Positions 1 through 64,000 of a stretch of DNA of 64,000 nt are shown piece by piece. A program made the translations under genes and the position numbers. Under the pieces are notes generated by a model that saw only the letters and a program-made list of their open reading frames with translations, searched no databases and was not told the origin of the DNA. This stretch comes from Kiritimatiellia bacterium (GTDB lineage: Bacteria; Verrucomicrobiota; Kiritimatiellia; UBA8416; JAWODU01), in contig JAWODU010000019.1 of assembly GCA_046483125.1 (NCBI GenBank), positions 1,911 to 65,910 of the forward strand. The letters are read 5' to 3'. How positions within the stretch are numbered: position 1 is the first letter of the stretch; each line of letters opens with the position of its first letter.

Positions 1-716
1 GCCATGATATCCGAGCCTTTTGTCACGGCGGATTCCATGTCCTCGACAAGCACCGCCCCGGCGCCCTCGCTGAACAGCGTCCCCGAACGGTCCGCGTCAA
101 AGGGGCGGATTTCGTCACGGGTCATCGTGCGCAGGGAACTGAGCCCGCTCCACGCGAAACGGCTCAGGGCGTCAAAGCCCACGGTAAGAACGGCCTTCGC
201 CTTTCCCGACGCGATCATTTCGGCCGCTGTCGCCAGGGCCGCGGTGCCGGATGCGCACGACAGGGACACGACGGAGCGATGACCCCTGAAACCGAGTTCC
301 GAGGCCATCCGGTCCGCGCAACTCTGAAAATTCAGTCCGTCAAAGCCCTCCGGAATATCGTCTTTTTCGCCGCACGCGTAAGCGAGAAAATCCCCGGCCG
401 CATCAATGCCGCCGAAATTCGTGGCCAGAACCAGCGCGGTATCTTCGCCGGAACCGCGCCCGTTCCGGGCCTCAAGAGCGGCTGTAACCCCGAAAGACTC
501 CGCCCGGCTTAATCCGGAGTTTTTCACCCCGTCCGGGAGCTCGAAACCGGTGACTTCCCCGGCGCGTTTGAATTTATATTCACTTGTATCGAAACAGGTA
601 ATATCCCTGATTCCCGACCGGCCGGAACACAGCGCTTCCCAGAGCTTATCCGCCCCCGCGCCGAAAGGTGAAACCGCGCCCATTCCGGTAACGGCTATTC
701 GGGGTGCCGCTTTCAC
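1..716 (-). CDS. fabF: 3-oxoacyl-ACP synthase II (FabF), 3' partial (runs off window start)
   Basis: Reverse-complement translation from a GTG at 716 gives MKAAPRIAVTGMGAVSPFGAGADKLWEALCSGRSGIRDITCFDTSEYKFKRAGEVTGFE, a classic KAS II N-terminus. The GTG overlaps the fabG stop codon. The gene is absent from the ORF track because no stop codon falls inside the window. Confidence 0.8.
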   Translation of the reverse strand, partial: MKAAPRIAVTGMGAVSPFGAGADKLWEALCSGRSGIRDITCFDTSEYKFKRAGEVTGFELPDGVKNSGLSRAESFGVTAALEARNGRGSGEDTALVLATNFGGIDAAGDFLAYACGEKDDIPEGFDGLNFQSCADRMASELGFRGHRSVVSLSCASGTAALATAAEMIASGKAKAVLTVGFDALSRFAWSGLSSLRTMTRDEIRPFDADRSGTLFSEGAGAVLVEDMESAVTKGSDIM

Positions 717-1456
717 ATGCACATCCCTCCGTCAACGCGCAGTACCTGGCCGGTTATATAGGCGGCGTCATCTGAAACCAGGAACAGGACCGCCGCGGCA
801 ACCTCGCCCGGCAGACCTGCCCTTGCCATGGGCACCGTTTCAAGTTGTTTACATTTTCTGGATTCGGGAAGAGAAGCGGTGAGGTCAGTGTCTATAAACC
901 CGGGCGCCACGGCGTTGACGCGAATTCCGGAACCCGCCAGTTCGCGCGCCGCGGTCCTGGTGAGACCCAGCATGCCCGCCTTGGCGGAGGAATAATTGGC
1001 GCGCATTACATCTCCCGCCAGTGCCGCGTCCGAAGATATGTTCACTATACAGCCGCGGCGGCGGCGCGCCATTTCGCGGGCCGCCGTTTTGGTGCAGTAA
1101 AACGCGCCCGTAAGGTCCGTGTCTATTACCTCCTGCCACTGTTCGCGTTTCATGAACGTCAGCAGGTTGTCGCTCGTGAAACCGGCGTTGTTCACCAGGA
1201 CGTCAACCGGTCCCAGTTCTTCTTCGGTTTCGGCGAACATGGCTTTTACTTCTTCAAACCGGGAGACGTCGGCTTTACACGCAAGGGCCTTTACTCCAGG
1301 TTTACGGGCTTCGTAGACAGTCTCTTTCGCGGCGTCTTCATTGCGCAGGTAGTTGACGGCCACGTCCATGCCCTTTCCGGCCAGGGCAAGCGCGACCGCC
1401 CTGCCGATGCCGCGCGATCCGCCGGTTACCAGAGCCGTTTTACCGCTGAATTCCAT
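713..1456 (-). CDS. fabG: 3-oxoacyl-ACP reductase, SDR family
   Basis: 247 aa with TGGSRGIGRAVA Rossmann motif, NNAG and S...YSSAKAG catalytic tetrad. Sits immediately upstream of fabF on the same strand. Confidence 0.9.
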   Translation of the reverse strand: MEFSGKTALVTGGSRGIGRAVALALAGKGMDVAVNYLRNEDAAKETVYEARKPGVKALACKADVSRFEEVKAMFAETEEELGPVDVLVNNAGFTSDNLLTFMKREQWQEVIDTDLTGAFYCTKTAAREMARRRRGCIVNISSDAALAGDVMRANYSSAKAGMLGLTRTAARELAGSGIRVNAVAPGFIDTDLTASLPESRKCKQLETVPMARAGLPGEVAAAVLFLVSDDAAYITGQVLRVDGGMCM

Positions 1457-1462
1457 GTTTAT

Positions 1463-1975
1463 TCAGTGCCTCCCGGGCGGTTCAGCTCTCCCCGCGCCAC
1501 GCATTTCGTTCGCAAACCGTTTCACATCCTCTTCCGTAATCGTTTCAGACTCCGTTTGCTTCCTGACGTCTTTCAGATCCACTCCCATCTCCGCCGCCAG
1601 CCTCCTTGCCGCGGGGGTAGCCCTGATTCTTTCTCTCAGGCGGGACCGTTGCCGGCGCGGTTTCCTTTCCACGGCCGCGGAACGGTGTTTTTCCATAAGT
1701 TTCCGGTTTGATCCGGAAACATCGGGCAGTTTATCGCCGAGCGGTCCGATCAACGCGACTATGTAGCCGGTCGGAACAACCGATTTTTCGGCCGCGAGAA
1801 CCGAACGGAGCACGCCGGAGCACGGCGCTTCAAGTTCAAAAGCCGCTTTCTCTGTTGTCAGCTCGGCTATGGCGTCGCCCTTGCGGACCTTTTCCCCTTC
1901 CCCGGCCAGCCATGAAGTGACCGTAACTTCGTTAACGTTCGCGCTCAGCTTCGGTATTTTCACCTTCTTTATCAT
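1463..1975 (-). CDS. Lipoyl-attachment domain plus E3-binding (PSBD) domain protein with no acyltransferase catalytic domain
   Basis: 170 aa. N-terminal lipoyl-type domain (AIAELTTEKAAFELEAPCSGVL) followed by a PSBD-like segment (ATPAARRLAAEMGVDLKDV). The start overlaps the 3' end of the upstream giant gene by 44 nt. Confidence 0.65.
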   Translation of the reverse strand: MIKKVKIPKLSANVNEVTVTSWLAGEGEKVRKGDAIAELTTEKAAFELEAPCSGVLRSVLAAEKSVVPTGYIVALIGPLGDKLPDVSGSNRKLMEKHRSAAVERKPRRQRSRLRERIRATPAARRLAAEMGVDLKDVRKQTESETITEEDVKRFANEMRGAGRAEPPGRH

Positions 1976-4900
1976 CTGCTTTCACTTCCGTTGTTTCCGT
2001 TTCTTTCAACACGAAAGGTATTCTGACCGGGACTGAAGTATTACCCGCTTTATCAAGCGCCGTCATGAGCATCCACCCCGAGGAGCCGCTTCCGGCAATA
2101 GGGCCCGCAGGGCTCATTTCCACCGCTTGCGATTCCGTTTCGTACCGTACCTCCGTCCCCGCTATGCCGCTGGCGTCGTACGCGTCGAGTTTCACCTTGT
2201 CGGCCCGGGACCACGGGGCATAAACGGCCATTCCCTGCAGGTGCAGGGGTTCCTTCTTGCGCGTGTTCTTCCTGTAGAAAATCAGGTCATCCACCAGCGG
2301 TTTCTCAAGAAGTTCGGCGGCTTCCTCTTCTTCCTTTTCCGAAAGTATCGAGGATACAAGTTCCCGCGCGTTCAGCGTGACCGTATGCCAGCGGTTCGAT
2401 TCCCATTCCACCGGCTCGGGCAGATAAACTTCGCCGTCTTTCCGTCCCGGGGAAGCCAGCAAGACCGCGCACTTTGTCTTCTTCCCCATTGAAAAGATCA
2501 TCTGTATCCTGGTTTTATCCTCCGGCTTCAGGTCGGGGCGCCTGATTCGAAACGAGAGATAAGGGTACTTGCGAAGATCCCATTTTTCCTTGCCGAAACT
2601 CCGCCATATCTTTGCTTTCTTACCGTGGGCCAGTGTGCAGAGATACGGTTCCCCGTCATCCGACACGACATACGTATCATTCCCCCCGTGGTGTTTGAGA
2701 CCCGTTTCGCCTCGACCGGCGGTCTCCCAGCCGGCATGCCACAGGACGTTGGCGGGATACTCGGCTTCCAGAAGGGTCGGCGGAAGATCATCGCTTTCGT
2801 AATCGACAGTCATGGCGACCCTGTAATCGGGCGAACTGTTTCCGGCCCCGTCCCTGATGTTTGAAACCACGATTTCAAAACTCATGTGATTGGTTGATTC
2901 ATTCAGTGCCTCGCGGAAAATATACGGCCAGTTCAGGTGCAGGACGTCGCTTTCAGGAGAATGCCCGCACGAAGAGCCCAGCTTTTCCGGTTTCACCGGG
3001 CAATCGCCCCAACCCAGGGTCAGGGCGCTGAAGTCAAGGGGTGAGCCGCCGTCATTGGCGAAAGAAACCCTGAGCAGTGACCCGTTGCATTCCCGGGAAT
3101 CCGTGCTGACGATTTCATGCTCTATTTCGAGGGGTTTGCGGTCAAGCAGGAAAGGAAGCTCCGTCACCGCCGATCCGGCGCCGCTGTTGTCTTCCGCGCG
3201 GAGACACAGGCGGTACAGACCGTCATTCAGACCCGAAAGATCCGGAATGGACCCGGATCCGTTTCGCATCGGGCTCCAGTCCGCCGTCTGAATATCCGCG
3301 TTCCCGGGCAGGATCGCAAAGCGTACGTTCTTTACGCCGTCCGGGTCGTAATACTCCGGAGTGAAAGCCAGATCAGGCCCGGCGGACACGGCGGGACCGA
3401 CACTGATATCGTCCACGTTCCATTCCGTAAACCTGCCCGTCTGGTCGACCCTTGCATAGGAACCGAGCCCGAATTTTCCGGATTTGAACAGACCGAAATT
3501 CAGCCGCCCGTTCCCTCTTACCGCGTCGCTTACCATGCCGCGCCACGTATGCCACGAATCGTCCGCTGTGAATTCCGGGGAGTATCTGACCTTTGCTGCC
3601 CCGCGGCGCGTTTCGCTGAGGTGGGCGAAGTGGTGCCGGTCGGCCATGAAAGAAACGTTCACCATGCCCTCGCCGCGGTAACGGAACTGGAACAGGGGGT
3701 GCGTTGAAAAATCGACGCGACTGCGAAAAACGGCCTTCAGGCGCTCCTTCCCGCCGGAGTTGCAGACATTCAGGCTCGTGCCCTGCAGGGGGTCGAAGTG
3801 CTCGAGGGTCATCGTCTTCCGGGAAGATTCAAGCGATTCCGGAAAGGCCCGTGTTTCAAAATTCTCGAACAGGCACCACGGGCCGCTCAATCCGACGAGA
3901 ACGGGCGGCTCGTTAATGCTCCTGTCACGCCAGGAGAGCCGGAATTCACGTTTGCCCCCTCCCCTGTATTCCGCGTCCACGCAAAGGTCGTTGGTTGCCG
4001 TGAATTTTTCACCGCGCGGAAGCGGCAAACGAAGCCTGCCTTTACCGGTCTTCAACGGTTCAACGTCAAGGCCTTCGATCGAATACGCGGCAAAGGCGAA
4101 CCTGCGGTCCGGGTAGGGAAAACTCGAGACCAGGTCCACGGCCCCCGGCTTGTCGGCGGACCACGAACAGGCAACTTCCGGCTCCGCCGGCGGAACAATC
4201 CATTCCAGCGGAATGGAAAGGGACCCGCTGGAACCGCGTATTGTCAGTTCAGCTTCCAGGAGGCCCGTACCGTCCGTTGCGTTTATCCACGCCTGCAGTG
4301 GAGCCGGAACGGGAGCGGACACGACGGCGTCCCCGGCGTCTCCGCTTTTAATACTCAGCGAGTCCGGCCGGGCCGCATCGCCTGAAAATGACAGAAGAGG
4401 CCTGCCGTACCCGATTCGCCTGAAACCGGCCACGGCGTATGCCTCGCCAGGACCGTTTCCCTCGACCCCCTGCAGAACACGGCTGGGCTGAAGGTTGCCG
4501 AAACCCTCTACCCTCACCAGGAGACCCGTATTGCCGGCGGATTCCCGGAGATCAAAAGACGGCAGTATTACGCGGACCGTCCGCCAGTCATCACTTTTAA
4601 ACCATTTTTCAGACGGTTCGCCTGCCGCTGTGATTTCCGTCCAACCGTGCTCCCGCCTTCGCCCCCTGCCGAAATCCGTTCCGCTTATCCGGTGAAAATA
4701 ACGCCTCGATTCCCTGTACTCCCCCTTATCGTCCCGCGTGCCCAGCGAATAATGAAAGTTGAATTTCGCCCCGGAGGTCCTCTTTATATCAAACTCCCAG
4801 CCGGCTGTCCGTGCGTAGGGGGTCGGCTCGGCCCGGCACCGGGTCAGCATCCTTCCGCTTCCCAGCACGTTCCTGAATTCGAAAAAAGGCCCGCGAGCGC

Positions 4901-7895
4901 CTTCATGCCACAGCAGGCGGCCGCGGCCCACCGGATCATGCGCTTCCCACAGCTCAGCCGTATTCATGTTGACCCTGCTCCCATTGTTCAGAAGCGAAAA
5001 GTACTCCGCCTTCCGTGCGCTGGCCGGAGGTTCGGGTGCCGGGACGATCCCGGGCTCCGCCTTGAAGAACTCCGGTTCCCGGCGCCTGATTTCCTCCGCG
5101 GCCATCTTGATTCTCGCCACGACCATGGAGTTCATGAACGTCCAGATACCGACGGAGCCGCTTTCGAGGGGATCGGGATCGACGACTTCAAAGACCTTCT
5201 GATTGTCGAAAAAATACTCCAGCTTGCCGTTGATTCGCCGTATTTTGATATAGTACCAGGCGCCGTGCATATCGCGCCCGCCCTTGATCCACGGTGTATA
5301 GCCGCGGCGCTTCCGCCCTTCCCTGTCGCGCGGAATGAGGTACCTGTCCGAACGGGCCATGGTTTCCCCGTTTCTGTAAAGAGTGGTGTAAAGCTCTGAA
5401 TGATCGGGGTCCCACTCCGTGCACGTTACCGTGTAGCCGCGGCTGGGCGTCGTTTTGTCGTTCATAACCGTAACGTTCAAATCACCCGACCGTCCGTACC
5501 AGCCGTGTCTTATGCCTGCGTACATTTCCACGCAGAAATCGCCGCCGAACCTGTACTTGCTCCATATGGCGGCCAGGTTGTCGTCCGACTGGCCGTTCAT
5601 GTGCGACCACCGCGGCTGGCATTGAAACCTGTTTACCACTTCCCACCTGCCCCCGTTTACCGTCCACTCGTGGAGGGATTCCTCGAAGAGCACGTCTTTC
5701 ACGTTGTAACGCCGCACCCGGGTCAGGCTCAAATCTTCGACTTCAAAACCTTCGAGCCGTATTCTGGTGCCCTGCATGGGCCTTTCCAGGGGACTCTTCA
5801 GCAGGATGTCTTCGCCGCTGGTAAGCCAGATCCACAGCCCTTCATAGTGAATTGTAAACAGCTTCCGGCTTTCGGTTTCCTCGTCTTCATCTTCTTCGTC
5901 TCCCACCTCGAATTCCTTCAGCAGGTCCGTTTCGACAGCGGCGAGGACCTCCGGTTCTTTGCCGTCCCGGGCCGGTTCAAGGAGACTTATCTCATTTGTA
6001 CCTGCCGCCACGGCCAGAAAACCGTTGGTGCGGCCTTCTTCAACACCGAGGTGTATTTCCGTGCCCGGCGCGTAAGGCATGCGGAGGCTGAACCTGCCGA
6101 AAAAATCGCTTTTGTGCCAGACTAGCGAATTTGTCGTCTCCAGCCACTGTCCTTCCGGAGAGGCCCAGTGGCGCATAAAGGGGTCCTCTATGAACTTCGT
6201 GTTGCCGACAGCCTGGTTGTGATGTACGCCTTCACGCTCGAAAACGTACTCGGGATCGCTGATCTTCACGCTGGTATCCGGTCCCACGTACAGTCCCGAG
6301 GCCCCGCGGGTTTCGCGGCCGGGATGATGTATCAGCACCATCTGCCCGTTCGCGTAAAGGCGCATTTCGCCTTCCCCGGCGGTGTCGCACATCATCTTCA
6401 GTCCTTTCGCTTGCCGGTCTTCCCGGAAGGGCAGGCGAAGCTGTTCCAGGACCTTCGCCGAATCGCCCTTAACGTCTTCAAGCACGTATATTTCGGACCC
6501 GGAAGAACGCCGGCAGGTAAAACGGTAATAAGGGTCTTCTTCGCTTTTGTAACCGGACAGCAGTCCAACCTCAAAGGTTTCTCTTTCCGGAACAAACGAC
6601 GCCGAAAATACGTGGCCTCCGTGCAGACTGGAACCCAGGACAAGCCACTGCCCTTCGTCCGAAACGTACGGCTCCAGCTCGTTGCCTATTCTGCGCGGAG
6701 GAAAAATATGGAAGAAGCGGCGCCTGGGAAAGAAGCGGCCGTGTTCCTCAAGTGTACAGCGGCGCAGTTCGCTTACTCCCTTGAAATCCAGGTCATGGTT
6801 CGTCCGCGCCGAAACGTCGTCAAACCTCACCCCCTCGCCGCCGTCGGCGTAAAGGCCGAACCTGCCGCCGACCGGCAACTCCGTCGTAACGTCTATTGCC
6901 TTTACCCCGTCAACCCGGCATTCCATTCTGTTCTGGAAAGATTTGACTCCGAGTCTTATCCACTGTCCCCTCGTCAACGGCGCCCGCACGGCCCCCAGGA
7001 CCTGATTCTTCCCGCGCCCGACCCTGCGCAGTCTGAACAGGCCGGTAGGGGAACCTTCGTCCAGGGTGACGGTGAAAACGTAATAACGCTCCGCATCCAC
7101 GAAGTGACTGACTACTCCCATTTCTCCTTCGGTTGTTTCGAGGCTGACCTCCACGACGTAAGAATCGTAAAAGCTTCTCCCGGAAGTCATGACCGCGTTT
7201 GTCCCCGAGCCTTTCACGCTGTAGAAATTGGGACTGAAAGCCGGTTCGGGAGCGCGTTTCTTGTCGGGCTTTATGTCTCCCCATTCAACCGCGCTGTCGG
7301 CGGCAGTGTGCAGGACCCACTTTCCCGATTCGATCTTCCAGCGCGGCAGGTCCGTCTCCGCTTCTTCGGGTCTCAGAAAATCGTCTTCAAACGTGAAATC
7401 GTCGACGTTCTGAAAATAAGCTTCGCGTTCATCGGAAGGAAGCGTTTCACTTTCCGGGGCCGAGACGGTTACCGGCGGCACAAACGGGGCGGGAAACAGC
7501 GCCACGGGAGAACCTTCAACGTAAACCGCCCAGGTCTCGGGCCGGAACTTGAGGACAGCCGCCGCGTTCTCGACTTCCCCGTCCGGAAGCGCCGGGAGAT
7601 CGAACTGACTGCCGGAAAGTACCGAGAGAGGAAAATCCTCCTCGGGTTCAAGCGTCAATTCGCCGTCTTCAGGCGTAAGCGACAGTTTTACGCAGGAACG
7701 GGAGCCGACAGGCACCATTTTGAGATGGAGGCCGCGCGCCGGGGACCATCTGAATTGGAACTCAAGGTTGCCGGACCTGTGTTCCGTGGTAAGGCTTTTC
7801 TTTTCGATCCGGTATACCTCTGTATACTTCACCTCGCCCGCCGCCGCCCCTGCAAGCACAAACCAGGCAATTACGATATACCTCAAGTTTTTCAT
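1932..7895 (-). CDS. Giant secreted protein (about 1990 aa) with repeated LamG/DUF1080-like jelly-roll modules
   Basis: The ORF track extends to a GTG at 7970. The likely true start is the ATG at 7895 (MKNLRYIVIAWFVLAGAAAG signal peptide). Several modules resemble DUF1080 (concanavalin-like) domains. A long antisense shadow ORF lies on the plus strand. Confidence 0.7.
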   Translation of the reverse strand: MKNLRYIVIAWFVLAGAAAGEVKYTEVYRIEKKSLTTEHRSGNLEFQFRWSPARGLHLKMVPVGSRSCVKLSLTPEDGELTLEPEEDFPLSVLSGSQFDLPALPDGEVENAAAVLKFRPETWAVYVEGSPVALFPAPFVPPVTVSAPESETLPSDEREAYFQNVDDFTFEDDFLRPEEAETDLPRWKIESGKWVLHTAADSAVEWGDIKPDKKRAPEPAFSPNFYSVKGSGTNAVMTSGRSFYDSYVVEVSLETTEGEMGVVSHFVDAERYYVFTVTLDEGSPTGLFRLRRVGRGKNQVLGAVRAPLTRGQWIRLGVKSFQNRMECRVDGVKAIDVTTELPVGGRFGLYADGGEGVRFDDVSARTNHDLDFKGVSELRRCTLEEHGRFFPRRRFFHIFPPRRIGNELEPYVSDEGQWLVLGSSLHGGHVFSASFVPERETFEVGLLSGYKSEEDPYYRFTCRRSSGSEIYVLEDVKGDSAKVLEQLRLPFREDRQAKGLKMMCDTAGEGEMRLYANGQMVLIHHPGRETRGASGLYVGPDTSVKISDPEYVFEREGVHHNQAVGNTKFIEDPFMRHWASPEGQWLETTNSLVWHKSDFFGRFSLRMPYAPGTEIHLGVEEGRTNGFLAVAAGTNEISLLEPARDGKEPEVLAAVETDLLKEFEVGDEEDEDEETESRKLFTIHYEGLWIWLTSGEDILLKSPLERPMQGTRIRLEGFEVEDLSLTRVRRYNVKDVLFEESLHEWTVNGGRWEVVNRFQCQPRWSHMNGQSDDNLAAIWSKYRFGGDFCVEMYAGIRHGWYGRSGDLNVTVMNDKTTPSRGYTVTCTEWDPDHSELYTTLYRNGETMARSDRYLIPRDREGRKRRGYTPWIKGGRDMHGAWYYIKIRRINGKLEYFFDNQKVFEVVDPDPLESGSVGIWTFMNSMVVARIKMAAEEIRRREPEFFKAEPGIVPAPEPPASARKAEYFSLLNNGSRVNMNTAELWEAHDPVGRGRLLWHEGARGPFFEFRNVLGSGRMLTRCRAEPTPYARTAGWEFDIKRTSGAKFNFHYSLGTRDDKGEYRESRRYFHRISGTDFGRGRRREHGWTEITAAGEPSEKWFKSDDWRTVRVILPSFDLRESAGNTGLLVRVEGFGNLQPSRVLQGVEGNGPGEAYAVAGFRRIGYGRPLLSFSGDAARPDSLSIKSGDAGDAVVSAPVPAPLQAWINATDGTGLLEAELTIRGSSGSLSIPLEWIVPPAEPEVACSWSADKPGAVDLVSSFPYPDRRFAFAAYSIEGLDVEPLKTGKGRLRLPLPRGEKFTATNDLCVDAEYRGGGKREFRLSWRDRSINEPPVLVGLSGPWCLFENFETRAFPESLESSRKTMTLEHFDPLQGTSLNVCNSGGKERLKAVFRSRVDFSTHPLFQFRYRGEGMVNVSFMADRHHFAHLSETRRGAAKVRYSPEFTADDSWHTWRGMVSDAVRGNGRLNFGLFKSGKFGLGSYARVDQTGRFTEWNVDDISVGPAVSAGPDLAFTPEYYDPDGVKNVRFAILPGNADIQTADWSPMRNGSGSIPDLSGLNDGLYRLCLRAEDNSGAGSAVTELPFLLDRKPLEIEHEIVSTDSRECNGSLLRVSFANDGGSPLDFSALTLGWGDCPVKPEKLGSSCGHSPESDVLHLNWPYIFREALNESTNHMSFEIVVSNIRDGAGNSSPDYRVAMTVDYESDDLPPTLLEAEYPANVLWHAGWETAGRGETGLKHHGGNDTYVVSDDGEPYLCTLAHGKKAKIWRSFGKEKWDLRKYPYLSFRIRRPDLKPEDKTRIQMIFSMGKKTKCAVLLASPGRKDGEVYLPEPVEWESNRWHTVTLNARELVSSILSEKEEEEAAELLEKPLVDDLIFYRKNTRKKEPLHLQGMAVYAPWSRADKVKLDAYDASGIAGTEVRYETESQAVEMSPAGPIAGSGSSGWMLMTALDKAGNTSVPVRIPFVLKETETTEVKADDKEGENTEAERER

Positions 7896-7924
7896 TCTAC
7901 TGTTACCCCTGCACTTACCCCGTC

Positions 7925-8006
7925 GTAGCTCTCTGGGCTCTTTGTGTACCCTTTCCCCCGCGTCATGCACTAAAAATCCTGTTGATCCCGCTGATCCTGC
8001 CTGAAA
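7925..8006. repeat. Partial copy of the GC-rich intergenic repeat family plus three 9-bp tandem repeats (ATCCTGTTGATCCCGCTGATCCTGCCTGAAA at 7976-8006)
   Basis: ctctgggctctttgtgtaccctttcccccgcgtc matches the element at 13921-13960. The tandem TGATCCTGT-like units are shared with 15651-15676 and 54031-54052. Confidence 0.6.
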
Positions 8007-8077
8007 GCTTCTCTTCTTCCCGTCCTTCCCGCGCTTCCTGTAAATCTCCCTCCCTTTTGTGCCTTTTTGCGGCCATT

Positions 8078-9949
8078 CTACTCCCCAACATACATCAATT
8101 CAGGGCTCAATTCCCAGTTCGCGTCAAAAAACCCCGCGCAAAGCGCCGTATTGGACCCGTCTTCATCCCTTTCGTCCGAATACACCATGTAATCGGGAAG
8201 AAAATCGTACTTGTGATTGTTCGAAAGGCCCGCCCCCCACTGCAGTCCCGACTGCACAACAACGAGCATTGACCTGTTCCACGGACTCGGCCGTGTCAGC
8301 CACAGTCCGTTTCCCCGCCTGGCAAACCGGCGTTTCCCGACCACGTAATTGTCCTGCGTGATCCTTACGGGTGACCCTTCAAGCGCCTTCTGCATCAAAA
8401 CACTATCCTCAGGCTCTCCGAATACAAAAACGTTGTAATCGACGAGCTCCTTTTTCGTAATGCTTCCTTCCGAAGCCACGCGCGGGAGGGCGTCCGCGTA
8501 CCAGTACCAGTCCGCCACGCTGCCTATGAATCTCCGGCGGCTGTCCGGTGAGTCCGCCGAGGCCCGGACAAAAACAAACGGAGACAGAAACGCCTCGTTC
8601 ACCGGTCCCCTGGCCTTCCGCGGCCCGTACCTGCCGCTTTCTCCCAGCCGGTACCTGATGTTGAAACGGCCGGCCGCGTTGACGGGCACATTACGGAGCC
8701 GTTCCGGCATCAGGTCCGGATATATTGCAAGCGTATCGGCGCCTTCCACCGAAGCGGCGATTGCGTTCCCTCCGGCTTCAAGCGTAAGGACGGCCGCTTT
8801 TCTTCTCCTGCGAAAGTCCGACATGCGCGCCCACCGGTATCCCCTGTACCTGGGATGATATGAAATATACCTGAAGCGCGCGGGGTCCGGCCTGCGCCTT
8901 TTCTTCATCCAGTCCCTGAGCCCGCGCATGGCAAATGCCTTTTCGTATATCCAGTGGTCTCCTTCCTCGATTTCAACGTATTCGACACTGGAGTTGATTT
9001 GCTCCAGCGCCTTTATGAAATGCCTGGCTTCTTCAACCGGTATCAATGAATCCGCGGTTCCATGAACGCAGAAGGCGGGCAGGTTCGAAAGGTTCGGCAG
9101 AAGCGAGTAACCGAAGTGCGTGTCCACGAACATCCGTTTGTAAAACGGCACTTCGTCGCGCTCCACTCCGTGCCAGAAATAGTAATCTCCGCGACCCGCC
9201 ACAACCGCCAGCCCCGCGAACATGTCCGGATAATGAGCGCCCACCGTCCATACGCCCATGCCCCCCATGGAAATACCCGCCAGTACAATGCGATCTTCGT
9301 CTATATTGTATCTTCTAGTCATCTCGGCCATAACATTCAAGACGTCCTGTTCGCCTATTCCCTGGAAATCGGTGTTTCCCCGGCCGTATGGAACAGCGAC
9401 GCAGAAACCTTCCGTCTCCGCGAATTCGATAAGGGAAGAGGGTATATACTCCCAGTTGATGATGTTGAGGTCCGGAGAATAGCCGTGCAGGTAGACTACC
9501 ATCGGGTATCCGTCGGCAGGGGCGCCTCGAGACGGTAAAAATCGCACGAACGGCTGAAAAGAACCGTCGTTTTCCGCGAGATATCCCTCCTCTCGCAAAC
9601 CCGCAACAAGCGGGGGCGCCTCGCCCTGTCTCACGGCCCGGGCCGATGCTTCCGCTTTTCGTTTTTCCCGGGCTATTACCGTCGCGGCGTTGGTCGGCCC
9701 GTAAACCCGCTGGGCGTACGCCGCCTTGCGCAGGTAAAGGTGCATGTTCTGCCATTCGAACCGCAGTACGGGGTCATCCGGCTCGGACGGGATGCCGCCG
9801 GAACCCGCCGCTTCAGGCTGGTCCTCCAGAGACGGGTTCGGCTTTTGGGGACCTGTCGTCCGGCAGGACAGCGCGAGAAAAAAAAAGAGCGCCGACATCC
9901 GCGTAATCGAGATAAGAAAGCCGGATTTCCTGTTGCGAAGTGATCTCAT
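8078..9949 (-). CDS. Alpha/beta-hydrolase (esterase/S9-like) lipoprotein
   Basis: 623 aa. Signal peptide with a LALSC lipobox and a GISMGG nucleophile-elbow motif inside an alpha/beta-hydrolase core. The start overlaps the purL stop codon (ATGA). Confidence 0.7.
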
Positions 9950-12900
9950 CCCGCGTACTCGCGCGCGTTTTCGAACAGCCTGAGCCAGGGCCCTTCCTCG
10001 CCTTCACAGAAACCCTCAGGGCGATAGGACATCTGCACCGACCTGAACACCCGTTCCGGGTGAGGCATCATTATAGTCACACTTCCGTCCGGAGTGGTTA
10101 GCCCCGTGAGTCCCTCCGGGGAACCGTTGGGGTTATAAGGATACCTCCGGGTCGATTTGCCGTAATTGTCCACGAAACGGACGCAGGCCAGCCGCTTCTT
10201 ACGCAGGTCCTTTTCCGAACCGGTGACCCCGAAGTCCGCCCGGCCCTCCCCATGCGCCACAGGAACCCCGATTCTCGAACCCTCCATGCCTTTCAGAAGC
10301 ACCGAAGGGCTCTTTTCAATCCGGACCGTTATGTACCTGGCCTCGAACTGCTCGGAAAGATTGCCCGTAAAGGCCGGCCAGTGTTCGGCGCCGGGTATAA
10401 TCTCCTTCAACTGTGACATCATCTGGCACCCGTTGCACACTCCCAGGGCAAAGGTGTCTTCCCGCGCGAAGAACTCCGCGAATATCTCCTTGAGGCGCGG
10501 GTTGAAAAGTATCGATCTGGCCCACCCGGAGCCGGCTCCCAGCACGTCCCCGTAGGAAAACCCTCCGCAGACAGCCAGTCCGGCGAAACCGCACAGGTCC
10601 CCGCCGCCGAGAAGGTCCGTCATGTGAACATCAACGCAGGAGAAGCCCGCCCGGTCAAACGCCGCGGCCATTTCGAAGTGACCGTTTACGCCCTGTTCCC
10701 TCAGGATGGCAACCTTCGGCGCGGGACCCGGACGGAATGTCTCGCGTTTTGACGGATCGAACGACAGGGCGAAATTCATGCCGGGATCCTTTTCGTCGAG
10801 AAAGTTGTCGTACTCTTCCCCGGCGCATTGCGGGTTGTCGCGAAGCTTCTGCATCCGGCTTGTCAGCTCGGACCATGACCTGTGCATTTGCGTAAGGCTT
10901 CGTTTCAGAACCGGCCGGTCTTCCCTGAGGAAGGTTATTTCCCGTTGCCGAACGGGAGACCCCGCGACAAAACTGTGCTTTGCCAGGCCGTGCTCATCGA
11001 GGATTTCTCTCGCCCGCCCGGCCGCGTTTTCCGGGATCTGGAGCACCGCCCCCAGTTCCTCCGAAAACAGGACGGCCAGATCATCGTCCCCGAGTTCGTC
11101 CATATGCATCTTCGCGCCCGTTCCCCCGCCGAAACACATCTCGGCAACCGTCACCAGCAGTCCGCCGTCCGAACGGTCGTGATACGCAAGGAGTATTCCT
11201 TCATCCCTTAGACGTCCGACGGCGCTGAAAAAGGCCTTCAGCGTATCCGGGTCCTCCAGATCGGGACAATCCGCGCCCATCCGGTTGTAGACCCTGGCCA
11301 GCGCGGAACAGCCGAGCCTGTTTTTCCCAAGCCCAAGGTCTACCACGAACAGCAAGGAAGCTTCTCCCGTTTTAAGGTCGGGGGTCACGGTCCTGCGGAC
11401 GTCCTTCACCGGAGCAAACGCGCTTACAACAAGGCTCATCGGGGCGGTGATTTTCCGGCTCTCGCCGGCGGACGTCTGCCATACCGTCCGCATGGAAAGG
11501 GAATCCTTGCCCACCGGGATCGAGATTCCCAGGGCCGGACAGAGGTCCTCTCCGAGGGCCTTGACCGTGTCGTACAGGTTGGCGTCCTCGCCCTCCTCGC
11601 CGCACGGGCACATCCAGTTCGCGGACAATTTCACATCCCCGATATTGCGCACATCCGCCGATAGTATGTTCGTAATCGCCTCCCCTACTGCCATCCTTCC
11701 GGAGGCCGGAGCCGAAACTACGGCAATGTGAGTGCGTTCGCCCATGGCCATGGCCTCTCCCGTTACCGAGCCGCACGATGTGGAGGTCACGGCGGCGTCC
11801 GAGATCGGAACCTGGTAAGGACCGGCCATCTGGTCCCGGCACACGGTCCCGGTAATGGACCTGTCGGCAATCGTTATGAGAAAAGTCTTGTCCGCCACTG
11901 CCGGCAGTCTCAGCACCCTGTCCACGGCTTCGTCCACTTCCACATCCGACAGGTCAAGGGGAGCGTGCTTCTCCTCGAGGTGAGAGACATTCCTGACCAT
12001 CCGGGGCGGTTTACCGAACAGTACCTGCATATCCAGGTCTATGGGTTTATTATCAAAATGCCCGTCATGCAGTACAAGCCGCGCATCACCCGTGGCCTCT
12101 CCGATCAGCGACACCGGGCACCTCTCGCGTCTGCACAGTGCCAGGAAAGTCTCCAGCTCCGCGGACTTTACGGCCATAACGTACCTTTCCTGCGCCTCAC
12201 AGCACCATATCTCCATGGGGCTCATTGAAGAATCCTCGCTGTAAACCCTGCGTAATTCAAAACGCGCGCCCGTTTCCCGGACCAGTTCGGGACAGCCGTT
12301 GGAAAGGCCTCCCGCCCCCAGGTCGTGAATGCTCAATACCGGGTTCTGTTCTCCCGCCGCCATGCACGCGTCTATAACGCCCTGGCATCTTCTCTGCATT
12401 TCCGCGTTGTCGCGCTGTACGGAATCATAATCCAGGTCGGCCACGTTGCTCCCCGAGGCCATGGACGAAGCCGTTCCCCCTCCGAGCCCGATGCGCAGTG
12501 CGGGGCCGCCGATCTGGACAATATGCGCCTCGGGCGGAATGTCTTCCTTGTTTACGTGCTCGCGCCTGATGTTTCCCATGCCTCCCGCCACCATTATCGG
12601 TTTGTGATAGCCCCGGTAACGCCCGTTGTAGAATTCCTCGAATGTTTTAAATATACCTACAAGCTGTGGACGGCCGAACTCATTGCCGAAACGCGCCCCG
12701 CCAATGGGACCCTCGGTCATTATTTCAAGCGGGGTCGAAAGGCGCCCGGGAAACTCCGCGTAGTCTTTTTCCCAGGGCATGATGAAATCGGGAACCCGCA
12801 GGTTGGAAACCATGAACGCGCTGAGCCCGGCCTTGCTCCTCCCGCACCTTCCGGTAGCCGCCTCGTCCCTGATTTCGCCGCCCACTCCCGTGGCCGCTCC

Positions 12901-13815
12901 GGGATAGGGACATATGCCGGTGGGATGGTTGTGAGTTTCAACTTTCATTACGATATCCAGAATTGCCGGGACCCGGCGGTATTCGCGTCCGCCACTGCCG
13001 GACTGCCACCATCTGTCTTCGAAACCTTCAAGGATCGCGGCGTTGTCGCTGTAGGCGAGCAGTGTCCCTTCCGGATGTTTTTGGTGCGTGTTCCTGATCA
13101 TGGAAAAAAGGGATTTCTCCGCCTCTTTTCCGTCCAGAATCCAGTCGGCGTTGAATATCTTGTGCCTGCAGTGTTCGGAATTCACCTGCCCGAACATTAC
13201 CAGCTCCACGTCCGTGGGATTGCGCTTCATGGCGCGGTAAGATTCGTACAGGTAGTCTATTTCATCTTCGCTGAGCGCCAGTCCCATACTCGCGTTGGCC
13301 TCGGCAAGGGCCGGGCGGCCCCGCCCTGTCACGTCAACCTCCACAAGCGGAGCCGGCTCCATGCGGTCGAATATGTCCGACACATCCCTGTAAACGCCCT
13401 CGGTCATGCGGTCGTGCAGGAGCGGCAAAACCGGTTTGAGGGAATCAGCGCCGGGCTCCCTGCCCGAGCCGTCGATCAGGGAATACCTTATACCGCGCTC
13501 GACTCTCAGAATTTCCTTCAGACCGCAGTTCCTGAAAATATCGGTCGCCTTGGAGGACCAGGGCGAAATGGTCCCCTTCCTCGGCGTTACCAGCACTCCC
13601 CCGCCCTCACCGTCTCCTTCCCGTGCGCCCAGCAGTAAGCGCGCTTTCTCGAGGACATCGTCCGGCGGAGCGGATTCACAGCCCAGGAAGTAGACATACC
13701 CGGCGCGAATATTGCGGATATCGAGGCCGGGAGCCGCAGTGCGGATGCTGTTAAGCAGGGCGGCCTCCCTGAAGCCGGAAAGAGCGGCCCTGCCGTTGAG
13801 AATGATCGGTTTCAA
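9946..13815 (-). CDS. purL: Phosphoribosylformylglycinamidine synthase, large single-chain form
   Basis: Roughly 1290 aa with an FGAM synthase core and a C-terminal class I glutamine amidotransferase (GVCNGCQMM). A PurL-like N-terminus ([17 protein letters not shown]) begins at a TTG at 13815, preceded by a GGAGGAG RBS. The track ORF reaching 14148 is a spurious N-terminal extension through a repeat element. Confidence 0.9.
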
Positions 13816-13879
13816 AGGTTGCGCTCCTCCGTGTGTTGTGAGACGGGTCCTTAATACCACGGAGCGCCCGAGAACGTCA

Positions 13880-14160
13880 ACGCCCCTCGTCACGCAGGCC
13901 GGGGTGCGGGAGGGGTTCGGGTTCTCTGGGTTCTGCTTGTGCCCTTTCCCCCGCGTCGCGGGCGGCGTACTGGAGGTACTGTAGCGCCGCTTGTCCACGA
14001 TGCAAGGGGAGTGGAGCAGTAGGGACGTTGTCGGTTTTCCCATACATCCGTGAAATCTGTGGTTGCTCCCCTCCCCTCCCATCTTAATCGTAATCATAAT
14101 CCCAATCTTAATCTCTCCCTCCGTCCTCCGTCCTCTGCCATCTGCCATCTGTCGTCTTTT
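13880..14160. repeat. GC-rich mosaic intergenic repeat element (copy A) with a hairpin-capable core and a CT-rich tract
   Basis: gcgggaggggttcggg...ccctttcccccgcgtcgcgggcggcgtactggaggtactgtagcgccgc...gatgcaagggga recurs at 15481-15660 in the same orientation and at 27400-27450 in reverse orientation. The CT-rich tract ctccctccgtcctccgtcc is shared with 54061-54090. Confidence 0.75.
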
Positions 14161-14174
14161 GTCCCTCTTTGCGG

Positions 14175-14840
14175 CTATCCTCCGGATTGTCTGCGAATTT
14201 CCTCCAGCAATTCGGCCGCCGCCGCCGCCGGATCCGGCGCCGCGGTCACGGCGCTTACCACCGCAATGGTGCGCGCCCCCGCCGCGAGCAGTGAGGGCAC
14301 GTGTTCCTTTCGTATGCCGCCCATGACCGTAAACGGAATTTTCACGTGGCTTGATATTTCCCTCAGTCCCTCCATTCCCAGACAGCGGCCGGCGTACTCC
14401 TTGGTGGCCGTGGGGAAAAGCGGCCCGATGTTCACGTACGAAGCACCGTCTTCCTGCGCCCTGACGGCTTCGTCGACGGAATGAGTTGAAGCCCCTATTA
14501 CTAAATCGGGCGCGAGCCGTCGCGCTTCTTTCACCGGAAGATCATCGGTACCCAGGTGTACTCCGTCGGCCTCAGCGGCCAGGGCCGCGTCAAGCCTGTC
14601 GTTCACGATCAGAAGCGCACCCGACCTCCGGGTCATCTTTCTTATCCGGCGGGAAAGGTCCGTAAGCTCGCGCGCCGTCATCTCCTTTTCCCTGACCTGC
14701 AGGAGTCTGACGCCGGAGGCCAGGACTGCTTCGGCAATTTCTTCCGTGCTCCTGCCCCTGGACGCCGGCGACGACGTCACAACATACAGCCCGGCGCGGC
14801 CGAACAGTTTCATTCTGCGGTCATGAAGCGAAATGTTCAT
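14175..14840 (-). CDS. thiE: Thiamine-phosphate synthase
   Basis: 221 aa with the ThiE TIM-barrel pattern ([19 protein letters not shown]). An alternative start exists at the ATG at 14813 ([13 protein letters not shown]). Confidence 0.85.
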
Positions 14841-14876
14841 AAATACAAGCGAAGCGGAAGGAGGGGGATCTGCCGG

Positions 14877-15455
14877 TCAGTTTCCGGCATGCGGACCCGA
14901 AAGGCGGTCTATTTCGTCCCTGAGCTTCGCCGCTTCTTCGTAGCGTTCCTCTTTAACCGCCTTTTTCAGCTCCGCCTGCAGTTCTTCCAGCGGTGTCAGG
15001 GCTTCTTTTTTCTTTTCTCCGCCGGTTTTTTTGCTTTCGTTTTTTTGTGCCTGAAGGTTTTCCAGAACGCGCGCCGCCCTGTCCATAACGTGCTCAGCCA
15101 CGTAAATCGGCGCCGAGGTCCTCAGCGCCAGCGCTATGGCGTCGCTGGGCCGGGAATCCATCTCCATTTCACTGCCGTCGCGTTCCAGGATAAGGCGGGC
15201 GTAGAATGTATTGTCCTTCAGGTCGCTGACTTCGACCCTGTGAAGGCGGCATTCCAGGAAATCCAGCGCATTTTTCAGAAGATCGTGCGTGAGGGGGCGG
15301 GGCAGATCGACGCCTTTCATTTTCAATGCTATCGCCTGGGCTTCGGAAGCGCCTATGAATATGGGGAGTACGCGCTCCTCGCCTTCTTTCCGGAGCATTA
15401 AAACGAAGTTCTTGTTTGCCAGGAGAAGAAGCTGGTCTACTTTAACGGGTATCAT
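14877..15455 (-). CDS. Bifunctional nuclease (DUF151/BFN) domain protein with C-terminal UVR motif
   Basis: 192 aa. LPIFIGASEAQAIALKMKGVDLPRPLTHDLL matches the BFN family. The C-terminal EERYEEAAKLRDEI is a UvrB/UvrC-type motif. Confidence 0.7.
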   Translation of the reverse strand: MIPVKVDQLLLLANKNFVLMLRKEGEERVLPIFIGASEAQAIALKMKGVDLPRPLTHDLLKNALDFLECRLHRVEVSDLKDNTFYARLILERDGSEMEMDSRPSDAIALALRTSAPIYVAEHVMDRAARVLENLQAQKNESKKTGGEKKKEALTPLEELQAELKKAVKEERYEEAAKLRDEIDRLSGPHAGN

Positions 15456-15480
15456 GTCTCTTTCTTAGCATATGATCCCA

Positions 15481-15760
15481 CATCGCGCAACCCGTTTGCG
15501 CCCCTCCCCGCGTCACGCAGGTCGCGGCTTGGAGCGCGGGAGGGGTTCGGGGTCTCCGGGTTGTGCTTGCGCCCTTCCCCCCGCATCGCCGGCGGCCACT
15601 GGAAGATGATAGCGCCGCCGGACGCGATGCAAGGGAAACAGACCTCCCCCCATCCTGTAGATCCTGTTGATCCTGTCAAAAAATCCCCATGAGAATCCTG
15701 CGGAAGCGAAATGCGTGACGCAACAGCCCGCATCGCCGGCGGCTATTCCCCGGCGAAAAG
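15481..15760. repeat. GC-rich intergenic repeat element (copy B, about 1.5 tandem units) containing three 9-bp tandem repeats at 15651-15676
   Basis: High identity to 13880-13990. The core cgcatcgccggcggc occurs twice (about 15591 and 15728). gaagcgaaatgcgtgacgcaacagcc is the reverse complement of 27443-27468. Spurious ORFs on both strands share the peptide AEAKCVTQQPAS because of this repeat. Confidence 0.75.
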
Positions 15761-17356
15761 GCTCCGGACGAACTCCGATTCAAGGGAATCCATGCCCTTC
15801 GTATTCTGCGCCTTGTCAAGCAGATCCTTCAATTCAACTATTTCCTCCAGCAGGATCATCCGGGCGAGGTGGGAATTCTTCCTTGCGGTATTCAGAACCA
15901 GTTTGGATTGTTCTTCGGTCAGTGTGATAACTATGTCTTCCTTGCGCATCTGGCACATTGGCCGGTCCATGTCCAGCCGGTGCACAAAAAACTCCTCGTT
16001 GCGGAAAGCCTGCTCCACGCGCAAACGCATGAAATGGCACACCTCGCGGGACGGAAAATCCATCACGATTGTATCCGTCTCTTCCTGTTTCCTTCCGGCA
16101 AGCTCGCCCCTGACACCCGTGCCGCCGCTGAAAGTGCCGCTGATAAGCCCCGGCGCGATAATACTTGATATGAAAAGGGCCATTACCGCCACGCCGAAAA
16201 GATCTCTTCCGATTATGCCGGACGAAAGCCCGATCCCGGCCACGATCATTGTCACTTCGCCCCTGGGAAGCATTCCCGCGCCTATCCGGGCCGCGCCCCT
16301 CGCGTTGAATCCAAGCGCCAGCGCCGGCAGTCCACAGCCGAAAAACTTCCCGGCTACGGCCGCGGCGGTATAGACGCACCCGAACAGCAAAACGGGCATC
16401 AGGGCGCTGAAATCCACCATCATGCCCATAACGCAGAAGAAAACCGGAACAAAGAACTGGTACACCCCGCTCAGTCTCTCGTGGATTTCGTGCACAACAT
16501 CCGTACGTGCCAGCGAAAAGCCCGCCACGTAAGCGCCGATTATCATGGCCAGCCCCGCGAGTTCGAACAGTCCCGCCAGGAACAGGGCAACGCCGAAAGC
16601 AGTGGCCGCTATCACGTCGTTGGATTTGAACCATTTCAGCAGGCGCGTCAGCCTCGGCGCCAGCAGAATCCCTAACAGCGAACAGCCGATCCACAGTCCC
16701 AGGGCCTTACCGGCCACCCCCGCAGCATTTCGCCAGCCGGGACCTCCCGACGAACCTGCCCGCTGGGAAACGCTTACGACTACCGCAAGAACCACCATTC
16801 CCAGCACGTCATCCAGAACGGCGCCGGACAGTATTGTCACACCCTCCGGTGAAGACATTTTCCTGTTTTCCGAAAGTATACGCGCGGTAATGCCCACGGA
16901 AGTTGCCGTGGAAACGGTTCCCAGGAAGAGCGCCGGAGGGTCCAGAAACGAATCGGCGACCCCCCACCACACTGCTATGAGATCGCCAAGCGCGAACGAC
17001 ACAACCACACCCCCCACGCCTATACCCGTGCCGACCAGCGAGTACTTCGCGAACAGTGAAAGATCCGTTTCCAGGCCAGCGCGGAAAAGCAGAACAACCG
17101 ACGCTATCGCCGCCAGGCTGTAAAGCTCCATGCTGACCGGCAGTGTTCCGTGGCTTCCGTTAAGCGGAAAAAGAGCTTTGCCGATCAGCGGAATGCTCAT
17201 GCCCCCCAGGGCGTACGGTCCTATCACCATGCCCGCTATCACTTCGCCCAGGACCCGCGGCTGTTTCAGGTAACGCGTAAACAGGCATCCGAAAGTTTTG
17301 GCGACAATCAGGATGACGGCGAGCTGGAAAACAAGCCGTATTATTGAACTGAGCAT
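15743..17356 (-). CDS. Cation:proton antiporter (CPA/NhaP-Kef type) with C-terminal soluble domain
   Basis: 537 aa, polytopic, with a VIAGMVIGPYALGG N-terminal motif typical of the Na_H_exchanger family. Confidence 0.8.
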   Translation of the reverse strand: MLSSIIRLVFQLAVILIVAKTFGCLFTRYLKQPRVLGEVIAGMVIGPYALGGMSIPLIGKALFPLNGSHGTLPVSMELYSLAAIASVVLLFRAGLETDLSLFAKYSLVGTGIGVGGVVVSFALGDLIAVWWGVADSFLDPPALFLGTVSTATSVGITARILSENRKMSSPEGVTILSGAVLDDVLGMVVLAVVVSVSQRAGSSGGPGWRNAAGVAGKALGLWIGCSLLGILLAPRLTRLLKWFKSNDVIAATAFGVALFLAGLFELAGLAMIIGAYVAGFSLARTDVVHEIHERLSGVYQFFVPVFFCVMGMMVDFSALMPVLLFGCVYTAAAVAGKFFGCGLPALALGFNARGAARIGAGMLPRGEVTMIVAGIGLSSGIIGRDLFGVAVMALFISSIIAPGLISGTFSGGTGVRGELAGRKQEETDTIVMDFPSREVCHFMRLRVEQAFRNEEFFVHRLDMDRPMCQMRKEDIVITLTEEQSKLVLNTARKNSHLARMILLEEIVELKDLLDKAQNTKGMDSLESEFVRSLFAGE

Positions 17357-17362
17357 CTGTGA

Positions 17363-17809
17363 TCACCCCGCAAGGATTCTGATAATTTCCGCGGCGGATT
17401 CGGCCTGCAGGATACGTTCGCGGATTTTCGGGTTGCTGAGCAGTTTGCTGATCTCCGACAGGTACTGAATATGCGGTCCGCTGTGATCGACCGGCGAAAG
17501 CGTCATCACGAAAATCCTCGACGGTTTTCCGTCCATGGCCTCGAAATCGACGCCTTCTTTTTTGAGGCCAATGGCAGTCGCGAGTTTTTTTACCGCCGAA
17601 GTCTTGCCGTGGGGTATGGCAACGCCGCACTGCATCCCGGTCGACATCTTTCTCTCGCGGGACATTACGGATTCAAGCGCCTCAACGCGATCCCTTATAA
17701 GCCCCGCGGATTCCAGCATGCCGATCATCTCCTCGATTATGGCTTCTTTGGTCTCACCTTTCAGGTGGGCCGTACAGCATCCTTCCTTGAGAGCTTTCTT
17801 GAAATTCAT
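17363..17809 (-). CDS. PTS EIIA type-2 (PtsN/fructose-like) domain protein
   Basis: AIPHGKT phosphorylatable-His motif and the EIIA-2 fold pattern. The track ORF starts at 17845; the ATG at 17809 (MNFKKALKEG) is the more plausible start. Ends 6 nt before the antiporter gene. Confidence 0.75.
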   Translation of the reverse strand: MNFKKALKEGCCTAHLKGETKEAIIEEMIGMLESAGLIRDRVEALESVMSRERKMSTGMQCGVAIPHGKTSAVKKLATAIGLKKEGVDFEAMDGKPSRIFVMTLSPVDHSGPHIQYLSEISKLLSNPKIRERILQAESAAEIIRILAG

Positions 17810-17948
17810 ATCACGTTTCCGATGCGGCAAAAAACAAGTTGCCAACGTATCACCGCCGCACGGCTTTGGCTATGGAAAATTTCGCGGCGTCCTGGTGCCG
17901 GCTTTCGGCCCTTTACCGCGTTCCATCAGGGGGCGGCTCACCCGCAAC

Positions 17949-18926
17949 TCATTCAAACACCGCCGTCCGCATTGAACTGTTGGAGCGGATATCACGCCTG
18001 AGAAGCCCGCTCAACTGCGAATGGATTTTCCCCGGCTGACCCGCGCCGATCGTCTCACCGTCAAATTCCTTCACCGCCACCACGTCAAGGGTCGTGCCGA
18101 CGACCAGCATTTCATCCGCTTCCTTCATGTCTTTTTTTGTGATATCCGAATATTCCGCGGCGGCAAGCCTGCCGGAACACACCAGCTCCTGCGCCAGTTC
18201 CAGTACCCTTACCATGGTTGTGCCCCTGAGAATACCGTCCAGGCGCGGGAAAAGAAGCCGTCCGTCCTTCGTGACGATGCCCATGTTCTCCGTGGCTCCC
18301 TCGGCCAGCAATCCTTCGTCGTCAAATCCGGCGGCAAAATCGGCTTCCCTTTCAAGGGCCTCTTTCTTCATCAGCACATTCGGAAGGTAATTACAGCATT
18401 TCACGCGGGCGTATTCCGGGCGCTTCACCGGTATGGAACTGGAGATAACCCGCGCCCCTTCCGGGTGTGTATTCATGAAAGGCTCTTTCAGAACGGCCGC
18501 GACCACGTACAGGCCGGTCTGCGGACAGTCCGCCGGACTCACACCAAGACTGCCCGGCCCCCGGGAAACCAGGACGCGAATAGAGCAGTTCCGTCTTCCG
18601 CCGGCACGCGCGGTTTCCAGTACCAGAGCGCCGATTTCATCCATGTTCCCGGCCGGCTCAAGGTCAAGGGCCTCCGCCGACCGGCCTAGCCTCTCCAGAT
18701 GCGCATTCATGTTGTACACCGCGCCGTTTACGCATTTCAGGCTTTCAAACACGCCGTCGCCGCGATGAACCACGTGATCGTCGAAGGGGACAGTCATCAG
18801 CACGGGATCGGTTACTATCCCGTCCCACGCGTTTGAATACATGGCCAGGTACCGGTCGTGAAAAGGCCGCCTGGCTTTTTCGGCCAGGAGAAAGAAGGAA
18901 TCGAGATCAAACCGCCTGATTTTCAA
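17949..18926 (-). CDS. Class IV (fold type IV PLP) aminotransferase, BCAT/ADC-lyase-like
   Basis: 325 aa. HRGDGVFESL and ERLGRSAEAL motifs are typical of IlvE/PabC/Dat-family enzymes. Confidence 0.75.
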   Translation of the reverse strand: MKIRRFDLDSFFLLAEKARRPFHDRYLAMYSNAWDGIVTDPVLMTVPFDDHVVHRGDGVFESLKCVNGAVYNMNAHLERLGRSAEALDLEPAGNMDEIGALVLETARAGGRRNCSIRVLVSRGPGSLGVSPADCPQTGLYVVAAVLKEPFMNTHPEGARVISSSIPVKRPEYARVKCCNYLPNVLMKKEALEREADFAAGFDDEGLLAEGATENMGIVTKDGRLLFPRLDGILRGTTMVRVLELAQELVCSGRLAAAEYSDITKKDMKEADEMLVVGTTLDVVAVKEFDGETIGAGQPGKIHSQLSGLLRRDIRSNSSMRTAVFE

Positions 18927-19797
18927 TTTTCGCTTTTGCCCTTTCCGCCGTGTACGACGCCTGCTCTTCGGAGTAGTAGGAACTCCTTATCAGGGGCCCG
19001 GACACAACAACTTCCAGTCCCTTCGCGAGCCCGGACTTTTTGAGCCCTTCGAATTCCTCCGGCGTCACGTAACGGCTCACCGGAAGGTGCAAAGCCGTCG
19101 GCTGAAGGTACTGCCCGGCGTAGAATATCCCGCATCCCGCCCCGGCCGCGTCCTCCATCAACCCGTCCACTTCCTCCATTGTTTCGCCGAGTCCCAGCAT
19201 TACAGCCGTTTTCGTAACCAGCCCGTATTCGCGTGCCGCCCTGATTACGTCAAGGGACCTGTCGTAATCCGCCTGCGGCCTTGCCGCCGGATACAGCGAA
19301 CGGACCGTTTCGAGATTGTGGCCGAACACATCCGGCTCCGCCTCGAACACCGCGCCGAGCGCTTCATCCGATCCGCGGAAATCCGGCACCAGCACTTCAA
19401 CGGTAATGTCCGGTGAAATCTCCCGGACACGCCTTATGGTTTCGGCCCATATCGCGGCCCCGCCGTCGGGCATATCGTCCCGGGTCACGGAAGTCAGGAC
19501 CACGTTTTGCAGTCCCGCTCTGCGAATCGCCTCGGCCGCCCGCCGCGGCTCGTCCGGGTCGGCCTTTTCCGGCTTTCCCGAGCCGACGCCGCAGAAGGCG
19601 CAGTTGCGGGTGCAGGTATCGCCCAGGATCATCAAAGTGGCATGGCCGTGTTCCCAGCATTCTCCGATGTTGGGGCACATCGCTTCCCGGCAGACCGTGT
19701 GCAGGCCCAGCGAATCCACGATGTTCCTGAGGCGCGAGTACTCCGGGCCCGTCGGGATCTTCGCCCTCAGCCACTCCGGCTTCTTGAGTTTCTGCAT
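18907..19797 (-). CDS. lipA: Lipoyl synthase
   Basis: 296 aa. CPNIGECW and CTRNCAFC radical-SAM and auxiliary cluster motifs, plus a conserved LipA C-terminus. Confidence 0.9.
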   Translation of the reverse strand: MQKLKKPEWLRAKIPTGPEYSRLRNIVDSLGLHTVCREAMCPNIGECWEHGHATLMILGDTCTRNCAFCGVGSGKPEKADPDEPRRAAEAIRRAGLQNVVLTSVTRDDMPDGGAAIWAETIRRVREISPDITVEVLVPDFRGSDEALGAVFEAEPDVFGHNLETVRSLYPAARPQADYDRSLDVIRAAREYGLVTKTAVMLGLGETMEEVDGLMEDAAGAGCGIFYAGQYLQPTALHLPVSRYVTPEEFEGLKKSGLAKGLEVVVSGPLIRSSYYSEEQASYTAERAKAKIENQAV

Positions 19798-19853
19798 ACC
19801 AACCGCCGCACTTCTCCATCCTGCCGATCCGGGAAAATCCTGACTGCTGAATA

Positions 19854-19929
19854 TGGAGCCAGCTGTCAGATTCGAACTGACGACCTAGTGATTACAAATC
19901 ACTTGCTCTGCCGACTGAGCTAAGCTGGC
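19854..19929 (-). tRNA. tRNA-Thr (anticodon UGU), 76 nt, CCA encoded
   Basis: The reverse complement folds as a cloverleaf: acceptor GCCAGCT/AGCTGGC, D-arm GCTC..GAGC, anticodon stem AGTGA/TCACT with loop TTTGTAA, T-arm GTCAG-TTCGAAT-CTGAC, discriminator T, CCA. Confidence 0.85.
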
Positions 19930-20160
19930 CCCGGTCCAGTATCATGCCTGCACCAAAAACATAATACGCGAGCGCCCCCTGCGCAATACACAAAAGAGAG
20001 AAGGAAAAGTGCACCTGTGCGGCCGGATAAGTGTCTACAGCCGCTCGTCGACATTATTTCTCAAAAACGTTACCGTTAAACGAAATTGTACCTTGCAAAC
20101 CGGTAAGACAATGCTCTAGCATGATACATGTGAAGCGTGTGATTATCACAACAGCAGGAG

Positions 20161-20589
20161 ATGACATCCGTGTCGACTAAAGCACGTGCACCGATGGGAG
20201 TTGCCCTGGTTATTTGCGATCAGGTGATGACAGAGGCAGGCACAAACAAGAAGAGCCTGATCGGGATCTTCAACCAAATCTCTGCGAAGCAATTTCCATG
20301 TCGCCACCCTCGATTATGTATCTTTGTATCGTTAACCGGTGGTCACGGCAAAGGAAAAGCTAAGGTCCGGTGTGTCAACGAAAACAACGAAGACGAAGAA
20401 CTATTCGGCGCAGAGGGAGAAATCAACTTTCAGAGTCCCCTTCATGTAGTGGAGATAAACTTTGAGTTCAACAACGCACCTTTTCGAGCTCCCGGCAAAC
20501 ACCGAATTGACTTTTTATATGAGGGGGCCCCGGTATTGCAGAGGCCGTTTCGTGTAACGCAAACCAAAACCAGGGGGAACCAGACATGA
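20161..20589 (+). CDS. Hypothetical protein, first gene of a three-gene operon ending in a MazF-like toxin
   Basis: 142 aa with no recognisable family. The stop overlaps the next start (ATGA). Lies in lower-GC DNA. Confidence 0.4.
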   Translation: MTSVSTKARAPMGVALVICDQVMTEAGTNKKSLIGIFNQISAKQFPCRHPRLCIFVSLTGGHGKGKAKVRCVNENNEDEELFGAEGEINFQSPLHVVEINFEFNNAPFRAPGKHRIDFLYEGAPVLQRPFRVTQTKTRGNQT

Positions 20590-20810
20590 GTATCCTTGTC
20601 AAAGAAAAACCCGCTGTTCGTATCGAGGGTAGCCCACGGGATGCAGATCAAGTGTTTTTCGATGATGATTTCGCATCATCGTTCTTCGAATTCAAGATTT
20701 TTATGGCACAGGAACTCTCGGACGATGAGGTTATCAGATCTGCCGTGGAGTCCGGCGCTTACCAGTTCCTGGATTCACCAGAAGAAGACCTGTATTCCAG
20801 TACGGATTGA
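20586..20810 (+). CDS. Small acidic protein, putative antitoxin of the downstream MazF-like toxin
   Basis: 74 aa, D/E-rich. Overlaps both neighbours by 4 nt, the typical position of an antitoxin upstream of a PemK/MazF gene. Confidence 0.4.
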   Translation: MSILVKEKPAVRIEGSPRDADQVFFDDDFASSFFEFKIFMAQELSDDEVIRSAVESGAYQFLDSPEEDLYSSTD

Positions 20811-21160
20811 TAAGGATGAAGAAATGGGACGTCGTTCTTCTTTCATATCCATTCACTGACCTAACTGGTACTAAGGTGCGGCCCGCTGTAGTCCTGTCGC
20901 CTGACTCCGAAAATTCTGCGCAGGATGACGGGCTTTTCCTTTTGGTGACTTCAAACACCGCACGTATTTCAAGATATGATCTAGTGGTGGATTCAGGCCA
21001 TAAGGAATTCACTAAAACGGGCCTCAGAAAATCATCGGCCCTTAGAATTAACAAGCTGGTAACACTTAAGCAGACCCTGATCAGGAGGACGCTGGGCAAG
21101 ATTGGCCCAGAACTGCGGAAAGATATTACGTCTAGGCTTAGGGGCTACCTTGATCTCTAA
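20807..21160 (+). CDS. MazF/PemK-family type II toxin (endoribonuclease)
   Basis: 117 aa. WDVVLLSYPFTDLTGTKVRPAVVLS followed by LLVTSNT matches the PemK/MazF signature. Confidence 0.75.
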   Translation: MIRMKKWDVVLLSYPFTDLTGTKVRPAVVLSPDSENSAQDDGLFLLVTSNTARISRYDLVVDSGHKEFTKTGLRKSSALRINKLVTLKQTLIRRTLGKIGPELRKDITSRLRGYLDL

Positions 21161-21237
21161 GACAGACGTCTTACTTGAAGCGACAGCGGAAGTGGGCGGG
21201 CGGCGAGGACTACGACTAAGCCCAATTTCGTCGTTCG

Positions 21238-21492
21238 CTATCTGTAGACTTCTTTTCGATCTCCGATCGCGACCACCAAGACTACAAGCCTGTCATCATG
21301 GATTTCGTAAATCACGCGGTATGAACCGATGCGAATACGCCAAGCAGGCCGGCCCGAAAGCTTCTTGCAGCCGGGAGGGCGAGGATTCTCCGCAAGGGAT
21401 TCAATGGCTGCAATGATGCGTGCGTGGTCCTGACGGTTGATTTTCGCGAGTTGCCGTTGAGCCCGACGCAGAATATCGACTGCGTACGTCAC
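21238..21492 (-). CDS. RelE/ParE-family type II toxin
   Basis: 84 aa. LAENP..GCKKLSGRPAWRIRIGSYRVIYEIHDDRLVVLVVAIGDRKEVY is a canonical RelE/ParE core. Confidence 0.85.
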   Translation of the reverse strand: MTYAVDILRRAQRQLAKINRQDHARIIAAIESLAENPRPPGCKKLSGRPAWRIRIGSYRVIYEIHDDRLVVLVVAIGDRKEVYR

Positions 21493-21695
21493 GTATCATA
21501 TCCCTCTCGAATCTCTCGCACGGCTTGCTCGAAAGGGATGGCGTCCTGAGGGCCGGCTTTCGCCTTGTCGTAGGTTCTGATATCGTCGAGTTCCTCGAGA
21601 TCCTCGACAACGCGTTGCCACTCGGAAACAGGAAGGATGACAGATTTGGGGTTCTGTTTTTCGTCAACCACGTATTCTGGATGGACTTTAATCAT
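21489..21695 (-). CDS. Phd/YefM-type antitoxin paired with the RelE-like toxin
   Basis: 68 aa. Overlaps the toxin start by 4 nt and carries a GGAGGAAATAAT RBS. The acidic C-terminus is typical of these antitoxins. Confidence 0.65.
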   Translation of the reverse strand: MIKVHPEYVVDEKQNPKSVILPVSEWQRVVEDLEELDDIRTYDKAKAGPQDAIPFEQAVREIREGYDT

Positions 21696-21749
21696 ATTAT
21701 TTCCTCCAACTGACAGGCTTCTCGATCTTGCAGATCAATTCTTTTCGCT

Positions 21750-21942
21750 TCATGCGATTTGAAGCTCCGCCACCTTGCGGACACCAGGGATGTGCCCGCC
21801 TGTGAGGTCGTCATAAAGATCCTTAAGATTTTCCTGAAGGTTCCTCAAGGGTTTCTCCTTGAGTCATGTAATCGGGATAATCCTCCAGATATCCCAACCA
21901 CATATTTTCATATTGCCAGTGGACATATCGTATTGTTTTCAT
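21750..21942 (-). pseudogene. HicB-like (HicB_lk_antitox-type) antitoxin gene with an apparent +1 frameshift
   Basis: Frame A gives MKTIRYVHWQYENMWLGYLEDYPDYMTQGETLEEPSGKS*. Shifting one nucleotide at about 21835 continues the family-conserved ...TLEELQENLKDLYDDLTGGHIPGVRKVAELQIA*. This is consistent with an extra C in a CC run. Confidence 0.5.
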
Positions 21943-22009
21943 GTTATTAATATACACCTTGTTTGGATTTTTAGCAATCTTCTCTTTTGACACAACGCAA
22001 TCGGGGGAT

Positions 22010-22204
22010 TCATACCCGGCGTAGGCCGCATCTGCCATACCCGCCGGTCTGCCCCAGCTGCCTCCAGCCACTGACCCGGTACGCCGTGCCTCGAAAAAAC
22101 TGCCCGTCAACAAAGCTCTCGGCCACCAGGATCGGATGTTTATACCGCTGTTGCCAGTCGTTACTCAGACGCTGCAGGCACAACTTCATCGTCCGGCTGG
22201 CCAA
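22010..22204 (-). mobile_element. Possible IS/transposase-associated remnant (DUF4338-like C-terminal fragment)
   Basis: The 64-aa ORF VAESFVDGQFFRGTAYRVSGWRQLGQTGGYGR resembles the conserved C-terminus of IS-associated proteins. No intact transposase or terminal inverted repeats were recognised. Confidence 0.25.
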
Positions 22205-22390
22205 GTTCGCATAGTGACAGTCCGGCAGGAGCTTATGTGTTTTTTAAGGGACGCTGACCCCGTGGCCCCGTCGCTGATTTGTCTTCTTCGCAAGGCAGAA
22301 TAATGCTTAAATACTAATTCAAGGGTTGGCCCCACGGTCCACCACGGTCCATCTTAAAACGAGCATTTCCTTCCGTTTGTCCAAGTAAGT

Positions 22391-23908
22391 TCAGCGGATA
22401 ACACGCCGGTCGGAGATTTTCAGCAATTCTTCGGCCATGGCGTCCGAGCGCGCCACCCGCGGCACCTTGTGCTGGCCGCCCAGCTTGCCTTTTTCCTTCA
22501 TCCACTCGTAAAACGTGCCGGGAGACACCGTTATCATGACCGGCGGCCTGAGCCCGTAATCGCCGCGGCGATGGGTGTCGTAGTCCTCGCTCCGCGCGCG
22601 GATTTCGGAGTCCACGGTTTTCATGAATTCGCTTTCGTTTCCGGGCGGCGAGTCGAATTCAAATATCCACCTGTGAACCGGAACGGGTTCTTCAACAGAA
22701 GGATAACGCGGCCACACGGTGTAGTCGCTGAGAACCGCCCCGGTTTTTTCGCAGGCTTTTCCCACGGCTTTTTCCATCATCTCAAGGGTCACGTGTTCTC
22801 CGAAAGCGCTCAAGCCGATCCTGGTGCGCCCCGCGAATCTCACCCGCGGCGGCTGTACGCTTTCGAAACGTATCACGTCGCCAAGAGGATAGGCCCAGAT
22901 GCCGCCGTTTGTGGAAACGACTAAAGCGTAGTCCCTGCCCGTTTCCACCTCGCCGAAATGCAGGCGCGGCGCTTTCGCGTCTCCGGCCCGCTCCGCGGGA
23001 ATGAATTCGTAGTAGACACCGTTGTCCACGAGCATCCGCAACGGCCCGCCCGGTTCTTCCTGTATGGCCGTCATTCCCGCTTCGGAGGATGAATACGTGT
23101 CCATGTAAGCTATTCGGCGGCCTATGTATTCTTCAAAGGACTTCCCATAGGGTTCAAAGGCCATGCCGTATGACACGAAACACGCAAAGTCCGGCCACAG
23201 GGTCCCCGCGTTGCCGCCTCCCGAAGCAATCATTTCCTTAAACAGAAGCGCCGCCCAGGAAGGACAGGCGGACAGCACGCGGACCCTGGAGGTCAGGTAA
23301 CGTTCCACGATCATACGAATCTTCCGCTCCCAGTCGGCAACACACGCTATGTCCGCCTCCGGCAGATACCTGCCGTGCGCGTAAAACGGTATGTGTCTGC
23401 CCATTATTCCGGAGGCGTCGCCGTAGAGGCTTCTGCCCCGTTTCCTCAGGGAAGTCGAACCGCCGAGGTAAAAGAATTTCCCGTCCAGAATCGTCTCCGC
23501 GCCGACCCGCCGCGCCATAAAGGCGAGAAGCGCCGCGCCGGACCTCTTGTTGGAAGCGATGGCTTCTCTGGTAACAGGCAGGAGCTTGTTGCCGGCGGTA
23601 GTGCCCGAAGAAAGGGCAAAATAGCGGACGTGTCCCGGCCAGGTCACGTCGCGGGCGCCTTCAAACGCCTCGTGCCATTCGGGGGAGGCGGTTTCGTAGT
23701 CGGCAAGGGGCACGGCCGAGCGGTATTCTTCGGGGGTACGGATCTTCGAAAAACCGTGTTTACGGCCCAGGCGCGTAGCAGCCGCGCGCCCAAGCAGGCC
23801 GCGCAGAAGACGCGACTGGGAAGCGGCCGGATCGCGGCCGGATTCTTCCAGCTGTGCCGTGCGGCGCCGTATTGCCGCCTCTACCGCCAGTACCGCGAGT
23901 TTTTTCAC
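22391..23908 (-). CDS. GH3-family acyl-acid amido synthetase (adenylate-forming)
   Basis: 505 aa. SSGTTAGNKLLPVT AMP-binding motif and overall GH3-like architecture. Confidence 0.8.
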   Translation of the reverse strand: MKKLAVLAVEAAIRRRTAQLEESGRDPAASQSRLLRGLLGRAAATRLGRKHGFSKIRTPEEYRSAVPLADYETASPEWHEAFEGARDVTWPGHVRYFALSSGTTAGNKLLPVTREAIASNKRSGAALLAFMARRVGAETILDGKFFYLGGSTSLRKRGRSLYGDASGIMGRHIPFYAHGRYLPEADIACVADWERKIRMIVERYLTSRVRVLSACPSWAALLFKEMIASGGGNAGTLWPDFACFVSYGMAFEPYGKSFEEYIGRRIAYMDTYSSSEAGMTAIQEEPGGPLRMLVDNGVYYEFIPAERAGDAKAPRLHFGEVETGRDYALVVSTNGGIWAYPLGDVIRFESVQPPRVRFAGRTRIGLSAFGEHVTLEMMEKAVGKACEKTGAVLSDYTVWPRYPSVEEPVPVHRWIFEFDSPPGNESEFMKTVDSEIRARSEDYDTHRRGDYGLRPPVMITVSPGTFYEWMKEKGKLGGQHKVPRVARSDAMAEELLKISDRRVIR

Positions 23909-24028
23909 GGAGGCAGGATACCAGAGCGGCGGTGCGGAATGCCAAAGGAAATTCCTTGCGTTTTATTCTCAAATAACATCTACTTCCCACACTGTCGGCA
24001 GTGGCGGGTGAACGGAAAGAAGGAAGTT

Positions 24029-25261
24029 ATGGCCGATATTTTCGACAAATGCGTGAAGTTCCATAAGGAGTCGCGGATAGTAAGACAGGAAGACAGGGCC
24101 ATGGCGGAAAGTACCCTGTTCCGCCGCTCCCCCTTGAACAACGCGGGCCCCTGGATCAACCTGAACGGACGCCGCGTCCTGCAGTTCAGCACCAACGACT
24201 ATCTGGGCCTTGCCAGCCACGCCAAAGTGCGGAAAGCCGCCGTTGAAATAGTAAAAAAATACGGTGTGAGCGCTCCGATGGGTGCCCGGCCCCTGACGGG
24301 TACCATAGATCTGCACCTGGAACTGGAACAGCAGATCGCGGAATTCAAGCGCACCGAAAGATCCCTTGTCTTCAGTAACGGCGCCCATACCATGATGGGA
24401 ACCATAGCGGCCCTTGCCAGTCCGAGAGACCTGCTGATTCTTGACCGTTACGCTCACGCCAGCCTGCTGGCGGGCGCGAAAATGTCGGGGGCCCGGGTGC
24501 GTTTCTTCCGGCACAACGATCTGGAGCATCTCGAGGCGATACTTCTTGAAATCCCCTCCTCACAGGCCCGCATGGTGGTAGTTGACGGTGTGTACTCCAT
24601 GCAGGGGGACGTTGCGCCCCTGCCGGAACTGTGCGACCTGTGCGAGAAATACGGAGCAAGGCTTCTGGTCGACGACGCGCACGGAACGGGGGTCTGCGGT
24701 GAAAACGGCCGAGGCACGGCCGAAATGCTGGGCGTGGAAGACCGCGTGGACCTTCACCTAGGTACTTTCAGCAAGGCCGTTGCCACAACCGGCGGTTTCG
24801 CGGCTGGAGAAGCATCAGTCATAGAGTATCTCAAATACACCGCTCCCACGATTCTCTTTACCAAGGCCATGCCCGCGTGCGTGGCCGCCGCTACCCTTGA
24901 ATCCCTTCAGCTTCTGCGAAAGGCCAAGCGGCGACGGAAAGCGCTGTGGCGCAACGCACAGCATCTGCAGGAAGGCCTCCGCAAGGCAGGCTACGACATC
25001 GGCAGTACTCAATCCCCGATAACGCCGATAACCGGAAATGGAATCGATGCCGTTCACATGTCCACCGCTCTTTTTAACGAGCACAACATATGGGCCAGCG
25101 CCGTGCTCTACCCGGCCGTCCCGATGGGCACTTCCATTCTTCGCGTTATTCCCACCGCCGCTCACGCGCGCCACGACGTGAATGTCTTTCTTAAAGCAAT
25201 GAACAGGCTTAGGCATCCGCACTTGAACGTCTCTGAAAACACCGCTTATTCGGCCGCATGA
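24029..25261 (+). CDS. Alpha-oxoamine synthase (BioF/Kbl/SPT-family PLP enzyme)
   Basis: Roughly 410 aa from the ATG at 24029 (MADIFDK). GTFSKA PLP-lysine motif and the DDAHGTG motif. The track ORF starts at 23375, which is a spurious extension overlapping the GH3 gene. Confidence 0.85.
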   Translation: MADIFDKCVKFHKESRIVRQEDRAMAESTLFRRSPLNNAGPWINLNGRRVLQFSTNDYLGLASHAKVRKAAVEIVKKYGVSAPMGARPLTGTIDLHLELEQQIAEFKRTERSLVFSNGAHTMMGTIAALASPRDLLILDRYAHASLLAGAKMSGARVRFFRHNDLEHLEAILLEIPSSQARMVVVDGVYSMQGDVAPLPELCDLCEKYGARLLVDDAHGTGVCGENGRGTAEMLGVEDRVDLHLGTFSKAVATTGGFAAGEASVIEYLKYTAPTILFTKAMPACVAAATLESLQLLRKAKRRRKALWRNAQHLQEGLRKAGYDIGSTQSPITPITGNGIDAVHMSTALFNEHNIWASAVLYPAVPMGTSILRVIPTAAHARHDVNVFLKAMNRLRHPHLNVSENTAYSAA

Positions 25262-26403
25262 GTCCGGACCTGGAAATCGTTTCCGCCGGCAAACGGGCTG
25301 AACTTGAAGATTTTCTCGATCTGCCTTTCCGCCTTTACAGAGGCAATCCGAACTGGGTTCCCCCTCTGCGGAGTTCCCGGATGCGGACCCTGAAAGGGAA
25401 AACTGCCTTTTTCGAACACGGTGAAATGAAGCTCTTCCTCGCCGTGCGCGGCGGACAACCCGTCGGCAGAATCGCGGCCATAAAGAATGACGCTCACAAC
25501 CGCCGCTACAGCGACCGTACCGGGTTTTTCGGTTTTTTCGAATGCGACACCGAAGACGCCGAGGCCGCGGTAGAACTGTTCCGGCGCGCCGAGCGCTGGC
25601 TGAAGGAGAAGGGCATGGATACCGCTCGCGGACCCGTGAACCCTTCAATGAACTCGGAATGCGGACTGCTGATCCAGGGCTTTGACCACCCGCCGATGGT
25701 TCTGATGCCGTACAATCCGCCCGGGTATGAGGTTTTTTTTGAAAACGCCGGTTACGGGAAATGCAGGGATCTTTACGCTTATCTTGTAAAGGCCGAAGCG
25801 CTCATGCCTGAAAGCTCCCTGCACCGCCGCCTTCAGAAAATAGCCGACGGGCTGAAGCGCCGGCATCCCGAGATCTCCGTCAGGCCGCTCGACATGAAAA
25901 ACTACACCGCGGACATAATAAACGTGATGAACGTGTTCGAAGAGGCCAGGAAATCGAACTGGGGCTACGTGCCCGTTGCGCGGCGTGAAGTCCTTGAAAC
26001 AGCTTCGGATTTGAAACGGGTAGTTGATCCGGAAATAGTGCTTCTGGCGGAAGTAAACGGCGAACAGGCCGGAGTGTCCCTGGCCCTGCCCAACGTCAAC
26101 AGGGGGCTACTGAAAGCCCGGGGCCGCCTCTTTCCCGCCGGTTACTTAAGGTTCAGGCGGGAGATGAAAAAGAACCGGGAGGTCAGGATATTCGGCATAG
26201 CCGCTCTGCCGAAATACCGCCACATGGGAATTGCGGCCCTGCTGACCCTGGAAACCGTAAAGAGGGGATCGGCGCGCGGCTATAACCGGGGAGAGGCTTC
26301 CTGGGTGCTCGAAGATAACGACCTGTCAAACAGGACCATCACGCACGCGCTGGATCCCGATCACTACAAAACCTACCGTATATACGATAAAAAGCTCGCG
26401 TGA
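25258..26403 (+). CDS. GNAT-fold N-acyltransferase (FemAB/BioF2-like family)
   Basis: 381 aa. C-terminal GNAT-like motif RIFGIAALPKYRHMGIAALL. The start overlaps the upstream alpha-oxoamine synthase stop by 4 nt. Confidence 0.5.
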   Translation: MSPDLEIVSAGKRAELEDFLDLPFRLYRGNPNWVPPLRSSRMRTLKGKTAFFEHGEMKLFLAVRGGQPVGRIAAIKNDAHNRRYSDRTGFFGFFECDTEDAEAAVELFRRAERWLKEKGMDTARGPVNPSMNSECGLLIQGFDHPPMVLMPYNPPGYEVFFENAGYGKCRDLYAYLVKAEALMPESSLHRRLQKIADGLKRRHPEISVRPLDMKNYTADIINVMNVFEEARKSNWGYVPVARREVLETASDLKRVVDPEIVLLAEVNGEQAGVSLALPNVNRGLLKARGRLFPAGYLRFRREMKKNREVRIFGIAALPKYRHMGIAALLTLETVKRGSARGYNRGEASWVLEDNDLSNRTITHALDPDHYKTYRIYDKKLA

Positions 26404-26506
26404 AGGGACAATTTAAAAAATCTATTTTCCCCCTTCCCACCCCCGTATGATTCTGATAAGAATTCCGCCGATTGGTTAAAGAGTTTGAATAAGGAGGTGA
26501 ATTATC

Positions 26507-26719
26507 GTGCAGGTTAAAGTCACTGAAGACTGCATCGCGTGCGGACTCTGTGTGGAATTGTGCCCGGACGTTTTTCAGATCGGCGACCAGTACGCGGAAG
26601 TCCAGTTGGATCCGGTTCCACAGGAGTTCGCCAACGATGTTGAGCACACCGCCGATGAATGCCCGGTTTCCGCAATTGTAATCGACGAAGATCTGATAGG
26701 CGAAGAAAACGGCAACTGA
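26507..26719 (+). CDS. Small ferredoxin (single CxxCxxC...CP cluster)
   Basis: 70 aa. CIACGLCVELCP plus a distal CP. GTG start preceded by an AAGGAGGTG RBS. Confidence 0.8.
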   Translation: MQVKVTEDCIACGLCVELCPDVFQIGDQYAEVQLDPVPQEFANDVEHTADECPVSAIVIDEDLIGEENGN

Positions 26720-26725
26720 AACCGT

Positions 26726-27313
26726 CTACCAGCCGCCTCTTACTATGGGAAGCATTCGCCAGTGATACCGGTCGGTTATCACATTGGCCAGGCCGATTTG
26801 AAATCCTTTCAGGTAGCCGGTTATATTAACTACCCCGATCTGGGTCCCGGTTACCCGCCAGGCGTAATTGTATCCTCCAATCTGGAAACCTCTCAGCGTA
26901 TCGCACAGGTTGAGCAAGCCGATCTGGCAACCCATGATTTCCATGCCCATGGTGTTGAGCAGGCCTATCTGGGCGCCCTTGGCGTCATACTCCACAGCGT
27001 TCCACGGGGATATGGTCATGCCCCGCATTCCGTCCCGACAGCTGTTCATCAGGACACCTATACCTAAACCTTCGAAGTATCCTTCCGCACGATTGACAAA
27101 CCCTAAATCCAGGCCTCTTACGTTGCGGTTGCGGGAGTAAGGCAGGCTCAGACGCAGGCCTTCTATCGAGGCGTACTCATTGACTATTTGTCTCTTGGGA
27201 CTCAAGGATATCTGGAAATGCCCGATTTCCTCCTTGTCCTGCGCCCGGCCCGCGGCCGGGATCAGAAACATGATACTCGCGAGAAAAAGAATAAAACGGG
27301 ATGGTTTCATCAT
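26726..27313 (-). CDS. Secreted protein with about 7 tandem G-x-Q-I-G-L-x-N type repeats
   Basis: 195 aa. Signal peptide MMKPSRFILFLASIMFLIPAAGRAQ. Repeats include GAQIGLLN, GCQIGLLN, GFQIGGYN, GTQIGVVN and GFQIGLAN. Confidence 0.6.
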   Translation of the reverse strand: MMKPSRFILFLASIMFLIPAAGRAQDKEEIGHFQISLSPKRQIVNEYASIEGLRLSLPYSRNRNVRGLDLGFVNRAEGYFEGLGIGVLMNSCRDGMRGMTISPWNAVEYDAKGAQIGLLNTMGMEIMGCQIGLLNLCDTLRGFQIGGYNYAWRVTGTQIGVVNITGYLKGFQIGLANVITDRYHWRMLPIVRGGW

Positions 27314-27399
27314 TAATGTCCTCCTGATTGATTCCGCATACTATAAACTGCCGCCCTGTTATGCAAACATTTTAACTTGCGGTTTTTCATTTTTGCATC

Positions 27400-27600
27400 G
27401 CGGATAAGCGGCGCTACAGTACCTCCAGTACGCCGCCAGCGATGCAGGCTGTTGCGTCACGCATTTCGCTTCCGGAGGATTCGCAAATCGGATCGCAAGC
27501 CTGCCGCTTCTGCAAGGCCCCGCGCTCCGGGCTCCAACCCGCGTGTGGCGCGGGGGAGTGGCCGTACCGAACCTGCCCGGCATGCCCCTTGCCTCAATCC
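27400..27600. repeat. GC-rich intergenic repeat element (copy C, reverse orientation) in the nadA 5' leader
   Basis: aagcggcgctacagtacctccagtacgccgcc is the reverse complement of 13951-13995. ggctgttgcgtcacgcatttcgcttc is the reverse complement of 15706-15731. Its orientation relative to the downstream gene matches copies A and B. Confidence 0.7.
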
Positions 27601-27640
27601 ACAAAGAAATGTACATTACACCAAACAAGGAGGAATCACC

Positions 27641-28570
27641 GTGTCTTCTTCAGCTTCAGCAGAACCCGCACCGCTCATCGCGGAGATAAACAGCCTCCGC
27701 AGGTCCGCAAACGCCGTCATACTGGCCCACAATTACCAGATCCCCGAAATCCAGGACATAGCCGACTTCACCGGCGATTCCCTCCAGCTCAGCCGCCGCG
27801 CGGCCGGCACCGACGCGGATGTCATTGTCTTCTGCGGCGTTCACTTCATGGCTGAAACCGCCGCCATCCTCTGCCCCGGGAAAAAAGTCCTGATCCCCGA
27901 CCCGGAGGCGGGCTGTCCCATGGCGGACATGATCACGGCCGAAGAACTGCGCAGGATGAAATCGGAACACCCGGGGGCGAAGACGGTCTGTTACGTCAAC
28001 AGTACGGCCGAAGTCAAAGCGGAAAGCGACGTCTGCTGTACGTCGTCAAACGCGACAGCGGTTGTAGAATCGCTGTCTGAAAGCGAAGAAATAATTTTCG
28101 TTCCCGACGGAAATCTCGGAGAACACGTCCGGGATAAAACCGGGCGGCCTCTCCTGCTGTGGCCCGGCTATTGCCCCACCCACGTTGCCATTACCCCCGG
28201 GGCAATACTCGCCGTTAGGAACGCGCACCCGGACGCCGTGGTCATAGTGCATCCCGAGTGCCCGGCTCCCGTTCGGAAGACAGCCGATGAGATACTGTCC
28301 ACCGGCGGCATGCTCAAGTTCGCGCGCTCATCGCCCAAGAAGGAATTCATAGTCGGCACCGAATCGGGTCTTCTTTACACGCTGGAAAAAGCAAATCCCG
28401 GCAAGCTCTTTTACGGAATGCCCGAGCCGGCGGTATGCGCGGATATGAAACGTATAACCCTGGAAAAAGTGCGGGCCTCTCTCGCGGAAAAACGCTGTGA
28501 GGTAAACGTTCCCGAACACACGGCCCGGGGCGCCCGTAAAGCCGTGGAGCGCATGCTTTCAGTTGCGTAA
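27641..28570 (+). CDS. nadA: Quinolinate synthase
   Basis: 309 aa from a GTG at 27641 (RBS AGGAGG). NadA motifs VILAHNYQ and FCGVHFMAE with the three-fold pseudo-repeat architecture. The track ORF from 27377 is a spurious extension through the repeat. Confidence 0.9.
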   Translation: MSSSASAEPAPLIAEINSLRRSANAVILAHNYQIPEIQDIADFTGDSLQLSRRAAGTDADVIVFCGVHFMAETAAILCPGKKVLIPDPEAGCPMADMITAEELRRMKSEHPGAKTVCYVNSTAEVKAESDVCCTSSNATAVVESLSESEEIIFVPDGNLGEHVRDKTGRPLLLWPGYCPTHVAITPGAILAVRNAHPDAVVIVHPECPAPVRKTADEILSTGGMLKFARSSPKKEFIVGTESGLLYTLEKANPGKLFYGMPEPAVCADMKRITLEKVRASLAEKRCEVNVPEHTARGARKAVERMLSVA

Positions 28571-28586
28571 TGAAGCACTCACGCCT

Positions 28587-29636
28587 ATGCCGAACGCACC
28601 GACAACAAAAATAATCGCCACACTGGGGCCGGCCAGCGATACATACGGCGTAATTCGCCGCATGGTCAGACAGGGCCTCGACATTGTCCGTCTTAACTTT
28701 TCCCACGGCAGTCACGCCTCGCATCTGCGTCTTCTTCAGACCGTCCGGAAAATCAACGCTAAATACCGCCGCCGCGTAAAAATAATGCAGGATCTCGAAG
28801 GCTTCCGCATACGCGTGGGACGGATTGAAAGCGAGGAGGGAATGGAACTGGCCAAGGGCAGGCGGATTGTCCTTAACAGGTCCGCGAAGGCATCAGGGGC
28901 TTCAACCGTACCCTTCGATTATTCAGGCGACCTGAACCGGATACCGAAAGGACAGCTTATATTCATAGACGACGGCAACCTGGTCCTGAGAGCCGATTCC
29001 AGAACCGCTCATACCGTGAGAACCACCGTTATCGAAGGCGGAAGGCTCTTCAGCCGCAAAGGGGTGAACATGCCCGGCGTAAAGCTGGACTTCCCGGTGC
29101 CCACGGAAAAGGACCGCGAGGACATCGAATTCGGAGTTGAGCACGAAGTTGATTTCATCGCGCTTTCCTTTGTGCGGACCGGCGCGGACGTGGCGGCCGT
29201 ACGCGACTTGGTGAAAAAACGTCATCCCGACTGCGGCATAATAGCCAAGATAGAATCGCGTGACGCCGTCAGAAACCTGGAATCTATCATAAAAGCGTCC
29301 GACGGCATTATGATCGCCCGGGGAGACATGGGCATAGCCATGCCCGTCTACAAGGTGCCCATGATTCAGAAGGACATTATCCGCAGATGCAATGAGTGCG
29401 GTAAACTCGTGATAACCGCCACTCAGATGCTCGAGAGCATGGCCCGGAGGAAACGCCCCAGCCGCGCGGAAGCGGCCGACGTGGCAAACGCGGTTCTGGA
29501 CGGCACCGACTGCGCCATGCTTTCGGGTGAAACGGCTTCGGGCAAATACCCTGTGGAATCGGTGAAAATGATGAACGATATCATAAAATACACGGAATCG
29601 CGGAGGTCTTCGGCCGGTGAAGGATACCGGAGATAA
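28587..29636 (+). CDS. pyk: Pyruvate kinase, short form lacking the C-terminal domain
   Basis: TKIIATLGP, the NFSHG motif, MIARGDLG-like MIARGDMG and TQMLESM. The protein ends after the A domain (about 350 aa). Confidence 0.8.
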   Translation: MPNAPTTKIIATLGPASDTYGVIRRMVRQGLDIVRLNFSHGSHASHLRLLQTVRKINAKYRRRVKIMQDLEGFRIRVGRIESEEGMELAKGRRIVLNRSAKASGASTVPFDYSGDLNRIPKGQLIFIDDGNLVLRADSRTAHTVRTTVIEGGRLFSRKGVNMPGVKLDFPVPTEKDREDIEFGVEHEVDFIALSFVRTGADVAAVRDLVKKRHPDCGIIAKIESRDAVRNLESIIKASDGIMIARGDMGIAMPVYKVPMIQKDIIRRCNECGKLVITATQMLESMARRKRPSRAEAADVANAVLDGTDCAMLSGETASGKYPVESVKMMNDIIKYTESRRSSAGEGYRR

Positions 29637-30549
29637 GAAACCGTCCACCAAGCGCTTCAGGCGCGCGGCGCTCGCGCTTATCGCCGCGGCGGTAATTGCC
29701 GCCTGCTGGTTCGGGGGGCCCGCCGGTATCCTGCTCAGGAAAATCCTTTCCGGATATCTGCCTTACGAAACCCGTGAAGTAACCGTCACAGCCATCAGGC
29801 GCCGGAAAGCGTCCGAAAGCCTCAAAAGGGGCCTGTCTCTCCGGATAGAGCCTGAGCGGCTTATGGAAATAATCACCGCCGCGTATCCGGCCGCGGCGGC
29901 TCTGCCCCGGAAACTGGTCGAAAAAGGACTGTGCGTCGACGGTTACTGGCGGCCCGGGGAGTTCTCCCTGCCCGGAGGCGAATCGATACCGCTGAAACTC
30001 ATCCTGGAAGACACCCGTAACGGACCGGTGCTCGAAGGCAGGCTTCCGGTTGAGGAGGTCAACAGATCGCTGGAAACGGAACTTGTCGAGAAACTGAGGC
30101 GGAAGAAGAAATGGTTTCTTGGACATTATGAAGTAGTTTATGAGCCCGAATTCGTAACGTTCGCGCTGAGGTCACAGTCCGGTCCAGTTCTTACTCCCGT
30201 CACGAGCCGTAAATTCTTTTTCGAGGCCTCCGGACGCGTGAAAATATGGTTTGAGGACAGCCTGATTGCCGCCCGCAAAACCGCCGACGTAAAGAACCTC
30301 TTCGGGACAATAAACGTGAAAGTCGTCCGCGAAGACTCCCGGACGCGTCTTTCGTACGAAGCAGTCGTCGACATTCTGGAAGCCGATCTGCACGACACGC
30401 CGCCGTGGCTGGAAAGAGACCTGATTGACGACCTTCGGGAATCCCTGGAAAAATCACTGAACCGCGACAAGAACAGGAAACGCGTGGAAAGTCTCCCGAT
30501 TCCGGAATGGGCGCCCATGGATCTCGCAGTGAATCTAAGATTCGACTGA
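29617..30549 (+). CDS. Membrane-anchored hypothetical protein
   Basis: 310 aa with one N-terminal TM helix (AALALIAAAVIAACWF) and no recognisable family. Confidence 0.45.
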   Translation: MKDTGDKKPSTKRFRRAALALIAAAVIAACWFGGPAGILLRKILSGYLPYETREVTVTAIRRRKASESLKRGLSLRIEPERLMEIITAAYPAAAALPRKLVEKGLCVDGYWRPGEFSLPGGESIPLKLILEDTRNGPVLEGRLPVEEVNRSLETELVEKLRRKKKWFLGHYEVVYEPEFVTFALRSQSGPVLTPVTSRKFFFEASGRVKIWFEDSLIAARKTADVKNLFGTINVKVVREDSRTRLSYEAVVDILEADLHDTPPWLERDLIDDLRESLEKSLNRDKNRKRVESLPIPEWAPMDLAVNLRFD

Positions 30550-33500
30550 ACCATCTGCGGCGAGATACACGGTGATCTCGCTGACGTCGCCTTCGCGGAT
30601 GCGGCGGGCAAGCGGGTCATCGACGGAGCATCCGCTTGCCTCCGCTGAACCGCCGTCTTCGAACCGGAGCACGTAACGCGCGGGAGAGACCCCGTCTTCG
30701 CCGAAGGTGTTCTTCTTCCCGGGGTTCACGTAAACCACCAGGGTCCTGTTGAAAAGCACGAAGGCGTAGTGATCGGCGGGCAGAACGGATTCTCTTGTTT
30801 CTCCATCCCTGAGCCAGTTGACCTTCCGTTCCGCGCGGGCGAACAGCCACGCGGGCAGTACGGGCCGGAGACGGAAACGAAGGCGGCCCCCGCCGTCCGT
30901 CTCAAAAGGCGCGTTGCCGCAGTTGGCGTGTATCCACATGTCGTGAAACTCCGCAGTGGCCCCGCTGAGACGCGCATAGAAACCCCGGCCGTGCCACTCC
31001 CGGCACGGATGCGCGGAAGTGACCAGGAAGGAGGAATTCTCCAGGACCGAGCGGCCGTAGCGTTCCGGGGGCTGGAAGGGAATGAGGGCTTTTCGCATGT
31101 CCCGCCAGAACTCGGAATGCAGTCCGGATTTCAGGACCTCCAGCAGGAACTTGTACTCCATGTGCAGCCATATGGACGCGTTTTCGAGATACCCCGGCGG
31201 CCAGGCGCATGCCGCTCCCATCTGTTCGTAAACTCTGCCGAGGGGCTCGCTGACCCGGTACATTTCAAGCTCGGTATCGTAAAGCGGGGAGTTGCGCACC
31301 GCCAGATACTGGCTCCGGGCTTCATCCTCATCCCGGGAGGACCTGAGGTAATGCATCGGCCCTTCCAGAAAGTCCGTCAGGCCGTGCTGTTCAAATCGTC
31401 CGGGCACCACCACGACGCGGCCGTCTTTTTTCACGGTCTCGTACTCGACAAGCCGGTGATAGAAGTAGCTCGTAATAAGACCGGTTTTCCCGTCAATGGC
31501 GCGTTCAATGCCGCTGTCCAGTTTTTCGCGGCACGCCTTCAGAAAAGCCGCGGCCGCGTTCGCCCCAAGTGTCTTTTCCTCCCCGTCTATGCCGTCACGT
31601 GTTGAAGCACGGAAGGTTTCCTTGGCGGTGTTCGTGCGGTCCCAGTATTCAAACAGCGAATCCGGATCGTCGCCCGCCGTATCCCGGAGCGCCGCGCTCA
31701 CCGCGTCCACGAGGTCCGCGACTTCCCCGGGCAGTCGTATTTCAGCCGACCCGGCGTCCGGGAGGACGTCCGTCAACAGGTCCACAAGCCTTCGAAGCTC
31801 TATAGTTTCGTTTATGCTGGACCCGAAGTGGCGGGACATATCGTGCAGAGCGTCGTTCCAGTTGGCTTTTCCCGCTTCGAATTCAATGCCCATTCCGAAG
31901 GGATCCAGCGTGGCCATTTTCACCGGCACCAGCGCGAAGAGCCTCTCGAACAGAGACGTTTCGTAGACTTCTCCGGCGCCGCGGCCGATCCTTACTCCCT
32001 GGACCGGAAGCGGCAGAGGCGGCCAGGGCTCGCGGTTCGTATCCAGGAAATTCTTTTGTACCGGTATGCCGTCTTCAATCACTACGCGTTCTGAACGCGG
32101 TCTGACAAACGCTTCGCCGCGGCAGAAACGGTAAGTCCTGTCGTCGAAGAAAAGTTCTTTCCTGCAGTCGGGATAGAGGGAGAGAAAGCTGTCTATGAAA
32201 TCCAGGTTGTAGTGGAAATGGTCCGTCCAGAAACCGCTGATGGTGTCGGCTTTGTGCACGGCAAAGCTTTTCGCCATTACCCGGCCGAGAAATTCCAGCG
32301 GCTGTACGGCGGTTTTAATTCTGTTTTCGGCAACGGCCGTAAGAAGCCCTCCCGGGGTGAATTCTCTTTTCAGTATCTCCGTCAACACGGCCGTACCTTC
32401 ACCTCCCGCCCCGGCTTCGGCAGCGGCTTCGCCCGGAACGACGCCCTCTTCAAGCCTGAACACAGTTCCGAAAAGGTAATGCGGATTGTAACCGTCCAGG
32501 AAAATCATATCTGTATAGGTCCGGATATTGCTCTCGAGGACGTCGGGGTTCACGTAAATGGCGTTGCGCTGGTTCTGCGCTATATCCCGGTACCCGCCGT
32601 TGCCCTGGGACCAGAAACACGGTTCCACTTCGAAATGATTGTAGTCGCGCTCAAGGTCCCCGTGAATTCTGGAATAGACGTAAAAGACCCGTTTGCGGCC
32701 CGAAGCATCCGGAAGGTTAACCGGCAATCCGCCCCGCAGTACGTTATCCAGAAAAGTCGCCCGGCAGTAGTTGTCGTACGTAACGTCCGCGGAGAAAACG
32801 GCGCAGGGATTGGTAATCTCACTGATCAGGCGGCGGTTTTCCTCCCGCTTCTGCTTAAACCAGCCCGGGGTACACGCGGAGGCGGAGATACTCTCCAGTT
32901 TTGCCCGCCCGTTGACGTGCCCGTAAAGCGCGTGAATTGCGACGGTTTCGCCGGGGGGGATTTCCACGGATTTTGCCATCATCGCGGTGAAGAGAAGCCC
33001 TTCGCAAAGCTGGCCGCGCGGCACACTGAAAGGCGCGTCGAGAAAAGCGCGGGGAAGGTCAAGGCCGGTGTCCGGCCCGAACACGCATGCGGGATCCACA
33101 ATCGGCGGCATCAGCCCCTCTTCGTCACAGTGAAGGGCGAAATGTCCGCCGCCTTCCGCGCCCTGCGCCGACAGTTTGCGGGTCTGGAAGACGGGCGCGC
33201 GGTTTTCCAGGTTGGCCGCCACCGCCGTGCCCGAACGCGTGTTCATCATGTGCTTGATGTCCATGTGGTCAAGGCCGAACGGCAGGACCCTTGGAAGACC
33301 GTCGATCCATTCAATTGAGACTGTTTCACTGCCGGTATTGGTGACGCTGACGCGGCGGGCAAGAGCAGGGTACAGTTCCCGCGGGACAGTCATGAAGGTA
33401 ACGTTGACTTCAACGTTGAGACGCGGGTTTATTTCTTTCAGGTTCAGCTCGGCAGGATTAAAGGAAAGAGTAGATACACAGCCGTACTCGCGGGGACCCC

Positions 33501-33792
33501 TTCCGGGCCGGAACGGTTCGTAATACTGCCCCGCGACTTTCAGGAACGTGCGGAAACCGCCCAGGGGCGTCAACCGGTAAGCGTCCACCGCCGGTGAAAA
33601 ATCCAGCATGGCTCCGGACTTGTTGCGCACGCCGAATGAACTCACGCACTGTCCGCGGTTGACGAAGAAACACCAGAGCGGCACGCCGTCCAGGCCGGCC
33701 ACTCCCGGAAAGAAATTCGCGAAAGGCGCGGCGTTGTTGTAGTTCTCGATGGTTGTGGAACCATCTTCGGAGATATCATAGCTCACTTTCAA
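30535..33792 (-). CDS. Large (1085 aa) uncharacterised protein, possibly (alpha/alpha)6-barrel glycoside hydrolase/phosphorylase-like
   Basis: Long ORF with a soluble composition and weak resemblance to toroid glycosidase/phosphorylase families. Last gene of a co-directional array. Confidence 0.5.
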   Translation of the reverse strand: MKVSYDISEDGSTTIENYNNAAPFANFFPGVAGLDGVPLWCFFVNRGQCVSSFGVRNKSGAMLDFSPAVDAYRLTPLGGFRTFLKVAGQYYEPFRPGRGPREYGCVSTLSFNPAELNLKEINPRLNVEVNVTFMTVPRELYPALARRVSVTNTGSETVSIEWIDGLPRVLPFGLDHMDIKHMMNTRSGTAVAANLENRAPVFQTRKLSAQGAEGGGHFALHCDEEGLMPPIVDPACVFGPDTGLDLPRAFLDAPFSVPRGQLCEGLLFTAMMAKSVEIPPGETVAIHALYGHVNGRAKLESISASACTPGWFKQKREENRRLISEITNPCAVFSADVTYDNYCRATFLDNVLRGGLPVNLPDASGRKRVFYVYSRIHGDLERDYNHFEVEPCFWSQGNGGYRDIAQNQRNAIYVNPDVLESNIRTYTDMIFLDGYNPHYLFGTVFRLEEGVVPGEAAAEAGAGGEGTAVLTEILKREFTPGGLLTAVAENRIKTAVQPLEFLGRVMAKSFAVHKADTISGFWTDHFHYNLDFIDSFLSLYPDCRKELFFDDRTYRFCRGEAFVRPRSERVVIEDGIPVQKNFLDTNREPWPPLPLPVQGVRIGRGAGEVYETSLFERLFALVPVKMATLDPFGMGIEFEAGKANWNDALHDMSRHFGSSINETIELRRLVDLLTDVLPDAGSAEIRLPGEVADLVDAVSAALRDTAGDDPDSLFEYWDRTNTAKETFRASTRDGIDGEEKTLGANAAAAFLKACREKLDSGIERAIDGKTGLITSYFYHRLVEYETVKKDGRVVVVPGRFEQHGLTDFLEGPMHYLRSSRDEDEARSQYLAVRNSPLYDTELEMYRVSEPLGRVYEQMGAACAWPPGYLENASIWLHMEYKFLLEVLKSGLHSEFWRDMRKALIPFQPPERYGRSVLENSSFLVTSAHPCREWHGRGFYARLSGATAEFHDMWIHANCGNAPFETDGGGRLRFRLRPVLPAWLFARAERKVNWLRDGETRESVLPADHYAFVLFNRTLVVYVNPGKKNTFGEDGVSPARYVLRFEDGGSAEASGCSVDDPLARRIREGDVSEITVYLAADGSVES

Positions 33793-33810
33793 GGGTACGA
33801 TGCTTTCCTG

Positions 33811-34326
33811 TTACCTGATCTCGCGGCCCGGCTTTTCGATACGCGACTCTATCACGGGAAGAACGTCGTACATGCGTATCAGCATCTGCTCTTCGGTTGC
33901 GTCGGGCGAAACCACGAATATAACATTGCCCCGGACGAAGTACCTTAACCCCGCCATTTCCGTAACGACATCAAGAGTTTCTCCCAGCTTCAGTCCCCTG
34001 GCCCTGAGGGTGAGCGCGGGCAGGGTGATTTTTTCTCCGGCGCGCGGTTTCAGGGCCAGCACTATGTTGACGCCCTTCATATTTCCCGCGCCGGGATCGA
34101 GGTCCGCGCTTTTTGCCGTGAGAAAATCAAGGATATCCCGAACATCCGCCTGCCTGAAATCGATCTTCGGTATGGTTATATTTTCAAGTTTCCAGTTTGT
34201 GAGCCGGGTTCTTGCGGCTTCGCTGTTTTCACCCTCGCCGCACATGCCGGAAAGAGCGGAAGCGCATAGAACAAGAACAAATAAACCGCAAAACGGAAAA
34301 CGGTCACTGGATCTAAATAAACTCAT
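33811..34326 (-). CDS. Small secreted protein or lipoprotein with a single secretin-N/STN-like domain
   Basis: 171 aa. The signal peptide is followed by IDFRQADVRDILDFLTAKSADLD...NIVLAL...ITL...LGLRYFVRGNVIFV, which fits the secretin N-domain pattern. Confidence 0.5.
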   Translation of the reverse strand: MSLFRSSDRFPFCGLFVLVLCASALSGMCGEGENSEAARTRLTNWKLENITIPKIDFRQADVRDILDFLTAKSADLDPGAGNMKGVNIVLALKPRAGEKITLPALTLRARGLKLGETLDVVTEMAGLRYFVRGNVIFVVSPDATEEQMLIRMYDVLPVIESRIEKPGREIR

Positions 34327-34327
34327 C

Positions 34328-35791
34328 CTATTTGCCGGGGTCCCACCTGCCTACGAGCTTCTCGAAGGCAGGGCCGGGAAAGTTCTCCTTGAAAATCCTG
34401 TAATACCACATTTCCTTCGGAGAATTGAGCCTGTAACCGCCTTCCGTGTTCCGGCTCTCTTCCGTGAATGCGTCCTTTTCGAGCTTCCTGCCGGCTATTT
34501 CGTCCATCAGGTCGTCCGTTCCCGTACCGGCGGAAAATCTCAGTTTGACCCTCCTGTATATTCTGTCGGGCAGAAGGTCTCTGAAAGCTTCGCGAAGTAT
34601 CCATTTTTCCACGAGCGTACCGTTCCCGGACGGATGAATTTTCCATTGCACAGGCGCTGAGTCCGCGAAAGCTATCACGTGCGGATCGATGAAAGGAGTC
34701 CTGTAATTTATGCCGTTACCCATCATCGCCCTGTCTAGCCGCTGTACGGCAGTGTTGTAAGCTATGGCCACGAGCTTGTGCATCATATGCAGGCGGTCGA
34801 GATCCGTGGGCAGTTCCTTCAGAAGATGATATCCTCCGAAAAGCTCGTCTCCCCCTTCCCCGCTCAAGATGCAGTTTGTGAATCCGCTTGCCAGCCTGGA
34901 AGCGAACAGATTTGATATCGCCCCGCTGACGCAATCCTCGTCGAATGATTCCAGGATCCGGACCGCTTCCGGCACCATTGTCTCTATTTCCGAAGCGTCG
35001 AAAATGTGGACCTCGTGTTTCATGTTAAGGTGTTTAGCCATCAGTTCCGCGTTCTCCAGGTCCTGCGCCCCTTCCACCCCAACGGTCACCGCGGGCACTT
35101 CCGCTCCAATCTCTCTTGCCGCGGCGGCTATTACCGAACTGTCCAGGCCGCCGCTCAGAAGGCAGGCGCCGACGGCCCCGTCCTCTATGCGGCGTTTCAC
35201 CGATTCGCTGAGAATTACGCGCAGTTTTTCAGCGGCTTCCCCCGCTTCGGCCGGCATGGTTATGTCCGGCTGGCGCGCCACGTACCCGCCGGTTCCGTGC
35301 CTCGCCGAATACGTAGTTGAAGGATGCATTTCCCACACGTCCTCAACCAGCCCGGACAGCGCCTTCATTTCGGAAGCGAAACACAGCGCGCCGTTCTTAG
35401 CCGTTCCAGCGTACAGGGGACGCACACCGACGGGATCCCTGGCAAGAACCACGTCTTTGCCGTCGTAAACCGCGCTGGCGAATACCCCCTCCAGATAGGC
35501 GGGAAAAGCCAGTCCGTGTTTCTCAAACTCATCCATCACAACATCCGCGTCGGACTGTCCCCGCGGCCGGTCGTTGTAAATTTCCCCATCCAGCAAAACA
35601 GCAATGTTGTCCTTTTGGGTAAACCCGTTCCCCCGCGCCGGAGAAAGACGCCCGGCGCAGACACCCAGGGCCGCCTGTTCGTACTGCCTGATTTCACGGC
35701 TGTCGGCTCCCCGGTGCCGCATGGTTTCGATCATACCGGCTGCACGTTCTTTATCGCTTCCCGCCCCGAACATTCCCGCTATTCCCGCCAT
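34328..35791 (-). CDS. Asparagine-synthase-family amidotransferase homologue lacking the N-terminal Cys nucleophile
   Basis: 487 aa. Starts MAGIAG rather than MCGI. SGGLDSS PP-loop ATP pyrophosphatase motif. Its stop overlaps the downstream start by 1 nt. Confidence 0.8.
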   Translation of the reverse strand: MAGIAGMFGAGSDKERAAGMIETMRHRGADSREIRQYEQAALGVCAGRLSPARGNGFTQKDNIAVLLDGEIYNDRPRGQSDADVVMDEFEKHGLAFPAYLEGVFASAVYDGKDVVLARDPVGVRPLYAGTAKNGALCFASEMKALSGLVEDVWEMHPSTTYSARHGTGGYVARQPDITMPAEAGEAAEKLRVILSESVKRRIEDGAVGACLLSGGLDSSVIAAAAREIGAEVPAVTVGVEGAQDLENAELMAKHLNMKHEVHIFDASEIETMVPEAVRILESFDEDCVSGAISNLFASRLASGFTNCILSGEGGDELFGGYHLLKELPTDLDRLHMMHKLVAIAYNTAVQRLDRAMMGNGINYRTPFIDPHVIAFADSAPVQWKIHPSGNGTLVEKWILREAFRDLLPDRIYRRVKLRFSAGTGTDDLMDEIAGRKLEKDAFTEESRNTEGGYRLNSPKEMWYYRIFKENFPGPAFEKLVGRWDPGK

Positions 35792-35821
35792 AGTCCAACT
35801 CCCTTCTTTTTTTCTCCCTGT

Positions 35822-36715
35822 TCAGAGCAGGCCCTGCTCTTTCAGAAACTGTTCCGCCACTTCTTCCGGTTCGCGTTTTTTTTCATCGACCTGGTAGTTG
35901 AGCTTTCTCATCGTCTTATCGTCAATCAAACCGCCGAGACGTTCCAGGGCATCGACCGCGTCCGGATACTTCTCTTTAAATTCAATGCGAATTACCGGGG
36001 CCGCGAAATACGGCGGGAAGAACTGCTTGTCGTCTTTCAGTTTTTGCAGATTGTAAGCGGCAATGCGTCCGTCGGTGGCAAAGGCGCAGATTACGTCCAC
36101 GTTGCCCTGCTCCGCCGCTTCATACATGATCCCGGGGTCCATGTCCATGGTGTTCCCGAAATCAAGCCCGTAGCGGTTCTTGAGACCGGGGTACCCGTCC
36201 TCACGTTCCATGAATTCGGCCGTGAATCCGGCCGTCAGGGTATCGCCAATGGCCCCGAGGTCGCTTATGGTGTCCAGGTTTTTTTCTTCGGCGAAGCTTT
36301 CGCGGACCGTTATGGCGTAAGTGTTGTTGAAGCCGAAGGGTTCCAGCCAGTCGCATTGATAGCGCTCCCTGTAAGCCCGGTCCACAGCCTCGTACGCTTC
36401 TTCGGGGTCCCGTATCACGTCTTTTTTCAGAATGGCCGTCAGGGCGGTTCCTGTGTATTCGGCGTACACGTCAAGGCTTCCGGATTCCAGCCCTCCGTGG
36501 CAGATCATTGTGCCTCCGAGGTTGAACACTCTCTTAACGTCCATGTCTGTTTCCGCCTCGATCACAAGGGCCATCAGTTCGCCCAGTATCAGCTGTTCGG
36601 TAAAGTTTTTCGACCCTACCCGGATAACGCCTTCCGTGTTGCCGCCGCCGCATCCGGATCCGGCTAGAATCGCGGCCGCCGCCGCGCACGCCGTTATGTT
36701 TTTTATTATATGCAT
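35822..36715 (-). CDS. Glycine betaine/quaternary-amine ABC transporter substrate-binding lipoprotein (OpuAC/ProX-like)
   Basis: 297 aa with a LAGSGC lipobox and IRVGSKNFTEQLILGEL typical of OpuAC. Confidence 0.85.
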   Translation of the reverse strand: MHIIKNITACAAAAAILAGSGCGGGNTEGVIRVGSKNFTEQLILGELMALVIEAETDMDVKRVFNLGGTMICHGGLESGSLDVYAEYTGTALTAILKKDVIRDPEEAYEAVDRAYRERYQCDWLEPFGFNNTYAITVRESFAEEKNLDTISDLGAIGDTLTAGFTAEFMEREDGYPGLKNRYGLDFGNTMDMDPGIMYEAAEQGNVDVICAFATDGRIAAYNLQKLKDDKQFFPPYFAAPVIRIEFKEKYPDAVDALERLGGLIDDKTMRKLNYQVDEKKREPEEVAEQFLKEQGLL

Positions 36716-36728
36716 AACTTAACTCCCG

Positions 36729-37370
36729 TTATTCCGACTGCCTCAGTTTCTTTTTCAGTGCTTTCTCCGCGAGATGGAGCAGAAAATCGACCAGCAACGC
36801 CAGTATCGAAGCCCCGACGACTCCCAGCAGTATGAGGTCGCGACTGCGTATGCTGAGTCCGCGGTTAATGAAATCGCCCAGGCCTCCGGCGCCGATAAGC
36901 GTGGAAAGTGTCGCGATACCGATATTGATCACGGTCGCCGTGCGGATGCCGGCCATGATAATGGGTGAAGCAAGCGGCAGTTCCACCTTCCATAACCTCT
37001 GTGTACGGGTATATCCCAGGCCGTTGGCGGCTTCCAGAATGGCCGGGCCCACATTCTGAAGCCCAGCATAGGTGTTGCGCACAATAGGCAGAAGCGCGTA
37101 TAGCACCAGCGCCGTAAAGGCGGGAAGAAAGCCCATCGCGTTCATCCATACCTGCAGGAGGGCCAGCATGGCCAGACTGGGGATGGTCTGCACGACCCCC
37201 GCGATCCCCATCACCGGGCCGGCAAGCTTTTGATGCCGCCCCACCAGCATGCCAAGCGGCACGCCCACGGCCACGGCGAGCCCGCAGGCCGAACCCACCA
37301 GCAGTACATGCTCCAGTGTTTTACTCAGCAACATCGTGTGCCGTTCGGCGATAAGGTTCAGGAATTCCAT
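36729..37370 (-). CDS. ABC transporter permease (OpuAB/ProW-like)
   Basis: 213 aa with 5-6 TM helices and a BPD-transporter EAA-like loop. Confidence 0.85.
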   Translation of the reverse strand: MEFLNLIAERHTMLLSKTLEHVLLVGSACGLAVAVGVPLGMLVGRHQKLAGPVMGIAGVVQTIPSLAMLALLQVWMNAMGFLPAFTALVLYALLPIVRNTYAGLQNVGPAILEAANGLGYTRTQRLWKVELPLASPIIMAGIRTATVINIGIATLSTLIGAGGLGDFINRGLSIRSRDLILLGVVGASILALLVDFLLHLAEKALKKKLRQSE

Positions 37371-38128
37371 GACGCTTCCCGGTTAAGCTGTTTCAGTTGA
37401 TTCGCCGGTTTTTCAAACAGGCTTTTTACAAAATCGGAGGCGGGGCGCTGAAGGATGTCATCTTTTGTCCCTACCTGTTCCAGCCGGCCCTCATGCATCA
37501 CCGCCACGCGGTCGGCCAGTGTCAGCGCTTCGAAAATATCGTGGGTAACGAAAATAATCGATTTGCTGATTTCCCTCTTCAGCGAAAGGAATTCCTGCTG
37601 AAGCTCGTCCCTGGTCAGCGCGTCCAGGGCGCCGAAAGGCTCGTCCATCAGGAGGTATTTCGGATCGGCCGCCAGACCCCGCGCAACTCCCACCCGCTGT
37701 TTCTGTCCCCCGGAAAGCTGATCGGGGTATTGAGAGCCGTACCGGTCGGGGGGCAGTTTAACCAGCTCCATAAGCTTCCGTGAACGATCACGGCGTTTCT
37801 GCCGGTCCCAGCCAAGAAGGCGCGGCACGGTTTCAATGTTTTCCTCAACGGTCATGTGAGGAAACAGGCCGATGCCCTGGAAAACATATCCGATGGACCT
37901 GCGAAGTTCTACCTCGTCGCGGTCCATGATATTCCGGCCGTCCACCGTAATGATACCGCCCGAAAGTTCAATCAGGCGGTTGATCATCTTGAGCGTGGTG
38001 GTCTTGCCGCATCCGGAGGACCCCAGCAGAACGAGCGTTTCATCCTCTTCAACGGTCAGGGAAACGCCGTCCACCGCGTATGTACTGCCGCCGTCAAAGG
38101 ACTTTCTGACTTCCTCGAGCTCAATCAT
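37358..38128 (-). CDS. ABC transporter ATP-binding protein (OpuAA/ProV-like, no CBS domains)
   Basis: 256 aa. Walker A GSSGCGKTT, signature LSGGQKQRV and Walker B LLMDEP. Confidence 0.9.
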   Translation of the reverse strand: MIELEEVRKSFDGGSTYAVDGVSLTVEEDETLVLLGSSGCGKTTTLKMINRLIELSGGIITVDGRNIMDRDEVELRRSIGYVFQGIGLFPHMTVEENIETVPRLLGWDRQKRRDRSRKLMELVKLPPDRYGSQYPDQLSGGQKQRVGVARGLAADPKYLLMDEPFGALDALTRDELQQEFLSLKREISKSIIFVTHDIFEALTLADRVAVMHEGRLEQVGTKDDILQRPASDFVKSLFEKPANQLKQLNREASWNS

Positions 38129-38976
38129 GTCCGGGATTCCGTCGAAGGCGTTTTGAGGGTGAAGTCCTCGGGAATTTCTCCGAACCTGACGAGACCTTCG
38201 ATAATTCCCGAAACATAGTAACCATTCAATTCGCCCATTCCCTCCGCCACCCGCAGGAGATGCTCCATGCCGTTTGAACGCATTGCCTCTTTCACGGCGG
38301 TTTTTACTTCGGGAATGGCGTTTCGCACTACTATGGCCCTGTACCCCGCCGTCAGGGGAAGCAGATCGTTCCCGCTGTCTCCGCAGTAAATAATTTCCTC
38401 TTTTTGAACTTTCATGGATCCCCGCAGGTATTCCAGAGCTTCAAGTTTACTGGCGGCGCGAGGCAGTACGTCCAGAAGACCCCGGCCCCTTGTTTCGTCG
38501 ACGCTGTAGATAACGCGGAAATCCGGACAGATCTCTCCAATAGCTTTCTTTACCGCTTCGACAGTATCGGACCCCTTTTCCGGATGGTCCAGGTAATAGC
38601 TCAATTTGAACTCGTTCTGATTCCGCGCTTCCTGGAGCCGGAGATCCGCCAGCGAGGCCAGGGCGTTTTTGAAAGCTTCGACGTCCCAGTTGCGCGTCGA
38701 TTCCTCGATTAAACGGATGTACCCTTTGTCTTCGGTGAACTCCCTTCCGTCCAGGTCGTATATTTTCGTGCCCACCTCCGCCACCGCGTACAGCGGCAGG
38801 GGAGGATCGTATTTTTCCATGCCTTCGAGTATCTGGTCGCGGTTGCGGCCGGTTACGTAAATCAGCGGAATTTCCCGTTTGCGGACGATTTCGCCGAACA
38901 GCCGCATGGAGTTATCGTATTCCTGTTTCCCGTTGGGGAAAAGGGTCCGGTCCAGGTCGGTGGCAATCACCGTCAT
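38125..38976 (-). CDS. HAD-IIB phosphatase, sucrose-6-phosphate-phosphatase-like
   Basis: 283 aa. DLDRTL (DxDxT) motif and an SPP-like cap. Translationally coupled to the flanking genes. Confidence 0.7.
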   Translation of the reverse strand: MTVIATDLDRTLFPNGKQEYDNSMRLFGEIVRKREIPLIYVTGRNRDQILEGMEKYDPPLPLYAVAEVGTKIYDLDGREFTEDKGYIRLIEESTRNWDVEAFKNALASLADLRLQEARNQNEFKLSYYLDHPEKGSDTVEAVKKAIGEICPDFRVIYSVDETRGRGLLDVLPRAASKLEALEYLRGSMKVQKEEIIYCGDSGNDLLPLTAGYRAIVVRNAIPEVKTAVKEAMRSNGMEHLLRVAEGMGELNGYYVSGIIEGLVRFGEIPEDFTLKTPSTESRT

Positions 38977-38991
38977 GGTTCGTTCCTCCGG

Positions 38992-41508
38992 TTACTCTTC
39001 AAGGATTTCCTTGATGTCTCTTGTGCACATCCCGGGCGAAGCCTGGCAGATGTAAAGGCCGATCTGTTCGTACCCCCCGCATTCCTGGCTGTACGGCAGG
39101 AACTCGAAGAAGAGACCCGCGCCCGGACCGTTGGCCGTCGTAACGTTGAAAGCGACTTCCCGGCCCAGCATAAGCAGTATTCTGTGCATCGCCCTTGAAG
39201 CATCGTGCCAGCCCTGGGCCACGGCCTCCAGTTCCTGGTCGTTCAGCTCGAAAATGTGGGACTTCTCCGTGTCTTTCACCAACAGCATCATGTCGTAGGG
39301 ACGGCGCATGAAGTAAGGCACGGCCAGGACTGCCGGGCCGTAGTCACGCAGGGTGAATTCCGGAGGATTTGTCTCCTGCATGTAAGCGGAAAAGAATTTG
39401 CCTTCCTTTTCCCGGAATTTCACCAGGTCGTCGTTTCTCCGCGGCATGACGTTGGCGTAGACTATCTGCTGATGGCCGTGGGCTATCGATCCGCCCACCA
39501 GCCGCCCGTGATTTTTGATAATTGAAACGTACCTGTCTTCCCGCCCTCCGTTATCCCCGGAAAGCAGAACTTTTTCCAGCTTCCCCAGTCTCCGCATAAC
39601 TATTTTACAGTCCGATACCGGCATATTGTGCCAGTCCCTGTCCTGGTAGGAAGAAGTCCACTGCAGAAAATGACAGCCGGACACTTCTTTTCCCTCCGGA
39701 CCGCCGCCGGTCTTCGAGCCCTTCTGTTTCCGGCTTTCCTTTCCGTCGGGACAGACCACGGGAAACAGGTTGAAGTTTATGAACGTGAAACCCTGGCTCA
39801 GATCCGCGACGTCCACAGCCCCGGTGGTCTTTCCCTTGGAAATAATGGAAGGGGCCCTGTTGGGATCCTCCTGGGGCGCTTCTTCCACGTTCCCCGATTC
39901 GTGGGGCCGGCGGGCCCTTGCCAGACTGTACAGGATGCGGTCGCCGTTACGCGGGTCGACCTGGTATCTTTTTTCGGGCCGGTAATCCCCGATATCGGGC
40001 TCTTCCTTCGCCAGTTTTATAATCCCGTCCCGGTCCAGTCTTTCGATGTTTTCGTTGCGGAGTATGCCCTTCAGTTTGTCGCGGGAAAAAGAAAAGCGAA
40101 TCTGCAGTTCAACCGGCTTCAGTTCTATCCCGATGCTTTTCAGGAACTGGGTGCTCAGGTTCTCCCATGTAAAATGAGGTATCGTGATATTGTAGGCTTT
40201 TCTGCCCATCTCCCTGCGCAGTGAATCGTCGCTCAGCAGTATTTCCAGCGCGCCGGCGAAGCCTTCAACGCTGTTGGCCGGCACCACAATGACCCCGTCT
40301 CCCCGCCGCACCTTTTCTCCGCCGTCTACAGGCACCTCTTCGGCTTCCCTGCCCAGGAGATGCTCCACGGCGAACGGAACAAGGTCGCTCGCCACGGCCG
40401 GAACGCCCGTGGCCGCCGCCTCCTCAACCGACATTCCGAAGCCTTCCATTACCGAAGGCGTGCAGTACACACTGCTTGCCGCGTATATCTTCGGAAGAAC
40501 GTCCCATACCGAACCGACGACTATGACGTCGTCCTCCACTTTCAGCTCCGAAATCAGCCCTCGAAGTTTCTGGGCCAGTTCCCTCTTGTTGTCGTCTATG
40601 GAGACTACAAGGAGGCTGTCTTCCGCCTTTTCATGCATCCGGGCGAAGGCGCGAATCAGAATGTCCTTCTTCTTGGTGTCGTCGGTCCTGCTGATCTCGG
40701 TTATGATCCTGCGCTTCTTTATTTCTTCGGGCTTCAGGCGGCTGTGCTCGCTGAAGAAGCACCATATCTCGCTGTCGTGAGAGAGGTCCGCGGGGTGAAA
40801 ACGCCTGGGATTGACGCAGGGCGGCAGAAAGAGATCGGTGTCGTATTCGTAATCGTTTTTCAGCGAATCTCTGATAACCGATGACGTGGCGGCGATATCG
40901 TCCACGGTTTTGACGATGCCTTTTTCTTCCTCTATGCGTTCGTCGATGCGCAGGGATTCCCATGTGGACCGGTCTACGTTGCGTTTCTTCAGCGCTCCCA
41001 GGGAATGGGGTATCCAGATGTGCTTCTGATTGTACGGCAGGCGCTGATTCAGCAGAAGGCCCAGCTTCGCCCCGTCCCAGTAATGGGAAATGATCAGATC
41101 TACCTGCGTGTCCTCCTGTATCACGTACTGTTCCAGGTTTTCCGCCAGTTTCGGAAGCTGTTCATTCATGTCTTCCTTGCGGACGAATTCCTTTTTGTCG
41201 TCCTCGACGTATAGAATCCTCTGGAGTTCGTCCTGATAATCGAGTCCCCTCCGCAGAAGCCCCGTGTTGGGATGCAGATAACCTCCCCTGTTTACTATGG
41301 TGACCTTGAACCCGGCCCTGACCAGGGCGTGTGTCATCTGGTTGACGAAAACGTTCTGCCCTCCCGTGTCGGGAAGTCCCGGTATGACGTCCCACTGATG
41401 AATACCGTGATTGGTTATCATCAGCAGATGGGGGCGTTTTGAAGCCAGAAAATCCTTGTGAAATCTTCTCCTGCGAATCTGCCTTTCGGACTGCGGAATA
41501 TCCAGCAC
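38992..41508 (-). CDS. Fusion protein: sucrose-phosphate-synthase-like GT4 glycosyltransferase plus C-terminal GalT-like (HIT superfamily) nucleotidyltransferase domain
   Basis: 838 aa. The N-terminal HGIHQWDVIPGLPDTGGQNVFV is the SPS/GT4 hallmark. The C-terminal KNHGRLVGGSIAHGHQQIVYANVMPRRNDDL aligns with the GalT active-site region (NPHPHGQIWAN) and an upstream Cys pair. Confidence 0.7.
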   Translation of the reverse strand: MLDIPQSERQIRRRRFHKDFLASKRPHLLMITNHGIHQWDVIPGLPDTGGQNVFVNQMTHALVRAGFKVTIVNRGGYLHPNTGLLRRGLDYQDELQRILYVEDDKKEFVRKEDMNEQLPKLAENLEQYVIQEDTQVDLIISHYWDGAKLGLLLNQRLPYNQKHIWIPHSLGALKKRNVDRSTWESLRIDERIEEEKGIVKTVDDIAATSSVIRDSLKNDYEYDTDLFLPPCVNPRRFHPADLSHDSEIWCFFSEHSRLKPEEIKKRRIITEISRTDDTKKKDILIRAFARMHEKAEDSLLVVSIDDNKRELAQKLRGLISELKVEDDVIVVGSVWDVLPKIYAASSVYCTPSVMEGFGMSVEEAAATGVPAVASDLVPFAVEHLLGREAEEVPVDGGEKVRRGDGVIVVPANSVEGFAGALEILLSDDSLRREMGRKAYNITIPHFTWENLSTQFLKSIGIELKPVELQIRFSFSRDKLKGILRNENIERLDRDGIIKLAKEEPDIGDYRPEKRYQVDPRNGDRILYSLARARRPHESGNVEEAPQEDPNRAPSIISKGKTTGAVDVADLSQGFTFINFNLFPVVCPDGKESRKQKGSKTGGGPEGKEVSGCHFLQWTSSYQDRDWHNMPVSDCKIVMRRLGKLEKVLLSGDNGGREDRYVSIIKNHGRLVGGSIAHGHQQIVYANVMPRRNDDLVKFREKEGKFFSAYMQETNPPEFTLRDYGPAVLAVPYFMRRPYDMMLLVKDTEKSHIFELNDQELEAVAQGWHDASRAMHRILLMLGREVAFNVTTANGPGAGLFFEFLPYSQECGGYEQIGLYICQASPGMCTRDIKEILEE

Positions 41509-41541
41509 TGTAACTGTGCTCCTTTCTGTTATCTCGTTTAC

Positions 41542-42993
41542 TTACTCAAAAACCGATACCGCCGGGGTAAGCCTTCCCTCCACCAGGCGCAATAGCTGTT
41601 GGGCTATGCCCGTCCACGTGAACAGACTGCGGACCTTTCGCGCTCCGTGCATGGAAAGCCTCTGCCTGATGTCCGCGAACTGCAGGATTTTCGTTACGGC
41701 TATGCCGAAATCCTCCGAGTCCAGCGGGTCCGCGTAAAGAGCTTCTATCCCGTAGGCTATTGTTCTGTACAGCCCGCCCCGCGTGGTGACTACCGTGGGC
41801 GTGCCGCAGGCCATGGCCTCCACCGCCGTCATGCCGAAAGGTTCGTACCTGCTTGGAACCGCGAATACGTCCGCGGCCCTGTAATAATCCGCCATGGCCT
41901 CGTCCGGCAGGGAGCCGGATATCCGCACTCTGTCTTCGAGCCTGTACTTCCTCACCAGCCCGTGCAGTTCCTCGCACATCGGATCTTCGGTGCTCTTGTC
42001 GTCCTCTTTGCCCACCGCCAGTCTTAAACGTGCCTTGGGTATGCGTTTGGCCGTCACCGCGAAGGCGTCTATAAGAAGATCGAACCCCTTGTTGCGGCTC
42101 AATCGACCTATTGAAGCCACCACTGGTCCCTCGTAGCCGAAGTCGCCGCGAATACGCCGTCTCATGGGTTCACCCACAGGGTAAAACCGGCTGTCGTCGT
42201 AGCCGGGCGGAATCATGCGCACTCCGTCCCGCGGCACCTCGTAATCTTTTTTCAGCATGTCTATCTGCATCGGAGAAGTGGCGATCACCATATCGGCGTC
42301 GCGGTAAAGAAGGCGTTCGTTATGAATGCGCTCGGTGAAATTGTAAGTCTTGTCCAGTTCCTCTTCCGACGCCGAACCGTCCGCCTGCATCTGCCTCTTT
42401 TTCCACAAGCCCAGCGAATGCGGCGTGTGCACGTGCGGAATATCAAGCGCCGCGGCCATCTTCTGCCCTGCCATGCCGCCGTCCCAGTAGTGACTGTTCA
42501 CGAACTGGTAAGTCAGGCCGTTGTCCCTGATATATCTCAGGGCGCGCTCTCCCCACTCGCCCAGTTCCCTGTACAGGTGCTCTTTGGGTATGAAATCACG
42601 GCCGCCGCAGGGTATTCGAATAATACGTACGTTCTCGGCGACTTCCTCGGTTTCGGGCTGGTCCTCGAACCGCCTGGTCCAGATATCCACCCTGTATCCC
42701 AGCTCGGCGAGTTTTACGGACAGCTCCAGGAGATAAACCACCTGTCCCCCCGTATCCGGTGCGCCCAGCGGCGGCTCGGCGGCCACGTACCCGTGAGTCG
42801 ACACCATTGCTATCCCCTCGCGGGCCTCTCCGGGTTCGTCGTGTTTCCTTATCGGTGTGAATTCTTCTCTTTCCACGGACATCCCTTCTCCTTCCCCATT
42901 GTCTCCGCTTACCGTTTCCGGTTCCATGGAATGCTCAATTGCGGCTTCCTCGTCTTCTTTCATGACAACTGCGCTTTCCGCCCCGCCGGCCAC
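41542..42993 (-). CDS. Sucrose-phosphate-synthase-like GT4 glycosyltransferase (catalytic domain only)
   Basis: 483 aa. APDTGGQVVY motif and a GT-B retaining-GT pattern (EPFGMTAVEAMACG). Confidence 0.8.
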   Translation of the reverse strand: MAGGAESAVVMKEDEEAAIEHSMEPETVSGDNGEGEGMSVEREEFTPIRKHDEPGEAREGIAMVSTHGYVAAEPPLGAPDTGGQVVYLLELSVKLAELGYRVDIWTRRFEDQPETEEVAENVRIIRIPCGGRDFIPKEHLYRELGEWGERALRYIRDNGLTYQFVNSHYWDGGMAGQKMAAALDIPHVHTPHSLGLWKKRQMQADGSASEEELDKTYNFTERIHNERLLYRDADMVIATSPMQIDMLKKDYEVPRDGVRMIPPGYDDSRFYPVGEPMRRRIRGDFGYEGPVVASIGRLSRNKGFDLLIDAFAVTAKRIPKARLRLAVGKEDDKSTEDPMCEELHGLVRKYRLEDRVRISGSLPDEAMADYYRAADVFAVPSRYEPFGMTAVEAMACGTPTVVTTRGGLYRTIAYGIEALYADPLDSEDFGIAVTKILQFADIRQRLSMHGARKVRSLFTWTGIAQQLLRLVEGRLTPAVSVFE

Positions 42994-43003
42994 GGCGGGA
43001 CTG

Positions 43004-44293
43004 CTACCGTTTGTCTATTTCCAGTATACCCACCAGTCCATGCGCGCATCCCTGACCCTGTTGAAGTTTTGTGGCCACGTGCCTCAGCGCGTAACCGAGC
43101 TGAGGTTCGATAATATTTTCCCTCGGAAGACCCATACCCAGCCACCCCGTGCCCTGAATGACTCTCTGCATTCTCCTCAGCATGTCGCGTACCGGCTCCG
43201 GGGCCGCGGGCAGAGGTTCCGGCAGGGGGCCCCCGAACCTTTCGCTTTCCTCGTCGAACAGTTCAAGCAGTTCGGCCGTGTAGCTTATCAGGTAGTTCCA
43301 GCAGGCCTGCATATTCTCGAAATACCTGTTCAGAAAGTCAAAACCCTGCCTGGGGACGTAATCAATCTTAACATTCTGCAGGTCGGTCCGCACATTCACC
43401 TCGTGAAGCGAGTTGATGCCGCTCCGGATAGGCTGTGCGTACGGGTTGTAGTCGCCGGTGTCCATATGGCGCCCGGTAAAAATGGACCTGTCGTAAAAAC
43501 ATACGGGGTTGATCTTCACGCGGGCACGGCGGCTTGCTTCAGTTATGATATTCTCCGCTTCCGCGCGGCTCATTAATCTCAGCGTCAGGTGTTCCAGCTC
43601 GCTTCGCCTCGCTTCCCGCTCATCCTCGTCATAGATATAGGACACCACGTAGTCCATGTTCTTCAGTTCCGAGGGCTCTTTTTTCCACAAACTCTGCCAC
43701 TCGTACGAATACCGCCCTATCCAGTCGCAGTGCACAATAGTGTAATTCCTCGCCTGCGAAGCGATATCGCATAAAAGCTGGATCATCGTCTCATCGTCAT
43801 TGAGATGCGAACAGGTCCCGAATGACGAAAAATAAAGATCATACGGATCCTCGCCGTCCACCGCGGGCAGTCCTTGTGTGAAATCGCCTTGTTCAAACAT
43901 CACTTTCGGCTCGTTCCCGTAGATTCCAGCGGCCTGGTCCAGCAGGTCCCTGTTGAGATCGACGCCCTTGTAAAGTCCAAGGACATCGGGCGAAAGCAGG
44001 TCCGTTTCCACCTGCTGTAGATCGGCGTCACGCTGACGTACACCCGCCAGGAGCTCGTAACCGTCCGCGCTCCCACAGCCAAGGTCCAGGATTCTCACCC
44101 TTCTCAGGTCCCGCCTGCAGTTCTTTATCAGCTTCAACAGATACGGGCGGAGATAATGACGCGTGATTTCGTCCTCCCAGAACCGCCGCACGTTGTCGTA
44201 TTTGCCTACAAGCCCGGATTTCTTCGCGTAAAGCCCGCTTTTCACCGCTTCGGTATAAGCAGACATCTGGTCGTTTTCGGGGTTTTCGCTCAC
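43004..44293 (-). CDS. Class I SAM-dependent methyltransferase
   Basis: 429 aa with motif I ILDLGCGSADG. The substrate is unknown. Confidence 0.65.
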   Translation of the reverse strand: MSENPENDQMSAYTEAVKSGLYAKKSGLVGKYDNVRRFWEDEITRHYLRPYLLKLIKNCRRDLRRVRILDLGCGSADGYELLAGVRQRDADLQQVETDLLSPDVLGLYKGVDLNRDLLDQAAGIYGNEPKVMFEQGDFTQGLPAVDGEDPYDLYFSSFGTCSHLNDDETMIQLLCDIASQARNYTIVHCDWIGRYSYEWQSLWKKEPSELKNMDYVVSYIYDEDEREARRSELEHLTLRLMSRAEAENIITEASRRARVKINPVCFYDRSIFTGRHMDTGDYNPYAQPIRSGINSLHEVNVRTDLQNVKIDYVPRQGFDFLNRYFENMQACWNYLISYTAELLELFDEESERFGGPLPEPLPAAPEPVRDMLRRMQRVIQGTGWLGMGLPRENIIEPQLGYALRHVATKLQQGQGCAHGLVGILEIDKR

Positions 44294-44302
44294 GATATAC
44301 TC

Positions 44303-45778
44303 CTATTTCAGTGTCTGCGGCAGTATGCCCGGTATTTCTCTTCTGATGTGCTCCGCCACTTCATCGGGCAGAGGATTGCGTTCCTGCTCCATGATCTGCT
44401 CGTACTGCCGGTGCGCGGCCCAGAGTGCTCCATGCTCTTCGTCTTCCAGCGGGTACTTTACGTAAACGGACTCACGGGACGGGAGCGGAAGGTGGTAGAT
44501 AAAGGTTTTCTGGTCTTCCGCCATTACTTCCCTGATCGTGGAAAGGACTTCTTCGGTCCCGTCCTCGGAAAAGCCGGGCTCCTTGAGCATATGCTTAATG
44601 AACCCTATGTGGGCGTCGTCCATGACCGCCTGTTCCGGGCAGAAAATGTTGGTCCTTTCCAGGAGACCGAAGGCGTAATGAATGTACTGGGCGCCCCCGC
44701 GCGGCACCGAAGCCAGCGTCAGGATCTTTTCAGCCGTCGCCTGTATGCCCGGAGCGGGCGCATCCGCCACACCCGCCGTGGAATAACACGGAATGCCGTA
44801 GAAGCGCGCCATCTGCGCGCAGTCGATATTGTAGTGGCTGAATTCGGGCGCGCCGTACATGTCGTTCAGGTTGTCGAGCCTCGTGCGCACGGGAACGGCG
44901 CCGTAGAGTATGGAACTGCCGGGCTGGACCATCTGGTTGAGTGTTATGCCGGCGAGCAGTTCCGCGTTTATCAGCGCCGTCATGCCGAATTCGTCGAACG
45001 GTCCCGTGGCCCCTCCCATGGGACAGCTCGATATGACAACGGGCTGGCGCCGCCTGGCTATTTCCATAAACGTCTCCGCCGTGTCCTCCACCAGCTGTAA
45101 AGGGCTCTTGACCGCACAGCAGATAAACGAAATCACCGGATTGGTCTTGAAAGCTTCCTTCCCGCCGGCCACTATTTCGGCCATTTTCAAGACTTCGTCG
45201 AGCGAGTCGATATCCGTCAGTCCGGCCTGAACGTGCTTCGTTATGTTGTTAAGGCTGGCCAGGAACTTGTTCACGTCCTTGTTGCGTGCGGTAACTTCCT
45301 CATCCTGAATGTTGACACAGCGGATGAAGAAGTCGAGATTGGGCAGATGATCGCACAGATGGGCGGCCCTGCACAGCCGTTGGATGGAACCGTTCTCTCT
45401 GCTGAATACCGGCTTGCCGTCTTCAAAAGAGACGTCCAGCCATATGTTCGTCTCCGACCCGCTCCCGAACCGCACGCGCGGCTCCCCGGCATTCAGGATA
45501 AGCCGGTTGTCCGGGTTTCTCGCGCCCAGCACCACCGTGGAAGGCGCCGATTCCACCGCCCTGCTTACCATGTCGGACGGAATGCGGACACGACTGCAGT
45601 CTTTGGCGTCTTCAACCGCCGCGCCGGCCTTTTGGAATACCTTCGCGGCCTTTTCGTTGTAACACAGAAGCCCGGGATCCTGGAGCATCTCCCTGGATGC
45701 CGCGTCTACCTGGGCAATCTGCTTCTCCGAGAGTCGCAGGTAGGGTTTTACGAGCACTCCCTCACGCTGTTTCTTCAT
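44303..45778 (-). CDS. MttB-superfamily (non-pyrrolysine) quaternary-amine:corrinoid methyltransferase homologue 1
   Basis: Roughly 490 aa from the ATG at 45778 (MKKQREG...). TIM-barrel MttB-family similarity and no in-frame amber codon. The track ORF extends to 45859. Confidence 0.8.
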   Translation of the reverse strand: MKKQREGVLVKPYLRLSEKQIAQVDAASREMLQDPGLLCYNEKAAKVFQKAGAAVEDAKDCSRVRIPSDMVSRAVESAPSTVVLGARNPDNRLILNAGEPRVRFGSGSETNIWLDVSFEDGKPVFSRENGSIQRLCRAAHLCDHLPNLDFFIRCVNIQDEEVTARNKDVNKFLASLNNITKHVQAGLTDIDSLDEVLKMAEIVAGGKEAFKTNPVISFICCAVKSPLQLVEDTAETFMEIARRRQPVVISSCPMGGATGPFDEFGMTALINAELLAGITLNQMVQPGSSILYGAVPVRTRLDNLNDMYGAPEFSHYNIDCAQMARFYGIPCYSTAGVADAPAPGIQATAEKILTLASVPRGGAQYIHYAFGLLERTNIFCPEQAVMDDAHIGFIKHMLKEPGFSEDGTEEVLSTIREVMAEDQKTFIYHLPLPSRESVYVKYPLEDEEHGALWAAHRQYEQIMEQERNPLPDEVAEHIRREIPGILPQTLK

Positions 45779-45866
45779 GACTTCCCTTCTGTTTTCTTTT
45801 TTCGGAATAGGTCCCACGGTTGCCACAGCAGTTGCCATGCGCCCCGGCCGCGGAGACACGATCGCC

Positions 45867-47333
45867 TCATTCTACACCGGGTGTACGGATCTCCGGGCAG
45901 GTTTTCAGAATATCGCTCCGCAGAGACGGCTCTATCAGTTCGGGCGCCTGCCCCTTGCGCACCTCGGCCACGAAGGCCCTTGCCCTGGACAGGGCGTCGT
46001 CATCCGGCCCCATGCTTTCGCGCCTGTCCCGGTTGGAGAGTTTCGGCTCGAAAAATTCGCCGCGCATATATCTGATCGTGTGCTCCTCCGCGAGGTAATC
46101 TTTCCCCGGCCCCTTTTTGATCATTACGTCGGTTGCCAGGGTGCCCCTGTCCACCTCGATTCCCCTGAGTACTCTCTGGCACATCCCCAGTATTTCGTTG
46201 TCCATCGCAAGCTTTTCGTAGGAGACCGTAAGGTCCGTTTCCATCAGCCCGGCAATATCGTGAATATAATTCGCCCCGCTCATGGCCACCAGCAGACTGG
46301 ACATTGCGCTCTCGTACGCCGCCTGGATATCCACTTCTTTGGCGTCGGTCGTTCCGCCGGTCGAATACAGAGGTATCTCGAAATACTGGGCCATTTGAGA
46401 AACCGCGGCGTTTATCATGGCCCTTTCTATGGCGCCGCCCACGTGGTTCATGGTGCGGAGATTCGTGACCGATCCCACGCTCCCGCATATGCCGGGAGCC
46501 CCCCTGCGCACCGACTGAACCAGCGCTATCCCGCCGAGTGTTTCGGCAATGTGGGTCAGGACGTTCCCGGCCAGTGTTATCGGAGATGTGGTTCCGCATA
46601 TCGGCTCGGTAGGCATTACAACCGGCAGGCCCTTCCCCGCAAGGTAACAGCTTATTTCGCCGTAGTGGTCGTCTATTTTAAAAGGGCTGATAACCAGCGT
46701 AATGAAAGATACAAATGGCTTCTCGGCCAGCGCCTCGGCGCCGCCGGCCAGTTTTTCCGCGATTTCAACGGCCCGACGGCATCCGTTCATGGTGTATATA
46801 CCGCCCATCACGTGCTTGGTGGTGTTGTCAAAGGCATGAAAGAACCGGTTGGCGTCGATTTCCTCCCTCTCTTCTATGTCGTTGGGAAACACGTTAATGG
46901 TAAAAAGATGGATATTCTCAAGAGCCTGCACCATACGGGCGTTAAGTATGACGTCGGTAACCGTCGAAGGCCGCCTTTCCCCGGTGTCAGGGTCCAGTAC
47001 GTATATCGCCGTTCCCCCGGTGCCGTAATGGACGCGGTTTTTTTCGAGCACGCAGTCGGTTTTTCCGTCACGCGAGTAAAGAGTTACGCTTGAAGGGTTG
47101 GAGGAAACCGCGTCTTCAACCAGGCTCCGGGACAGCTTGACCGTGGACGTTTCCTCGTCAACTTCGGCTCCCGCATTCCTGAAGGCCTCCCTTGCGGCCT
47201 TTGAATAGACCAGCATGCCCGCCTTTTCCAGAATCTCGAAAGCCGATTCGGCTATTTCCTTTACATCCCGGTCCGAAAGGGGCCTGTACAGCGATGACCT
47301 GAGCCCGTGTTTTTCATGTTTCAATTCAGTCAT
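45867..47333 (-). CDS. MttB-superfamily (non-pyrrolysine) methyltransferase homologue 2
   Basis: 488 aa, paralogue of the downstream gene. No adjacent corrinoid-protein gene is visible. Confidence 0.8.
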   Translation of the reverse strand: MTELKHEKHGLRSSLYRPLSDRDVKEIAESAFEILEKAGMLVYSKAAREAFRNAGAEVDEETSTVKLSRSLVEDAVSSNPSSVTLYSRDGKTDCVLEKNRVHYGTGGTAIYVLDPDTGERRPSTVTDVILNARMVQALENIHLFTINVFPNDIEEREEIDANRFFHAFDNTTKHVMGGIYTMNGCRRAVEIAEKLAGGAEALAEKPFVSFITLVISPFKIDDHYGEISCYLAGKGLPVVMPTEPICGTTSPITLAGNVLTHIAETLGGIALVQSVRRGAPGICGSVGSVTNLRTMNHVGGAIERAMINAAVSQMAQYFEIPLYSTGGTTDAKEVDIQAAYESAMSSLLVAMSGANYIHDIAGLMETDLTVSYEKLAMDNEILGMCQRVLRGIEVDRGTLATDVMIKKGPGKDYLAEEHTIRYMRGEFFEPKLSNRDRRESMGPDDDALSRARAFVAEVRKGQAPELIEPSLRSDILKTCPEIRTPGVE

Positions 47334-47600
47334 AATACCTTTTCCCTTCTCAATCGGCCCCTACGCCACACGGCCGGCCGGGCTTTTCGGCCCGCCGGTC
47401 GCTGTACCGTCCGGTACGCGGATTTTCGAGCAATATAACCCCCGACCCGCCTGCCGGTTAAAACCTGTAGCGTCTACAGTACCCGCGGGCGCCGGTGAAT
47501 TCAAGCCTAAATACGCGGGCGTACGAAGTGCTCGTCGTAAAATTACATGACATGATGGCCCGTTGGCTGATATTCTTACATTTGAAACAGGAGCAAAGAT

Positions 47601-47777
47601 ATGAGGGAAAACCTGATATTGGCCTTCGTTTTGACTGCTTTGGCCGCCGGCCTGGCCACCGGTATAGGCAGTATTCTGGATCTTTTCGCGAAAAATACAA
47701 ATCACCGCTATTTATCGGTGTCCCTGGGTTTTTCGGCGGGAGTAATGATCTACGTGTCTTTCGCGGGAACCGGTTGA
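47601..47777 (+). pseudogene. N-terminal fragment of a ZIP-family (ZupT-like) metal transporter
   Basis: The 58-codon ORF MRENLILAFVLTALAAGLATGIGSILDLFAKNTNHRYLSVSLGFSAGVMIYVSFAGTG* matches the first two TM helices of ZIP transporters and then stops. An inverted repeat follows (acgattacgg...ccgtaatcgt). Confidence 0.35.
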
Positions 47778-47874
47778 CGACTGCGGGCGACGATTACGGA
47801 TTACGAGAAAAACGCTCTCAATCGTCCGCCGTAGTCGTCGCCGTAATCGTTAACCGGAAGGGAAGAGGAATAAC

Positions 47875-48036
47875 ATGAAAAAATACGTATGCGATGTCTG
47901 CGGTTATATCTACGATCCGGAAAAAGGCGATCCCGAAAACGGCATACAGCCCGGCACCGCTTTTGAGGAAGTGCCCGGCGACTGGGTATGCCCGGAATGC
48001 GGTGTGGGAAAGGAAGATTTCTCGCCCGCGGAATAA
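47875..48036 (+). CDS. Rubredoxin
   Basis: 53 aa: [53 protein letters not shown]. Two CxxCG knuckles and a GGAAGAGGAATAAC RBS. Too short to appear in the ORF track. Confidence 0.85.
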
Positions 48037-48061
48037 GTTCCCCCGGCGGCAAACCGTTTTC

Positions 48062-48814
48062 ATGGCAAAAGTAACAAAAGCGGAACTGGAACGGATTTAC
48101 CGGAAGTATAACCGCAGGAAATACGTAATCCCGGACCCTCTGCAGTTTTTGTACGCCTATTCCGAAGTTCGCGACCGTGAAATAGCCGCGCTTATAGCCT
48201 CTTCACTCGCCTACGGCCGCGTAACCCAGATAGTAAACAGCGTGCAAAAAGCACTGGCCGTTGCCGGGCCCTCCCCGCGGAAGTTTATTGAGGAAACAGC
48301 CCCCCGCGAAATTGACCGGCGCCTGGCGCATTTTACCCACCGCTTCACGACCGGTGTGCACCTTGCCGGTATGCTCAAGCGAGTCAGAAAAGTTCTCCGC
48401 CGTTACGGTTCGCTCAACCGCTGTTTCCTGGAGGGACTTGACACCTCCGAAGAAACCGTCCTGCCCGCCCTTGCCGAATTTGTTCGGCGGCTGGACTGCA
48501 GAGACAATTATCTACTTCCCGATCCCCGGCGGGGAAGCGCCTGCAAGCGCCTGAACCTTTTTCTCAGGTGGATGGTCCGAAAGGACACGGTGGACCCCGG
48601 CGGCTGGCGCGGCGTTCCGGCGGCCATGCTGATTGTTCCGCTCGACACTCATATGGCCGCGAAGGGCCGTGAGCTTGAAATAACCGACAGGAAAGCTCCG
48701 GACATTAAAATGGCACTGGAAATGACCGCGTTCTTCCGGTCACTGTGCCCCGGGGACCCGGTGAAATACGATTTCGCCCTGACCCGGCCGGGAATCCGGC
48801 GCGAAAGCGAGTAG
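48062..48814 (+). CDS. DUF2400/TIGR02757-family protein
   Basis: 250 aa from the ATG at 48062 (MAKVTKAELE). DPLQFLY...DREIAALIASSLAYGRV matches the family pattern. The track ORF from 47894 is an in-frame extension. Confidence 0.5.
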   Translation: MAKVTKAELERIYRKYNRRKYVIPDPLQFLYAYSEVRDREIAALIASSLAYGRVTQIVNSVQKALAVAGPSPRKFIEETAPREIDRRLAHFTHRFTTGVHLAGMLKRVRKVLRRYGSLNRCFLEGLDTSEETVLPALAEFVRRLDCRDNYLLPDPRRGSACKRLNLFLRWMVRKDTVDPGGWRGVPAAMLIVPLDTHMAAKGRELEITDRKAPDIKMALEMTAFFRSLCPGDPVKYDFALTRPGIRRESE

Positions 48815-48819
48815 TCGCT

Positions 48820-49947
48820 TTACTTCTTTGCGGCTTCTTTTCTCGCCGCTTCCACTTCTCCCGCTATTTCCTTCAGCCGTTCCCGGATGGGCAGTTTCTG
48901 GGTGCATCTTTCCTCGCACTGCCCGCACTCGGTACAGCGGTCCAGGTAATCGTCTTCGAGCGATATTCCCCAGTGAAAACGCAGGCGGTTTAACGCCTGC
49001 CGCAGTTTGCCGCTCAGAATGTAATGATTGTACGCCTCCATGTACTTGGGTACCGGGATCCCTTCCGGGCAATCGTCGCAGTAACGACAGCTCGTGCACA
49101 TCGCGTCGAAAGAGTCGCTCAGGCTTCGGCGTATCCGGTCCACCTCCTTCTCCGGGATCGGGCGCATGCCTTCGACGGCGCTTACGGCCTCTTTGACCTG
49201 GTCCTCCGTGCTGAACCCGACCAGGGCCACGGTGATACGCGGATCGTTTATCAGGAATCTCAGGGCGCCTTCGACTACGCTCTCCTCTTCGCGCGTCTTG
49301 ACGAATGAAAACCGGTCCGCGTGCTCGGGAATAATGCCCCCGCCCAGCGGGTTCATCACCACCACGCCCATGCCGCGCTCCGCCGCGGCGGCGATTCCCG
49401 CTTCCCTGTAAGCGAAATTCATCGCGCAGTAACCGGCCAGCAGGCCGTCAAAAGGGTAATCGTTCACCATCTCAGTGATTTCGTTTCCCGACATGTGTGA
49501 AGAAACGCAGATATGCTTAATCAGGCCCTCGTCCCTGAACTTTTCCATTGCCTTCAGCACGCCCTTGTTTTTGCGGTTCGCGTAGTCTTCCGGCGTCAGC
49601 ACGCACCACACGTGATAGAAATCAATGTAGTCCAGGCCCATCCGTTCGAGCGAATTTTCAAGGTTGCGGCGCATTCCTTCCGCGTCCTTGGCCATTGTCT
49701 TCGTAGACACGTAAAACGGCTTTTCCCCGCGGGTCTTCTTCATTTCCTTGAACGCGGTGCCGTAAATATCCTCGGATTTCCCGTACCCCGGGGCGGTGTC
49801 GAAATAGTTGATTCCCGCGTCGTAAGCGGCCTTTACCACCGCCGCCCCCGCGTCCCAGTTGTCGTGGTCCGGAAAACGCATGCCCCCGAAACCTATGCTT
49901 GATACTTCCGGTCCGTTTGCCCCGTATTTACTGCATTTCATTGCCAT
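48820..49947 (-). CDS. Aldo/keto reductase with C-terminal Fe-S (ferredoxin-like) Cys cluster domain
   Basis: 375 aa with an AKR core (GINYFDTAPGYG) and C-terminal CTSCRYCDDCP...CTECGQCEERC. Confidence 0.8.
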   Translation of the reverse strand: MAMKCSKYGANGPEVSSIGFGGMRFPDHDNWDAGAAVVKAAYDAGINYFDTAPGYGKSEDIYGTAFKEMKKTRGEKPFYVSTKTMAKDAEGMRRNLENSLERMGLDYIDFYHVWCVLTPEDYANRKNKGVLKAMEKFRDEGLIKHICVSSHMSGNEITEMVNDYPFDGLLAGYCAMNFAYREAGIAAAAERGMGVVVMNPLGGGIIPEHADRFSFVKTREEESVVEGALRFLINDPRITVALVGFSTEDQVKEAVSAVEGMRPIPEKEVDRIRRSLSDSFDAMCTSCRYCDDCPEGIPVPKYMEAYNHYILSGKLRQALNRLRFHWGISLEDDYLDRCTECGQCEERCTQKLPIRERLKEIAGEVEAARKEAAKK

Positions 49948-50080
49948 ATCCCGCTTCTCCTTCCGGTATTTCGCGTTTCATCTGCCCCCTTACCGTAACA
50001 CCGGAAAGACGCAGTGTCGAGATGCGAAATGCGGAATGCGGGTGTTGTGTGTCTGGCGGAAAGTCGCTGTACCATCACAG

Positions 50081-50998
50081 CTACGCGTCGGGGAGGAAGC
50101 GCTTGAGCACCTGGAGGTCCTCTTCCTTCCTGTAGCTGAACGCCCACACGATGAGCTGGTTATTCTGCTTCTCGACCCTGCAGTGCACCTTCAGTTTGAA
50201 ACACCACCGGCTGATCTCGTCGCGGTGCGCTATCACATGCGGGGCCCTTCTCCGCCACAGTATCTCGCCGTTCTTCCCGGGCCTGAACACTATGCCGGGG
50301 AACCCGCGGAAGGTGTTGAGGTAGCCTGTTACCCACTCTTCCATTGATTTGTCCCCTTTAAGGAACCGGTCCGCGCAGGAGAAATGCCAGAGGTGGAACC
50401 GGCGCATCTTCCAGCGGAAAATCATGAGTTTCGAACCGATGTCGAACTTGGTGTTTTCGAGAAGAAAGTCATGGGGCACCTCAAAAGAAATGTCGTAAAG
50501 CTGCCACGGCACCAGCCCCGCCTCATTGTGCTTTATGAAGTCCGAAGAAAGCACCTTCATTATCTTAACGGGGCTTTCCCTGTCGCCAGGCATGAAATGC
50601 ACAAAGAAACAGCCCACCAGTGTTGATCGCGGGCAGAGATAAAAAGCAGTCACCAGGCTGTGTTCCACGGCGCTGAGCTCTTTTTTGTTACTTCGGGTGG
50701 GAAGGGTTTCGCGCATAATGTACTGCGTGGCGTGCCAGTCCGGAGGAAGTCCGGATATGCGTTTCGTGCGGCTGGCGCGCATCGTGAGCTTGCGCGTGGA
50801 TTTTTCGTAACGATCCAGAATCTGTTTGGGCGTGATTTTCCTGCCGGGCCTTATCCATTCCGCCTCCATGCGAACCGCGTACTCGTCTTCCAGCTCCAGG
50901 CGCGTAACTCCTTTTTTAAGGAACCTGTAGAGCGCGACTTCCCAGTTCTCCGGCACCAGAAAAGACACTCTGTCCCAGGAAATCCGGCGGGTATTCAT
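50081..50998 (-). CDS. Hypothetical soluble protein, last gene of the novel membrane-protein operon
   Basis: 305 aa with no TM helix and no recognisable family. Lies 15 nt downstream of the 985-aa membrane-protein gene. Confidence 0.5.
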   Translation of the reverse strand: MNTRRISWDRVSFLVPENWEVALYRFLKKGVTRLELEDEYAVRMEAEWIRPGRKITPKQILDRYEKSTRKLTMRASRTKRISGLPPDWHATQYIMRETLPTRSNKKELSAVEHSLVTAFYLCPRSTLVGCFFVHFMPGDRESPVKIMKVLSSDFIKHNEAGLVPWQLYDISFEVPHDFLLENTKFDIGSKLMIFRWKMRRFHLWHFSCADRFLKGDKSMEEWVTGYLNTFRGFPGIVFRPGKNGEILWRRRAPHVIAHRDEISRWCFKLKVHCRVEKQNNQLIVWAFSYRKEEDLQVLKRFLPDA

Positions 50999-51013
50999 CG
51001 GGTTTGCCGTTTG

Positions 51014-53971
51014 TCAGAACCTGTTGAGGGTCACGCCGAACAGGCACATGAAAAGTTCACCCAGTATCAATCCGATAAACATGGCGCGAAACTGGGCGTA
51101 GGTCCGGTTGTCGCCGTACTTGCTGACCATCGTCTTGAACAGCCAGCCCAGCAGAATGGAAAACCAGTACTGCCACATCAGCGGGTTGACCCACATTATC
51201 AGGCCGATAGGGTGCGGAAGCCAGAAAACGCGCTGGCGCAAGAATATCAGCGCCCCCATCACGATAACGCCGGTAAGAAGCCAGTACTTGCCGCCGGCCA
51301 CGTCCGTGGGCTCACTCTGGGCCATGTTTTTGATCTCGCTGAATATGTCCGTAAGGGCGGTGCTGTAGAACCACCCATGCATTCCGTCGGCCCCGTTTTT
51401 GTATCCCAGAATAATGTGAGTGGCAATGGCAACGACGGTGGCCGCCAGAATGCCGAATGCCACCGCGGTGTGGAACCTGAGGCGTCCCATTTTCACGTTG
51501 TCCCTCACCTTGAGCGCGTTGGCCATGGCCGGGGCTATGAAAGCCTTTATGTCCCAGAAGAAAATATACAGGTAGCACACCAGCGGAGCCAGAAGCGGAG
51601 CGGCGGTCCAGGCCTTGTTCATGCCGACAACGTGCCTGATAAGGTGAAACGGTCCGAAGAAACACTGGAATCCCAGCAGGCCCCCCTCCGTCACCGCCCT
51701 GACCAGCCCGATCGTGATAACCAGCACTACCAGGTAAACGAAAATGGAAAAGTAGATGTTGGCGCCCAGCCCCCAGGTCAGCACTCCTACCAGCCCCGCG
51801 GAACAGAAAACAAAGAGAAAGGACGAAATCCTGAGTTCCGTGCGCTCCGGCTTCTCCAGTTCGGAGACGGCCCCGGGCCTGAACGCGCAGAAAAGGTACT
51901 GGCGGCATTTCCACAATATCACCGCGGCGAACGCGGTGAGGGCGCCTCCGCCTATGGCGGTACGGAAATTCAGGAGCGAAGTCATGCCCTTGGGAAAGGA
52001 ATTCAGGTTTTCCCCGTAGCCCATCCACACCAGCACGAGCGTCAGGACCATGAAAACAAGATGAAAGAACCAGAGGGAAAAGGATATCTTTGCCGGAATC
52101 AGGAAGGTGAGACCTACCAGCGTAAAAATTATCTGATGGTGGGCGTTAGGTAAGAGCCCCGCAAACGGGCTGTTCTGAATGTACGGCGTCCAGTCATACC
52201 TGAGAGCTATATCACCCGCTCCGGGAATAATCTGCTTTGTGGCCAGCAGGTTCCACCCCATAACCCCTATGGATATCGCCGCACCCGTCCAGAACATTCC
52301 GTTTCTGTAAAGCGCCGGTACCCGTCCGCCGTTCTCGTCGTAGGCGCCGCTGAGATAAGTGGGCAGTTCCGCCAGAGGATAGATCAATTTCTCGTTATAG
52401 GCCCACTGGCGGAATATCAGGACGTTAAACGTCATGAGCACCGTATAGGTAAGGAGAATCACCACCGCCCACTTCGCGAGAGGGCCGACCCACTTTTTCC
52501 ACGGCACGTTACCGGCCGCGAAAGTGCGCAGGTCGCCGTCGAAAGTCCTGAACGCGGCCATTTCCGATTCGATCTTTTCGACAAGAGCGGGGCAACCCCC
52601 GGGCACCGCCGTTTCGGACTCGGCCGAAAGTTCCTCAAGGTTTTCCATGGTCTCGGCAACGACCCCGGCGGTCGCCAGGGACGGTTTCACTTTGCGGTCC
52701 AGTCTGGAGTTAAGCGATTCAAGATTTTTCTTCTTCTTGTCTACCCACTTCTGTACTTTCTTTATTCTCCTGGTAAGCTCTTCGGCAGTTTCGTCCATTG
52801 CGTACCGTCTCTGCTCCCTGAGCAGTCTCAAGTGCTTTTCTTCGTCCCCTATCTCCTCGCGCAGGTTGTTTATTTTCGCTTCCAGGTCCGCCTGGCGCTC
52901 TTCAAGTTCGGGAAGACCTGCCAATGGTTCAAGCATTCCGGCGGCTTCGGCAATCAATGCCGCCGCCTCTTTGCCCGTCCGGGGCCCTGAACTGTCTTCA
53001 AGCATGCTGCGGGCCTTTTCCAGCAACTCGAGCGAGTCGGTGCCGCGGCTGAAACGGCGTACGCGGTACATGTACGAGTGAAGTCCCTCTCCGGGATCGT
53101 ATATGAACCCGGGCACAGCCCGCAGTTCGCCCGGAAGGCCCCTGCGGAATTGCTCCACGGTTTCAAAAGTGCCGGCCTTTGCCTCGGCCAGTTCCCCGGC
53201 GCGTTCGTCCTTTGTCTCCTGAAGTAACCGGATTTTTTCCGGAAAAGTATCCAGGACTTTCCCGCGGTTGTACTCGCCTTCGTATTCTTTCCAGGCTTCG
53301 CGCGCCCTCTCCAGCGCCTGCCTGATTACCAAAACCTGGTGTCTCAGCGGCTCCGCCCGAAGCGTTCTTTCTTTCTCGTCGGGAATCTTCTCGAGTTCGT
53401 GAAGTTTCGCGGTGACTTCTTCGAGATTTTCCGCCGCCGCCTGCACGTTCGCGGCGGCGCGGTATACCTTCTTTGCCCTGTCCCACTTGAGTTCAGCGTC
53501 CCTTGCCTCGATGGCGGCCTCGCGGATCCCGTCCTCGGCCACGAAGAAGTCGTCGTTGACGTAAGGTTCCACGTAAAGGTCCCAGCGGGACTGCATATTG
53601 TTCCAGTCCGGGTTGAATAGGCCCGAGGTAAGCGGCACGAGCTGTGAAGCCAGCCCGAAAGTGGAAACCCCGCCCGAAACAGCCCCCATAACAAAAACTA
53701 TGAGGAGTTCGGTTGGTGTGAACCTGCGTATGAAGCGGACAAATTTCAGCAGTGGGTTAATCAGCACTACTCCAACGGCAAGCAATATGTAAGGCAGGAC
53801 CGCAATCTGAGTAGAGGTGATGATGTGGCCCGGCACGTTCTCCTGATACACGGTGTACCAGGCAAAAAGACCCGCGAAGATCATGCCCAGCAGAAAGGAC
53901 CGCAGTGTTATGCGGTTCCTCTTCGGCTCCTCGCCCCATTTCCCGGATTTATCTTTCACACCATTACTCAT
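51014..53971 (-). CDS. Large polytopic membrane protein (985 aa) with a roughly 350-aa coiled-coil insertion, paralogue of 54113-56122
   Basis: More than 12 predicted TM helices. The E/K/R-rich heptad-like insert lies between TM helices. The C-terminus VSKYGDNRTYAQFRAMFIGLILGELFMCLFG is homologous to the C-terminus of the upstream paralogue. Confidence 0.6.
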   Translation of the reverse strand: MSNGVKDKSGKWGEEPKRNRITLRSFLLGMIFAGLFAWYTVYQENVPGHIITSTQIAVLPYILLAVGVVLINPLLKFVRFIRRFTPTELLIVFVMGAVSGGVSTFGLASQLVPLTSGLFNPDWNNMQSRWDLYVEPYVNDDFFVAEDGIREAAIEARDAELKWDRAKKVYRAAANVQAAAENLEEVTAKLHELEKIPDEKERTLRAEPLRHQVLVIRQALERAREAWKEYEGEYNRGKVLDTFPEKIRLLQETKDERAGELAEAKAGTFETVEQFRRGLPGELRAVPGFIYDPGEGLHSYMYRVRRFSRGTDSLELLEKARSMLEDSSGPRTGKEAAALIAEAAGMLEPLAGLPELEERQADLEAKINNLREEIGDEEKHLRLLREQRRYAMDETAEELTRRIKKVQKWVDKKKKNLESLNSRLDRKVKPSLATAGVVAETMENLEELSAESETAVPGGCPALVEKIESEMAAFRTFDGDLRTFAAGNVPWKKWVGPLAKWAVVILLTYTVLMTFNVLIFRQWAYNEKLIYPLAELPTYLSGAYDENGGRVPALYRNGMFWTGAAISIGVMGWNLLATKQIIPGAGDIALRYDWTPYIQNSPFAGLLPNAHHQIIFTLVGLTFLIPAKISFSLWFFHLVFMVLTLVLVWMGYGENLNSFPKGMTSLLNFRTAIGGGALTAFAAVILWKCRQYLFCAFRPGAVSELEKPERTELRISSFLFVFCSAGLVGVLTWGLGANIYFSIFVYLVVLVITIGLVRAVTEGGLLGFQCFFGPFHLIRHVVGMNKAWTAAPLLAPLVCYLYIFFWDIKAFIAPAMANALKVRDNVKMGRLRFHTAVAFGILAATVVAIATHIILGYKNGADGMHGWFYSTALTDIFSEIKNMAQSEPTDVAGGKYWLLTGVIVMGALIFLRQRVFWLPHPIGLIMWVNPLMWQYWFSILLGWLFKTMVSKYGDNRTYAQFRAMFIGLILGELFMCLFGVTLNRF

Positions 53972-53984
53972 TGCAGTATTCAGT

Positions 53985-54110
53985 ACACGGTACCGTTCCC
54001 CTGAACCGCCCAGCCTCCCTCTTGCTCCCCATCCTGTTGATCCTGTCTGAAATTCCCCTCTTCTCTCTTCCTCTCCTCCGTGCCTCCGTGGTTCAATTCT
54101 CCCCTCCGCC
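53985..54110. repeat. Intergenic repeat element (copy E) with two 9-bp tandem repeats (54031-54052) and a CT-rich tract
   Basis: atcctgttgatcctgtctgaaa and cttcctctcctccgtgcctccgt match the elements at 7976-8006, 15651-15676 and 14101-14130. Confidence 0.6.
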
Positions 54111-54112
54111 GC

Positions 54113-56122
54113 CTACCACGGCGTCGGACTCAACATCCTGGATATCACGTTAAAAGACAACGCTATCATGGACGTCAGTCCCAACCCGCATCCAAACCCC
54201 GCCATGATCGCCGTCATGTACTTGAGCCACATGTCCTTGTACTTGCGCTTGAAATGAAAACGCGCCACGGCCGCGCCCAGCATCGTGCAGAAAACCGCAC
54301 CCGGGTTGCTCTGCGCCAGCCCCCATACCGCCCCGAATATAAGCATTATGGGCATTCCCACGGCCGAAAGGATCGCAAAAAGCGACGAACCCGATATGAA
54401 ACCCCATAGCGCGTAGTCCAGGTTCATGGCCTCCAGGAACTGCGATCCTCCCTCCTGCGTGGCGGTAATCATAACCGCCCAGTTTCTCAGCTTAAGCGGC
54501 CACATCTTCTGCGTGTACGGATACGCCCCGGAAGGCACCTCCGCCATCCGCCAGAGAATCTCGGAGGTCAGGAAAGAGGCTATAAGTATAATGGGAACCG
54601 TAAGAATAAGTGTCTTGACCTGGCTCTTGATCTTGGTCCCGGTCAGTTCCAGAACACGAAAACCCACCGTTTCAGAGCCGAGGTTCTGTATGGGCATGGG
54701 CACGAACCATATGTCCGTCCCCTTGTATCCGGTGAGTATAATGGTCAACTCCTTCAGGTACGGTATGTTTACCGCCCGCCCGCATATGCCTTCCAGCTTG
54801 GCGGTGGCATACGAGATAAGAGGCGTGTACAGAAGGGCGTAGAACGTCATGATCTTCCACGGATAGCTGTTGCCTATCAGGAAGACGCCCAGCAACACCC
54901 AGGAAAAGGTACTGAACAGGTATATGAACAGGGCAACGAAAATTGAAAAATCACCCCTCGCGGCGTTGCCCATCACAAGCGTTCGCCAGGTTTCCCTGGC
55001 GCGCCGGCCGAAGCTCTTGGTGTGAGTCAGTTCCCTCGACCGGGGCCTCACGGCGTTTTTCACCGTTGTGGTCAGAAACACCACGAGCTGGCTGAATGTA
55101 ACCGCAAGGGTCAACCCGATACCGAAAGCGAGGTAAAAATCAATGTGGTTGGAAAACTGCGCGTTGACGAAACCCATCTCCGGACGCCAGGTCGTCAGTA
55201 TTCCGGCCTCGTAAAGCAGGGGATTCGCCACCCAGGTCATTACCAGCCCCACGAACGCCCCCACCACGCTCCAGAACGGCACTATCATGCCTACCATGAA
55301 AGCGGCAAAATCGAGTTTCAGGTTAAAGGGAACCGCGGGAAGCACGCGCCCGATCTGCTGTGTGTAATCTATGAAAATCATCGGGATGAGTTCTATGCGC
55401 TTGGGAAGCACCGCCTGGGTTATCATCGGAACGCAGATGTAAAGCAGGCCCCATATCATTCCCAGTACGCCCCCTATGGAGAAACACCGCCAGCGCCACG
55501 TCGTCTCTTCGCCCCTGTCGGTGGAAAGGGCCACTATTCCCGCGGCCCCCACGGGCGCGAACGGGAAAGGCAGTCTTTCCACGTCGTTTACCATCCGGTA
55601 CAGGACGTACCCGAGACCGTAGTTGTCTATCCGGGTTATGAAAATGCGGAACATGGTGATGCCGATAACCGGAAGCCAGGCCAGGCTGAAAAGCGTCCGT
55701 CCGGCGCTTTGTATATCGGCGGCACGCGGGAAAGCCCACGTCGGCAGATCAACCAGGCCCAGCCCCTGAATGTATTCGGACTGCGCGACGTACTGCTTGA
55801 ACAGGAAACCGGCGAAGGGATCGGCCAGCACCGCCCCGGCCATGAAATGAAGCGTATAGAGTTCCTGGCTCTTAAGCGTGGTGAACGAACGCTTGGCAAT
55901 CTCGGCGAAGAGAATCACAAGCACCCATTTCATGGCGTTTCCGATCTGGGCGTCGTTGCCTATCACGAGCACGAGGTAATCGGTGGCCGGGTTGACTATG
56001 AACCCGAGCAGGATGGCGCCCACTACCGTCTTCCAGCTGAAACCGTCCCGGAACTCCGTGATGTCCGGGGGTTTCATAATGTCCCGGTACTCGTTGAGTT
56101 CCTTGTCGTCAACCCATGACAT
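54113..56122 (-). CDS. Large polytopic membrane protein (669 aa), paralogue of 51014-53971
   Basis: About 14 predicted TM helices. N- and C-terminal blocks align with the 985-aa protein (FMAGAVLADPFAGFL versus MGAVSGGVSTFGL; KRKYKDMWLKYMTAIMAGFGCGLG versus VSKYGDNRTYAQFRAMFIGLILGE). Confidence 0.6.
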   Translation of the reverse strand: MSWVDDKELNEYRDIMKPPDITEFRDGFSWKTVVGAILLGFIVNPATDYLVLVIGNDAQIGNAMKWVLVILFAEIAKRSFTTLKSQELYTLHFMAGAVLADPFAGFLFKQYVAQSEYIQGLGLVDLPTWAFPRAADIQSAGRTLFSLAWLPVIGITMFRIFITRIDNYGLGYVLYRMVNDVERLPFPFAPVGAAGIVALSTDRGEETTWRWRCFSIGGVLGMIWGLLYICVPMITQAVLPKRIELIPMIFIDYTQQIGRVLPAVPFNLKLDFAAFMVGMIVPFWSVVGAFVGLVMTWVANPLLYEAGILTTWRPEMGFVNAQFSNHIDFYLAFGIGLTLAVTFSQLVVFLTTTVKNAVRPRSRELTHTKSFGRRARETWRTLVMGNAARGDFSIFVALFIYLFSTFSWVLLGVFLIGNSYPWKIMTFYALLYTPLISYATAKLEGICGRAVNIPYLKELTIILTGYKGTDIWFVPMPIQNLGSETVGFRVLELTGTKIKSQVKTLILTVPIILIASFLTSEILWRMAEVPSGAYPYTQKMWPLKLRNWAVMITATQEGGSQFLEAMNLDYALWGFISGSSLFAILSAVGMPIMLIFGAVWGLAQSNPGAVFCTMLGAAVARFHFKRKYKDMWLKYMTAIMAGFGCGLGLTSMIALSFNVISRMLSPTPW

Positions 56123-56126
56123 GGTC

Positions 56127-59100
56127 TTATTCCTCTTTTCCGGAGAAAAGCTTTTCGCTTTCCTTAACGTACCAGCTGTGCTGTGTGGGGTCTATATTCC
56201 GCCACCGCATCAGGGCTTTTCTCATCCTCTGCAGGAACGGTCTGTTCGTGGTGGCCCAGTTGGTGTCCTGGCCGGAAACACGGTAAATGTCCATATACAG
56301 CCTGTAGCTTTCCACCGTTTCGTCGTAGCGGGCGTTGAATATGACCTTCTGGGTCACGCCAAGGTCAAAAGGCGCCAGCGCTACCGAGTATTCCAGGGTG
56401 TAGGCAGGACGTCCTGAATCATCCTTACTTTTATGTATTCTTTTACATGAAGCTATAAGATCGCCTATGGACTGCTCGGTAAAGTCGGAAAAATACTCGT
56501 AAAGGTAATACACGACGCCCGCGGCCAGCTCCAGCTGGTAAATAAAGGGAAACGCAACGTGCATTTTCTCTCCGTCGTTGTCGGGGAGCGACCACTTCCG
56601 GCGTCCCGAAGGCACCGCCGTGCGCGTCGCGACGTAAGCGGGGTACACCGTCGAAAGCAGAACCAGTCCCACGGTAAACAGAATGGCCCACACCACGATA
56701 AGCGAGGAGAAGTTTATGTTTATTCCCTGAATAAGACCCGCGGACTTCACCGCTATCGCCCCGATCTGGCCTATAAGGTACCCGCCTATGGCGCCGATGA
56801 AACTGTACACAAGGGCCTCGGCCAGGAAAAACGTGAAAATGTGCAGGGGGTTCAGGCCTATGGCGTTGTAAACGGCTATCTCCGAACGCCGCTCATACAC
56901 GGTCCCCAGCATCGTGTTGAAAATAATCAGCCCCGCTATCAGAAGGGGTATTACAAGTCTTGATACCCCGCCTATGGTGGTCCTGTAACTGCTCCCCACG
57001 TAGTAAACCCCCTGGTCCGTGTCCTGCTCGGCGTCTTCCCCGAGCCTGAACGGTTCCCGGCTCCCCAAGAAGAACTTCGCCCCGGTTATGCCCAGCAGAA
57101 AGTCCGCGGCCTCCCACAGCGCGGTGTCGCTACGTTCCTCTTTTCTTGTCCGGAGCCTTATGGAAACCGTGTAGGGGTCCGCGTCCATGTCTTCGGCAAG
57201 TTCCGCGGGCAGGAGTACCAGCGAAGCCATATCTATTGTGGACATCCCAACGTAGTCGGTATCGGATTCTTCAACCCCCTGGGATTTCTGCTGTGCCTCG
57301 GCTGCCTTTTCCTGAAACGGAACCAGGGGAAGCTTCGGATCCAGGTCCCGCAGAGCGCGGTACCTGCTGTCGTCAAGGATACCCGCCACCTTCAGGTCCC
57401 GGCCAAGGAACCGGACGTACGTTTCCCCGGCGTCATCCGGATGGAGCCCCAGCGCCTCGGCCATGGCCGCGGTTATTATGATTTCCTCCGCGCACGGCCC
57501 CGAAAAGAACTCACCGCCCAGAAGAGGAAACGGGCCCAGGAAATACCTGTCTTCCTGAGGCAGGCCCACTACCGCTTTCACGTCGACATTCTGCGCTTCT
57601 TCGCCCGCGAGATCGAGCCTCCAAGTAATGCGCGCATCCTTGGCGCCCCTCGGCGGCAGTTTGATCCTGCGGACAAGTACCTGGGCTTTCCCGGTAAAGA
57701 GCGTGTTAAAAACTTCCGCGGTGGCCTCGTCCATGGATTTACCGCCGGGAGCGCGGTAAAAGAGTCCCGTATAGGGGCTGTTTTCGGACTTCGATATGAG
57801 GGTCGGCTTCGCCTTCCTGGATACGCTGGAAAATGCCAGCATGGTGAATACCACCAGCACGATGGTTCCCGTGGTCAGCGAGGTGCGCACCCTGCGGCGC
57901 TTCATGTTGTTTACGCCGATAATCATCGCCGTCTGTCCCACGGTTCCGTAAGCCACGTCGAATTCCATACTGCCGGAGGTCTTGAACAGAAGTTCCATTT
58001 CGGTCTGGAACCGCTTCTTCAGAACCCAGGCTATAAACAATCCCATGGCTCCCAGAACGAAGGCTATGAATATGGCCTCTGCGTTCATTGCTATGGCAAA
58101 CGCCGGGTGGATAAAGCGGAACCCGACGTATGTGACCAGAAACAGGAGTGTAAATGCCCCCAGTTCGTGCTGAAGCTTGGTGAAATTGAAAATCAGCTTC
58201 TGAAGAAAATAACAGAACGGCACCATCATCGCCATGTACAGCATGATCGCCTTGAGCATGTCCGCGTTCATGCCCCTTATCTGGGAGTACGCCTTCACTT
58301 CCGCGCCCAGCGCCCCGTAAAGCGCGAGAAGGTATCCGGTGTGGTCCCGCTGGGCTTTTTCGGCTTCCATTCGATTGAGGGCGGATTTTCCCTTTTCAAG
58401 AAAAGTATCCAGGAGTTCGTTGGCGACGCCCTTCATTTCGTTCTTGCGGTAACGGTTGAGTTTGTCCATGTCCCGCGCCGCGACGGCGAAGAAATCCGCT
58501 CCAAGCTCTTCGGCGTTTTTATATCCGTAACCCCCCGGCTCCTTTTCCTTGGGATTGAGCGCGCACCTTTTATTTCCGGTAAGCAGGAGCAGGCGGTCTT
58601 CATGGAATCCCTCCTGCTTTTTCTTCCACAGGTAAACCGCCACCGGCCCCGTGGAAACATGGCTTTTCGCGGGCGAAAGTGAAATCGCCCCGTGCACCCC
58701 GTATTCCTCCGGCTCCGACTGCATCTGGGCGCTCTTGGGCCACCATTGATCAACTTTAACCTGGGAGCTTCCCGCCAGGGTCGGATCCTTGCGGGTATAA
58801 ACCGGGAACTCCCTGCATGGGAACATGGGCAGGGTGGTACTCGGCCCGGGCACTATGTTGCTGGTAATTTCTTCGGATTCCTGGACCCGTCCCTTGTCGA
58901 TGGTGTGGGTGACTTTTCTGAAACCTTCGCCCATGCGGTATGCCGTGGAACAAAGCTGGCCGTCATTGAGGCCGTAAATGTACGTGGAGCCGCTTATGTC
59001 GGTAATAGCCGGGTAGCAGTTGACGACGTCACCGTCAACAAGCGGAGGAACAAGCGTGTTCCCGCCGGGATAAAGGGTCACCATACAGCCGGGCACCGGA

Positions 59101-61511
59101 AGATCCGGACTGCCCTGCGAAGAGAACTCGTCGATGGCGTAGGTGCGGACCAGCGTTGACCACAGCCAGTACTGGTGCTTTCGTTCGACCTTTCCGATGG
59201 TGTCCGGAGAAGCCAGTACGGGCTCGTCTATCAGCCGGGGAAGGTAGCGGCTCAGCCATTCCATGTTCCGTTCCGCCGTGTCTGAATCCAGTCTTTCGGC
59301 CGTGTCCGCCGGGCTGAATGCGGCCCCCTCGTTCACAAACACTCCTTTAAGGGCCATCGCCGGTGTCCGGCCCGAATGGAACACCGCCGAGGGTGATTCC
59401 CATCCCGGGAAAAAACGTTTCTGGCTCTTGCCCGCGGCTCCGCCCAGGGTTTCCAGGAACGGACTTTTCTCTGTTCCCGTTTCTTCGTCTATCTCGCCGG
59501 CGACACGCAGGCACAGGTTCCCCAGCCCCCTTTCCCAGTCGGTGGTAACGTTGGGGTCCAGGGAACAGAAACCCGCCTGCTCCGCGCGCCAGTTCATGTC
59601 CAGGTTTATAACCAGGGCCACCTGCCGCATCTGGAGGGCTTCGCGCAGATTGTCATTCGATGTATCAAGCGACAGCACCTCTTCTTTTTTCCGCTCGAAC
59701 TCCCCGAACCTCTCGACCAGCGTGTCCCGGTAATCCTTCAGAATGTTCCTGTGGATATCGCTGAGCGCGATTTCACGGTAGCGCACCTTGCTTCGTCCGA
59801 TGCCCACGTCAATTTTGTTGAAAAGCCTCAATACTTTTGCCAGATCATCTTTTCTTTTTATGGCTTTTTTCCGCAGATCTTCCAGGCGCTCATCATCCAT
59901 ATCTTCCACGCGGGCTAAATCAAGAAGGCGCAGTTTCGACATGTTGAGTTCACGCTTGGCCTTTGTCTGGAGCTTGTCCTTGACCGGAAGCCTTTTCCCC
60001 GTGCTGGCGTCCATCTCGCTGCGCCATTCCTCCAGGAGTTTTTCGTCGTCGAACACCGTCTTCGCCCGCCTGAGAAGGATGAATATTTTCTCGGCGGGCC
60101 ATTGCTTCATTTCCTCGACGTGACGCCGGTCCTTTTTGAGCATCCGGATCGCCTCGCTGTCCGTGGAAAACATGGCCAGAAATCCGCCGGCTTCTTTGGA
60201 CAGTTCCTCGACTACACGGTCTATTGCGGCATAAACGTCTTCGGCGTCGAACTCGGAAAGATCAAGCTTCCAGTCTATTTCCGGCACCGGCTGAAGTTCG
60301 ATCTCCGAGGTGTCTTTTTCCTGATCCTCCAGCCGCTCAAGTTCGTTTCTTCTTTCCTCGAGCAGTTTCTCGTGCTCGGCTTCGCGTTTTTCCTGCTGGA
60401 TCTCGTCAAGTCTGCCCATGATTTCCACGGCGGCGTAAAGGTCCGAAGCCGGTATGTCCACCGGTTCGAGCTTGAGCAGGCTGTACTTATCGTGAAAAAG
60501 CCTGGCTATCCGCATTTCCGTGCCGATGGAGTCTCTGAATTTGGCGATATCTTTCATACCGGCCAGAAGGTGCCATGCCAGGACGCGCTCTCCCCGGAAG
60601 TTCTGAGTATGGGCGTTCACGGCGCAGAGCAGGACCGTCCGGGCCGGCGGCTCCCGGCGAAGTTTTTCGAGAATCTCCAGCAGAAGGCAGAGGTTTCCCG
60701 CCCCCTGGGCGCCCCAGGACCTGTCGGGCACCGCGGAGGCGGCGTCCAGCGGGGCGGTAATCACCACCACTTCCCGTCCGAGGTCAGGGTCGTTTCCCGG
60801 TATCAATACCCAGGGGCTTTCGAGCACGCTGTTGGTCCAGATCGATGGAGAAGAATGGACCCGGCATTCGAGTTCGCCGCCGCCTTCCCCGCACAGTTCC
60901 CGGAGCACAAGCCCGTCCGAATGCGTAAGGAAAAACCGGGGAAATCCGACTTCGGTATTGTAAATCTTGGACAGGGAATCTTTGTACTGGTACCTGCCCT
61001 CGCCCAGCCCCATGAAGATAACACCCGCCGGATTAAACCTCAGAAGGTCCAGCCACGCGCCGCCGCAGTCGTAATCCATAAGGAAAAAAGCCCGGTCCAG
61101 TTCAATTCCGTTCACCGCCTTCAGGTCCCGGTACCCGCCCTTACGAAGGTCCACGAGACGGGTTGTTACGGTATCGCGAGGCAGGTTCCCGGGCCGCATG
61201 AGAGTGGGATGCATTACCGACAGGTTCACAGGGAGGGCGCCTTCGGCTTCAAGCCGCCCGCTCCCCGGCTCAAAGACCGGGGCTGTGAACCGGATTACCC
61301 CGTTGGTGAACCCGGAATCCGCGAAAACGCCCGCGACTTCCCGCTGAAGAGCGAGATTCCCCTTCATTCCCGGAGCGCGGGGCTGTGCGGAAATGCTCTC
61401 CATGTCGGCGGAGAACCCCGCAAAAGCCGCGGAGACGCCCTGCAGAAGTGCAATGGAACACAACCATGAAAAACAGCGGACCACCGCTGATCCTGCCCGG
61501 CCTGAATGCAC
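56127..61511 (-). CDS. Giant (1794 aa) MacB/FtsX-type permease fusion with a roughly 1000-aa N-terminal PA/M28-like ectodomain (catalytic residues not conserved) and a coiled-coil region
   Basis: N-terminal signal anchor. PA-like (GIELDRAFFLMDYDCGGAWLDLLRFNPAGVIFMG) and M28-like (VVVITAPLDAAS...GAQGAGN) segments lack the His/Asp/Glu zinc ligands. The C-terminal half holds TM clusters and the FtsX hallmark ERRSEIAVYNAIGL followed by three TM helices, with a MacB-like periplasmic domain between TM helices. Confidence 0.65.
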   Translation of the reverse strand: MHSGRAGSAVVRCFSWLCSIALLQGVSAAFAGFSADMESISAQPRAPGMKGNLALQREVAGVFADSGFTNGVIRFTAPVFEPGSGRLEAEGALPVNLSVMHPTLMRPGNLPRDTVTTRLVDLRKGGYRDLKAVNGIELDRAFFLMDYDCGGAWLDLLRFNPAGVIFMGLGEGRYQYKDSLSKIYNTEVGFPRFFLTHSDGLVLRELCGEGGGELECRVHSSPSIWTNSVLESPWVLIPGNDPDLGREVVVITAPLDAASAVPDRSWGAQGAGNLCLLLEILEKLRREPPARTVLLCAVNAHTQNFRGERVLAWHLLAGMKDIAKFRDSIGTEMRIARLFHDKYSLLKLEPVDIPASDLYAAVEIMGRLDEIQQEKREAEHEKLLEERRNELERLEDQEKDTSEIELQPVPEIDWKLDLSEFDAEDVYAAIDRVVEELSKEAGGFLAMFSTDSEAIRMLKKDRRHVEEMKQWPAEKIFILLRRAKTVFDDEKLLEEWRSEMDASTGKRLPVKDKLQTKAKRELNMSKLRLLDLARVEDMDDERLEDLRKKAIKRKDDLAKVLRLFNKIDVGIGRSKVRYREIALSDIHRNILKDYRDTLVERFGEFERKKEEVLSLDTSNDNLREALQMRQVALVINLDMNWRAEQAGFCSLDPNVTTDWERGLGNLCLRVAGEIDEETGTEKSPFLETLGGAAGKSQKRFFPGWESPSAVFHSGRTPAMALKGVFVNEGAAFSPADTAERLDSDTAERNMEWLSRYLPRLIDEPVLASPDTIGKVERKHQYWLWSTLVRTYAIDEFSSQGSPDLPVPGCMVTLYPGGNTLVPPLVDGDVVNCYPAITDISGSTYIYGLNDGQLCSTAYRMGEGFRKVTHTIDKGRVQESEEITSNIVPGPSTTLPMFPCREFPVYTRKDPTLAGSSQVKVDQWWPKSAQMQSEPEEYGVHGAISLSPAKSHVSTGPVAVYLWKKKQEGFHEDRLLLLTGNKRCALNPKEKEPGGYGYKNAEELGADFFAVAARDMDKLNRYRKNEMKGVANELLDTFLEKGKSALNRMEAEKAQRDHTGYLLALYGALGAEVKAYSQIRGMNADMLKAIMLYMAMMVPFCYFLQKLIFNFTKLQHELGAFTLLFLVTYVGFRFIHPAFAIAMNAEAIFIAFVLGAMGLFIAWVLKKRFQTEMELLFKTSGSMEFDVAYGTVGQTAMIIGVNNMKRRRVRTSLTTGTIVLVVFTMLAFSSVSRKAKPTLISKSENSPYTGLFYRAPGGKSMDEATAEVFNTLFTGKAQVLVRRIKLPPRGAKDARITWRLDLAGEEAQNVDVKAVVGLPQEDRYFLGPFPLLGGEFFSGPCAEEIIITAAMAEALGLHPDDAGETYVRFLGRDLKVAGILDDSRYRALRDLDPKLPLVPFQEKAAEAQQKSQGVEESDTDYVGMSTIDMASLVLLPAELAEDMDADPYTVSIRLRTRKEERSDTALWEAADFLLGITGAKFFLGSREPFRLGEDAEQDTDQGVYYVGSSYRTTIGGVSRLVIPLLIAGLIIFNTMLGTVYERRSEIAVYNAIGLNPLHIFTFFLAEALVYSFIGAIGGYLIGQIGAIAVKSAGLIQGININFSSLIVVWAILFTVGLVLLSTVYPAYVATRTAVPSGRRKWSLPDNDGEKMHVAFPFIYQLELAAGVVYYLYEYFSDFTEQSIGDLIASCKRIHKSKDDSGRPAYTLEYSVALAPFDLGVTQKVIFNARYDETVESYRLYMDIYRVSGQDTNWATTNRPFLQRMRKALMRWRNIDPTQHSWYVKESEKLFSGKEE

Positions 61512-61553
61512 TGTGCCCCCTATCCGATTTACGCCCGGCGGCGCGTCCCCTGC

Positions 61554-61943
61554 TTATCCGGCAGCCGTTTCTTCCCGTTTCAGCATGACGCTCACCAGAT
61601 TGCGTTTCATGAGTATTTTTATGAAGGCCACGACCCCGAGTTCCGATTCCCGGTAGCTCATGCCGAACTGCTTCTGAAAAGCGCGGATTATCTCAAGAAC
61701 GGTTCGTTCGTGATCTATGTTATCCACTACAAAACTACCGAATTCATCCAGCTCAAACCGCTTGTTTATGACCCGCGGCCGGAATCTTTCGAGAAAATGG
61801 TTCCGCCTGGTTTCCCTGATTTTAACACTGGACAAGCCTGAATCGGCCTTCTCGATTTTGACATTGTCCGAAATCACGGGCACCCCGGCCAGGGCGGCGC
61901 GGCGATCGATGCTGTTTCTGTGCCTTTTCCAGAATAAAGACAT
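61554..61943 (-). CDS. PqqD-family (RiPP recognition element-like) small protein, first gene of the minus-strand operon
   Basis: 129 aa. The C-terminal segment LDEFGSFVVDNIDHERTVLEIIRAFQKQFGMSYRESELGVVAFIKILMKRNLV fits the PqqD/RRE winged-helix pattern. Ends 42 nt upstream of the giant permease gene. Confidence 0.5.
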   Translation of the reverse strand: MSLFWKRHRNSIDRRAALAGVPVISDNVKIEKADSGLSSVKIRETRRNHFLERFRPRVINKRFELDEFGSFVVDNIDHERTVLEIIRAFQKQFGMSYRESELGVVAFIKILMKRNLVSVMLKREETAAG

Positions 61944-62083
61944 TCTTTGAGTTCCCCCGGCCGCGGCTCCGGCGGTTTTTTCTTGCCGCCCTGTTGCCGG
62001 GGCCCTATTAGAAACTTGCCCGGTTGAGTAATTCCATGATATATGAAGTTTTCCTGGGTCAGGTCAAGACGGATTCGAGACTA

Positions 62084-62842
62084 ATGGAAACAGCGGCAAC
62101 AAAAGACATAGTAATTCGCGCCCTTGGCGTAAAGCGCTACTACGGTGAGGGGGAAAACCTCACCAAAGCCCTCGACGGCGTAAGTCTGAACATCTACAGG
62201 GGTGAATATCTTTCGATTATGGGGCCTTCGGGATCCGGTAAAAGCACGCTTTTCAACATGATCGGCGGCATAGATTCGCCCACCGAAGGCATGGTGTTCA
62301 TTGACGAAATCGACGTGGCACAGCTCGATTCCTTTGAACTTGCCTGGATGCGCTGTCACAAAATCGGCTACATATTCCAGACCTACAATATACTTCCGGT
62401 GCTGACAGCGCTGGAAAACGTTACTTTGCCCATGACGTTCGCGGGGCTTTCACCGGACGAAGCCAGGGAAAAAGGGCGTGAAATCCTGCGGATCGTCGGT
62501 CTCGGCGACAGGGTCTTTCACCGCCCCTTCGAGCTTTCGGGCGGTCAACAGCAGAGGGTAGCCGTGGCAAGGGCCATAGCCAACGATCCGGTCATCGTTC
62601 TTGCCGACGAACCGACCGCCAACCTGGACGTGGACACCGGCCAGGAAATCATTGATCTCCTGGCCAAACTCAAGGAAGAGCGGGGAATGACCGTGATTTC
62701 GGCGACTCACGACATGAAGATGCTCGATATCTCCGACCGGATACTCTGGATAAGAGACGGACGCGTCCAGAGGCTGGAGGACCGCAGGAATCTGGACATC
62801 AACGTGGGCGGCATCGGGGGCAGATCAAAGCAGGCAGTCTGA
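62084..62842 (+). CDS. ABC transporter ATP-binding protein (MacB/LolD-type)
   Basis: Walker A GPSGSGKST, signature LSGGQQQRV and Walker B LADEPT. Likely start at the ATG at 62084 (METAATKDIVIRALGV); the track ORF starts at 62024. Confidence 0.85.
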   Translation: METAATKDIVIRALGVKRYYGEGENLTKALDGVSLNIYRGEYLSIMGPSGSGKSTLFNMIGGIDSPTEGMVFIDEIDVAQLDSFELAWMRCHKIGYIFQTYNILPVLTALENVTLPMTFAGLSPDEAREKGREILRIVGLGDRVFHRPFELSGGQQQRVAVARAIANDPVIVLADEPTANLDVDTGQEIIDLLAKLKEERGMTVISATHDMKMLDISDRILWIRDGRVQRLEDRRNLDINVGGIGGRSKQAV

Positions 62843-62855
62843 AAGGAAAACCATC

Positions 62856-63557
62856 TTGGCCGACACAGCAACAGCCAGTCGCGCCGCCGCTCCCGCCGGC
62901 GGCCTCAAGGGAACCATTCCCGAACAGTCCCCTCTGCCGTGGAACATGATCTGCCGGGTGGCGTCCGCCGGAATGAAGCGCCGCATGACGCGCTCCGTTA
63001 TGAGCATATCCATTGTCGTTCTGGCAATCGCCTTCGTGGCCTACATGCTGATTATAGACAACATTACCGTGTCCCTCGTAGCCGTGCGCGACAGTCGTCT
63101 TGCCGTACTGCTCCAGGAGAAAGGGGTCGAGGTATACGGCCGCACCGGAACGGATGAGATGACGGTTCTGCTGATAAGTCTGGCACTGCTTACCTGTACC
63201 GTGGGGATAGTAAACTCCATGCTGATGTCGGTAACCGAGCGGGTCCGTGAAATAGGAACGCTCAAATGCCTCGGCGCCAGGGACCTGTTCATCGTGAAAA
63301 CCTATTTTGTGGAAGCCACACTGCAGGGCATATTCGGCTCCATCTGCGGGATGGTTCTAGGGGTGCTGGTCGCGGTACTCGTCTCCATGACCGATTACCC
63401 CGGTTACGTTCTGCCCAACCTGCCGTACGGGACCATAGGGCGCTCGCTCCTGCTGGCCTTTCTCGCGGGTCTTGTTATATCGGTGATAGCGGCCATAGCC
63501 CCGGCCTATGCCGCCGCCCGCAAACAGCCCGTTGACGCGCTCAGGGTTGAAGAATGA
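62856..63557 (+). CDS. Minimal FtsX-family ABC permease (233 aa, 4 TM, no large periplasmic domain)
   Basis: TERVREIGTLKCLGA FtsX hallmark, with one TM helix before it and three after it. Confidence 0.7.
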   Translation: MADTATASRAAAPAGGLKGTIPEQSPLPWNMICRVASAGMKRRMTRSVMSISIVVLAIAFVAYMLIIDNITVSLVAVRDSRLAVLLQEKGVEVYGRTGTDEMTVLLISLALLTCTVGIVNSMLMSVTERVREIGTLKCLGARDLFIVKTYFVEATLQGIFGSICGMVLGVLVAVLVSMTDYPGYVLPNLPYGTIGRSLLLAFLAGLVISVIAAIAPAYAAARKQPVDALRVEE

Positions 63558-64000
63558 CAGACAACGCTCTCATATCGGTACGCGACGTCGCCAAGGTTTA
63601 CCGCATGGGCGACGAGGAAGTGCACGCCCTGCGGAACATTACCGCCGACATAGCCCGCGGCGAATACGTATCCATCATGGGGCCTTCCGGCTCGGGAAAA
63701 TCCACTCTCTTCAACATGATCGGCGGTCTGGACACTCCAAGCGGCGGTGAAGTTGTCGTGGACGGATGGAAACTGGCGGACCTCAACTCCGACCAGCTCG
63801 CGTGGTTCAGGAACCGCAACATCGGCTTCATTTTTCAGAACTTCAACCTGGTGCCCACAATGACCGCCGCCGAAAACGTGGCCATTGCCAGGATGTTTAC
63901 CGGTGTTTCCGCTCACGAGGCCAACGAAGCCGCCGGCCGGGTCCTGGAAAAAGTCGGGCTGGGGCACCGTCTCCATCACCTTCCCGGGGAAGTGTCCGGA
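63554..64000 (+). CDS. Second ABC transporter ATP-binding protein (MacB-type), 3' partial at window end
   Basis: Its ATG overlaps the permease stop (ATGA). Walker A GPSGSGKST. The frame is open to the end of the window. Confidence 0.85.
   Translation, partial: MTDNALISVRDVAKVYRMGDEEVHALRNITADIARGEYVSIMGPSGSGKSTLFNMIGGLDTPSGGEVVVDGWKLADLNSDQLAWFRNRNIGFIFQNFNLVPTMTAAENVAIARMFTGVSAHEANEAAGRVLEKVGLGHRLHHLPGEVSG

Follow-up and report, generated by a model that had tools for sequence, protein, structure and literature searches.

The 64,000-nt window examined here, the whole stretch of DNA analysed from a Kiritimatiellia bacterium (assembly GCA_046483125.1, contig JAWODU010000019.1), ends in a set of genes encoding a multi-component membrane system whose conservation across genomes far exceeds chance. 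We tentatively propose, with slightly less than even confidence, that these genes specify a dedicated inner-membrane machine combining a LolCDE-like type VII ABC engine with OPT-type permeases and acting on a peptide-like cargo. Every open reading frame named in the initial annotation was recovered at the same position, and its suggestion of an undescribed membrane system holds: the combination of genes is strongly conserved and full-text searches gave no paper on it, the queries on DUF6785/DUF6784, on PqqD with FtsX and OPT, and on combinations of the family names yielding nothing relevant. The features of the locus, including the regions of the giant permease (hereafter BIG), are the following:

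50081..50998, minus strand: F305, a 305-aa cytoplasmic protein with a tandem Mog1/PsbP-like fold
51014..53971, minus strand: 985-aa DUF6785+DUF6784 polytopic membrane protein (Pfam)
54113..56122, minus strand: F669, a 669-aa polytopic permease of OPT/YSL fold, the most conserved component
56127..61511, minus strand: BIG, 1794 aa (Pfam FtsX at residues 1521-1631; 8 hydrophobic segments)
56130..56609, minus strand: BIG residues 1635-1794, conserved cytoplasmic C-terminal domain
56610..57899, minus strand: BIG residues ~1205-1634, canonical type VII ABC permease unit (TM1, periplasmic domain, FtsX TM2-4)
58020..58259, minus strand: BIG residues 1085-1164, conserved 3-TM block with invariant residues, not FtsX-like
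59592..60524, minus strand: BIG residues ~330-640, insert within the M28-like domain, helical, charged in composition and resembling a coiled coil
60522..61418, minus strand: BIG residues 32-330, N-terminal part of an ectodomain that resembles PA/M28 aminopeptidases but is catalytically dead (family profile)
61554..61943, minus strand: PqqD/RRE-like small cytoplasmic protein, 129 aa (Pfam PqqD match)
62024..62842, plus strand: ABC ATPase 1, LolD/MacB-NBD type (Pfam ABC_tran, E=4e-32)
62856..63557, plus strand: small FtsX permease, 233 aa (Pfam FtsX, E=2e-21, residues 105-225)
63554..64000, plus strand: ABC ATPase 2, 5' part only, as the window ends within the gene (Pfam ABC_tran, E=7e-21)

The minus-strand genes are read in the order 129 aa, 1794 aa, 669 aa, 985 aa and 305 aa, separated by gaps of 42, 4, 141 and 15 nt, and the ATPase–FtsX–ATPase operon diverges from them as originally described. 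ABC ATPase 1 likely starts at the ATG at 62085, and the ATG of ABC ATPase 2 overlaps the small FtsX stop codon by 4 nt. The operon had been expected to continue beyond the window; judging the sequence past 64000 by proxy from the syntenic locus L002, where that strand carries nothing further, only the 3' part of the second ATPase gene is missing. Exact-sequence look-ups of the proteins of the window, and of P0042, reported as 100% identical, gave no record. An Rfam search of the 47-64 kb region found no riboswitch or other RNA, and a scan for promoters and terminators gave nothing exceeding shuffled expectation.

Relatives of F669 occur in at least 555 species genomes of PVC bacteria and Desulfobacterota. 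Among 35 loci centred on such relatives and having full 10-kb flanks, the DUF6785 protein is present in all 35, the giant permease in 34, one or more ABC ATPases in 32 and the small FtsX in 31, while the PqqD-like protein is found in 26 (plus three as a fusion) and F305 in 24. Roughly one in four of the loci with full flanks lacks these last two, as does the gene arrangement that we call D, and they are therefore not essential to the core. Neighbourhood comparison showed the set to be syntenic in two phylum-level groups. Across Kiritimatiellia, Lentisphaeria, Planctomycetota, Verrucomicrobiota and Desulfobacterota it stays together although the genes occur in about four different orders; in arrangement B, ATPase 1 adjoins the PqqD-like protein and the giant permease, and ATPase 2 the small FtsX. 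The number of ATPases is one in Desulfobacterota and two, paralogous to each other, in PVC bacteria. Such persistence makes it most improbable that the locus merely juxtaposes two unrelated systems, an ABC/FtsX efflux pump and proton-driven OPT-type peptide importers. Each type of module can work alone in other organisms, and in the window the ATPase operon is transcribed on its own, divergently from the other genes, but adjacency outlasts at least four rearranged gene orders in distant phyla with a co-occurrence of 34-35 out of 35, genes overlap or lie a few nucleotides apart, and both F305 and this particular PqqD subfamily are essentially exclusive to the system.

The engine is recognisable as a type VII ABC transporter, although not as any of the familiar ones. 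ABC ATPase 1 has intact Walker A, LSGGQ signature and Walker B motifs; orthologues of ABC ATPase 2, always encoded downstream of the small FtsX gene, carry a VSGGQ signature and are likewise intact. The small FtsX is a 4-TM unit with only ~35 residues from TM1 to TM2 and essentially no periplasmic domain. BIG residues 1212-1631 display PF02687 behind a TM1 and a periplasmic domain, the arrangement that defines type VII ABC permeases (Pfam FtsX E=2e-13; family profile against MacB 5lil E=1.5e-10 and against LolC E=1e-8); this unit aligns with the small FtsX with an hhalign probability of 97.7%, and the BIG homologues P0014 and P0041 bear MacB_PCD. The initial annotation had allowed that the locus might prove to be a known LolCDE/MacAB-type cluster, yet the equivalog cut-offs of LolCDE, FtsEX and MacB were all missed widely. 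The lolCE model scored 15.1 (BIG) and 55.7 (small FtsX) against 362, and LolD 214.6 (ATPase 1) against 307.75 (NCBIfam); FtsX_Gneg gave 17.6 and 26.7 against 255 and FtsE 196.7 against 264.85, with no conserved EnvC- or PcsB-like gene; and MacB reached 18 bits against 966, with no HlyD/MacA adaptor among the recurrent neighbours in 80 loci.

BIG has an N-terminal TM segment or signal, a ~1050-aa periplasmic ectodomain, the 3-TM block, a single FtsX unit and the cytoplasmic C-terminal domain. Its full-length homologues (n=41) measure 1530-1960 aa, and their profile matches M28 aminopeptidases, MacB, LolC and YtrF in the PDB. The degenerate PA/M28 ectodomain seen in the initial annotation is borne out by the family profile, which aligns residues 32-326 with the PA-M28 aminopeptidase 2ek8 (E=1e-10) and matches YwaD (6hc6, E=1e-6) and, weakly, nicalin and nicastrin. 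M28 peptidases have His, Asp, Glu, Asp and His as zinc ligands and a catalytic Glu; at those of these positions that can be aligned, the clade of the window has Ala for His in ‘TAPLDA’, ‘QG’ for Asp-Asp and ‘HT’ for Glu-Glu, and in the distant clade the residues are mostly gone as well. Searched alone against Pfam, the window protein has no M28 match, whereas its Desulfatibacillum orthologue matches Peptidase_M28 (E=3e-11) and, weakly, PA. The insert at ~330-640, for which Pfam has no family, consists of ~43% E+K+R+D with heptad-like stretches, and after it the M28 C-terminal-like motif ‘F.P.DT...LD’ picks up again. The C-terminal domain has no sequence match in Pfam or the PDB but is kept from PVC to Desulfobacterota, with invariant P, F, D, G, W and R positions.

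The description of BIG as a tandem FtsX permease did not hold, since there is a single Pfam FtsX match and a single recognisable unit, at residues ~1212-1631. We rejected the 3-TM block as a second unit (hhalign against FtsX blocks 0.2%; sub-segments without Pfam match), as well as an ADOP-type tandem permease (29 bits against a cut-off of 622). The block, with invariant Y1092, P1098, F1099, H1135, P1136, A1137 and F1138, aligns instead to positions 65-209 of the PADLOC model PDLC01991, ‘CARF_LolE_TM’. The match of the whole BIG TM core to this model (‘CARF_m8--CARF_LolE_TM’, E=7.5e-42), whose family joins a 3-TM and FtsX core to a cytoplasmic sensor, suggests a sensor or regulatory device in which a cue in the periplasm would be sensed by the ectodomain and passed on by the ABC engine and C-terminal domain, the PqqD-like protein and F305 would be regulatory adaptors and the OPT-like proteins the regulated transporters. 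BceAB-type FtsX transporters do serve as sensors, and a partner-switching set (STAS, RsbW-like kinase, SpoIIE phosphatase and cNMP-binding protein) adjoins ~17 Desulfobacterota loci. Nevertheless, the giant permease leaves the CARF part of the model (~591-810) unmatched, the partner-switching genes are missing from PVC loci, and the core has no transcription factor or kinase as a conserved companion, so that we consider this reading very unlikely.

F669 adopts the OPT/YSL elevator-transporter fold, known from iron/peptide transporters of plants, with its unique YS-core plus scaffold architecture. Its score against PF03169 (20.3 bits) lies below the gathering cut-off of 25.8, with an alignment spanning positions 129-619 of the 623 in the profile, and several of its close homologues have precomputed PF03169 matches. 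Sequence identity between phyla is 43%, and an N-terminal cytoplasmic tail motif, ‘DDKEL.EYR...PP..F.DGF.WK’, is conserved across them. The 985-aa protein had been annotated as a paralogue of F669, which we could not substantiate: BLASTP found nothing and two profile-profile hhalign runs gave probabilities of 0.3-0.5%. It matches DUF6785 (E=4e-70, 237.2 bits) and DUF6784 (E=2e-18, 67 bits), both above the gathering cut-offs, as do all 28 orthologues tested. One of these 28 also matches OPT (positions 2-92, 26.0 bits against 25.8), the only hint of OPT likeness in a family that is not demonstrably OPT-like, hhalign being negative. The coiled-coil insert reported for one of the two membrane proteins is indeed present in the 985-aa protein as a ~370-aa charged, helical stretch after TM3 (about residues 120-490), predicted to be periplasmic, within which residues 343-453 have weak SMC-type coiled-coil matches. 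This insert is variable, carrying Laminin_G_3 and DUF2341 in L002 and missing in the Desulfobacterota proteins (657-680 aa).

Such variation among the periplasmic inserts, coiled coil here and Laminin_G_3 plus DUF2341 elsewhere, would also suit an envelope-remodelling or glycoconjugate/lipid machine. At the outer face of the inner membrane, its engine would extract or present an envelope component such as a glycolipid, a lipoprotein or an intermediate of polysaccharide synthesis; the polytopic pair would be the flippase or scaffold, and the inserts (dead peptidase, coiled coil and LamG) would extend into the periplasm. The known type VII systems LolCDE and FtsEX act on envelope substrates. L006 has genes for a SecDF-P1-head protein, a secretin and TPR proteins after those for the giant permease and F669, and in 10-15 Desulfobacterota loci GT28, GT4, His_Phos and DUF2334-like genes form a compact operon immediately upstream of the cluster, which indicates glycoconjugates rather than peptides. 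However, glycosyltransferase genes are missing from all PVC loci, the window included, the conserved neighbours include no peptidoglycan hydrolase, EnvC-like activator, LolA-like chaperone or membrane-fusion protein, and neither the OPT fold nor the RRE domain has a known role in such pathways. On balance, we regard an envelope function of this kind as unlikely.

The 129-aa protein exceeds the Pfam threshold for PqqD (PF05402, 25.7 bits against a gathering cut-off of 23.4; residues 62-117 on profile positions 12-67 of 67), in agreement with its initial assignment, and its orthologues have precomputed PF05402 matches too, whereas it misses all NCBIfam PqqD equivalog and exception cut-offs (lasso_PqqD_Bac 22.4 against 80; PQQ_PqqD 20.6 against 46). 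In most loci the orthologue is a direct neighbour of the giant permease; in L010, L011, L014 and P0017-P0027 the two are fused, with the PqqD part at the N-terminal end, ahead of the first TM segment. The initial claim that this PqqD-like protein stands outside a RiPP cluster is supported both by these permease fusions and by the surroundings. As annotated, the operon contains no modifying enzyme; no modifying-enzyme family recurs in the flanks of the 80 loci, which share no conserved small ORF either. The search for short precursor-peptide ORFs that had been recommended yielded only noise-like ORFs in the gaps of the window and none conserved across loci: the 2322 small ORFs collected from all loci clustered into shadow ORFs of flanking genes.

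A domain of this type fused to a permease nevertheless invites the idea of export of, or immunity to, a ribosomal peptide encoded elsewhere, the membrane-tethered RRE reading its leader, the permeases moving the peptide across the inner membrane and the MacB-like unit expelling it from the periplasm. MacB-family pumps do export peptides such as the enterotoxin STII, and Desulfobacterota clusters often adjoin a peptide-exporter-type ABC protein (ABC_membrane plus ABC_tran, ~840 aa). Besides the missing precursor and modifying enzyme, this idea has against it that no membrane-fusion protein or outer-membrane channel is conserved, that OPT/YSL proteins are known as importers, and that the identity of F669 between phyla is unusually high for secondary-metabolite transport; it appears quite unlikely to us. 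The other accessory, F305, is a non-enzymatic Mog1/PsbP-like tandem. It had been left without a family, and indeed neither Pfam nor NCBIfam contains one for it, nor did 503 representatives reveal any fusion (Rosetta stone).

In the dedicated inner-membrane machine that we favour, five core components would be joined by two cytoplasmic accessories, the PqqD-like protein and F305. The giant permease and the small FtsX would form a LolC/LolE-like heterodimer driven by two nucleotide-binding domains, an engine probably of the type VII ABC ‘mechanotransmission’ kind, in which ATP hydrolysis would move a giant periplasmic arm made of the dead peptidase domain and the coiled coil. By analogy with nicastrin and nicalin, this arm might serve as a binding or gating module. 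The engine would cooperate with F669 and with the DUF6785 protein, the large permeases of the system, while the PqqD/RRE-like protein and F305 may dock at the cytoplasmic face, one possible site being the invariant N-terminal tail of F669. The cargo is most likely a peptide or peptide-like molecule because the aminopeptidase-like, OPT and RRE folds all handle peptides, a thematic argument; our guess is that it would be caught in the periplasm and then pass through the OPT-type permease, to be received or regulated by the RRE on the cytoplasmic side. Yet OPT transporters, being driven by protons, work without an ABC partner. MacB-type permeases, for their part, lack a path for substrate through the membrane, for which reason the coupling logic is speculative. 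A bolder version, which we find somewhat doubtful, sees here a new class of envelope machine for ATP-gated peptide capture and translocation, with a LolCDE-like mechanotransmitter physically coupled to OPT-fold elevator permeases and a membrane-tethered RRE re-used as a built-in adaptor, which might hold the OPT-like subunit by its invariant N-terminal tail.

Hundreds of anaerobic species relevant to the environment and the gut (Kiritimatiellia, Lentisphaeria, Planctomycetota and Desulfobacterota) have the system, each copy amounting to ~14 kb of coding sequence, including one of the largest membrane proteins of these genomes. If its subunits form one complex, the range of what type VII ABC engines can drive would be wider. 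The system would also be an instance of RRE/PqqD domains at work outside RiPP pathways, which matters for genome mining that treats RREs as RiPP markers. Should the bolder version be true, this would be the first RRE outside peptide biosynthesis and the first ABC/secondary-transporter hybrid of such kind. Some carriers are in culture (Maridesulfovibrio sp., Desulfatibacillum alkenivorans DSM 16219, Desulfacinum hydrothermale DSM 13146 and Oligosphaera ethanolica DSM 24202), so that its function is directly testable.

Compared with known type VII ABC systems (MacB, LolCDE, FtsEX and YtrEF), the machine shares the FtsX-type 4-TM unit, in BIG, whose TM1 and TM2 enclose a periplasmic domain, ATPases of LolD/MacB-like type in which the motifs are intact, two different permease subunits that probably form a heterodimer as LolC and LolE do, and a large periplasmic element that cytoplasmic ATP hydrolysis could move. 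It departs from them in that the small FtsX partner lacks any periplasmic domain, BIG has in addition the ~1050-aa ectodomain, a 3-TM block that is novel and a cytoplasmic domain at its C-terminus, and the locus is devoid of a MacA-type adaptor, LolA-type chaperone or EnvC-type activator; we know of no obligate OPT-fold and DUF6785 partners in this class. The PADLOC family PDLC01991 (‘CARF_m8--CARF_LolE_TM’) resembles BIG in the 3-TM block, periplasmic domain and FtsX unit (141 bits, model positions 65-591) and differs in the giant ectodomain of BIG and in the CARF part, the C-terminal ~220 positions of the model, which BIG does not match. We rejected a defence system, as PADLOC matches are confined to the generic TM core and ABC ATPase similarity, with no defence-system context here.

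Like nicastrin and nicalin, BIG presents an M28-type fold without zinc ligands on the non-cytoplasmic side of a multi-pass membrane protein, but its ectodomain also has a PA domain and a ~300-aa coiled-coil insert, and since its similarity is to bacterial PA-M28 aminopeptidases, the resemblance is an analogy, homology not being established. As with the RREs of PqqD and lasso-peptide B1 proteins, the PqqD-like protein is small, cytoplasmic and either free or fused to a partner; in contrast with RREs in RiPP loci, it is not accompanied by a precursor peptide, radical SAM enzyme, B2 protease or cyclase, and its fusion partner is a membrane permease. F305 has less than 13% sequence identity to the Mog1/PsbP-like proteins (Mog1, PsbP, TplEi, LpqN, DcrB and Eag chaperones), from which it is set apart as a cytoplasmic protein of a new family without a Pfam model, restricted to this system. 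Finally, F669 is only 13% identical to the OPT/YSL transporter Yellow Stripe 1 of barley (PDB 7wsr) and remains under the Pfam cut-off; unlike OPT/YSL transporters, it has a conserved cytoplasmic N-terminal tail motif and is always encoded together with an ABC engine.

The open reading frames of the initial annotation were all found where it had placed them. Five genes form a tight operon on the minus strand, and those for the small FtsX permease and its flanking ABC ATPases lie on the plus strand.

Genes of the locus (window coordinates)
61943..61554, minus: 129-aa PqqD-like protein
61511..56127, minus: 1794-aa giant permease (BIG)
56122..54113, minus: 669-aa OPT/YSL-fold permease (F669), starting 4 nt past the BIG stop
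53971..51014, minus: 985-aa DUF6785 protein
50998..50081, minus: 305-aa cytoplasmic protein (F305)
49947..48820, minus: aldo-keto reductase with Fe-S domain, next gene past F305, not kept with the cluster in the loci compared
62024..62842, plus: ABC ATPase 1, with ~140 nt of intergenic DNA between it and the minus-strand operon
62856..63557, plus: small FtsX permease (233 aa), 3' of ATPase 1
from 63554, plus: ABC ATPase 2, its ATG overlapping the FtsX stop codon, truncated by the window end

The proposed PqqD assignment is borne out by Pfam (25.7 bits against a cut-off of 23.4); the protein scores below the cut-off for every NCBIfam PqqD equivalog. F669 aligns over nearly its full length with Pfam OPT at a sub-threshold score (E=2.5e-4), the 985-aa protein contains DUF6785 (E=4e-70) and DUF6784 (E=2e-18), and F305 has no family match in Pfam or NCBIfam. 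Both ATPases are of the LolD/MacB type, with intact Walker A, signature, and Walker B motifs. A Kiritimatiellia MAG encodes two proteins, P0042 and P0162, each reported to share 100% identity with a window protein; their annotations there read 'peptide transporter' and 'hypothetical protein R6V03_01140'.

Elsewhere in the window, the region 19857-22400 begins with a tRNA gene (19857-19929, minus strand, Rfam 71 bits) and continues with ~2.4 kb of DNA that has a low G+C content (48% versus ~58% elsewhere) and short ORFs only, and which may be the remnant of an integrated element. The minus-strand translations of 34328-47333, read by eye, suggest a cluster for osmolytes or compatible solutes that is unrelated to the finding; it seems to encode a glycine-betaine-type ABC uptake system (substrate-binding protein, permease, and ATPase), two glycosyltransferases resembling sucrose-phosphate synthase together with a HAD phosphatase, and three methyltransferases, two of them MttB-like.

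The hydropathy profile of BIG reveals eight hydrophobic segments, one at the N-terminus (residues 13-31), three within residues 1085-1164, one at 1212-1230, and three within 1513-1611. A family profile of 28 members, run against PDB sequences, matched PA-domain M28 aminopeptidases over residues 32-326 (2ek8, E=1e-10; YwaD, E=1e-6), with weak matches to nicalin and nicastrin, and MacB, YtrF, and LolC in the C-terminal transmembrane region. BIG proteins of the window clade carry substitutions at the M28 metal and catalytic positions (His to Ala, Asp-Asp to Gln-Gly/Ser, Glu-Glu to His-Thr), and the distant clade has lost most of these residues as well. These replacements, the PDB matches, and the score of the Desulfatibacillum orthologue, which exceeds the Pfam M28 threshold with a weak PA match, confirm the degenerate PA/M28 ectodomain recognized in the initial annotation. 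This domain is interrupted by a charged helical insert (~330-640), beyond which the M28 C-terminal motif resumes. The 3-TM block at 1085-1164, though strongly conserved, is not FtsX-like (hhalign probability 0.2%), whereas the C-terminal block, where the single Pfam FtsX domain lies (residues 1521-1631), aligns with the small FtsX permease at a probability of 97.7%; BIG thus contains a single canonical type VII unit (TM1, periplasmic domain, TM2-4) and not the tandem FtsX first described. Its C-terminal cytoplasmic domain of 160 residues is conserved and has no family or solved-structure match.

The whole 3-TM plus FtsX core of BIG (residues 1085-1634; window 56610-58259, minus strand) is matched by the PADLOC model PDLC01991, 'CARF_m8--CARF_LolE_TM' (141 bits, E=7.5e-42), the CARF part of which has no match in BIG. 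It also matches a 1791-position model, 'CARF_Beta-galactosidase_LolE_TM', so that the 7-TM core is common to a wider family of LolE-like proteins, whose members differ in their ecto- and cytoplasmic domains. The relationship of this core to CARF_m8 would also suit a sensor or regulator, a less likely rival reading to which the partner-switching module adjoining the cluster in Desulfobacterota lends further weight. There, a conserved neighbour set 3' of the PqqD gene (L040, L044, L048, L051, L066, and about 12 other loci) comprises genes for a cNMP-binding protein, an RsbW-like HATPase_c_2 kinase, and a STAS anti-sigma antagonist, accompanied in about six of these loci by a dCache-HAMP-SpoIIE phosphatase. 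Also present is an ABC_membrane+ABC_tran exporter of ~840 aa, with a ~250-aa insert interrupting its ATPase domain. The exporter gene lies within the cluster, on the same strand, in L041, L044, L052, and L075.

The 985-aa protein is broken up by a ~370-residue insert, rich in E, K, R, L, and A and with weak SMC coiled-coil matches, which is predicted to be periplasmic, behind the third TM segment. Laminin_G_3 and DUF2341 domains occupy this position in the L002 counterpart, and the Desulfobacterota DUF6785 proteins have no insert. The initial annotation had called this protein and F669 paralogous; since neither BLASTP nor hhalign detected homology between them, and the sole hint of a link is one DUF6785 orthologue whose match to Pfam OPT, narrowly over threshold, covers the first 92 positions of that model, their paralogy is unproven. 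Apart from the tandem FtsX and this paralogy, the original finding is real.

Homologues of BIG (41, of 1530-1960 aa) were found in Kiritimatiellae, Verrucomicrobia, Lentisphaerae, Planctomycetes, and Desulfovibrionales. About nine of these proteins start with a fused PqqD domain, followed by a short linker and the hydrophobic segment, an order that makes PqqD cytoplasmic and the segment a membrane anchor. At least 555 genomes, in a scan of one genome per species, encode a relative of F669, cultured carriers including Oligosphaera ethanolica, Desulfatibacillum alkenivorans, and Desulfacinum hydrothermale. Maridesulfovibrio sp. (CP182345) is a further cultured carrier. HMMs of the seven components were run against the ORFs of all loci retrieved; in the 35 with full 10-kb flanks, the DUF6785 protein was always present (35/35), followed by BIG (34/35), an ATPase (32/35), small FtsX (31/35), PqqD (26/35, plus 3 fused), and F305 (24/35). 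Four gene orders were distinguished.

Arrangements of the cluster
A, window clade: ATPase-FtsX-ATPase, plus PqqD-BIG-F669-DUF6785-F305
B, Lentisphaeria and others: ATPase1-PqqD-BIG-F669-DUF6785-FtsX-ATPase2(-F305)
C, Desulfobacterota: FtsX-ATPase-BIG-DUF6785-F669-F305-PqqD
D, L087: DUF6785-BIG-F669-FtsX-ATPase, without PqqD and F305

Because the set outlasts these rearrangements, and because PqqD and BIG can be fused, there is strong evidence that a five-component core and two accessories form one functional unit. Mere adjacency of two transporters is contradicted by the synteny statistics. An ORF of ~200 aa that belongs to no Pfam family is conserved between F669 and F305 in L044 (15251-15835) and in 17 more Desulfobacterota loci, and may be an additional component particular to that lineage.

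Directly upstream of the cluster in many Desulfobacterota loci lies a glycosyltransferase operon, which would favour an envelope or glycoconjugate role, as would the secretin/SecDF-head/TPR neighbourhood of the distant locus L006; however, both are absent from the PVC loci, which speaks against such a role. The Desulfobacterota operon (L004 1850-8237; L088 2379-8461), tightly packed with overlapping stop and start codons, precedes small FtsX and encodes GT28-C, GT4, GT4, His_Phos_1, GT28-C, and a DUF2334-like protein. In L006 (14601-24596), the genes after BIG and F669 encode an unassigned protein of 577 aa, a SecDF-P1-head protein, a secretin, and large TPR proteins, a hint that some lineages may have a partner in the outer membrane.

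Starting from what was observed directly, namely domain identities, the logic of the topology, conservation, and fusion, we propose that the FtsX unit of BIG pairs with small FtsX, which has no periplasmic domain, as LolC does with LolE. The two ATPases would power this pair, and in arrangement B each ATPase gene adjoins one permease gene; in Desulfobacterota, one ATPase would serve both permeases. ATP hydrolysis would move the periplasmic arm of BIG, with the dead aminopeptidase domain as a binding or gating module, F669 and the DUF6785 protein as the large permease partners of this engine, and PqqD and F305 acting at the cytoplasmic face. The N-terminal cytoplasmic tail of F669 (residues 1-32; window 56029-56122, minus strand) carries a motif near-invariant from Kiritimatiellia to Desulfobacterota, DDKEL.EYR..M.PP..F.DGF.WK, or DDKEL.EYR.[LI][ML]..P....F.[DE]GF.WK[TA]. 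It has diverged in L006, the only locus with a cluster lacking DUF6785, PqqD, and F305 together, and may be a docking peptide or ligand for the PqqD/RRE-like protein. Peptide handling is common to the folds of three modules, aminopeptidase-like, OPT, and RRE, so the cargo would most likely be peptide-like, caught on the periplasmic side and passed across the membrane by the OPT-type permease. This picture of an ABC engine coupled to an OPT-type permease with peptide-like cargo is tentative, falling somewhat short of an even balance, and the direction of transport is less certain still. That the cargo might instead be a RiPP encoded elsewhere is countered by the loci examined, in which neither a conserved precursor nor a conserved modifying enzyme was seen; this also upholds the earlier view that the cluster itself is not a RiPP locus.

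The combination had not been recognized as a described system, and the window locus indeed falls far under each equivalog cut-off for LolCDE, FtsEX, and MacB, by margins large enough to set it apart from known LolCDE/MacAB-type clusters. The recurrent neighbours of the compared loci include neither a membrane-fusion protein nor a LolA-like chaperone nor a hydrolase activator, and full-text searches turned up no paper on DUF6785/DUF6784 or on this gene combination. A genuinely new class of ABC/secondary-transporter hybrid nonetheless seems less likely than not. In its presumed working, the system, which merits experimental follow-up, comes closest to the type VII ABC mechanotransmission systems, for which its partners, an OPT-fold permease, a DUF6785 protein, a tethered RRE, and a Mog1/PsbP-like adaptor, are unprecedented.

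Follow-up and report, generated by a model that had tools for sequence, protein, structure and literature searches.

A divergent OPT/YSL-type protein and a DUF6785/DUF6784 protein with a large helical insert are encoded side by side in a conserved ABC/FtsX cassette

Two adjacent genes of a Kiritimatiellia bacterium encode large membrane proteins of different families. The first product, of 669 aa, is a divergent OPT/YSL-type protein; the second, of 985 aa, belongs to DUF6785/DUF6784 and carries a helical insert of ~335 residues. The two genes keep their order, together with genes for ABC and FtsX components, in distantly related bacteria, and our best explanation takes them as members of one co-transcribed cassette. 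All positions refer to the window, the whole stretch of 64,000 nt analysed here.

54113..56122, minus strand: gene of the 669-aa OPT/YSL-fold membrane protein (ORF call; NCBI MFO7870023, 'peptide transporter')
53972..54112, minus strand: intergenic spacer of 141 bp, polypurine-rich on the coding strand
51014..53971, minus strand: gene of the 985-aa DUF6785/DUF6784 membrane protein, long form (ORF call; NCBI MFO7870022, there 981 aa)

An earlier note on this DNA had described two giant polytopic membrane proteins. Its coordinates were exact, and ORFs, hydropathy and AlphaFold models agree that both products are polytopic, helical and membrane-embedded. It had further stated that no known transporter family signature was recognised and had treated the proteins as unrecognised. 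This was wrong for both: the 985-aa protein falls into DUF6785 and DUF6784, and the 669-aa protein, already named by NCBI, matches OPT below the threshold.

An OPT/YSL-type fold in the 669-aa protein

The Pfam OPT model (PF03169) gives the 669-aa protein 20.3 bits (E 2.5e-4), short of the cut-off of 25.8. The alignment is colinear, with aa 176–654 lying on model positions 129–619 of 623, and a precomputed PF03169 match is present in many orthologues. One orthologue, P0127, with a weak OPT match, is named 'OPT/YSL family transporter' by NCBI. Six residues past the start of the Pfam alignment lies the motif ERLPFPF (aa 182–188). Among the candidates scored, 449 homologues were found at E ≤ 0.001, and those named are from PVC bacteria.

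The AlphaFold model of the protein (pLDDT 70, pTM 0.72) was compared with the PDB by Foldseek. The best match is barley Yellow Stripe 1, HvYS1 (7wst and 7wsr, E 1.5e-9 and 3.1e-9, probability 1.0), a full-length match with TM scores of 0.56–0.63 and ~686 columns; the second-best PDB entry follows at E 0.02. HvYS1 is the only solved structure of the OPT/YSL fold and is a dimer (PMC9691689). Judged from its predicted structure, the 669-aa protein thus shares the fold of a solved OPT member and is clearly a divergent OPT/YSL-type protein with a compact OPT fold. It resembles the OPT/YSL family (TC 2.A.67) also in its size, ~600–700 aa being usual, in a discontinuous Gly-rich second helix and in a long, flexible, basic linker in mid-protein; its loops 359–393 and 620–633 are strongly basic. 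In both the 669-aa and the 985-aa protein a short, strictly conserved C-terminal tail directly follows the last helix, at the place where HvYS1 has the strand through which it homodimerises (PMC9691689). The sequences have diverged far, however: HMM searches of the PDB sequences with the profiles of both families gave no match to HvYS1.

As the outcome that would speak against its reading, the earlier note had named an assignment to a transporter family such as OPT with an established function. Half of this holds. The fold of the 669-aa protein is clear, but the bacterial branch to which it belongs comes without an established function; for proton-coupled uptake of oligopeptides, glutathione or metal chelates by this branch, the literature searched yielded no experiments.

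The 985-aa protein and its helical insert

In the 985-aa protein Pfam recognises DUF6785 with 237.2 bits (cut-off 25), a match which the insert interrupts so that it falls into two stretches, followed by DUF6784 with 67 bits (cut-off 26.4) at aa 897–978. Both are above threshold, and their order is that of all 53 short-form proteins tested. The protein is a clear member of these uncharacterised bacterial and archaeal families. We found 16 long-form homologues with 39–50% identity, as against 2623 DUF6785 relatives in a representative library. For both the 669-aa and the 985-aa protein, an RND or MMPL match was absent from Pfam and NCBIfam, NCBIfam returned nothing specific and the PADLOC defence models did not match. 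DUF6785/DUF6784 are not mentioned in the literature searched, nor is a function of the family described there. The 985-aa protein is divided as follows.

53528..53914, minus strand: N-terminal membrane block, aa ~20–148, with helices 23–44 and 53–77, a discontinuous Gly-rich helix 86–117 and the start of the loop (AlphaFold)
52514..53527, minus strand: helical insert of ~335 aa, aa ~149–486, probably periplasmic (alignment with short-form DUF6785; tblastn block spacing)
53084..53149, minus strand: conserved non-helical segment within the insert, aa 275–296, FRRGLPgelRAvPGFiydPGE (conservation; coil in the model)
51392..52549, minus strand: C-terminal DUF6785 part, aa 475–860, on Pfam model positions 129–498, with E-K-L-x-Y-P-L at aa 527–533
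51038..51283, minus strand: DUF6784 domain, aa 897–978, with the last membrane helices and a K/R-rich loop, then the conserved C-terminal tail

In the N-terminal block V98, S99, G101 and G106 are invariant, as are K946, Y952 and Y958 in the DUF6784 region and L982-N983-R984 in the tail. The AlphaFold model of the whole protein has a pLDDT of 71.5, with low values of 35–60 over large stretches of the membrane part. HvYS1 is again its best PDB match by Foldseek (7wsr_A, E 0.016, probability 1.0, TM 0.24/0.35). With a membrane part modelled at low confidence, this E value and no sequence match to HvYS1, the assignment of the 985-aa protein to the OPT fold is weak.

Ordinary DUF6785 proteins have 640–730 aa, and the blocks which flank the insert are only ~15–60 aa apart in them. 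The insert is defined by this comparison with its own family, not by comparison with the neighbouring 669-aa protein. The previously claimed insert at about residues 150–500 is thus real, without a counterpart in ordinary DUF6785 proteins. It is rich in E, K, R, A and L and is predicted to form eight helices of 21–61 residues (149–193, 199–228, 236–277, 297–326, 330–350, 353–389, 393–453 and 457–477; pLDDT 80–94). The hydrophobic periodicity of the whole insert is heptad-like, with peaks at 3.35–3.6 residues, and was matched by none of 500 shuffled sequences. The same was the case for helix 393–453 with a periodicity of 3.55, while several other single helices were not significant. The predicted helices would be long and amphipathic, and are compatible with packing either as a coiled coil or as a bundle. 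Between two of them the model places a coil (278–296) within the conserved segment, where F275, R276, G278, L279, P280, P287 and G288, followed by R303, R306 and G310, are invariant or nearly so in the 16 long-form proteins. The long form is almost confined to PVC genomes; the other occurrences are in a Paceibacterota-labelled and an FCPU426 MAG.

Counting alternating helices led to contradictory topologies. The topology used instead was derived from the description of HvYS1, in which the C-terminal strand and the H4-TM4 loop are disulfide-linked on the outside, the TM1-H1 loop lies at the outer substrate site, the repeats are inverted and TM2 is discontinuous, Gly-rich and substrate-binding (PMC9691689). 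The membrane side given here was deduced from this topology and from loop charges and was not computed from coordinates. The N-terminus and the second loop of the 985-aa family are rich in K and R, and the two basic loops of the 669-aa protein fit the same topology. Since the insert is positioned after the discontinuous, Gly-rich TM2, it is probably periplasmic. To find a domain indicative of the membrane side, Pfam was also run on other DUF6785 proteins with an insert; no domain was found in them.

Relationship of the two proteins

The two proteins had been called paralogous, with shared N- and C-terminal signature blocks. In this form the claim does not hold. The best BLASTP hit between them has E 1.8, and hhalign with close-family profiles gives a probability of 0.2%; a recent pair of paralogues was rejected on these values. 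Only a profile comparison carried out with a broad DUF6785 profile of 53 sequences connects the two: against the 669-aa family it yields E = 2.9e-5, a probability of 74% and a score of 50.9 over 570 colinear columns, and reversed and block-shuffled controls reach 16–29. Because this result lies far beyond the controls, we regard the two proteins, at the level of sequence profiles, as ancient, very distant superfamily homologues within the OPT/YSL fold which did not arise by a recent duplication. In the hhalign comparison the N-terminal block of the 985-aa protein pairs with aa 25–146 of the 669-aa family, and E-K-L-x-Y-P-L is aligned with ERLPFPF.

The spacer had been described as a repeat element that may provide a promoter for the downstream genes. 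Its length of 141 bp was correctly given. It consists of a polypurine tract (purine content 74% on the minus, coding strand) in which direct, inverted or tandem repeats were not found; the sole repetition is one 8-bp unit that occurs twice, and blastn found no second copy of the spacer in the window. Neither a sigma-70-like promoter nor a terminator-like site was detected in it by scanning, and Rfam gave no match. In orthologous loci the same gap is mostly 2–80 nt long, which also speaks against a promoter at this place. The entire earlier reading, according to which the two would be recent paralogues, members of a transporter family not yet recognised, with the insert as their sole difference and a promoter-bearing repeat between their genes, agrees with the observation that large polytopic proteins are encoded side by side and one of them has an insert. 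Given the sequence comparisons, the spacer and the membership of both proteins in described families, we consider it extremely improbable.

A conserved cassette with ABC and FtsX components

The neighbouring genes add six further members to the two described above, so that the cassette comprises eight genes.

50081..50998, minus strand: 305-aa soluble protein; gap of 15 nt to the 985-aa gene upstream
56127..61511, minus strand: giant FtsX-domain protein of 1794 aa (Pfam FtsX 50.7 bits, aa 1521–1631)
61554..61943, minus strand: PqqD-like protein of 129 aa (Pfam PqqD 25.7 bits, cut-off 23.4; weak NCBIfam lasso_PqqD and PQQ_PqqD)
62024..62842, plus strand: ABC ATPase 1, LolD/MacB type (Pfam ABC_tran E 4e-32; NCBIfam LolD/MacB-like 215 bits)
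62856..63557, plus strand: small FtsX-type permease of 233 aa (Pfam FtsX 76.5 bits)
63554..64000, plus strand: ABC ATPase 2, incomplete at the window's end (Walker A GPSGSGKST in the translation)

FtsX permease domains and a LolD/MacB-type ATPase are thus present at one locus. The gene of ABC ATPase 1 is divergent from the minus-strand operon, in which only 4 nt separate the giant FtsX gene from the 669-aa gene. A second ABC_tran gene is also found in the cassettes of L002, L003 and L005. The giant protein consists of a signal or anchor, an N-terminal region of ~1050 aa that is probably periplasmic, a 4-TM block, a MacB-type loop, FtsX TM2–4 and a C-terminal domain of ~170 aa. Its sequence matches in the PDB are MacB, LolC and YtrF, and in PADLOC it was matched only by CARF_m8--...LolE_TM models, via aa ~1500–1710 around the FtsX domain. 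In 5 of 35 orthologues the N-terminal part shows weak M28, nicastrin and PA matches. The 305-aa protein is without a match in Pfam, NCBIfam or the PDB. It is 51% identical to the protein at the same position in L005 and is present in 24 of the 53 loci with room downstream.

Synteny was counted over 80 genome loci, with those loci as denominators that have enough flanking sequence. In 53 of 63 loci the gene immediately upstream of DUF6785 is an OPT-like one, and in three more such a gene is found nearby; the earlier suggestion that the adjacent proteins work together was therefore reasonable. The giant FtsX gene occurs in 47 of the 49 related loci that have room for it, the PqqD gene in 37 of 49, and a small FtsX gene directly follows the DUF6785 gene in 34 of 53. 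Gene order matches that described here in L002, L003/L004 and L005, and the cassette is retained at 24–27% identity and across phyla. It occurs in Lentisphaerae, Kiritimatiellia and other PVC bacteria, and some genomes (ETNP2_MAG_64, UBA8228) hold three copies. That the pair sits midway in this cassette, the main context of the two genes, had escaped the earlier note. An apparent ABC-ATPase fusion in P0214 probably reflects a faulty gene call and was disregarded.

Long-form DUF6785 genes are found without an OPT-like neighbour, either alone (L007, L008, L026, L060, L066) or directly after a giant FtsX gene (L036, L053), so a heteromer is not obligatory. Short-loop DUF6785 proteins are encoded in the same cassette in L092, L093, L096, L101, L103, L112, L115, L131 and L132; a DUF6785 protein can thus belong to the cassette without the insert. 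Absence of the insert shows no clear correlation with absence of the variable region of the giant FtsX protein (aa ~350–480). In many other loci the DUF6785 gene stands alone, beside glycoside-hydrolase-like genes as often as peptidases, and also beside sugar-type regulators.

Possible function

The OPT fold, DUF6785/DUF6784 and the MacB/FtsX parts are already known; from their combination we infer a function for the cassette, of which literature searches (DUF6785; OPT with FtsX and PqqD; bacterial OPT structures) found no description. On balance we favour a model in which the two membrane proteins would form the translocation path for an oligomeric substrate, with the ABC/FtsX machine acting with it and the insert serving as a contact or gating element. 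The two OPT-fold proteins would probably heterodimerise through their scaffold domains. The loop after TM2 of the DUF6785 protein has been expanded into the ~335-residue bundle of predicted long amphipathic helices which, with its conserved FRRGLP...PGF loop at the centre, would project from the mobile core domain into the periplasm. There the ABC/FtsX machine may act on this substrate or else on the transporter. A peptide is our best guess for the substrate, a glycan fragment being less likely; this guess draws on the PqqD domain of a putatively peptide-binding cassette protein, on the OPT fold and on the weak M28, nicastrin and PA matches. The idea of the insert as a coupling element is weakened because short-loop DUF6785 proteins share the cassette.

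Alternatively, the two proteins might not pair at all. They could be independent proton-coupled importers, each homodimeric or monomeric as has been proposed for HvYS1, which are adjacent only because a nutrient-scavenging operon regulates them together; a polymer would then be processed or captured by the ABC/FtsX system and the giant periplasmic protein, while the permeases would import different products. OPT-family proteins are secondary transporters which do not need an ATPase (PMC9691689). The solitary DUF6785 genes with their peptidase, glycoside-hydrolase-like and regulator neighbours and the long-form genes without an OPT-like neighbour would fit this view, as would three cassettes per genome, which are typical for substrate-specific uptake loci. 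On the other hand, the persistence of the order giant FtsX, OPT-like, DUF6785 at such low identity and across phyla exceeds usual co-regulation, short overlaps and gaps suggest translational coupling, and the two families never substitute for each other within the cassette. We consider separate importers less likely.

In MacB, LolCDE and FtsEX systems FtsX-domain permeases work by mechanotransmission in the periplasm, where coiled-coil proteins such as MacA or EnvC are frequent partners, and known FtsX partners bind via periplasmic coiled coils. The cassette likewise encodes LolD/MacB-type ATPases, FtsX-domain permeases and a long helical domain that is presumably periplasmic. From this likeness one could suppose that neither membrane protein is a transporter and that both are anchored partners of an FtsEX-like mechanotransmission machine, the insert being comparable to the coiled-coil adaptors EnvC, PcsB and RipC. 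ATP hydrolysis by the ABC/FtsX components would move the helical domain and thereby control remodelling of the wall or outer membrane. The conserved centre of the insert agrees with this, as do weak matches of the 985-aa family profile to the MacA and EmrA hairpins, although these stand among generic coiled coils in the PDB at chance level (E 0.001–1). A mere anchor would, however, not need the highly conserved OPT-type core with its Gly-rich discontinuous helix, and the cassette also exists with DUF6785 proteins that lack the insert. Here, furthermore, the helical domain is inserted in a polytopic OPT-like protein instead of being a separate adaptor, a hydrolase domain or an outer-membrane channel gene was not found in the cassette, and the ~1050-aa N-terminal region of the giant permease is unlike any described FtsX protein. 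Such a role without transport seems unlikely to us.

A more specific version of the favoured translocation path is a heterodimeric elevator-type transporter in which a MacB/FtsX-type ABC engine would grip and move the periplasmic helical domain on the mobile core, beside the substrate helix. We hold this to be improbable. If true, a secondary-transporter fold and a type VII ABC machine would be joined in a hybrid with mechanical coupling and ATP as its energy source, and the whole would be a PVC-specific envelope apparatus for uptake or export of peptides or other oligomers. Real ABC coupling would mean a new way to drive or gate an elevator-type transporter.

To our knowledge, nearly all known OPT transporters are from fungi and plants, with a single structure and no partner proteins. 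Characterised members are encoded by single genes and act as stand-alone proton symporters, whereas the bacterial branch described here is unusual in three respects: unlike members are encoded as a conserved pair, one of them has a large helical domain grafted into its TM2–TM3 loop beside the substrate site, and the pair keeps a fixed company of ABC/FtsX system, PqqD-like protein and giant permease. DUF6785/DUF6784 gain a fold-level assignment, weak as it is for the 985-aa protein itself, and a functional context that can be tested. Many Lentisphaerae, Kiritimatiellia and related PVC bacteria have the cassette, which is experimentally accessible because the cultured Oligosphaera ethanolica DSM 24202 carries it.

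Gene arrangement

Two OPT-superfamily membrane proteins, one of them with a conserved helical insertion, are encoded here within a conserved cassette, together with an ABC system of the MacB/FtsX type and a PqqD-like protein. The window belongs to a metagenome-assembled contig of Kiritimatiellia. The genes are arranged as follows:

50081–50998, minus strand: 305-aa ORF, 15 nt beyond the 985-aa gene
51014–53971, minus strand: 985-aa ORF (NCBI MFO7870022, 'DUF6785 family protein', there called 4 codons shorter)
141-bp spacer between the 985-aa and 669-aa genes
54113–56122, minus strand: 669-aa ORF, starting 4 nt past the stop of the 1794-aa gene (NCBI MFO7870023, 'peptide transporter')
56127–57011, minus strand: aa ~1500–1794 of the giant protein, its FtsX region and following sequence, with a PADLOC match
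56127–61511, minus strand: giant FtsX-domain ORF, 1794 aa
61554–61943, minus strand: PqqD-like 129-aa ORF, first gene of the operon
62024–62842, plus strand: ABC ATPase, divergent from the minus-strand row
62856–63557, plus strand: small FtsX permease, 233 aa
63554–64000, plus strand: second ABC ATPase, LolD/MacB-type, overlapping the small FtsX gene by 4 nt and cut by the window end

The minus-strand genes from the 129-aa to the 305-aa ORF form a tight row. Since the second ABC ATPase gene runs past the window end, the cassette lies only partly inside the window. An earlier note on this DNA had described two polytopic membrane proteins separated by a 141-bp gap, and this is borne out: judged by hydropathy and AlphaFold models, the 669-aa and 985-aa proteins are both polytopic and nearly all helical. 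At 20001–22000 the G+C content falls to 0.48, the rest of the window having 0.55–0.60. Across the first 20 kb the GC skew is negative, and from this region to about 34 kb it is about zero.

The 141-bp spacer had been taken for a repeat element which might supply a promoter of its own. Its length stands, the repeat element does not: there are no direct or inverted repeats in it and no second copy within the window. A single 8-bp unit occurs twice, and the other matches in the window are stretches of 10–20 nt, the best (17 and 20 nt) to a pyrimidine-rich tract at 15648–15677. The spacer is 74% purine on the coding strand. A separate promoter is unsupported but may exist: a scan that does not cover PVC promoters found no sigma-70-like site and no terminator-like hairpin. 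Rfam gave no match to the spacer. Orthologous loci mostly have 2–80 nt in its place.

Family and fold of the two membrane proteins

The 985-aa protein passes the Pfam thresholds of both DUF6785 and DUF6784 (237 bits in two pieces and 67 bits, respectively) and therefore belongs to DUF6785/DUF6784. The 669-aa protein reaches 20.3 bits with Pfam OPT, which is below the cut-off of 25.8 bits, in a match colinear along nearly the entire model. Its AlphaFold model (pLDDT 70, pTM 0.72) was matched by Foldseek to barley Yellow Stripe 1 (HvYS1) with an E-value of 1.5e-9, a probability of 1.0 and a TM-score of 0.56–0.63, the next match having an E-value of 0.02. HvYS1 is, to our knowledge, the sole solved OPT/YSL transporter. 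Its fold is shared by the 669-aa model over the full length, whereas the Pfam score stays sub-threshold; therefore, we class this protein as a divergent member of the OPT superfamily and not as a certified OPT family member. RND and MMPL models matched neither protein. Thus, the view that no known transporter family signature is present has to be given up, both proteins falling into described families.

Nor are the two proteins paralogs in the ordinary sense, as had been proposed. BLASTP between them yields a best E-value of 1.8, and comparison of their close-family profiles (16 and 26 sequences) a probability of 0.2%. A wider DUF6785 profile, made of 53 insert-less (short-form) proteins drawn from an exhaustive HMMER search, matched the 669-aa family with an E-value of 2.9e-5 and a probability of 74%, significance being confined to the N-terminal 200 columns; under a relaxed setting the alignment is colinear across 570 columns. 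The score of 50.9 compares with 16–19 when either alignment was reversed and with 21–29 in twenty block-shuffles. Inside the profile-aligned region falls a motif common to both proteins, E-(K/R)-L-x-(F/Y)-P (ERLPFPF at aa 182–188 of the 669-aa and EKLIYPL at aa 527–533 of the 985-aa protein). For the 985-aa model, the membrane part of which is of low confidence, HvYS1 is the top PDB match, a weak one (E-value 0.016, TM-score 0.35). We regard the two proteins as ancient homologs within the OPT superfamily, firmly for the 669-aa and probably for the 985-aa protein.

The helical insert

With the C-terminal 500 residues of the 985-aa protein as query, an exhaustive search found 2623 relatives. In most of them the C-terminal block begins at residue 140–230 of a protein of 640–730 aa; in about 30 representative clusters it begins near residue 470–480 of a protein of 920–1075 aa. 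By alignment, the extra material lies between '...PYVNDDFFVAEDG' and 'GNVPWKKW...' (residues about 149–486) and stands in place of a loop of roughly 15–60 residues. E, R, K, A and L are abundant in it, eight helices of 21–61 residues each are predicted by AlphaFold (pLDDT 80–94), and its hydrophobic periodicity of 3.35–3.6 residues exceeds that of all 500 shuffles. The long insertion that had been noticed in one of the two proteins is confirmed, and it is predicted to be helical. A central non-helical segment (FRRGLP...RA.PGF...PGE, aa 275–296) is, together with R303, R306 and G310, invariant or nearly so in 16 proteins with only 39–50% overall identity; the insert is thus no featureless spacer.

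Among DUF6785 proteins, the loop that follows the discontinuous second helix is a hot spot for insertions, with classes of about 33–60, 82, 140–155, 290–460 and 600 residues; in sequence, the inserts of ~600 residues are unrelated to that of the 985-aa protein. Proteins P0171 and P0281 and loci L099, L100, L102, L106, L109 and L110 illustrate this variation.

The HvYS1 fold has inverted repeats and a discontinuous, Gly-rich TM2; the loop of its TM1-H1 hairpin lies at the outer substrate site, the TM6-TM7 linker is invisible and the C-terminal strand is disulfide-bonded to the H4-TM4 loop (PMC9691689). By our reading, which is reasoned and not computed, only a topology in which the N-terminus lies inside and the loop between TM2 and TM3 outside would be reconcilable with this description. 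Mapped to the proteins studied here, it would place the K/R-rich segments inside (N-terminus and second loop in the 985-aa family, loops 359–393 and 620–633 in the 669-aa family) and the insert in the periplasm, a location which we consider quite probable. Helix 86–117 of the 985-aa protein, which immediately precedes the insert and is broken at a conserved G-x-V-S-G-G-x-S-T-F-G, appears to be the counterpart of the substrate-binding TM2 of HvYS1. Located directly after this helix, the insert would be carried by the 'core', the mobile domain of an elevator-type fold.

Conservation of the cassette

Gene tables of four distant loci contain the same gene set as the window: ABC_tran, PqqD, an FtsX protein of 1643–1837 aa, an OPT-like protein of 666–669 aa, a DUF6785/6784 protein of 917–1003 aa, a small FtsX and a second ABC_tran. 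The 305-aa protein belongs to it only sometimes; the copy at one locus, L005, is 51% identical to that of the window. Scanning one genome per species gave 80 loci, nearly all from Lentisphaerae, Kiritimatiellia or MAGs labelled Verrucomicrobiota, Planctomycetota or 'PVC group'. MAGs with other labels are Candidatus Paceibacterota (L020) and candidate division FCPU426 (L034), and a cultured organism, Oligosphaera ethanolica DSM 24202, contributes one locus. Neighbors were counted by tblastn with the window's proteins among loci with room. In 53 of 63 loci the OPT-like gene immediately precedes the DUF6785 gene, and in 3 further ones it is nearby. Of 49 loci, 47 contain the giant FtsX gene and 37 contain PqqD. 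The small FtsX gene directly follows the DUF6785 gene in 34 out of 53. The 305-aa gene, found in 24 of 53, encodes a soluble protein without a family, PDB or NCBIfam match and is at the cassette end in about half of the loci. Up to three loci with the insert-bearing (long) form exist per genome (L021, L022 and L082 in one MAG; L017, L048 and L066 in another), and such multiplicity seems to fit paralogous systems for particular substrates better than a single housekeeping machine.

The giant protein has a signal/anchor and an N-terminal region of ~1050 aa, which is probably periplasmic, as well as four additional TM helices, a loop of the MacB type and a ~170-aa tail at the C-terminus. Its N-terminal region has no Pfam match in the window copy, and weak Nicastrin, Peptidase_M28 or PA matches in 5 of 35 orthologs. 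By eye, the M28 zinc ligand positions are not conserved in the orthologs, which suggests an inactive, substrate-binding M28/nicastrin-like module. The stretch aa ~1500–1794 matches the PADLOC models 'CARF_m8--CARF_LolE_TM' (141 bits) and 'CARF_m8--CARF_Beta-galactosidase_LolE_TM' (profile length 1791, close to the 1794 aa of the giant protein). These scores are far above the generic Pfam FtsX score, and a CARF-like domain that binds ligands may make up the C-terminal tail. The 129-aa PqqD-like protein is of the RiPP-recognition-element type. PqqD domains are peptide-binding modules in RiPP pathways; adjoining this gene, neither a precursor peptide nor a radical-SAM gene nor any further RiPP enzyme was seen.

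A literature search found no paper on DUF6785, on OPT together with FtsX and PqqD, or on bacterial OPT structure. The fold and family labels of the pair are already in databases. Given these assignments, the missing RND/MMPL match and the literature result, the pair is no new kind of protein but a variant of a known fold, set in a conserved genetic context for which that search gave no description, and this context is the main addition to the earlier finding. The paired arrangement, the probably periplasmic helical graft beside the substrate site and the fixed ABC/FtsX link can be tested in a cultured organism.

A possible function of the pair

We infer that the 669-aa and 985-aa proteins together would, probably as a heterodimer via their scaffold domains, make up the path along which an oligomeric substrate is translocated. 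HvYS1 dimerises via its C-terminal strand (PMC9691689); similarly, both proteins end, just past the last helix, in a short tail that is strictly conserved (M-L-x-P-T-x-W in the 669-aa, L-N-R in the 985-aa protein). The OPT fold, the PqqD domain and the weak M28/nicastrin/PA matches of the giant protein suggest a peptide as substrate. FtsX-type systems typically act via periplasmic coiled-coil partners, and here the helical insert is a candidate for the element that links the core of the transporter to the periplasmic ABC/FtsX parts, as a contact or as a gate. A non-transport role, resembling that of an FtsEX adaptor, seems improbable.

When metagenomes were scanned with short-form DUF6785 proteins as seed, the cassette was also found with insert-less DUF6785, and its components occurred together even at 24–27% DUF6785 identity to the seed. 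Insert-less cassettes in some lineages speak against a strict heteromer or coupling model. Furthermore, some long-form genes have no OPT-like neighbor (L007, L008, L026, L036, L053, L060 and L066), and OPT proteins require no ATPase. For these reasons the main rival explanation, that the two are independent importers which are merely co-regulated, keeps a minor but real likelihood beside the joint translocation path.

DUF6785 genes outside the cassette

Other short-form genes lie outside any cassette and adjoin large glycoside-hydrolase-like proteins (GH2, GH123, PcRGLX-like, GH42-like, DUF4838), GntR/periplasmic-binding-type regulators, N-methyl-motif proteins and peptidases. This neighborhood is one of nutrient acquisition. 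The position directly downstream of glycoside-hydrolase-like genes hints that some DUF6785 members import glycan fragments rather than peptides. At L088, L098, L140, L147 and L116 the hydrolase-like proteins upstream are very large, and they include GH42-like plus 3-keto-disaccharide hydrolase.

What the first reader, a model, noticed from the sequence alone, without database searches (positions are those of the whole stretch)
56127..61511. 1794-aa tandem-FtsX permease carrying a probably non-catalytic PA/M28-like ectodomain and a coiled-coil stalk
The C-terminal roughly 750 aa have the TM1, periplasmic-domain and FtsX TM2-4 layout of MacB/YbbP permeases. The N-terminal roughly 1000 aa include PA-like and M28 aminopeptidase-like segments in which the canonical zinc ligands (H-x-D, DD, EE) are replaced (APLDAAS, GAQGAGN). 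A long E/K/R-rich coiled-coil follows. The fusion implies a mechanotransmission-type ABC machine with a large extracytoplasmic binding, not hydrolytic, module.
Basis: partly seen in the sequence, partly recalled or inferred. Interest (0 to 1): 0.6.

Follow-up and report, generated by a model that had tools for sequence, protein, structure and literature searches.

The report
Giant FtsX permease with pseudo-aminopeptidase ectodomain
This 1794-residue membrane protein joins one MacB/FtsX-type ABC-transporter membrane unit to a large periplasmic domain that has the fold of a zinc aminopeptidase but lacks its catalytic residues; it is the core of a conserved, widespread and unstudied multi-gene envelope system.

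Summary
The ORF is real and conserved: at least 578 loci in species-representative genomes and 779 clusters at 50% identity. From the N-terminus it has a signal/anchor helix and a PA-domain M28 aminopeptidase fold. That fold is split by a 300-aa charged helical insert. A 235-aa beta-rich domain, a helical stalk and three extra TM helices follow. Then come one FtsX unit (TM1, MacB-like periplasmic domain, TM2-4) and a conserved 160-aa cytoplasmic tail domain.

The M28 metal ligands and catalytic Glu are missing across the whole family, with His301 at the Glu position. Residues in the vestigial pocket stay conserved, which points to binding rather than hydrolysis.

There is one FtsX unit, not a tandem. 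The "coiled coil" is a clade-specific insert inside the M28 fold (about 10, 158 or 300 aa in different clades), not the stalk.

The gene sits in a conserved set: a PqqD-like protein, the giant, an OPT-like 669-aa protein, a DUF6785/6784 protein, a 305-aa cytosolic protein, two MacB-type ATPases and a minimal 4-TM FtsX.

Best reading: a heteromeric type VII ABC mechanotransducer that moves a non-catalytic binding ectodomain. The substrate is unknown. I found no literature.

The parts
56127..61511 (-). Giant ORF, 1794 aa: FtsX-family permease with a pseudo-M28 ectodomain.
   Evidence: There are 41 full-length homologs at 40-52% identity (close) and 22-31% (distant).
61407..61475 (-). N-terminal hydrophobic segment, aa 13-35. 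It is either a signal peptide or an uncleaved anchor ('TM0').
   Evidence: Hydropathy. In homologs P0017-P0027 and in L006, L010 and L042, a PqqD domain is fused upstream of this segment. That fusion implies an N-in orientation.
60522..61391 (-). First part of the M28 fold, aa 41-330. It includes the PA (apical) domain at aa ~101-225 and the degenerate motifs P254-L-D256, G-A-Q269 and H301-T302.
59622..60521 (-). It has about 8 helices, the longest 42 residues.
   Evidence: DSSP of the model. 43.7% charged and lowest conservation of all modules. Length classes of ~300, ~158 and ~10-24 aa among homologs.
59202..59621 (-). Second part of the M28 fold, aa 631-770.
   Evidence: It aligns to the region that completes the Pfam M28 hit (profile 4-190 of 193) in the insert-less P0035. 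Transferrin-receptor alignments span ~720-735 columns.
58497..59201 (-). Beta-rich domain, aa 771-1005. Its length is constant at ~235 aa and its fold was not identified.
   Evidence: It gave no sequence match in PDB or Pfam.
58260..58496 (-). Helical stalk, aa 1006-1084, running into the membrane.
   Evidence: Models. A continuous helix covers aa ~1057-1107.
58002..58259 (-). Three extra TM helices, aa 1085-1170. This is a family hallmark, with a conserved P1098-F1099 and an H1135-P-A-F turn. It is not FtsX-like.
56607..57929 (-). The single FtsX unit, aa 1195-1635. It has an RRR motif, TM1 (aa 1210-1232), a MacB-like periplasmic domain (aa 1233-1510) and TM2-4 (aa 1511-1630).
   Evidence: PADLOC profile PDLC01991 matches both TM1+ECD and TM2-4.
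56130..56606 (-). Conserved cytoplasmic C-terminal domain, aa 1636-1794 (beta-alpha-beta4-alpha2).
   Evidence: Model. 24 positions are at least 90% conserved. Only weak SRPBCC/START-like fold hits, E~0.06.
61554..61943 (-). PqqD-like small protein, 129 aa, immediately upstream. It is fused to the giant in some homologs.
   Evidence: Pfam PqqD E=1.4e-5, above the family cutoff..
54113..56122 (-). OPT-superfamily-like polytopic membrane protein, 669 aa. Its start lies 4 nt after the giant's stop.
   Evidence: Pfam OPT E=2.5e-4 here. 6 of 19 orthologs hit OPT, best E=1e-7. It is adjacent to the giant in 37 of 40 loci with full flanks.
51014..53971 (-). DUF6785/DUF6784 polytopic membrane protein, 985 aa, with a ~370-aa periplasmic coiled-coil insert.
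   Evidence: It co-occurs in 26 of 40 loci. In L004 the insert is LamG_3/DUF2341 instead.
50081..50998 (-). Soluble 305-aa protein of unknown fold ('u305').
   Evidence: No Pfam, NCBIfam or PDB match. It co-occurs in 22 of 40 loci.
62024..62842 (+). ABC ATPase 1 (MacB/LolD type), divergently transcribed.
   Evidence: Pfam ABC_tran E=4e-32. Walker A, signature, Walker B-Glu and H-loop are present in the sequence. It forms a distinct orthologous lineage from ATPase 2.
62856..63557 (+). Minimal FtsX permease, 233 aa (ORF as called from the first start codon). It has 4 TM helices and only ~33 aa between TM1 and TM2.
   Evidence: Pfam FtsX E=2.3e-21. Hydropathy. hhalign 98.3% to the giant's TM2-4. 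Present in 29 of 40 loci.
63554..64000 (+). ABC ATPase 2. Its start overlaps the short FtsX stop, and the gene is cut by the window end.
   Evidence: Translation. A second ATPase lineage always follows the short FtsX in PVC loci.

Best explanation
The protein is the large subunit of a heteromeric type VII (MacB/LolCDE/FtsEX-like) ABC machine.

Shown:
- It has one FtsX unit with a MacB-like periplasmic domain.
- About 1050 aa of it are extracytoplasmic. This part is a PA-domain M28 fold that has lost the di-zinc site and the catalytic Glu, plus a beta-rich domain and a helical stalk continuous with the membrane helices.
- It has three extra family-specific TM helices and a conserved cytoplasmic tail domain.
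- Its genes are conserved together with a minimal 4-TM FtsX, one or two MacB-type ATPases, an OPT-like protein, a DUF6785 protein, a PqqD-like protein and a 305-aa soluble protein.

Inferred:
- The giant's FtsX unit pairs with the minimal FtsX, as LolC pairs with LolE, under two ATPase subunits. These would be ATPase 1 plus ATPase 2 in PVC bacteria, and two copies of one ATPase elsewhere.
- ATP binding and hydrolysis move the TM and stalk helices. This motion is passed to the ectodomain.
- The ectodomain acts as a non-hydrolytic binding clamp for a periplasmic peptide, protein terminus or cell-wall component. Transferrin receptor, nicastrin and nicalin use the same fold for binding, and FtsEX drives the degenerate peptidase domain of EnvC in a similar way.
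- The extra TM helices and the insert-bearing face probably dock the two OPT-like polytopic partners. These may take up or deliver the bound ligand.
- The substrate is not known.
For: - Architecture.
- Loss of catalytic residues across 79 members. The His97 equivalent is P/A/S/Y/F, with His in 2 of 79. The catalytic Glu151 equivalent is His in 73 of 79. The Glu152 equivalent is never Glu. The His256 equivalent is variable.
- The vestigial pocket is still constrained. D256, P262, G267, H301 and G307 are at least 90% conserved.
- Extracytoplasmic location. There is an N-terminal hydrophobic segment, a PqqD domain fused upstream of it in homologs, and the FtsX topology.
- ATPases and the minimal FtsX are adjacent, with intact motifs.
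- Synteny in 40 loci with full flanks: OPT-like 37, ATPase 30, short FtsX 29, DUF6785 26, PqqD 23, u305 22.
- Clades with a single ATPase still carry both FtsX proteins. PVC clades carry two conserved ATPase lineages.
- No adaptor or TolC-like gene belongs to the conserved set.
- One family member has three LysM-like repeats in its ectodomain, which places the module near peptidoglycan.
Against: - Nothing here tests ATPase coupling, subunit stoichiometry or ligand binding.
- The near-invariant D256 and H301, together with D/E269 and D638 in the insert-less clade, could form a remodelled mononuclear metal site, so catalysis is not excluded.
- In mid-clade PVC loci one ATPase sits next to PqqD and the giant, and the other next to the short FtsX. 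That order would also fit two separate transporters.
- Constant association with OPT-like proteins hints at true transport, which classical mechanotransmission does not need.
- Ten of the 40 full-flank loci show no ATPase, and 11 show no short FtsX, within 10 kb.
- The C-terminal model is only moderately confident (pLDDT 79, pTM 0.59).
Confidence: 0.5

Rival explanations
1. Tandem-FtsX, self-sufficient permease. The anchor helix, ectodomain and 3-TM block would form a degenerate first FtsX unit. The giant would then be a pseudo-dimer like YbbP, BceB or ADOP and bind two ATPases by itself. The short FtsX would belong to a separate transporter.
For: - The topology (TM0, big ectodomain, 3 TM, then TM1, ECD, 3 TM) mimics a duplicated FtsX.
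- Foldseek alignments to YbbP (565 columns) and BceB (625 columns) are longer than those to single-unit permeases (~480 columns).
- The best NCBIfam hit is the ADOP duplicated permease, but it is weak and covers one unit only.
- In mid-clade loci each ATPase sits next to a different FtsX gene.
Against: - There is a single Pfam FtsX hit.
- hhalign of the 3-TM block against the giant's own FtsX or the short FtsX gives 0.2-0.5% probability, against 98.3% for the control.
- The cytoplasmic loop between the first two extra helices is ~8 aa, too short for the coupling helix that contacts an ATPase.
- Clades with one ATPase still keep both FtsX genes next to each other.
- The YbbP and BceB fold matches have E-values four to five orders of magnitude weaker than those to MacB, LolE and other single-unit permeases.
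Confidence: 0.12
2. Active but remodelled metallopeptidase. The ectodomain would still hydrolyse peptides using a new site built from D256, H301, D638 and, in some clades, D/E269. The ABC part would position or regulate it, and the products would be taken up by the OPT-like partners.
For: - D256 and H301 are near-invariant.
- In the insert-less clade the bridging-Asp and Asp179 equivalents are mostly retained: E/D in 28 of 33 and D in 29 of 33.
- The OPT family transports oligopeptides (established knowledge), and OPT-like genes are the tightest partner.
Against: - The catalytic Glu is never present, and three of the five ligands are lost in every clade.
- In the window's clade the bridging Asp is Gln, Ser, Glu or Asp, so it is not conserved.
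- Eukaryotic relatives with similar losses (transferrin receptor, nicastrin, nicalin) are non-catalytic (established knowledge). There are weak sequence hits to nicalin and nicastrin.
Confidence: 0.12
3. FtsEX-EnvC-like regulator of cell-wall hydrolases. The pseudo-peptidase and helical module would be a built-in EnvC analogue that switches a periplasmic hydrolase on and off. This is a specific sub-case of the main explanation.
For: - FtsX-type unit plus helical module plus degenerate peptidase fold.
- LysM-like repeats and an NMB0315-domain hit in P0248.
Against: - No amidase or LytM gene is in the conserved gene set.
- The helical insert is absent in a third of the family.
- LysM was seen in one member only.
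- The OPT-like partners are left unexplained.
Confidence: 0.12
4. Antiviral defence or signalling effector related to the 'CARF_m8--CARF_LolE_TM' proteins in PADLOC.
For: PADLOC PDLC01991 matches at 141 bits (E=7.5e-42). PDLC01990, a 1791-position profile named CARF_Beta-galactosidase_LolE_TM, matches at 82 bits.
Against: - Only the FtsX unit matches: profile positions 170-360 and 426-577. The N-terminal part of the profile does not match, and neither the ectodomain nor the tail domain matches on its own.
- The PqqD-like protein does not match.
- The neighbourhood is housekeeping, and the system is inherited across many phyla in a fixed gene order.
Confidence: 0.04

Closest known systems
MacB / LolCDE / FtsEX (type VII ABC transporters, mechanotransmission mechanism)
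   Same: - One 4-TM FtsX unit with TM1, periplasmic domain and TM2-4.
- A MacB-like periplasmic core domain.
- Long helices extending from the membrane.
- MacB/LolD-type ATPase genes adjacent.
- Two different FtsX proteins in one gene set, as with LolC and LolE.
   Different: - About 1050 extra extracytoplasmic residues, three extra TM helices and a cytoplasmic tail domain.
- The partner FtsX has almost no periplasmic domain.
- There are two ATPase paralogs in PVC bacteria.
- There is no adaptor or TolC.
- It is associated with OPT-like and DUF6785 proteins.
FtsEX-EnvC
   Same: An FtsX-type ABC machine coupled to a helical module and a catalytically dead peptidase-fold domain.
   Different: - EnvC is a separate protein with a LytM (M23) fold and a coiled coil that docks on the FtsX periplasmic domain.
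- Here the dead peptidase fold is M28 with a PA domain and is covalently part of the permease.
- The helical part is an optional insert.
PA-domain M28 aminopeptidases (Aneurinibacillus AM-1 aminopeptidase 2ek8, B. subtilis BSAP/YwaD 6hc6, P. aeruginosa PaAP 8acr)
   Same: Same fold, including the PA insert. Sequence-profile E=5e-9 and Foldseek E=1e-12 to 1e-11.
   Different: - The metal ligands and catalytic Glu are replaced.
- The fold is split by a 300-aa insert.
- The domain is tethered to a membrane machine.
Transferrin receptor 1, GCPII, nicastrin and nicalin
   Same: - M28/PA-type ectodomain on a membrane protein.
- In TfR, nicastrin and nicalin it is non-catalytic and used for binding or gating within membrane complexes.
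- Foldseek to TfR E=4e-12 and to GCPII E=2e-10. Weak profile hits to nicalin (E=0.017) and nicastrin (E=0.3).
   Different: - These are eukaryotic single-pass proteins with no ABC unit.
- The helical domain of TfR and GCPII is C-terminal, not an insert.
- No homology beyond the shared fold was shown.
YbbP / BceB / ADOP duplicated FtsX permeases
   Same: Large FtsX-family permeases with 8-10 TM helices. Weak fold matches with long alignments.
   Different: They have two recognisable FtsX domains. Here there is only one.
PADLOC 'CARF_m8--CARF_LolE_TM' and 'CARF_Beta-galactosidase_LolE_TM' profiles
   Same: - They hold the closest FtsX unit found, at 141 bits against 51 bits for Pfam FtsX.
- The second profile is also ~1800 positions long, with a large non-FtsX part.
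   Different: - The part of the profile N-terminal to the FtsX unit is not matched.
- The paper that defined these groups (PMC7498327) could not be read here.

Membership tests
FtsX/MacB-type (type VII ABC) permease | FtsX TM2-4 domain detectable by profile | tested here: met
   Pfam PF02687 E=2.2e-13, aa 1521-1631. The PDB profile search hits MacB 5lil at 3.4e-11.
FtsX/MacB-type (type VII ABC) permease | TM1, then an extracytoplasmic domain of MacB (Porter/Sabre) type, then TM2-4 | tested here: met
   Hydropathy. Foldseek matches MacB, LolE, LolC, YtrF and HrtB over ~480 columns, and the isolated MacB periplasmic domains 5c59 and 5lj8. Homologs carry a Pfam MacB_PCD hit.
FtsX/MacB-type (type VII ABC) permease | Cognate MacB/LolD-type ATPase encoded with it | tested here: met
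   ABC_tran genes at 62024-62842 and 63554 to the window end. An ATPase is present in 30 of 40 full-flank loci. Physical coupling was not tested.
Duplicated (tandem) FtsX permease (ADOP/YbbP/BceB type) | Two FtsX domains in one chain | tested here: not met
   One Pfam hit only. The 3-TM block against FtsX profiles gives 0.2-0.5% hhalign probability, against 98.3% for the control.
Peptidase family M28 (as a fold) | M28 alpha/beta fold recognisable by sequence profile and by structure | tested here: met
   2ek8 E=5e-9. Foldseek E=9e-13. Pfam PF04389 is above its cutoff in homologs and covers profile positions 4-190 of 193 in P0035. The window protein itself gives no Pfam M28 hit at E<0.1.
Peptidase family M28 (as an enzyme) | Five metal ligands (His, Asp, Glu, Asp, His) and the catalytic Glu | tested here: not met
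   Window protein: P254, Q269, T302, D638, H712(?), with H301 at the catalytic Glu position. Across 79 members the Glu-Glu pair is never present and the first His is present in 2. The assignment of the last two positions rests on a family alignment, not on a structural superposition.
PA (protease-associated) domain | PA insert within the peptidase fold | tested here: met
   The profile alignment to 2ek8 runs through its PA region. The top fold matches are all PA-bearing M28 proteins.
FtsEX-EnvC-type hydrolase regulator | Helical module docks on the FtsX periplasmic domain and controls a cell-wall hydrolase | not testable with these tools
   No complex prediction was available. No hydrolase gene is in the conserved set.
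CARF_m8-LolE_TM (PADLOC) | CARF domain N-terminal to the LolE-like unit | tested here: not met
   Only profile positions 170-577 match. The N-terminal 1100 aa and the PqqD-like protein give no PADLOC hit.
OPT oligopeptide transporter family (neighbour 54113-56122) | Pfam OPT at or above the gathering score | tested here: inconclusive
   20.3 bits against a cutoff of 25.8 here. 6 of 19 orthologs match at E<0.01, best 1.1e-7.

The most novel reading that the evidence does not exclude
The seven- or eight-gene set encodes a previously unrecognised kind of envelope machine. In it, an ABC motor (two ATPases, a minimal FtsX and the giant's FtsX unit) drives a nicastrin-like pseudo-aminopeptidase lid. 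The lid captures peptide or protein termini, or cell-wall peptides, in the periplasm. It hands them to, or gates, two OPT-superfamily channels. Cytoplasmic PqqD-like and u305 proteins would act as peptide-binding accessories. This would be a new way of coupling ATP to an otherwise secondary-transporter fold.
Probability: 0.15. Interest if true: 0.85.

Novelty: new variant of a known kind. Interest (0 to 1): 0.62.

Why it matters
Type VII ABC systems such as MacB, LolCDE, FtsEX and BceAB are the main examples of ATP-driven work done outside the cytoplasmic membrane. Each characterised member has revealed a different envelope process.

This family is large. It has at least 578 loci in species-representative genomes across PVC bacteria, Armatimonadota, Omnitrophota, Desulfobacterota, Nitrospirota, Dependentiae and others. 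It also has 779 clusters at 50% identity. It is annotated only as 'ABC transporter permease', and I found no paper on it or on its DUF6785 partner.

It combines three things not known together:
- a MacB-type motor;
- a bacterial counterpart of the non-catalytic M28 ectodomains of transferrin receptor, nicastrin and nicalin;
- OPT-like polytopic proteins.

Working out its substrate could reveal a new envelope or uptake function in phyla that are mostly uncultured. A cultivated carrier exists (a Maridesulfovibrio sp. genome, CP182345), so experiments are feasible.

Tried and rejected
- Tandem-FtsX was tested by Pfam, NCBIfam and profile-profile comparison and rejected.
- The beta-rich domain plus 3-TM block was compared with the FtsX unit as a whole. 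No similarity was found, 0.4%.
- DUF6785 was compared with the OPT-like partner by hhalign. Probability was 0.7%, with only a shared '(E)kL-PFP-A' motif, so paralogy is not shown.
- PDB sequence searches for the OPT-like partner and for u305 found nothing usable.
- The defence-system reading from PADLOC was considered and set aside, because only the FtsX unit matches.
- Four literature searches returned nothing relevant: DUF6785/DUF6784; FtsX + PqqD + OPT + M28; FtsX + peptidase M28; CARF_m8/LolE.
- The Makarova 2020 CARF paper is not held.
- An exact-sequence look-up of the window protein found no record, so the source organism is only inferred to be a PVC (Kiritimatiellia-like) bacterium from the best hits.
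- A search with the C-terminal 295 aa returned mostly gene fragments from short contigs. Two apparently short relatives (P0101, P0102) gave uninformative or fragmented contexts.
- Apparent N-terminal extensions in several loci were artefacts of my own ORF calling.
Full report
**Observation.** The window holds an uninterrupted ORF at 56127-61511 on the minus strand, 1794 codons with a GTG start. It is a real gene. A word-indexed search found 41 relatives. Full-length relatives at 40-52% identity come from Kiritimatiellae, Verrucomicrobia and Lentisphaerae MAGs. A second tier at 22-31% identity comes from Desulfovibrionales and others. The best 80 are nearly all full length, from PVC bacteria, Armatimonadota, Omnitrophota, Nitrospirota, Latescibacterota, Desantisbacteria and a Vermiphilus (Dependentiae) MAG. 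An exhaustive HMMER search used only the family-specific middle (aa 640-1180). It found 779 cluster representatives at E≤1e-3 and 345 at E≤1e-10, almost all 1400-2450 aa long.

**Anatomy.** Hydropathy gives the following:
- an N-terminal hydrophobic segment, aa 13-35
- three TM helices at aa 1085-1166
- an RRR motif followed by a TM helix at aa 1210-1232
- a 280-aa loop
- three TM helices at aa 1511-1630
- a 165-aa tail

Pfam finds exactly one FtsX domain, aa 1521-1631, E=2.2e-13. The family profile hits MacB, YtrF and LolC in the PDB. An AF2 model of aa 1046-1794 (pLDDT 79) matches MacB, Spr0694-type permease, LolE/LolC, YtrF and HrtB over about 480 columns. The loop matches the isolated MacB periplasmic domain.

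**Not a tandem.** The three extra helices were compared, as a family profile, with the giant's own TM2-4 and with the neighbouring short FtsX. Probabilities were 0.2-0.5%. The control, giant TM2-4 versus the short FtsX, gave 98.3%. The cytoplasmic loop between the first two extra helices is about 8 residues. That leaves no room for the coupling helix that FtsX units use to contact their ATPase. Fold matches to the truly duplicated YbbP and BceB exist, with longer alignments, but their E-values are four to five orders of magnitude weaker. The title word 'tandem' is not supported.

**Ectodomain.** The model of aa 36-1085 is confident (pLDDT 91.1, pTM 0.88). Its best structural matches are PA-domain M28 aminopeptidases: 2ek8, BSAP/YwaD and PaAP. 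Transferrin receptor 1 and GCPII follow, all at E=1e-12 to 1e-9. Independently, the sequence profile hits 2ek8 at E=5e-9 across profile positions 28-327, running through the PA domain. It hits YwaD at 5e-4 and gives weak hits to nicalin and nicastrin. The HxD motif is P254-L-D256, GADD is G-A-Q269-G, and EE is H301-T302.

In an alignment of 79 family members this is a family trait:

| M28 position | Residue in the family |
|---|---|
| First His | P/A/S/Y/F; His in 2 of 79 |
| Catalytic Glu | His in 73 of 79 |
| Ligand Glu | Never Glu |
| Last His | Variable |
| Bridging Asp | Gln or variable in the window's clade; E/D in 28 of 33 in the insert-less clade |

D256, P262, G267, H301 and G307 are at least 90% conserved. 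The old active-site region is therefore under selection even though the M28 chemistry is gone. That pattern fits a binding site better than a decaying relic. It leaves a small chance of a remodelled catalytic site.

**The 'coiled coil'.** Residues 331-630 are 43.7% charged and are predicted as about eight helices, the longest 42 residues. This is not a stalk following the peptidase fold. It is an insert within it. After it, the chain resumes with strands and helices that align to the second half of M28 in relatives. Among 79 homologs the insert is about 300 aa (the window's clade), about 158 aa (other PVC bacteria) or 10-24 aa (Armatimonadota, Omnitrophota and others). Every other module keeps its length within a few residues. 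In the insert-less P0035 the Pfam M28 hit is contiguous, profile positions 4-190 of 193, E=1.7e-10. The insert is the least conserved part of the protein. In two distant members the same loop carries a hydrophobic hairpin instead. This suggests, but does not show, that this face of the M28 domain looks toward the membrane.

Downstream of the M28 fold lie two further modules. One is a 235-aa beta-rich domain of constant length with no identifiable relatives. The other is a helical stretch, aa ~1006-1084, that continues directly into the first extra TM helix. This is the real stalk.

**Tail domain.** Residues 1636-1794 form a conserved beta-alpha-beta4-alpha2 domain, with 24 positions at least 90% conserved. 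It has only weak SRPBCC/START-like fold hits, so it is left unassigned.

**Neighbourhood.**
- On the same strand: a PqqD-like protein lies 42 nt upstream. An OPT-like 669-aa polytopic protein starts 4 nt after the giant's stop. A DUF6785/DUF6784 protein of 985 aa carries a ~370-aa periplasmic coiled-coil insert. A 305-aa soluble protein has no known relatives.
- Divergently transcribed: a MacB/LolD-type ATPase. A 233-aa FtsX with four TM helices and almost no periplasmic domain. A second ATPase whose start overlaps the short FtsX stop and which runs off the window.

This set is conserved. Among 40 related loci with at least 6 kb upstream and 8 kb downstream, the counts are as follows:

| Partner gene | Loci (of 40) |
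|---|---|
| OPT-like | 37 |
| ATPase | 30 |
| Short FtsX | 29 |
| DUF6785 | 26 |
| PqqD | 23 (plus fusions) |
| 305-aa protein | 22 |

A Maridesulfovibrio genome has all of them in one operon. PqqD is fused to the N-terminus of the giant in several homologs, upstream of the hydrophobic segment. This fixes the N-terminus in the cytoplasm and the ectodomain outside. PVC loci carry two distinct ATPase lineages, one always following the short FtsX. Other clades have one ATPase but still both FtsX proteins. No membrane-fusion or TolC-like gene belongs to the set.

**Mechanism.** The following are shown: the architecture, the loss of M28 catalytic residues, the extracytoplasmic placement and the conserved gene set. 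The rest is inferred.
- The giant's single FtsX unit probably pairs with the minimal FtsX under two ATPase subunits, as LolC pairs with LolE.
- ATP-driven movement of the TM and stalk helices would be passed to the ectodomain.
- The ectodomain would bind rather than cut a periplasmic ligand.
- The extra TM helices, and perhaps the insert, would dock the OPT-like and DUF6785 partners.

One hint points to a cell-wall ligand: P0248 has three LysM-like repeats in its ectodomain. Hints for a peptide ligand are the aminopeptidase fold, the OPT-like partners and the PqqD-like peptide-binding fold. I put 0.5 on the general model and much less on any particular substrate.

**Comparison with known systems.** It works like MacB, LolCDE and FtsEX, and it passes the membership tests for that permease family. 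It fails the test for duplicated FtsX permeases. It has the M28/PA fold but fails the enzyme test. This mirrors transferrin receptor, nicastrin and nicalin, and functionally it recalls the dead LytM domain of EnvC driven by FtsEX.

The strongest profile match to its FtsX unit is PADLOC's 'CARF_m8--CARF_LolE_TM', at 141 bits. Only the FtsX unit matches. The context is housekeeping, with purL, asparagine synthase, glycosyltransferases and MttB-family genes in the window. I therefore do not read it as a defence gene.

**Novelty.** I found no paper on the family or on DUF6785. Database names are generic. I rate it a new variant of a known kind: a type VII ABC system with an unprecedented ectodomain and partner set.

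Noticed in passing
window 46253-46352 (-), inside ORF 45867-47333 (-): Rfam PYLIS_3 (the pyrrolysine insertion element of mttB) scores 41 bits against a gathering score of 38. It lies inside an uninterrupted MttB-family ORF. A second MttB-family ORF lies next to it at 44303-45859.
   Followed up: no
window 19930-22390: A 2.4-kb stretch with low GC (0.48 against ~0.57) lies next to tRNA-Thr (19854-19929, -). It holds only short ORFs. It may be an integration remnant or a non-coding region.
   Followed up: no
window 1932-7970 (-) and 30535-33792 (-): Two other large ORFs, of 2012 aa and 1085 aa, have no Pfam match at E≤1e-5.
   Followed up: no
window 51014-53971 (-); L004 17557-21585: The DUF6785 partner carries a periplasmic insert at a fixed site. 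It is a ~370-aa coiled coil here and a LamG_3/DUF2341 module in a Kiritimatiellae MAG. Partners of ~980 aa go with giants that have a helical insert of at least 157 aa in PVC bacteria. Partners of ~650 aa go mostly with short or absent inserts (exceptions: L002 and L077).
   Followed up: partly
P0248 (2451 aa), aa ~155-480: A distant family member has three LysM-like repeats and an NMB0315-domain hit inserted in the PA/M28 region. This points to peptidoglycan contact.
   Followed up: partly
P0161, P0217 (insert after profile state 357); P0138, P0152, P0155 (N-terminal region): Some distant members carry hydrophobic hairpin-like segments in ectodomain loops. In P0161 and P0217 this is the very loop that holds the window protein's helical insert.
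   Followed up: no
L003 18282-24583: In the locus of the insert-less homolog P0035, the giant and two polytopic genes are followed by a SecDF_P1_head protein, a secretin and TPR proteins. This was seen once.
   Followed up: no
window 62024-64000 (+): The two ATPases belong to two conserved lineages in PVC loci. One is next to PqqD and the giant or leads the ABC-fX-ABC triplet. The other always follows the short FtsX. Clades with a single ATPase have an intermediate type.
   Followed up: partly
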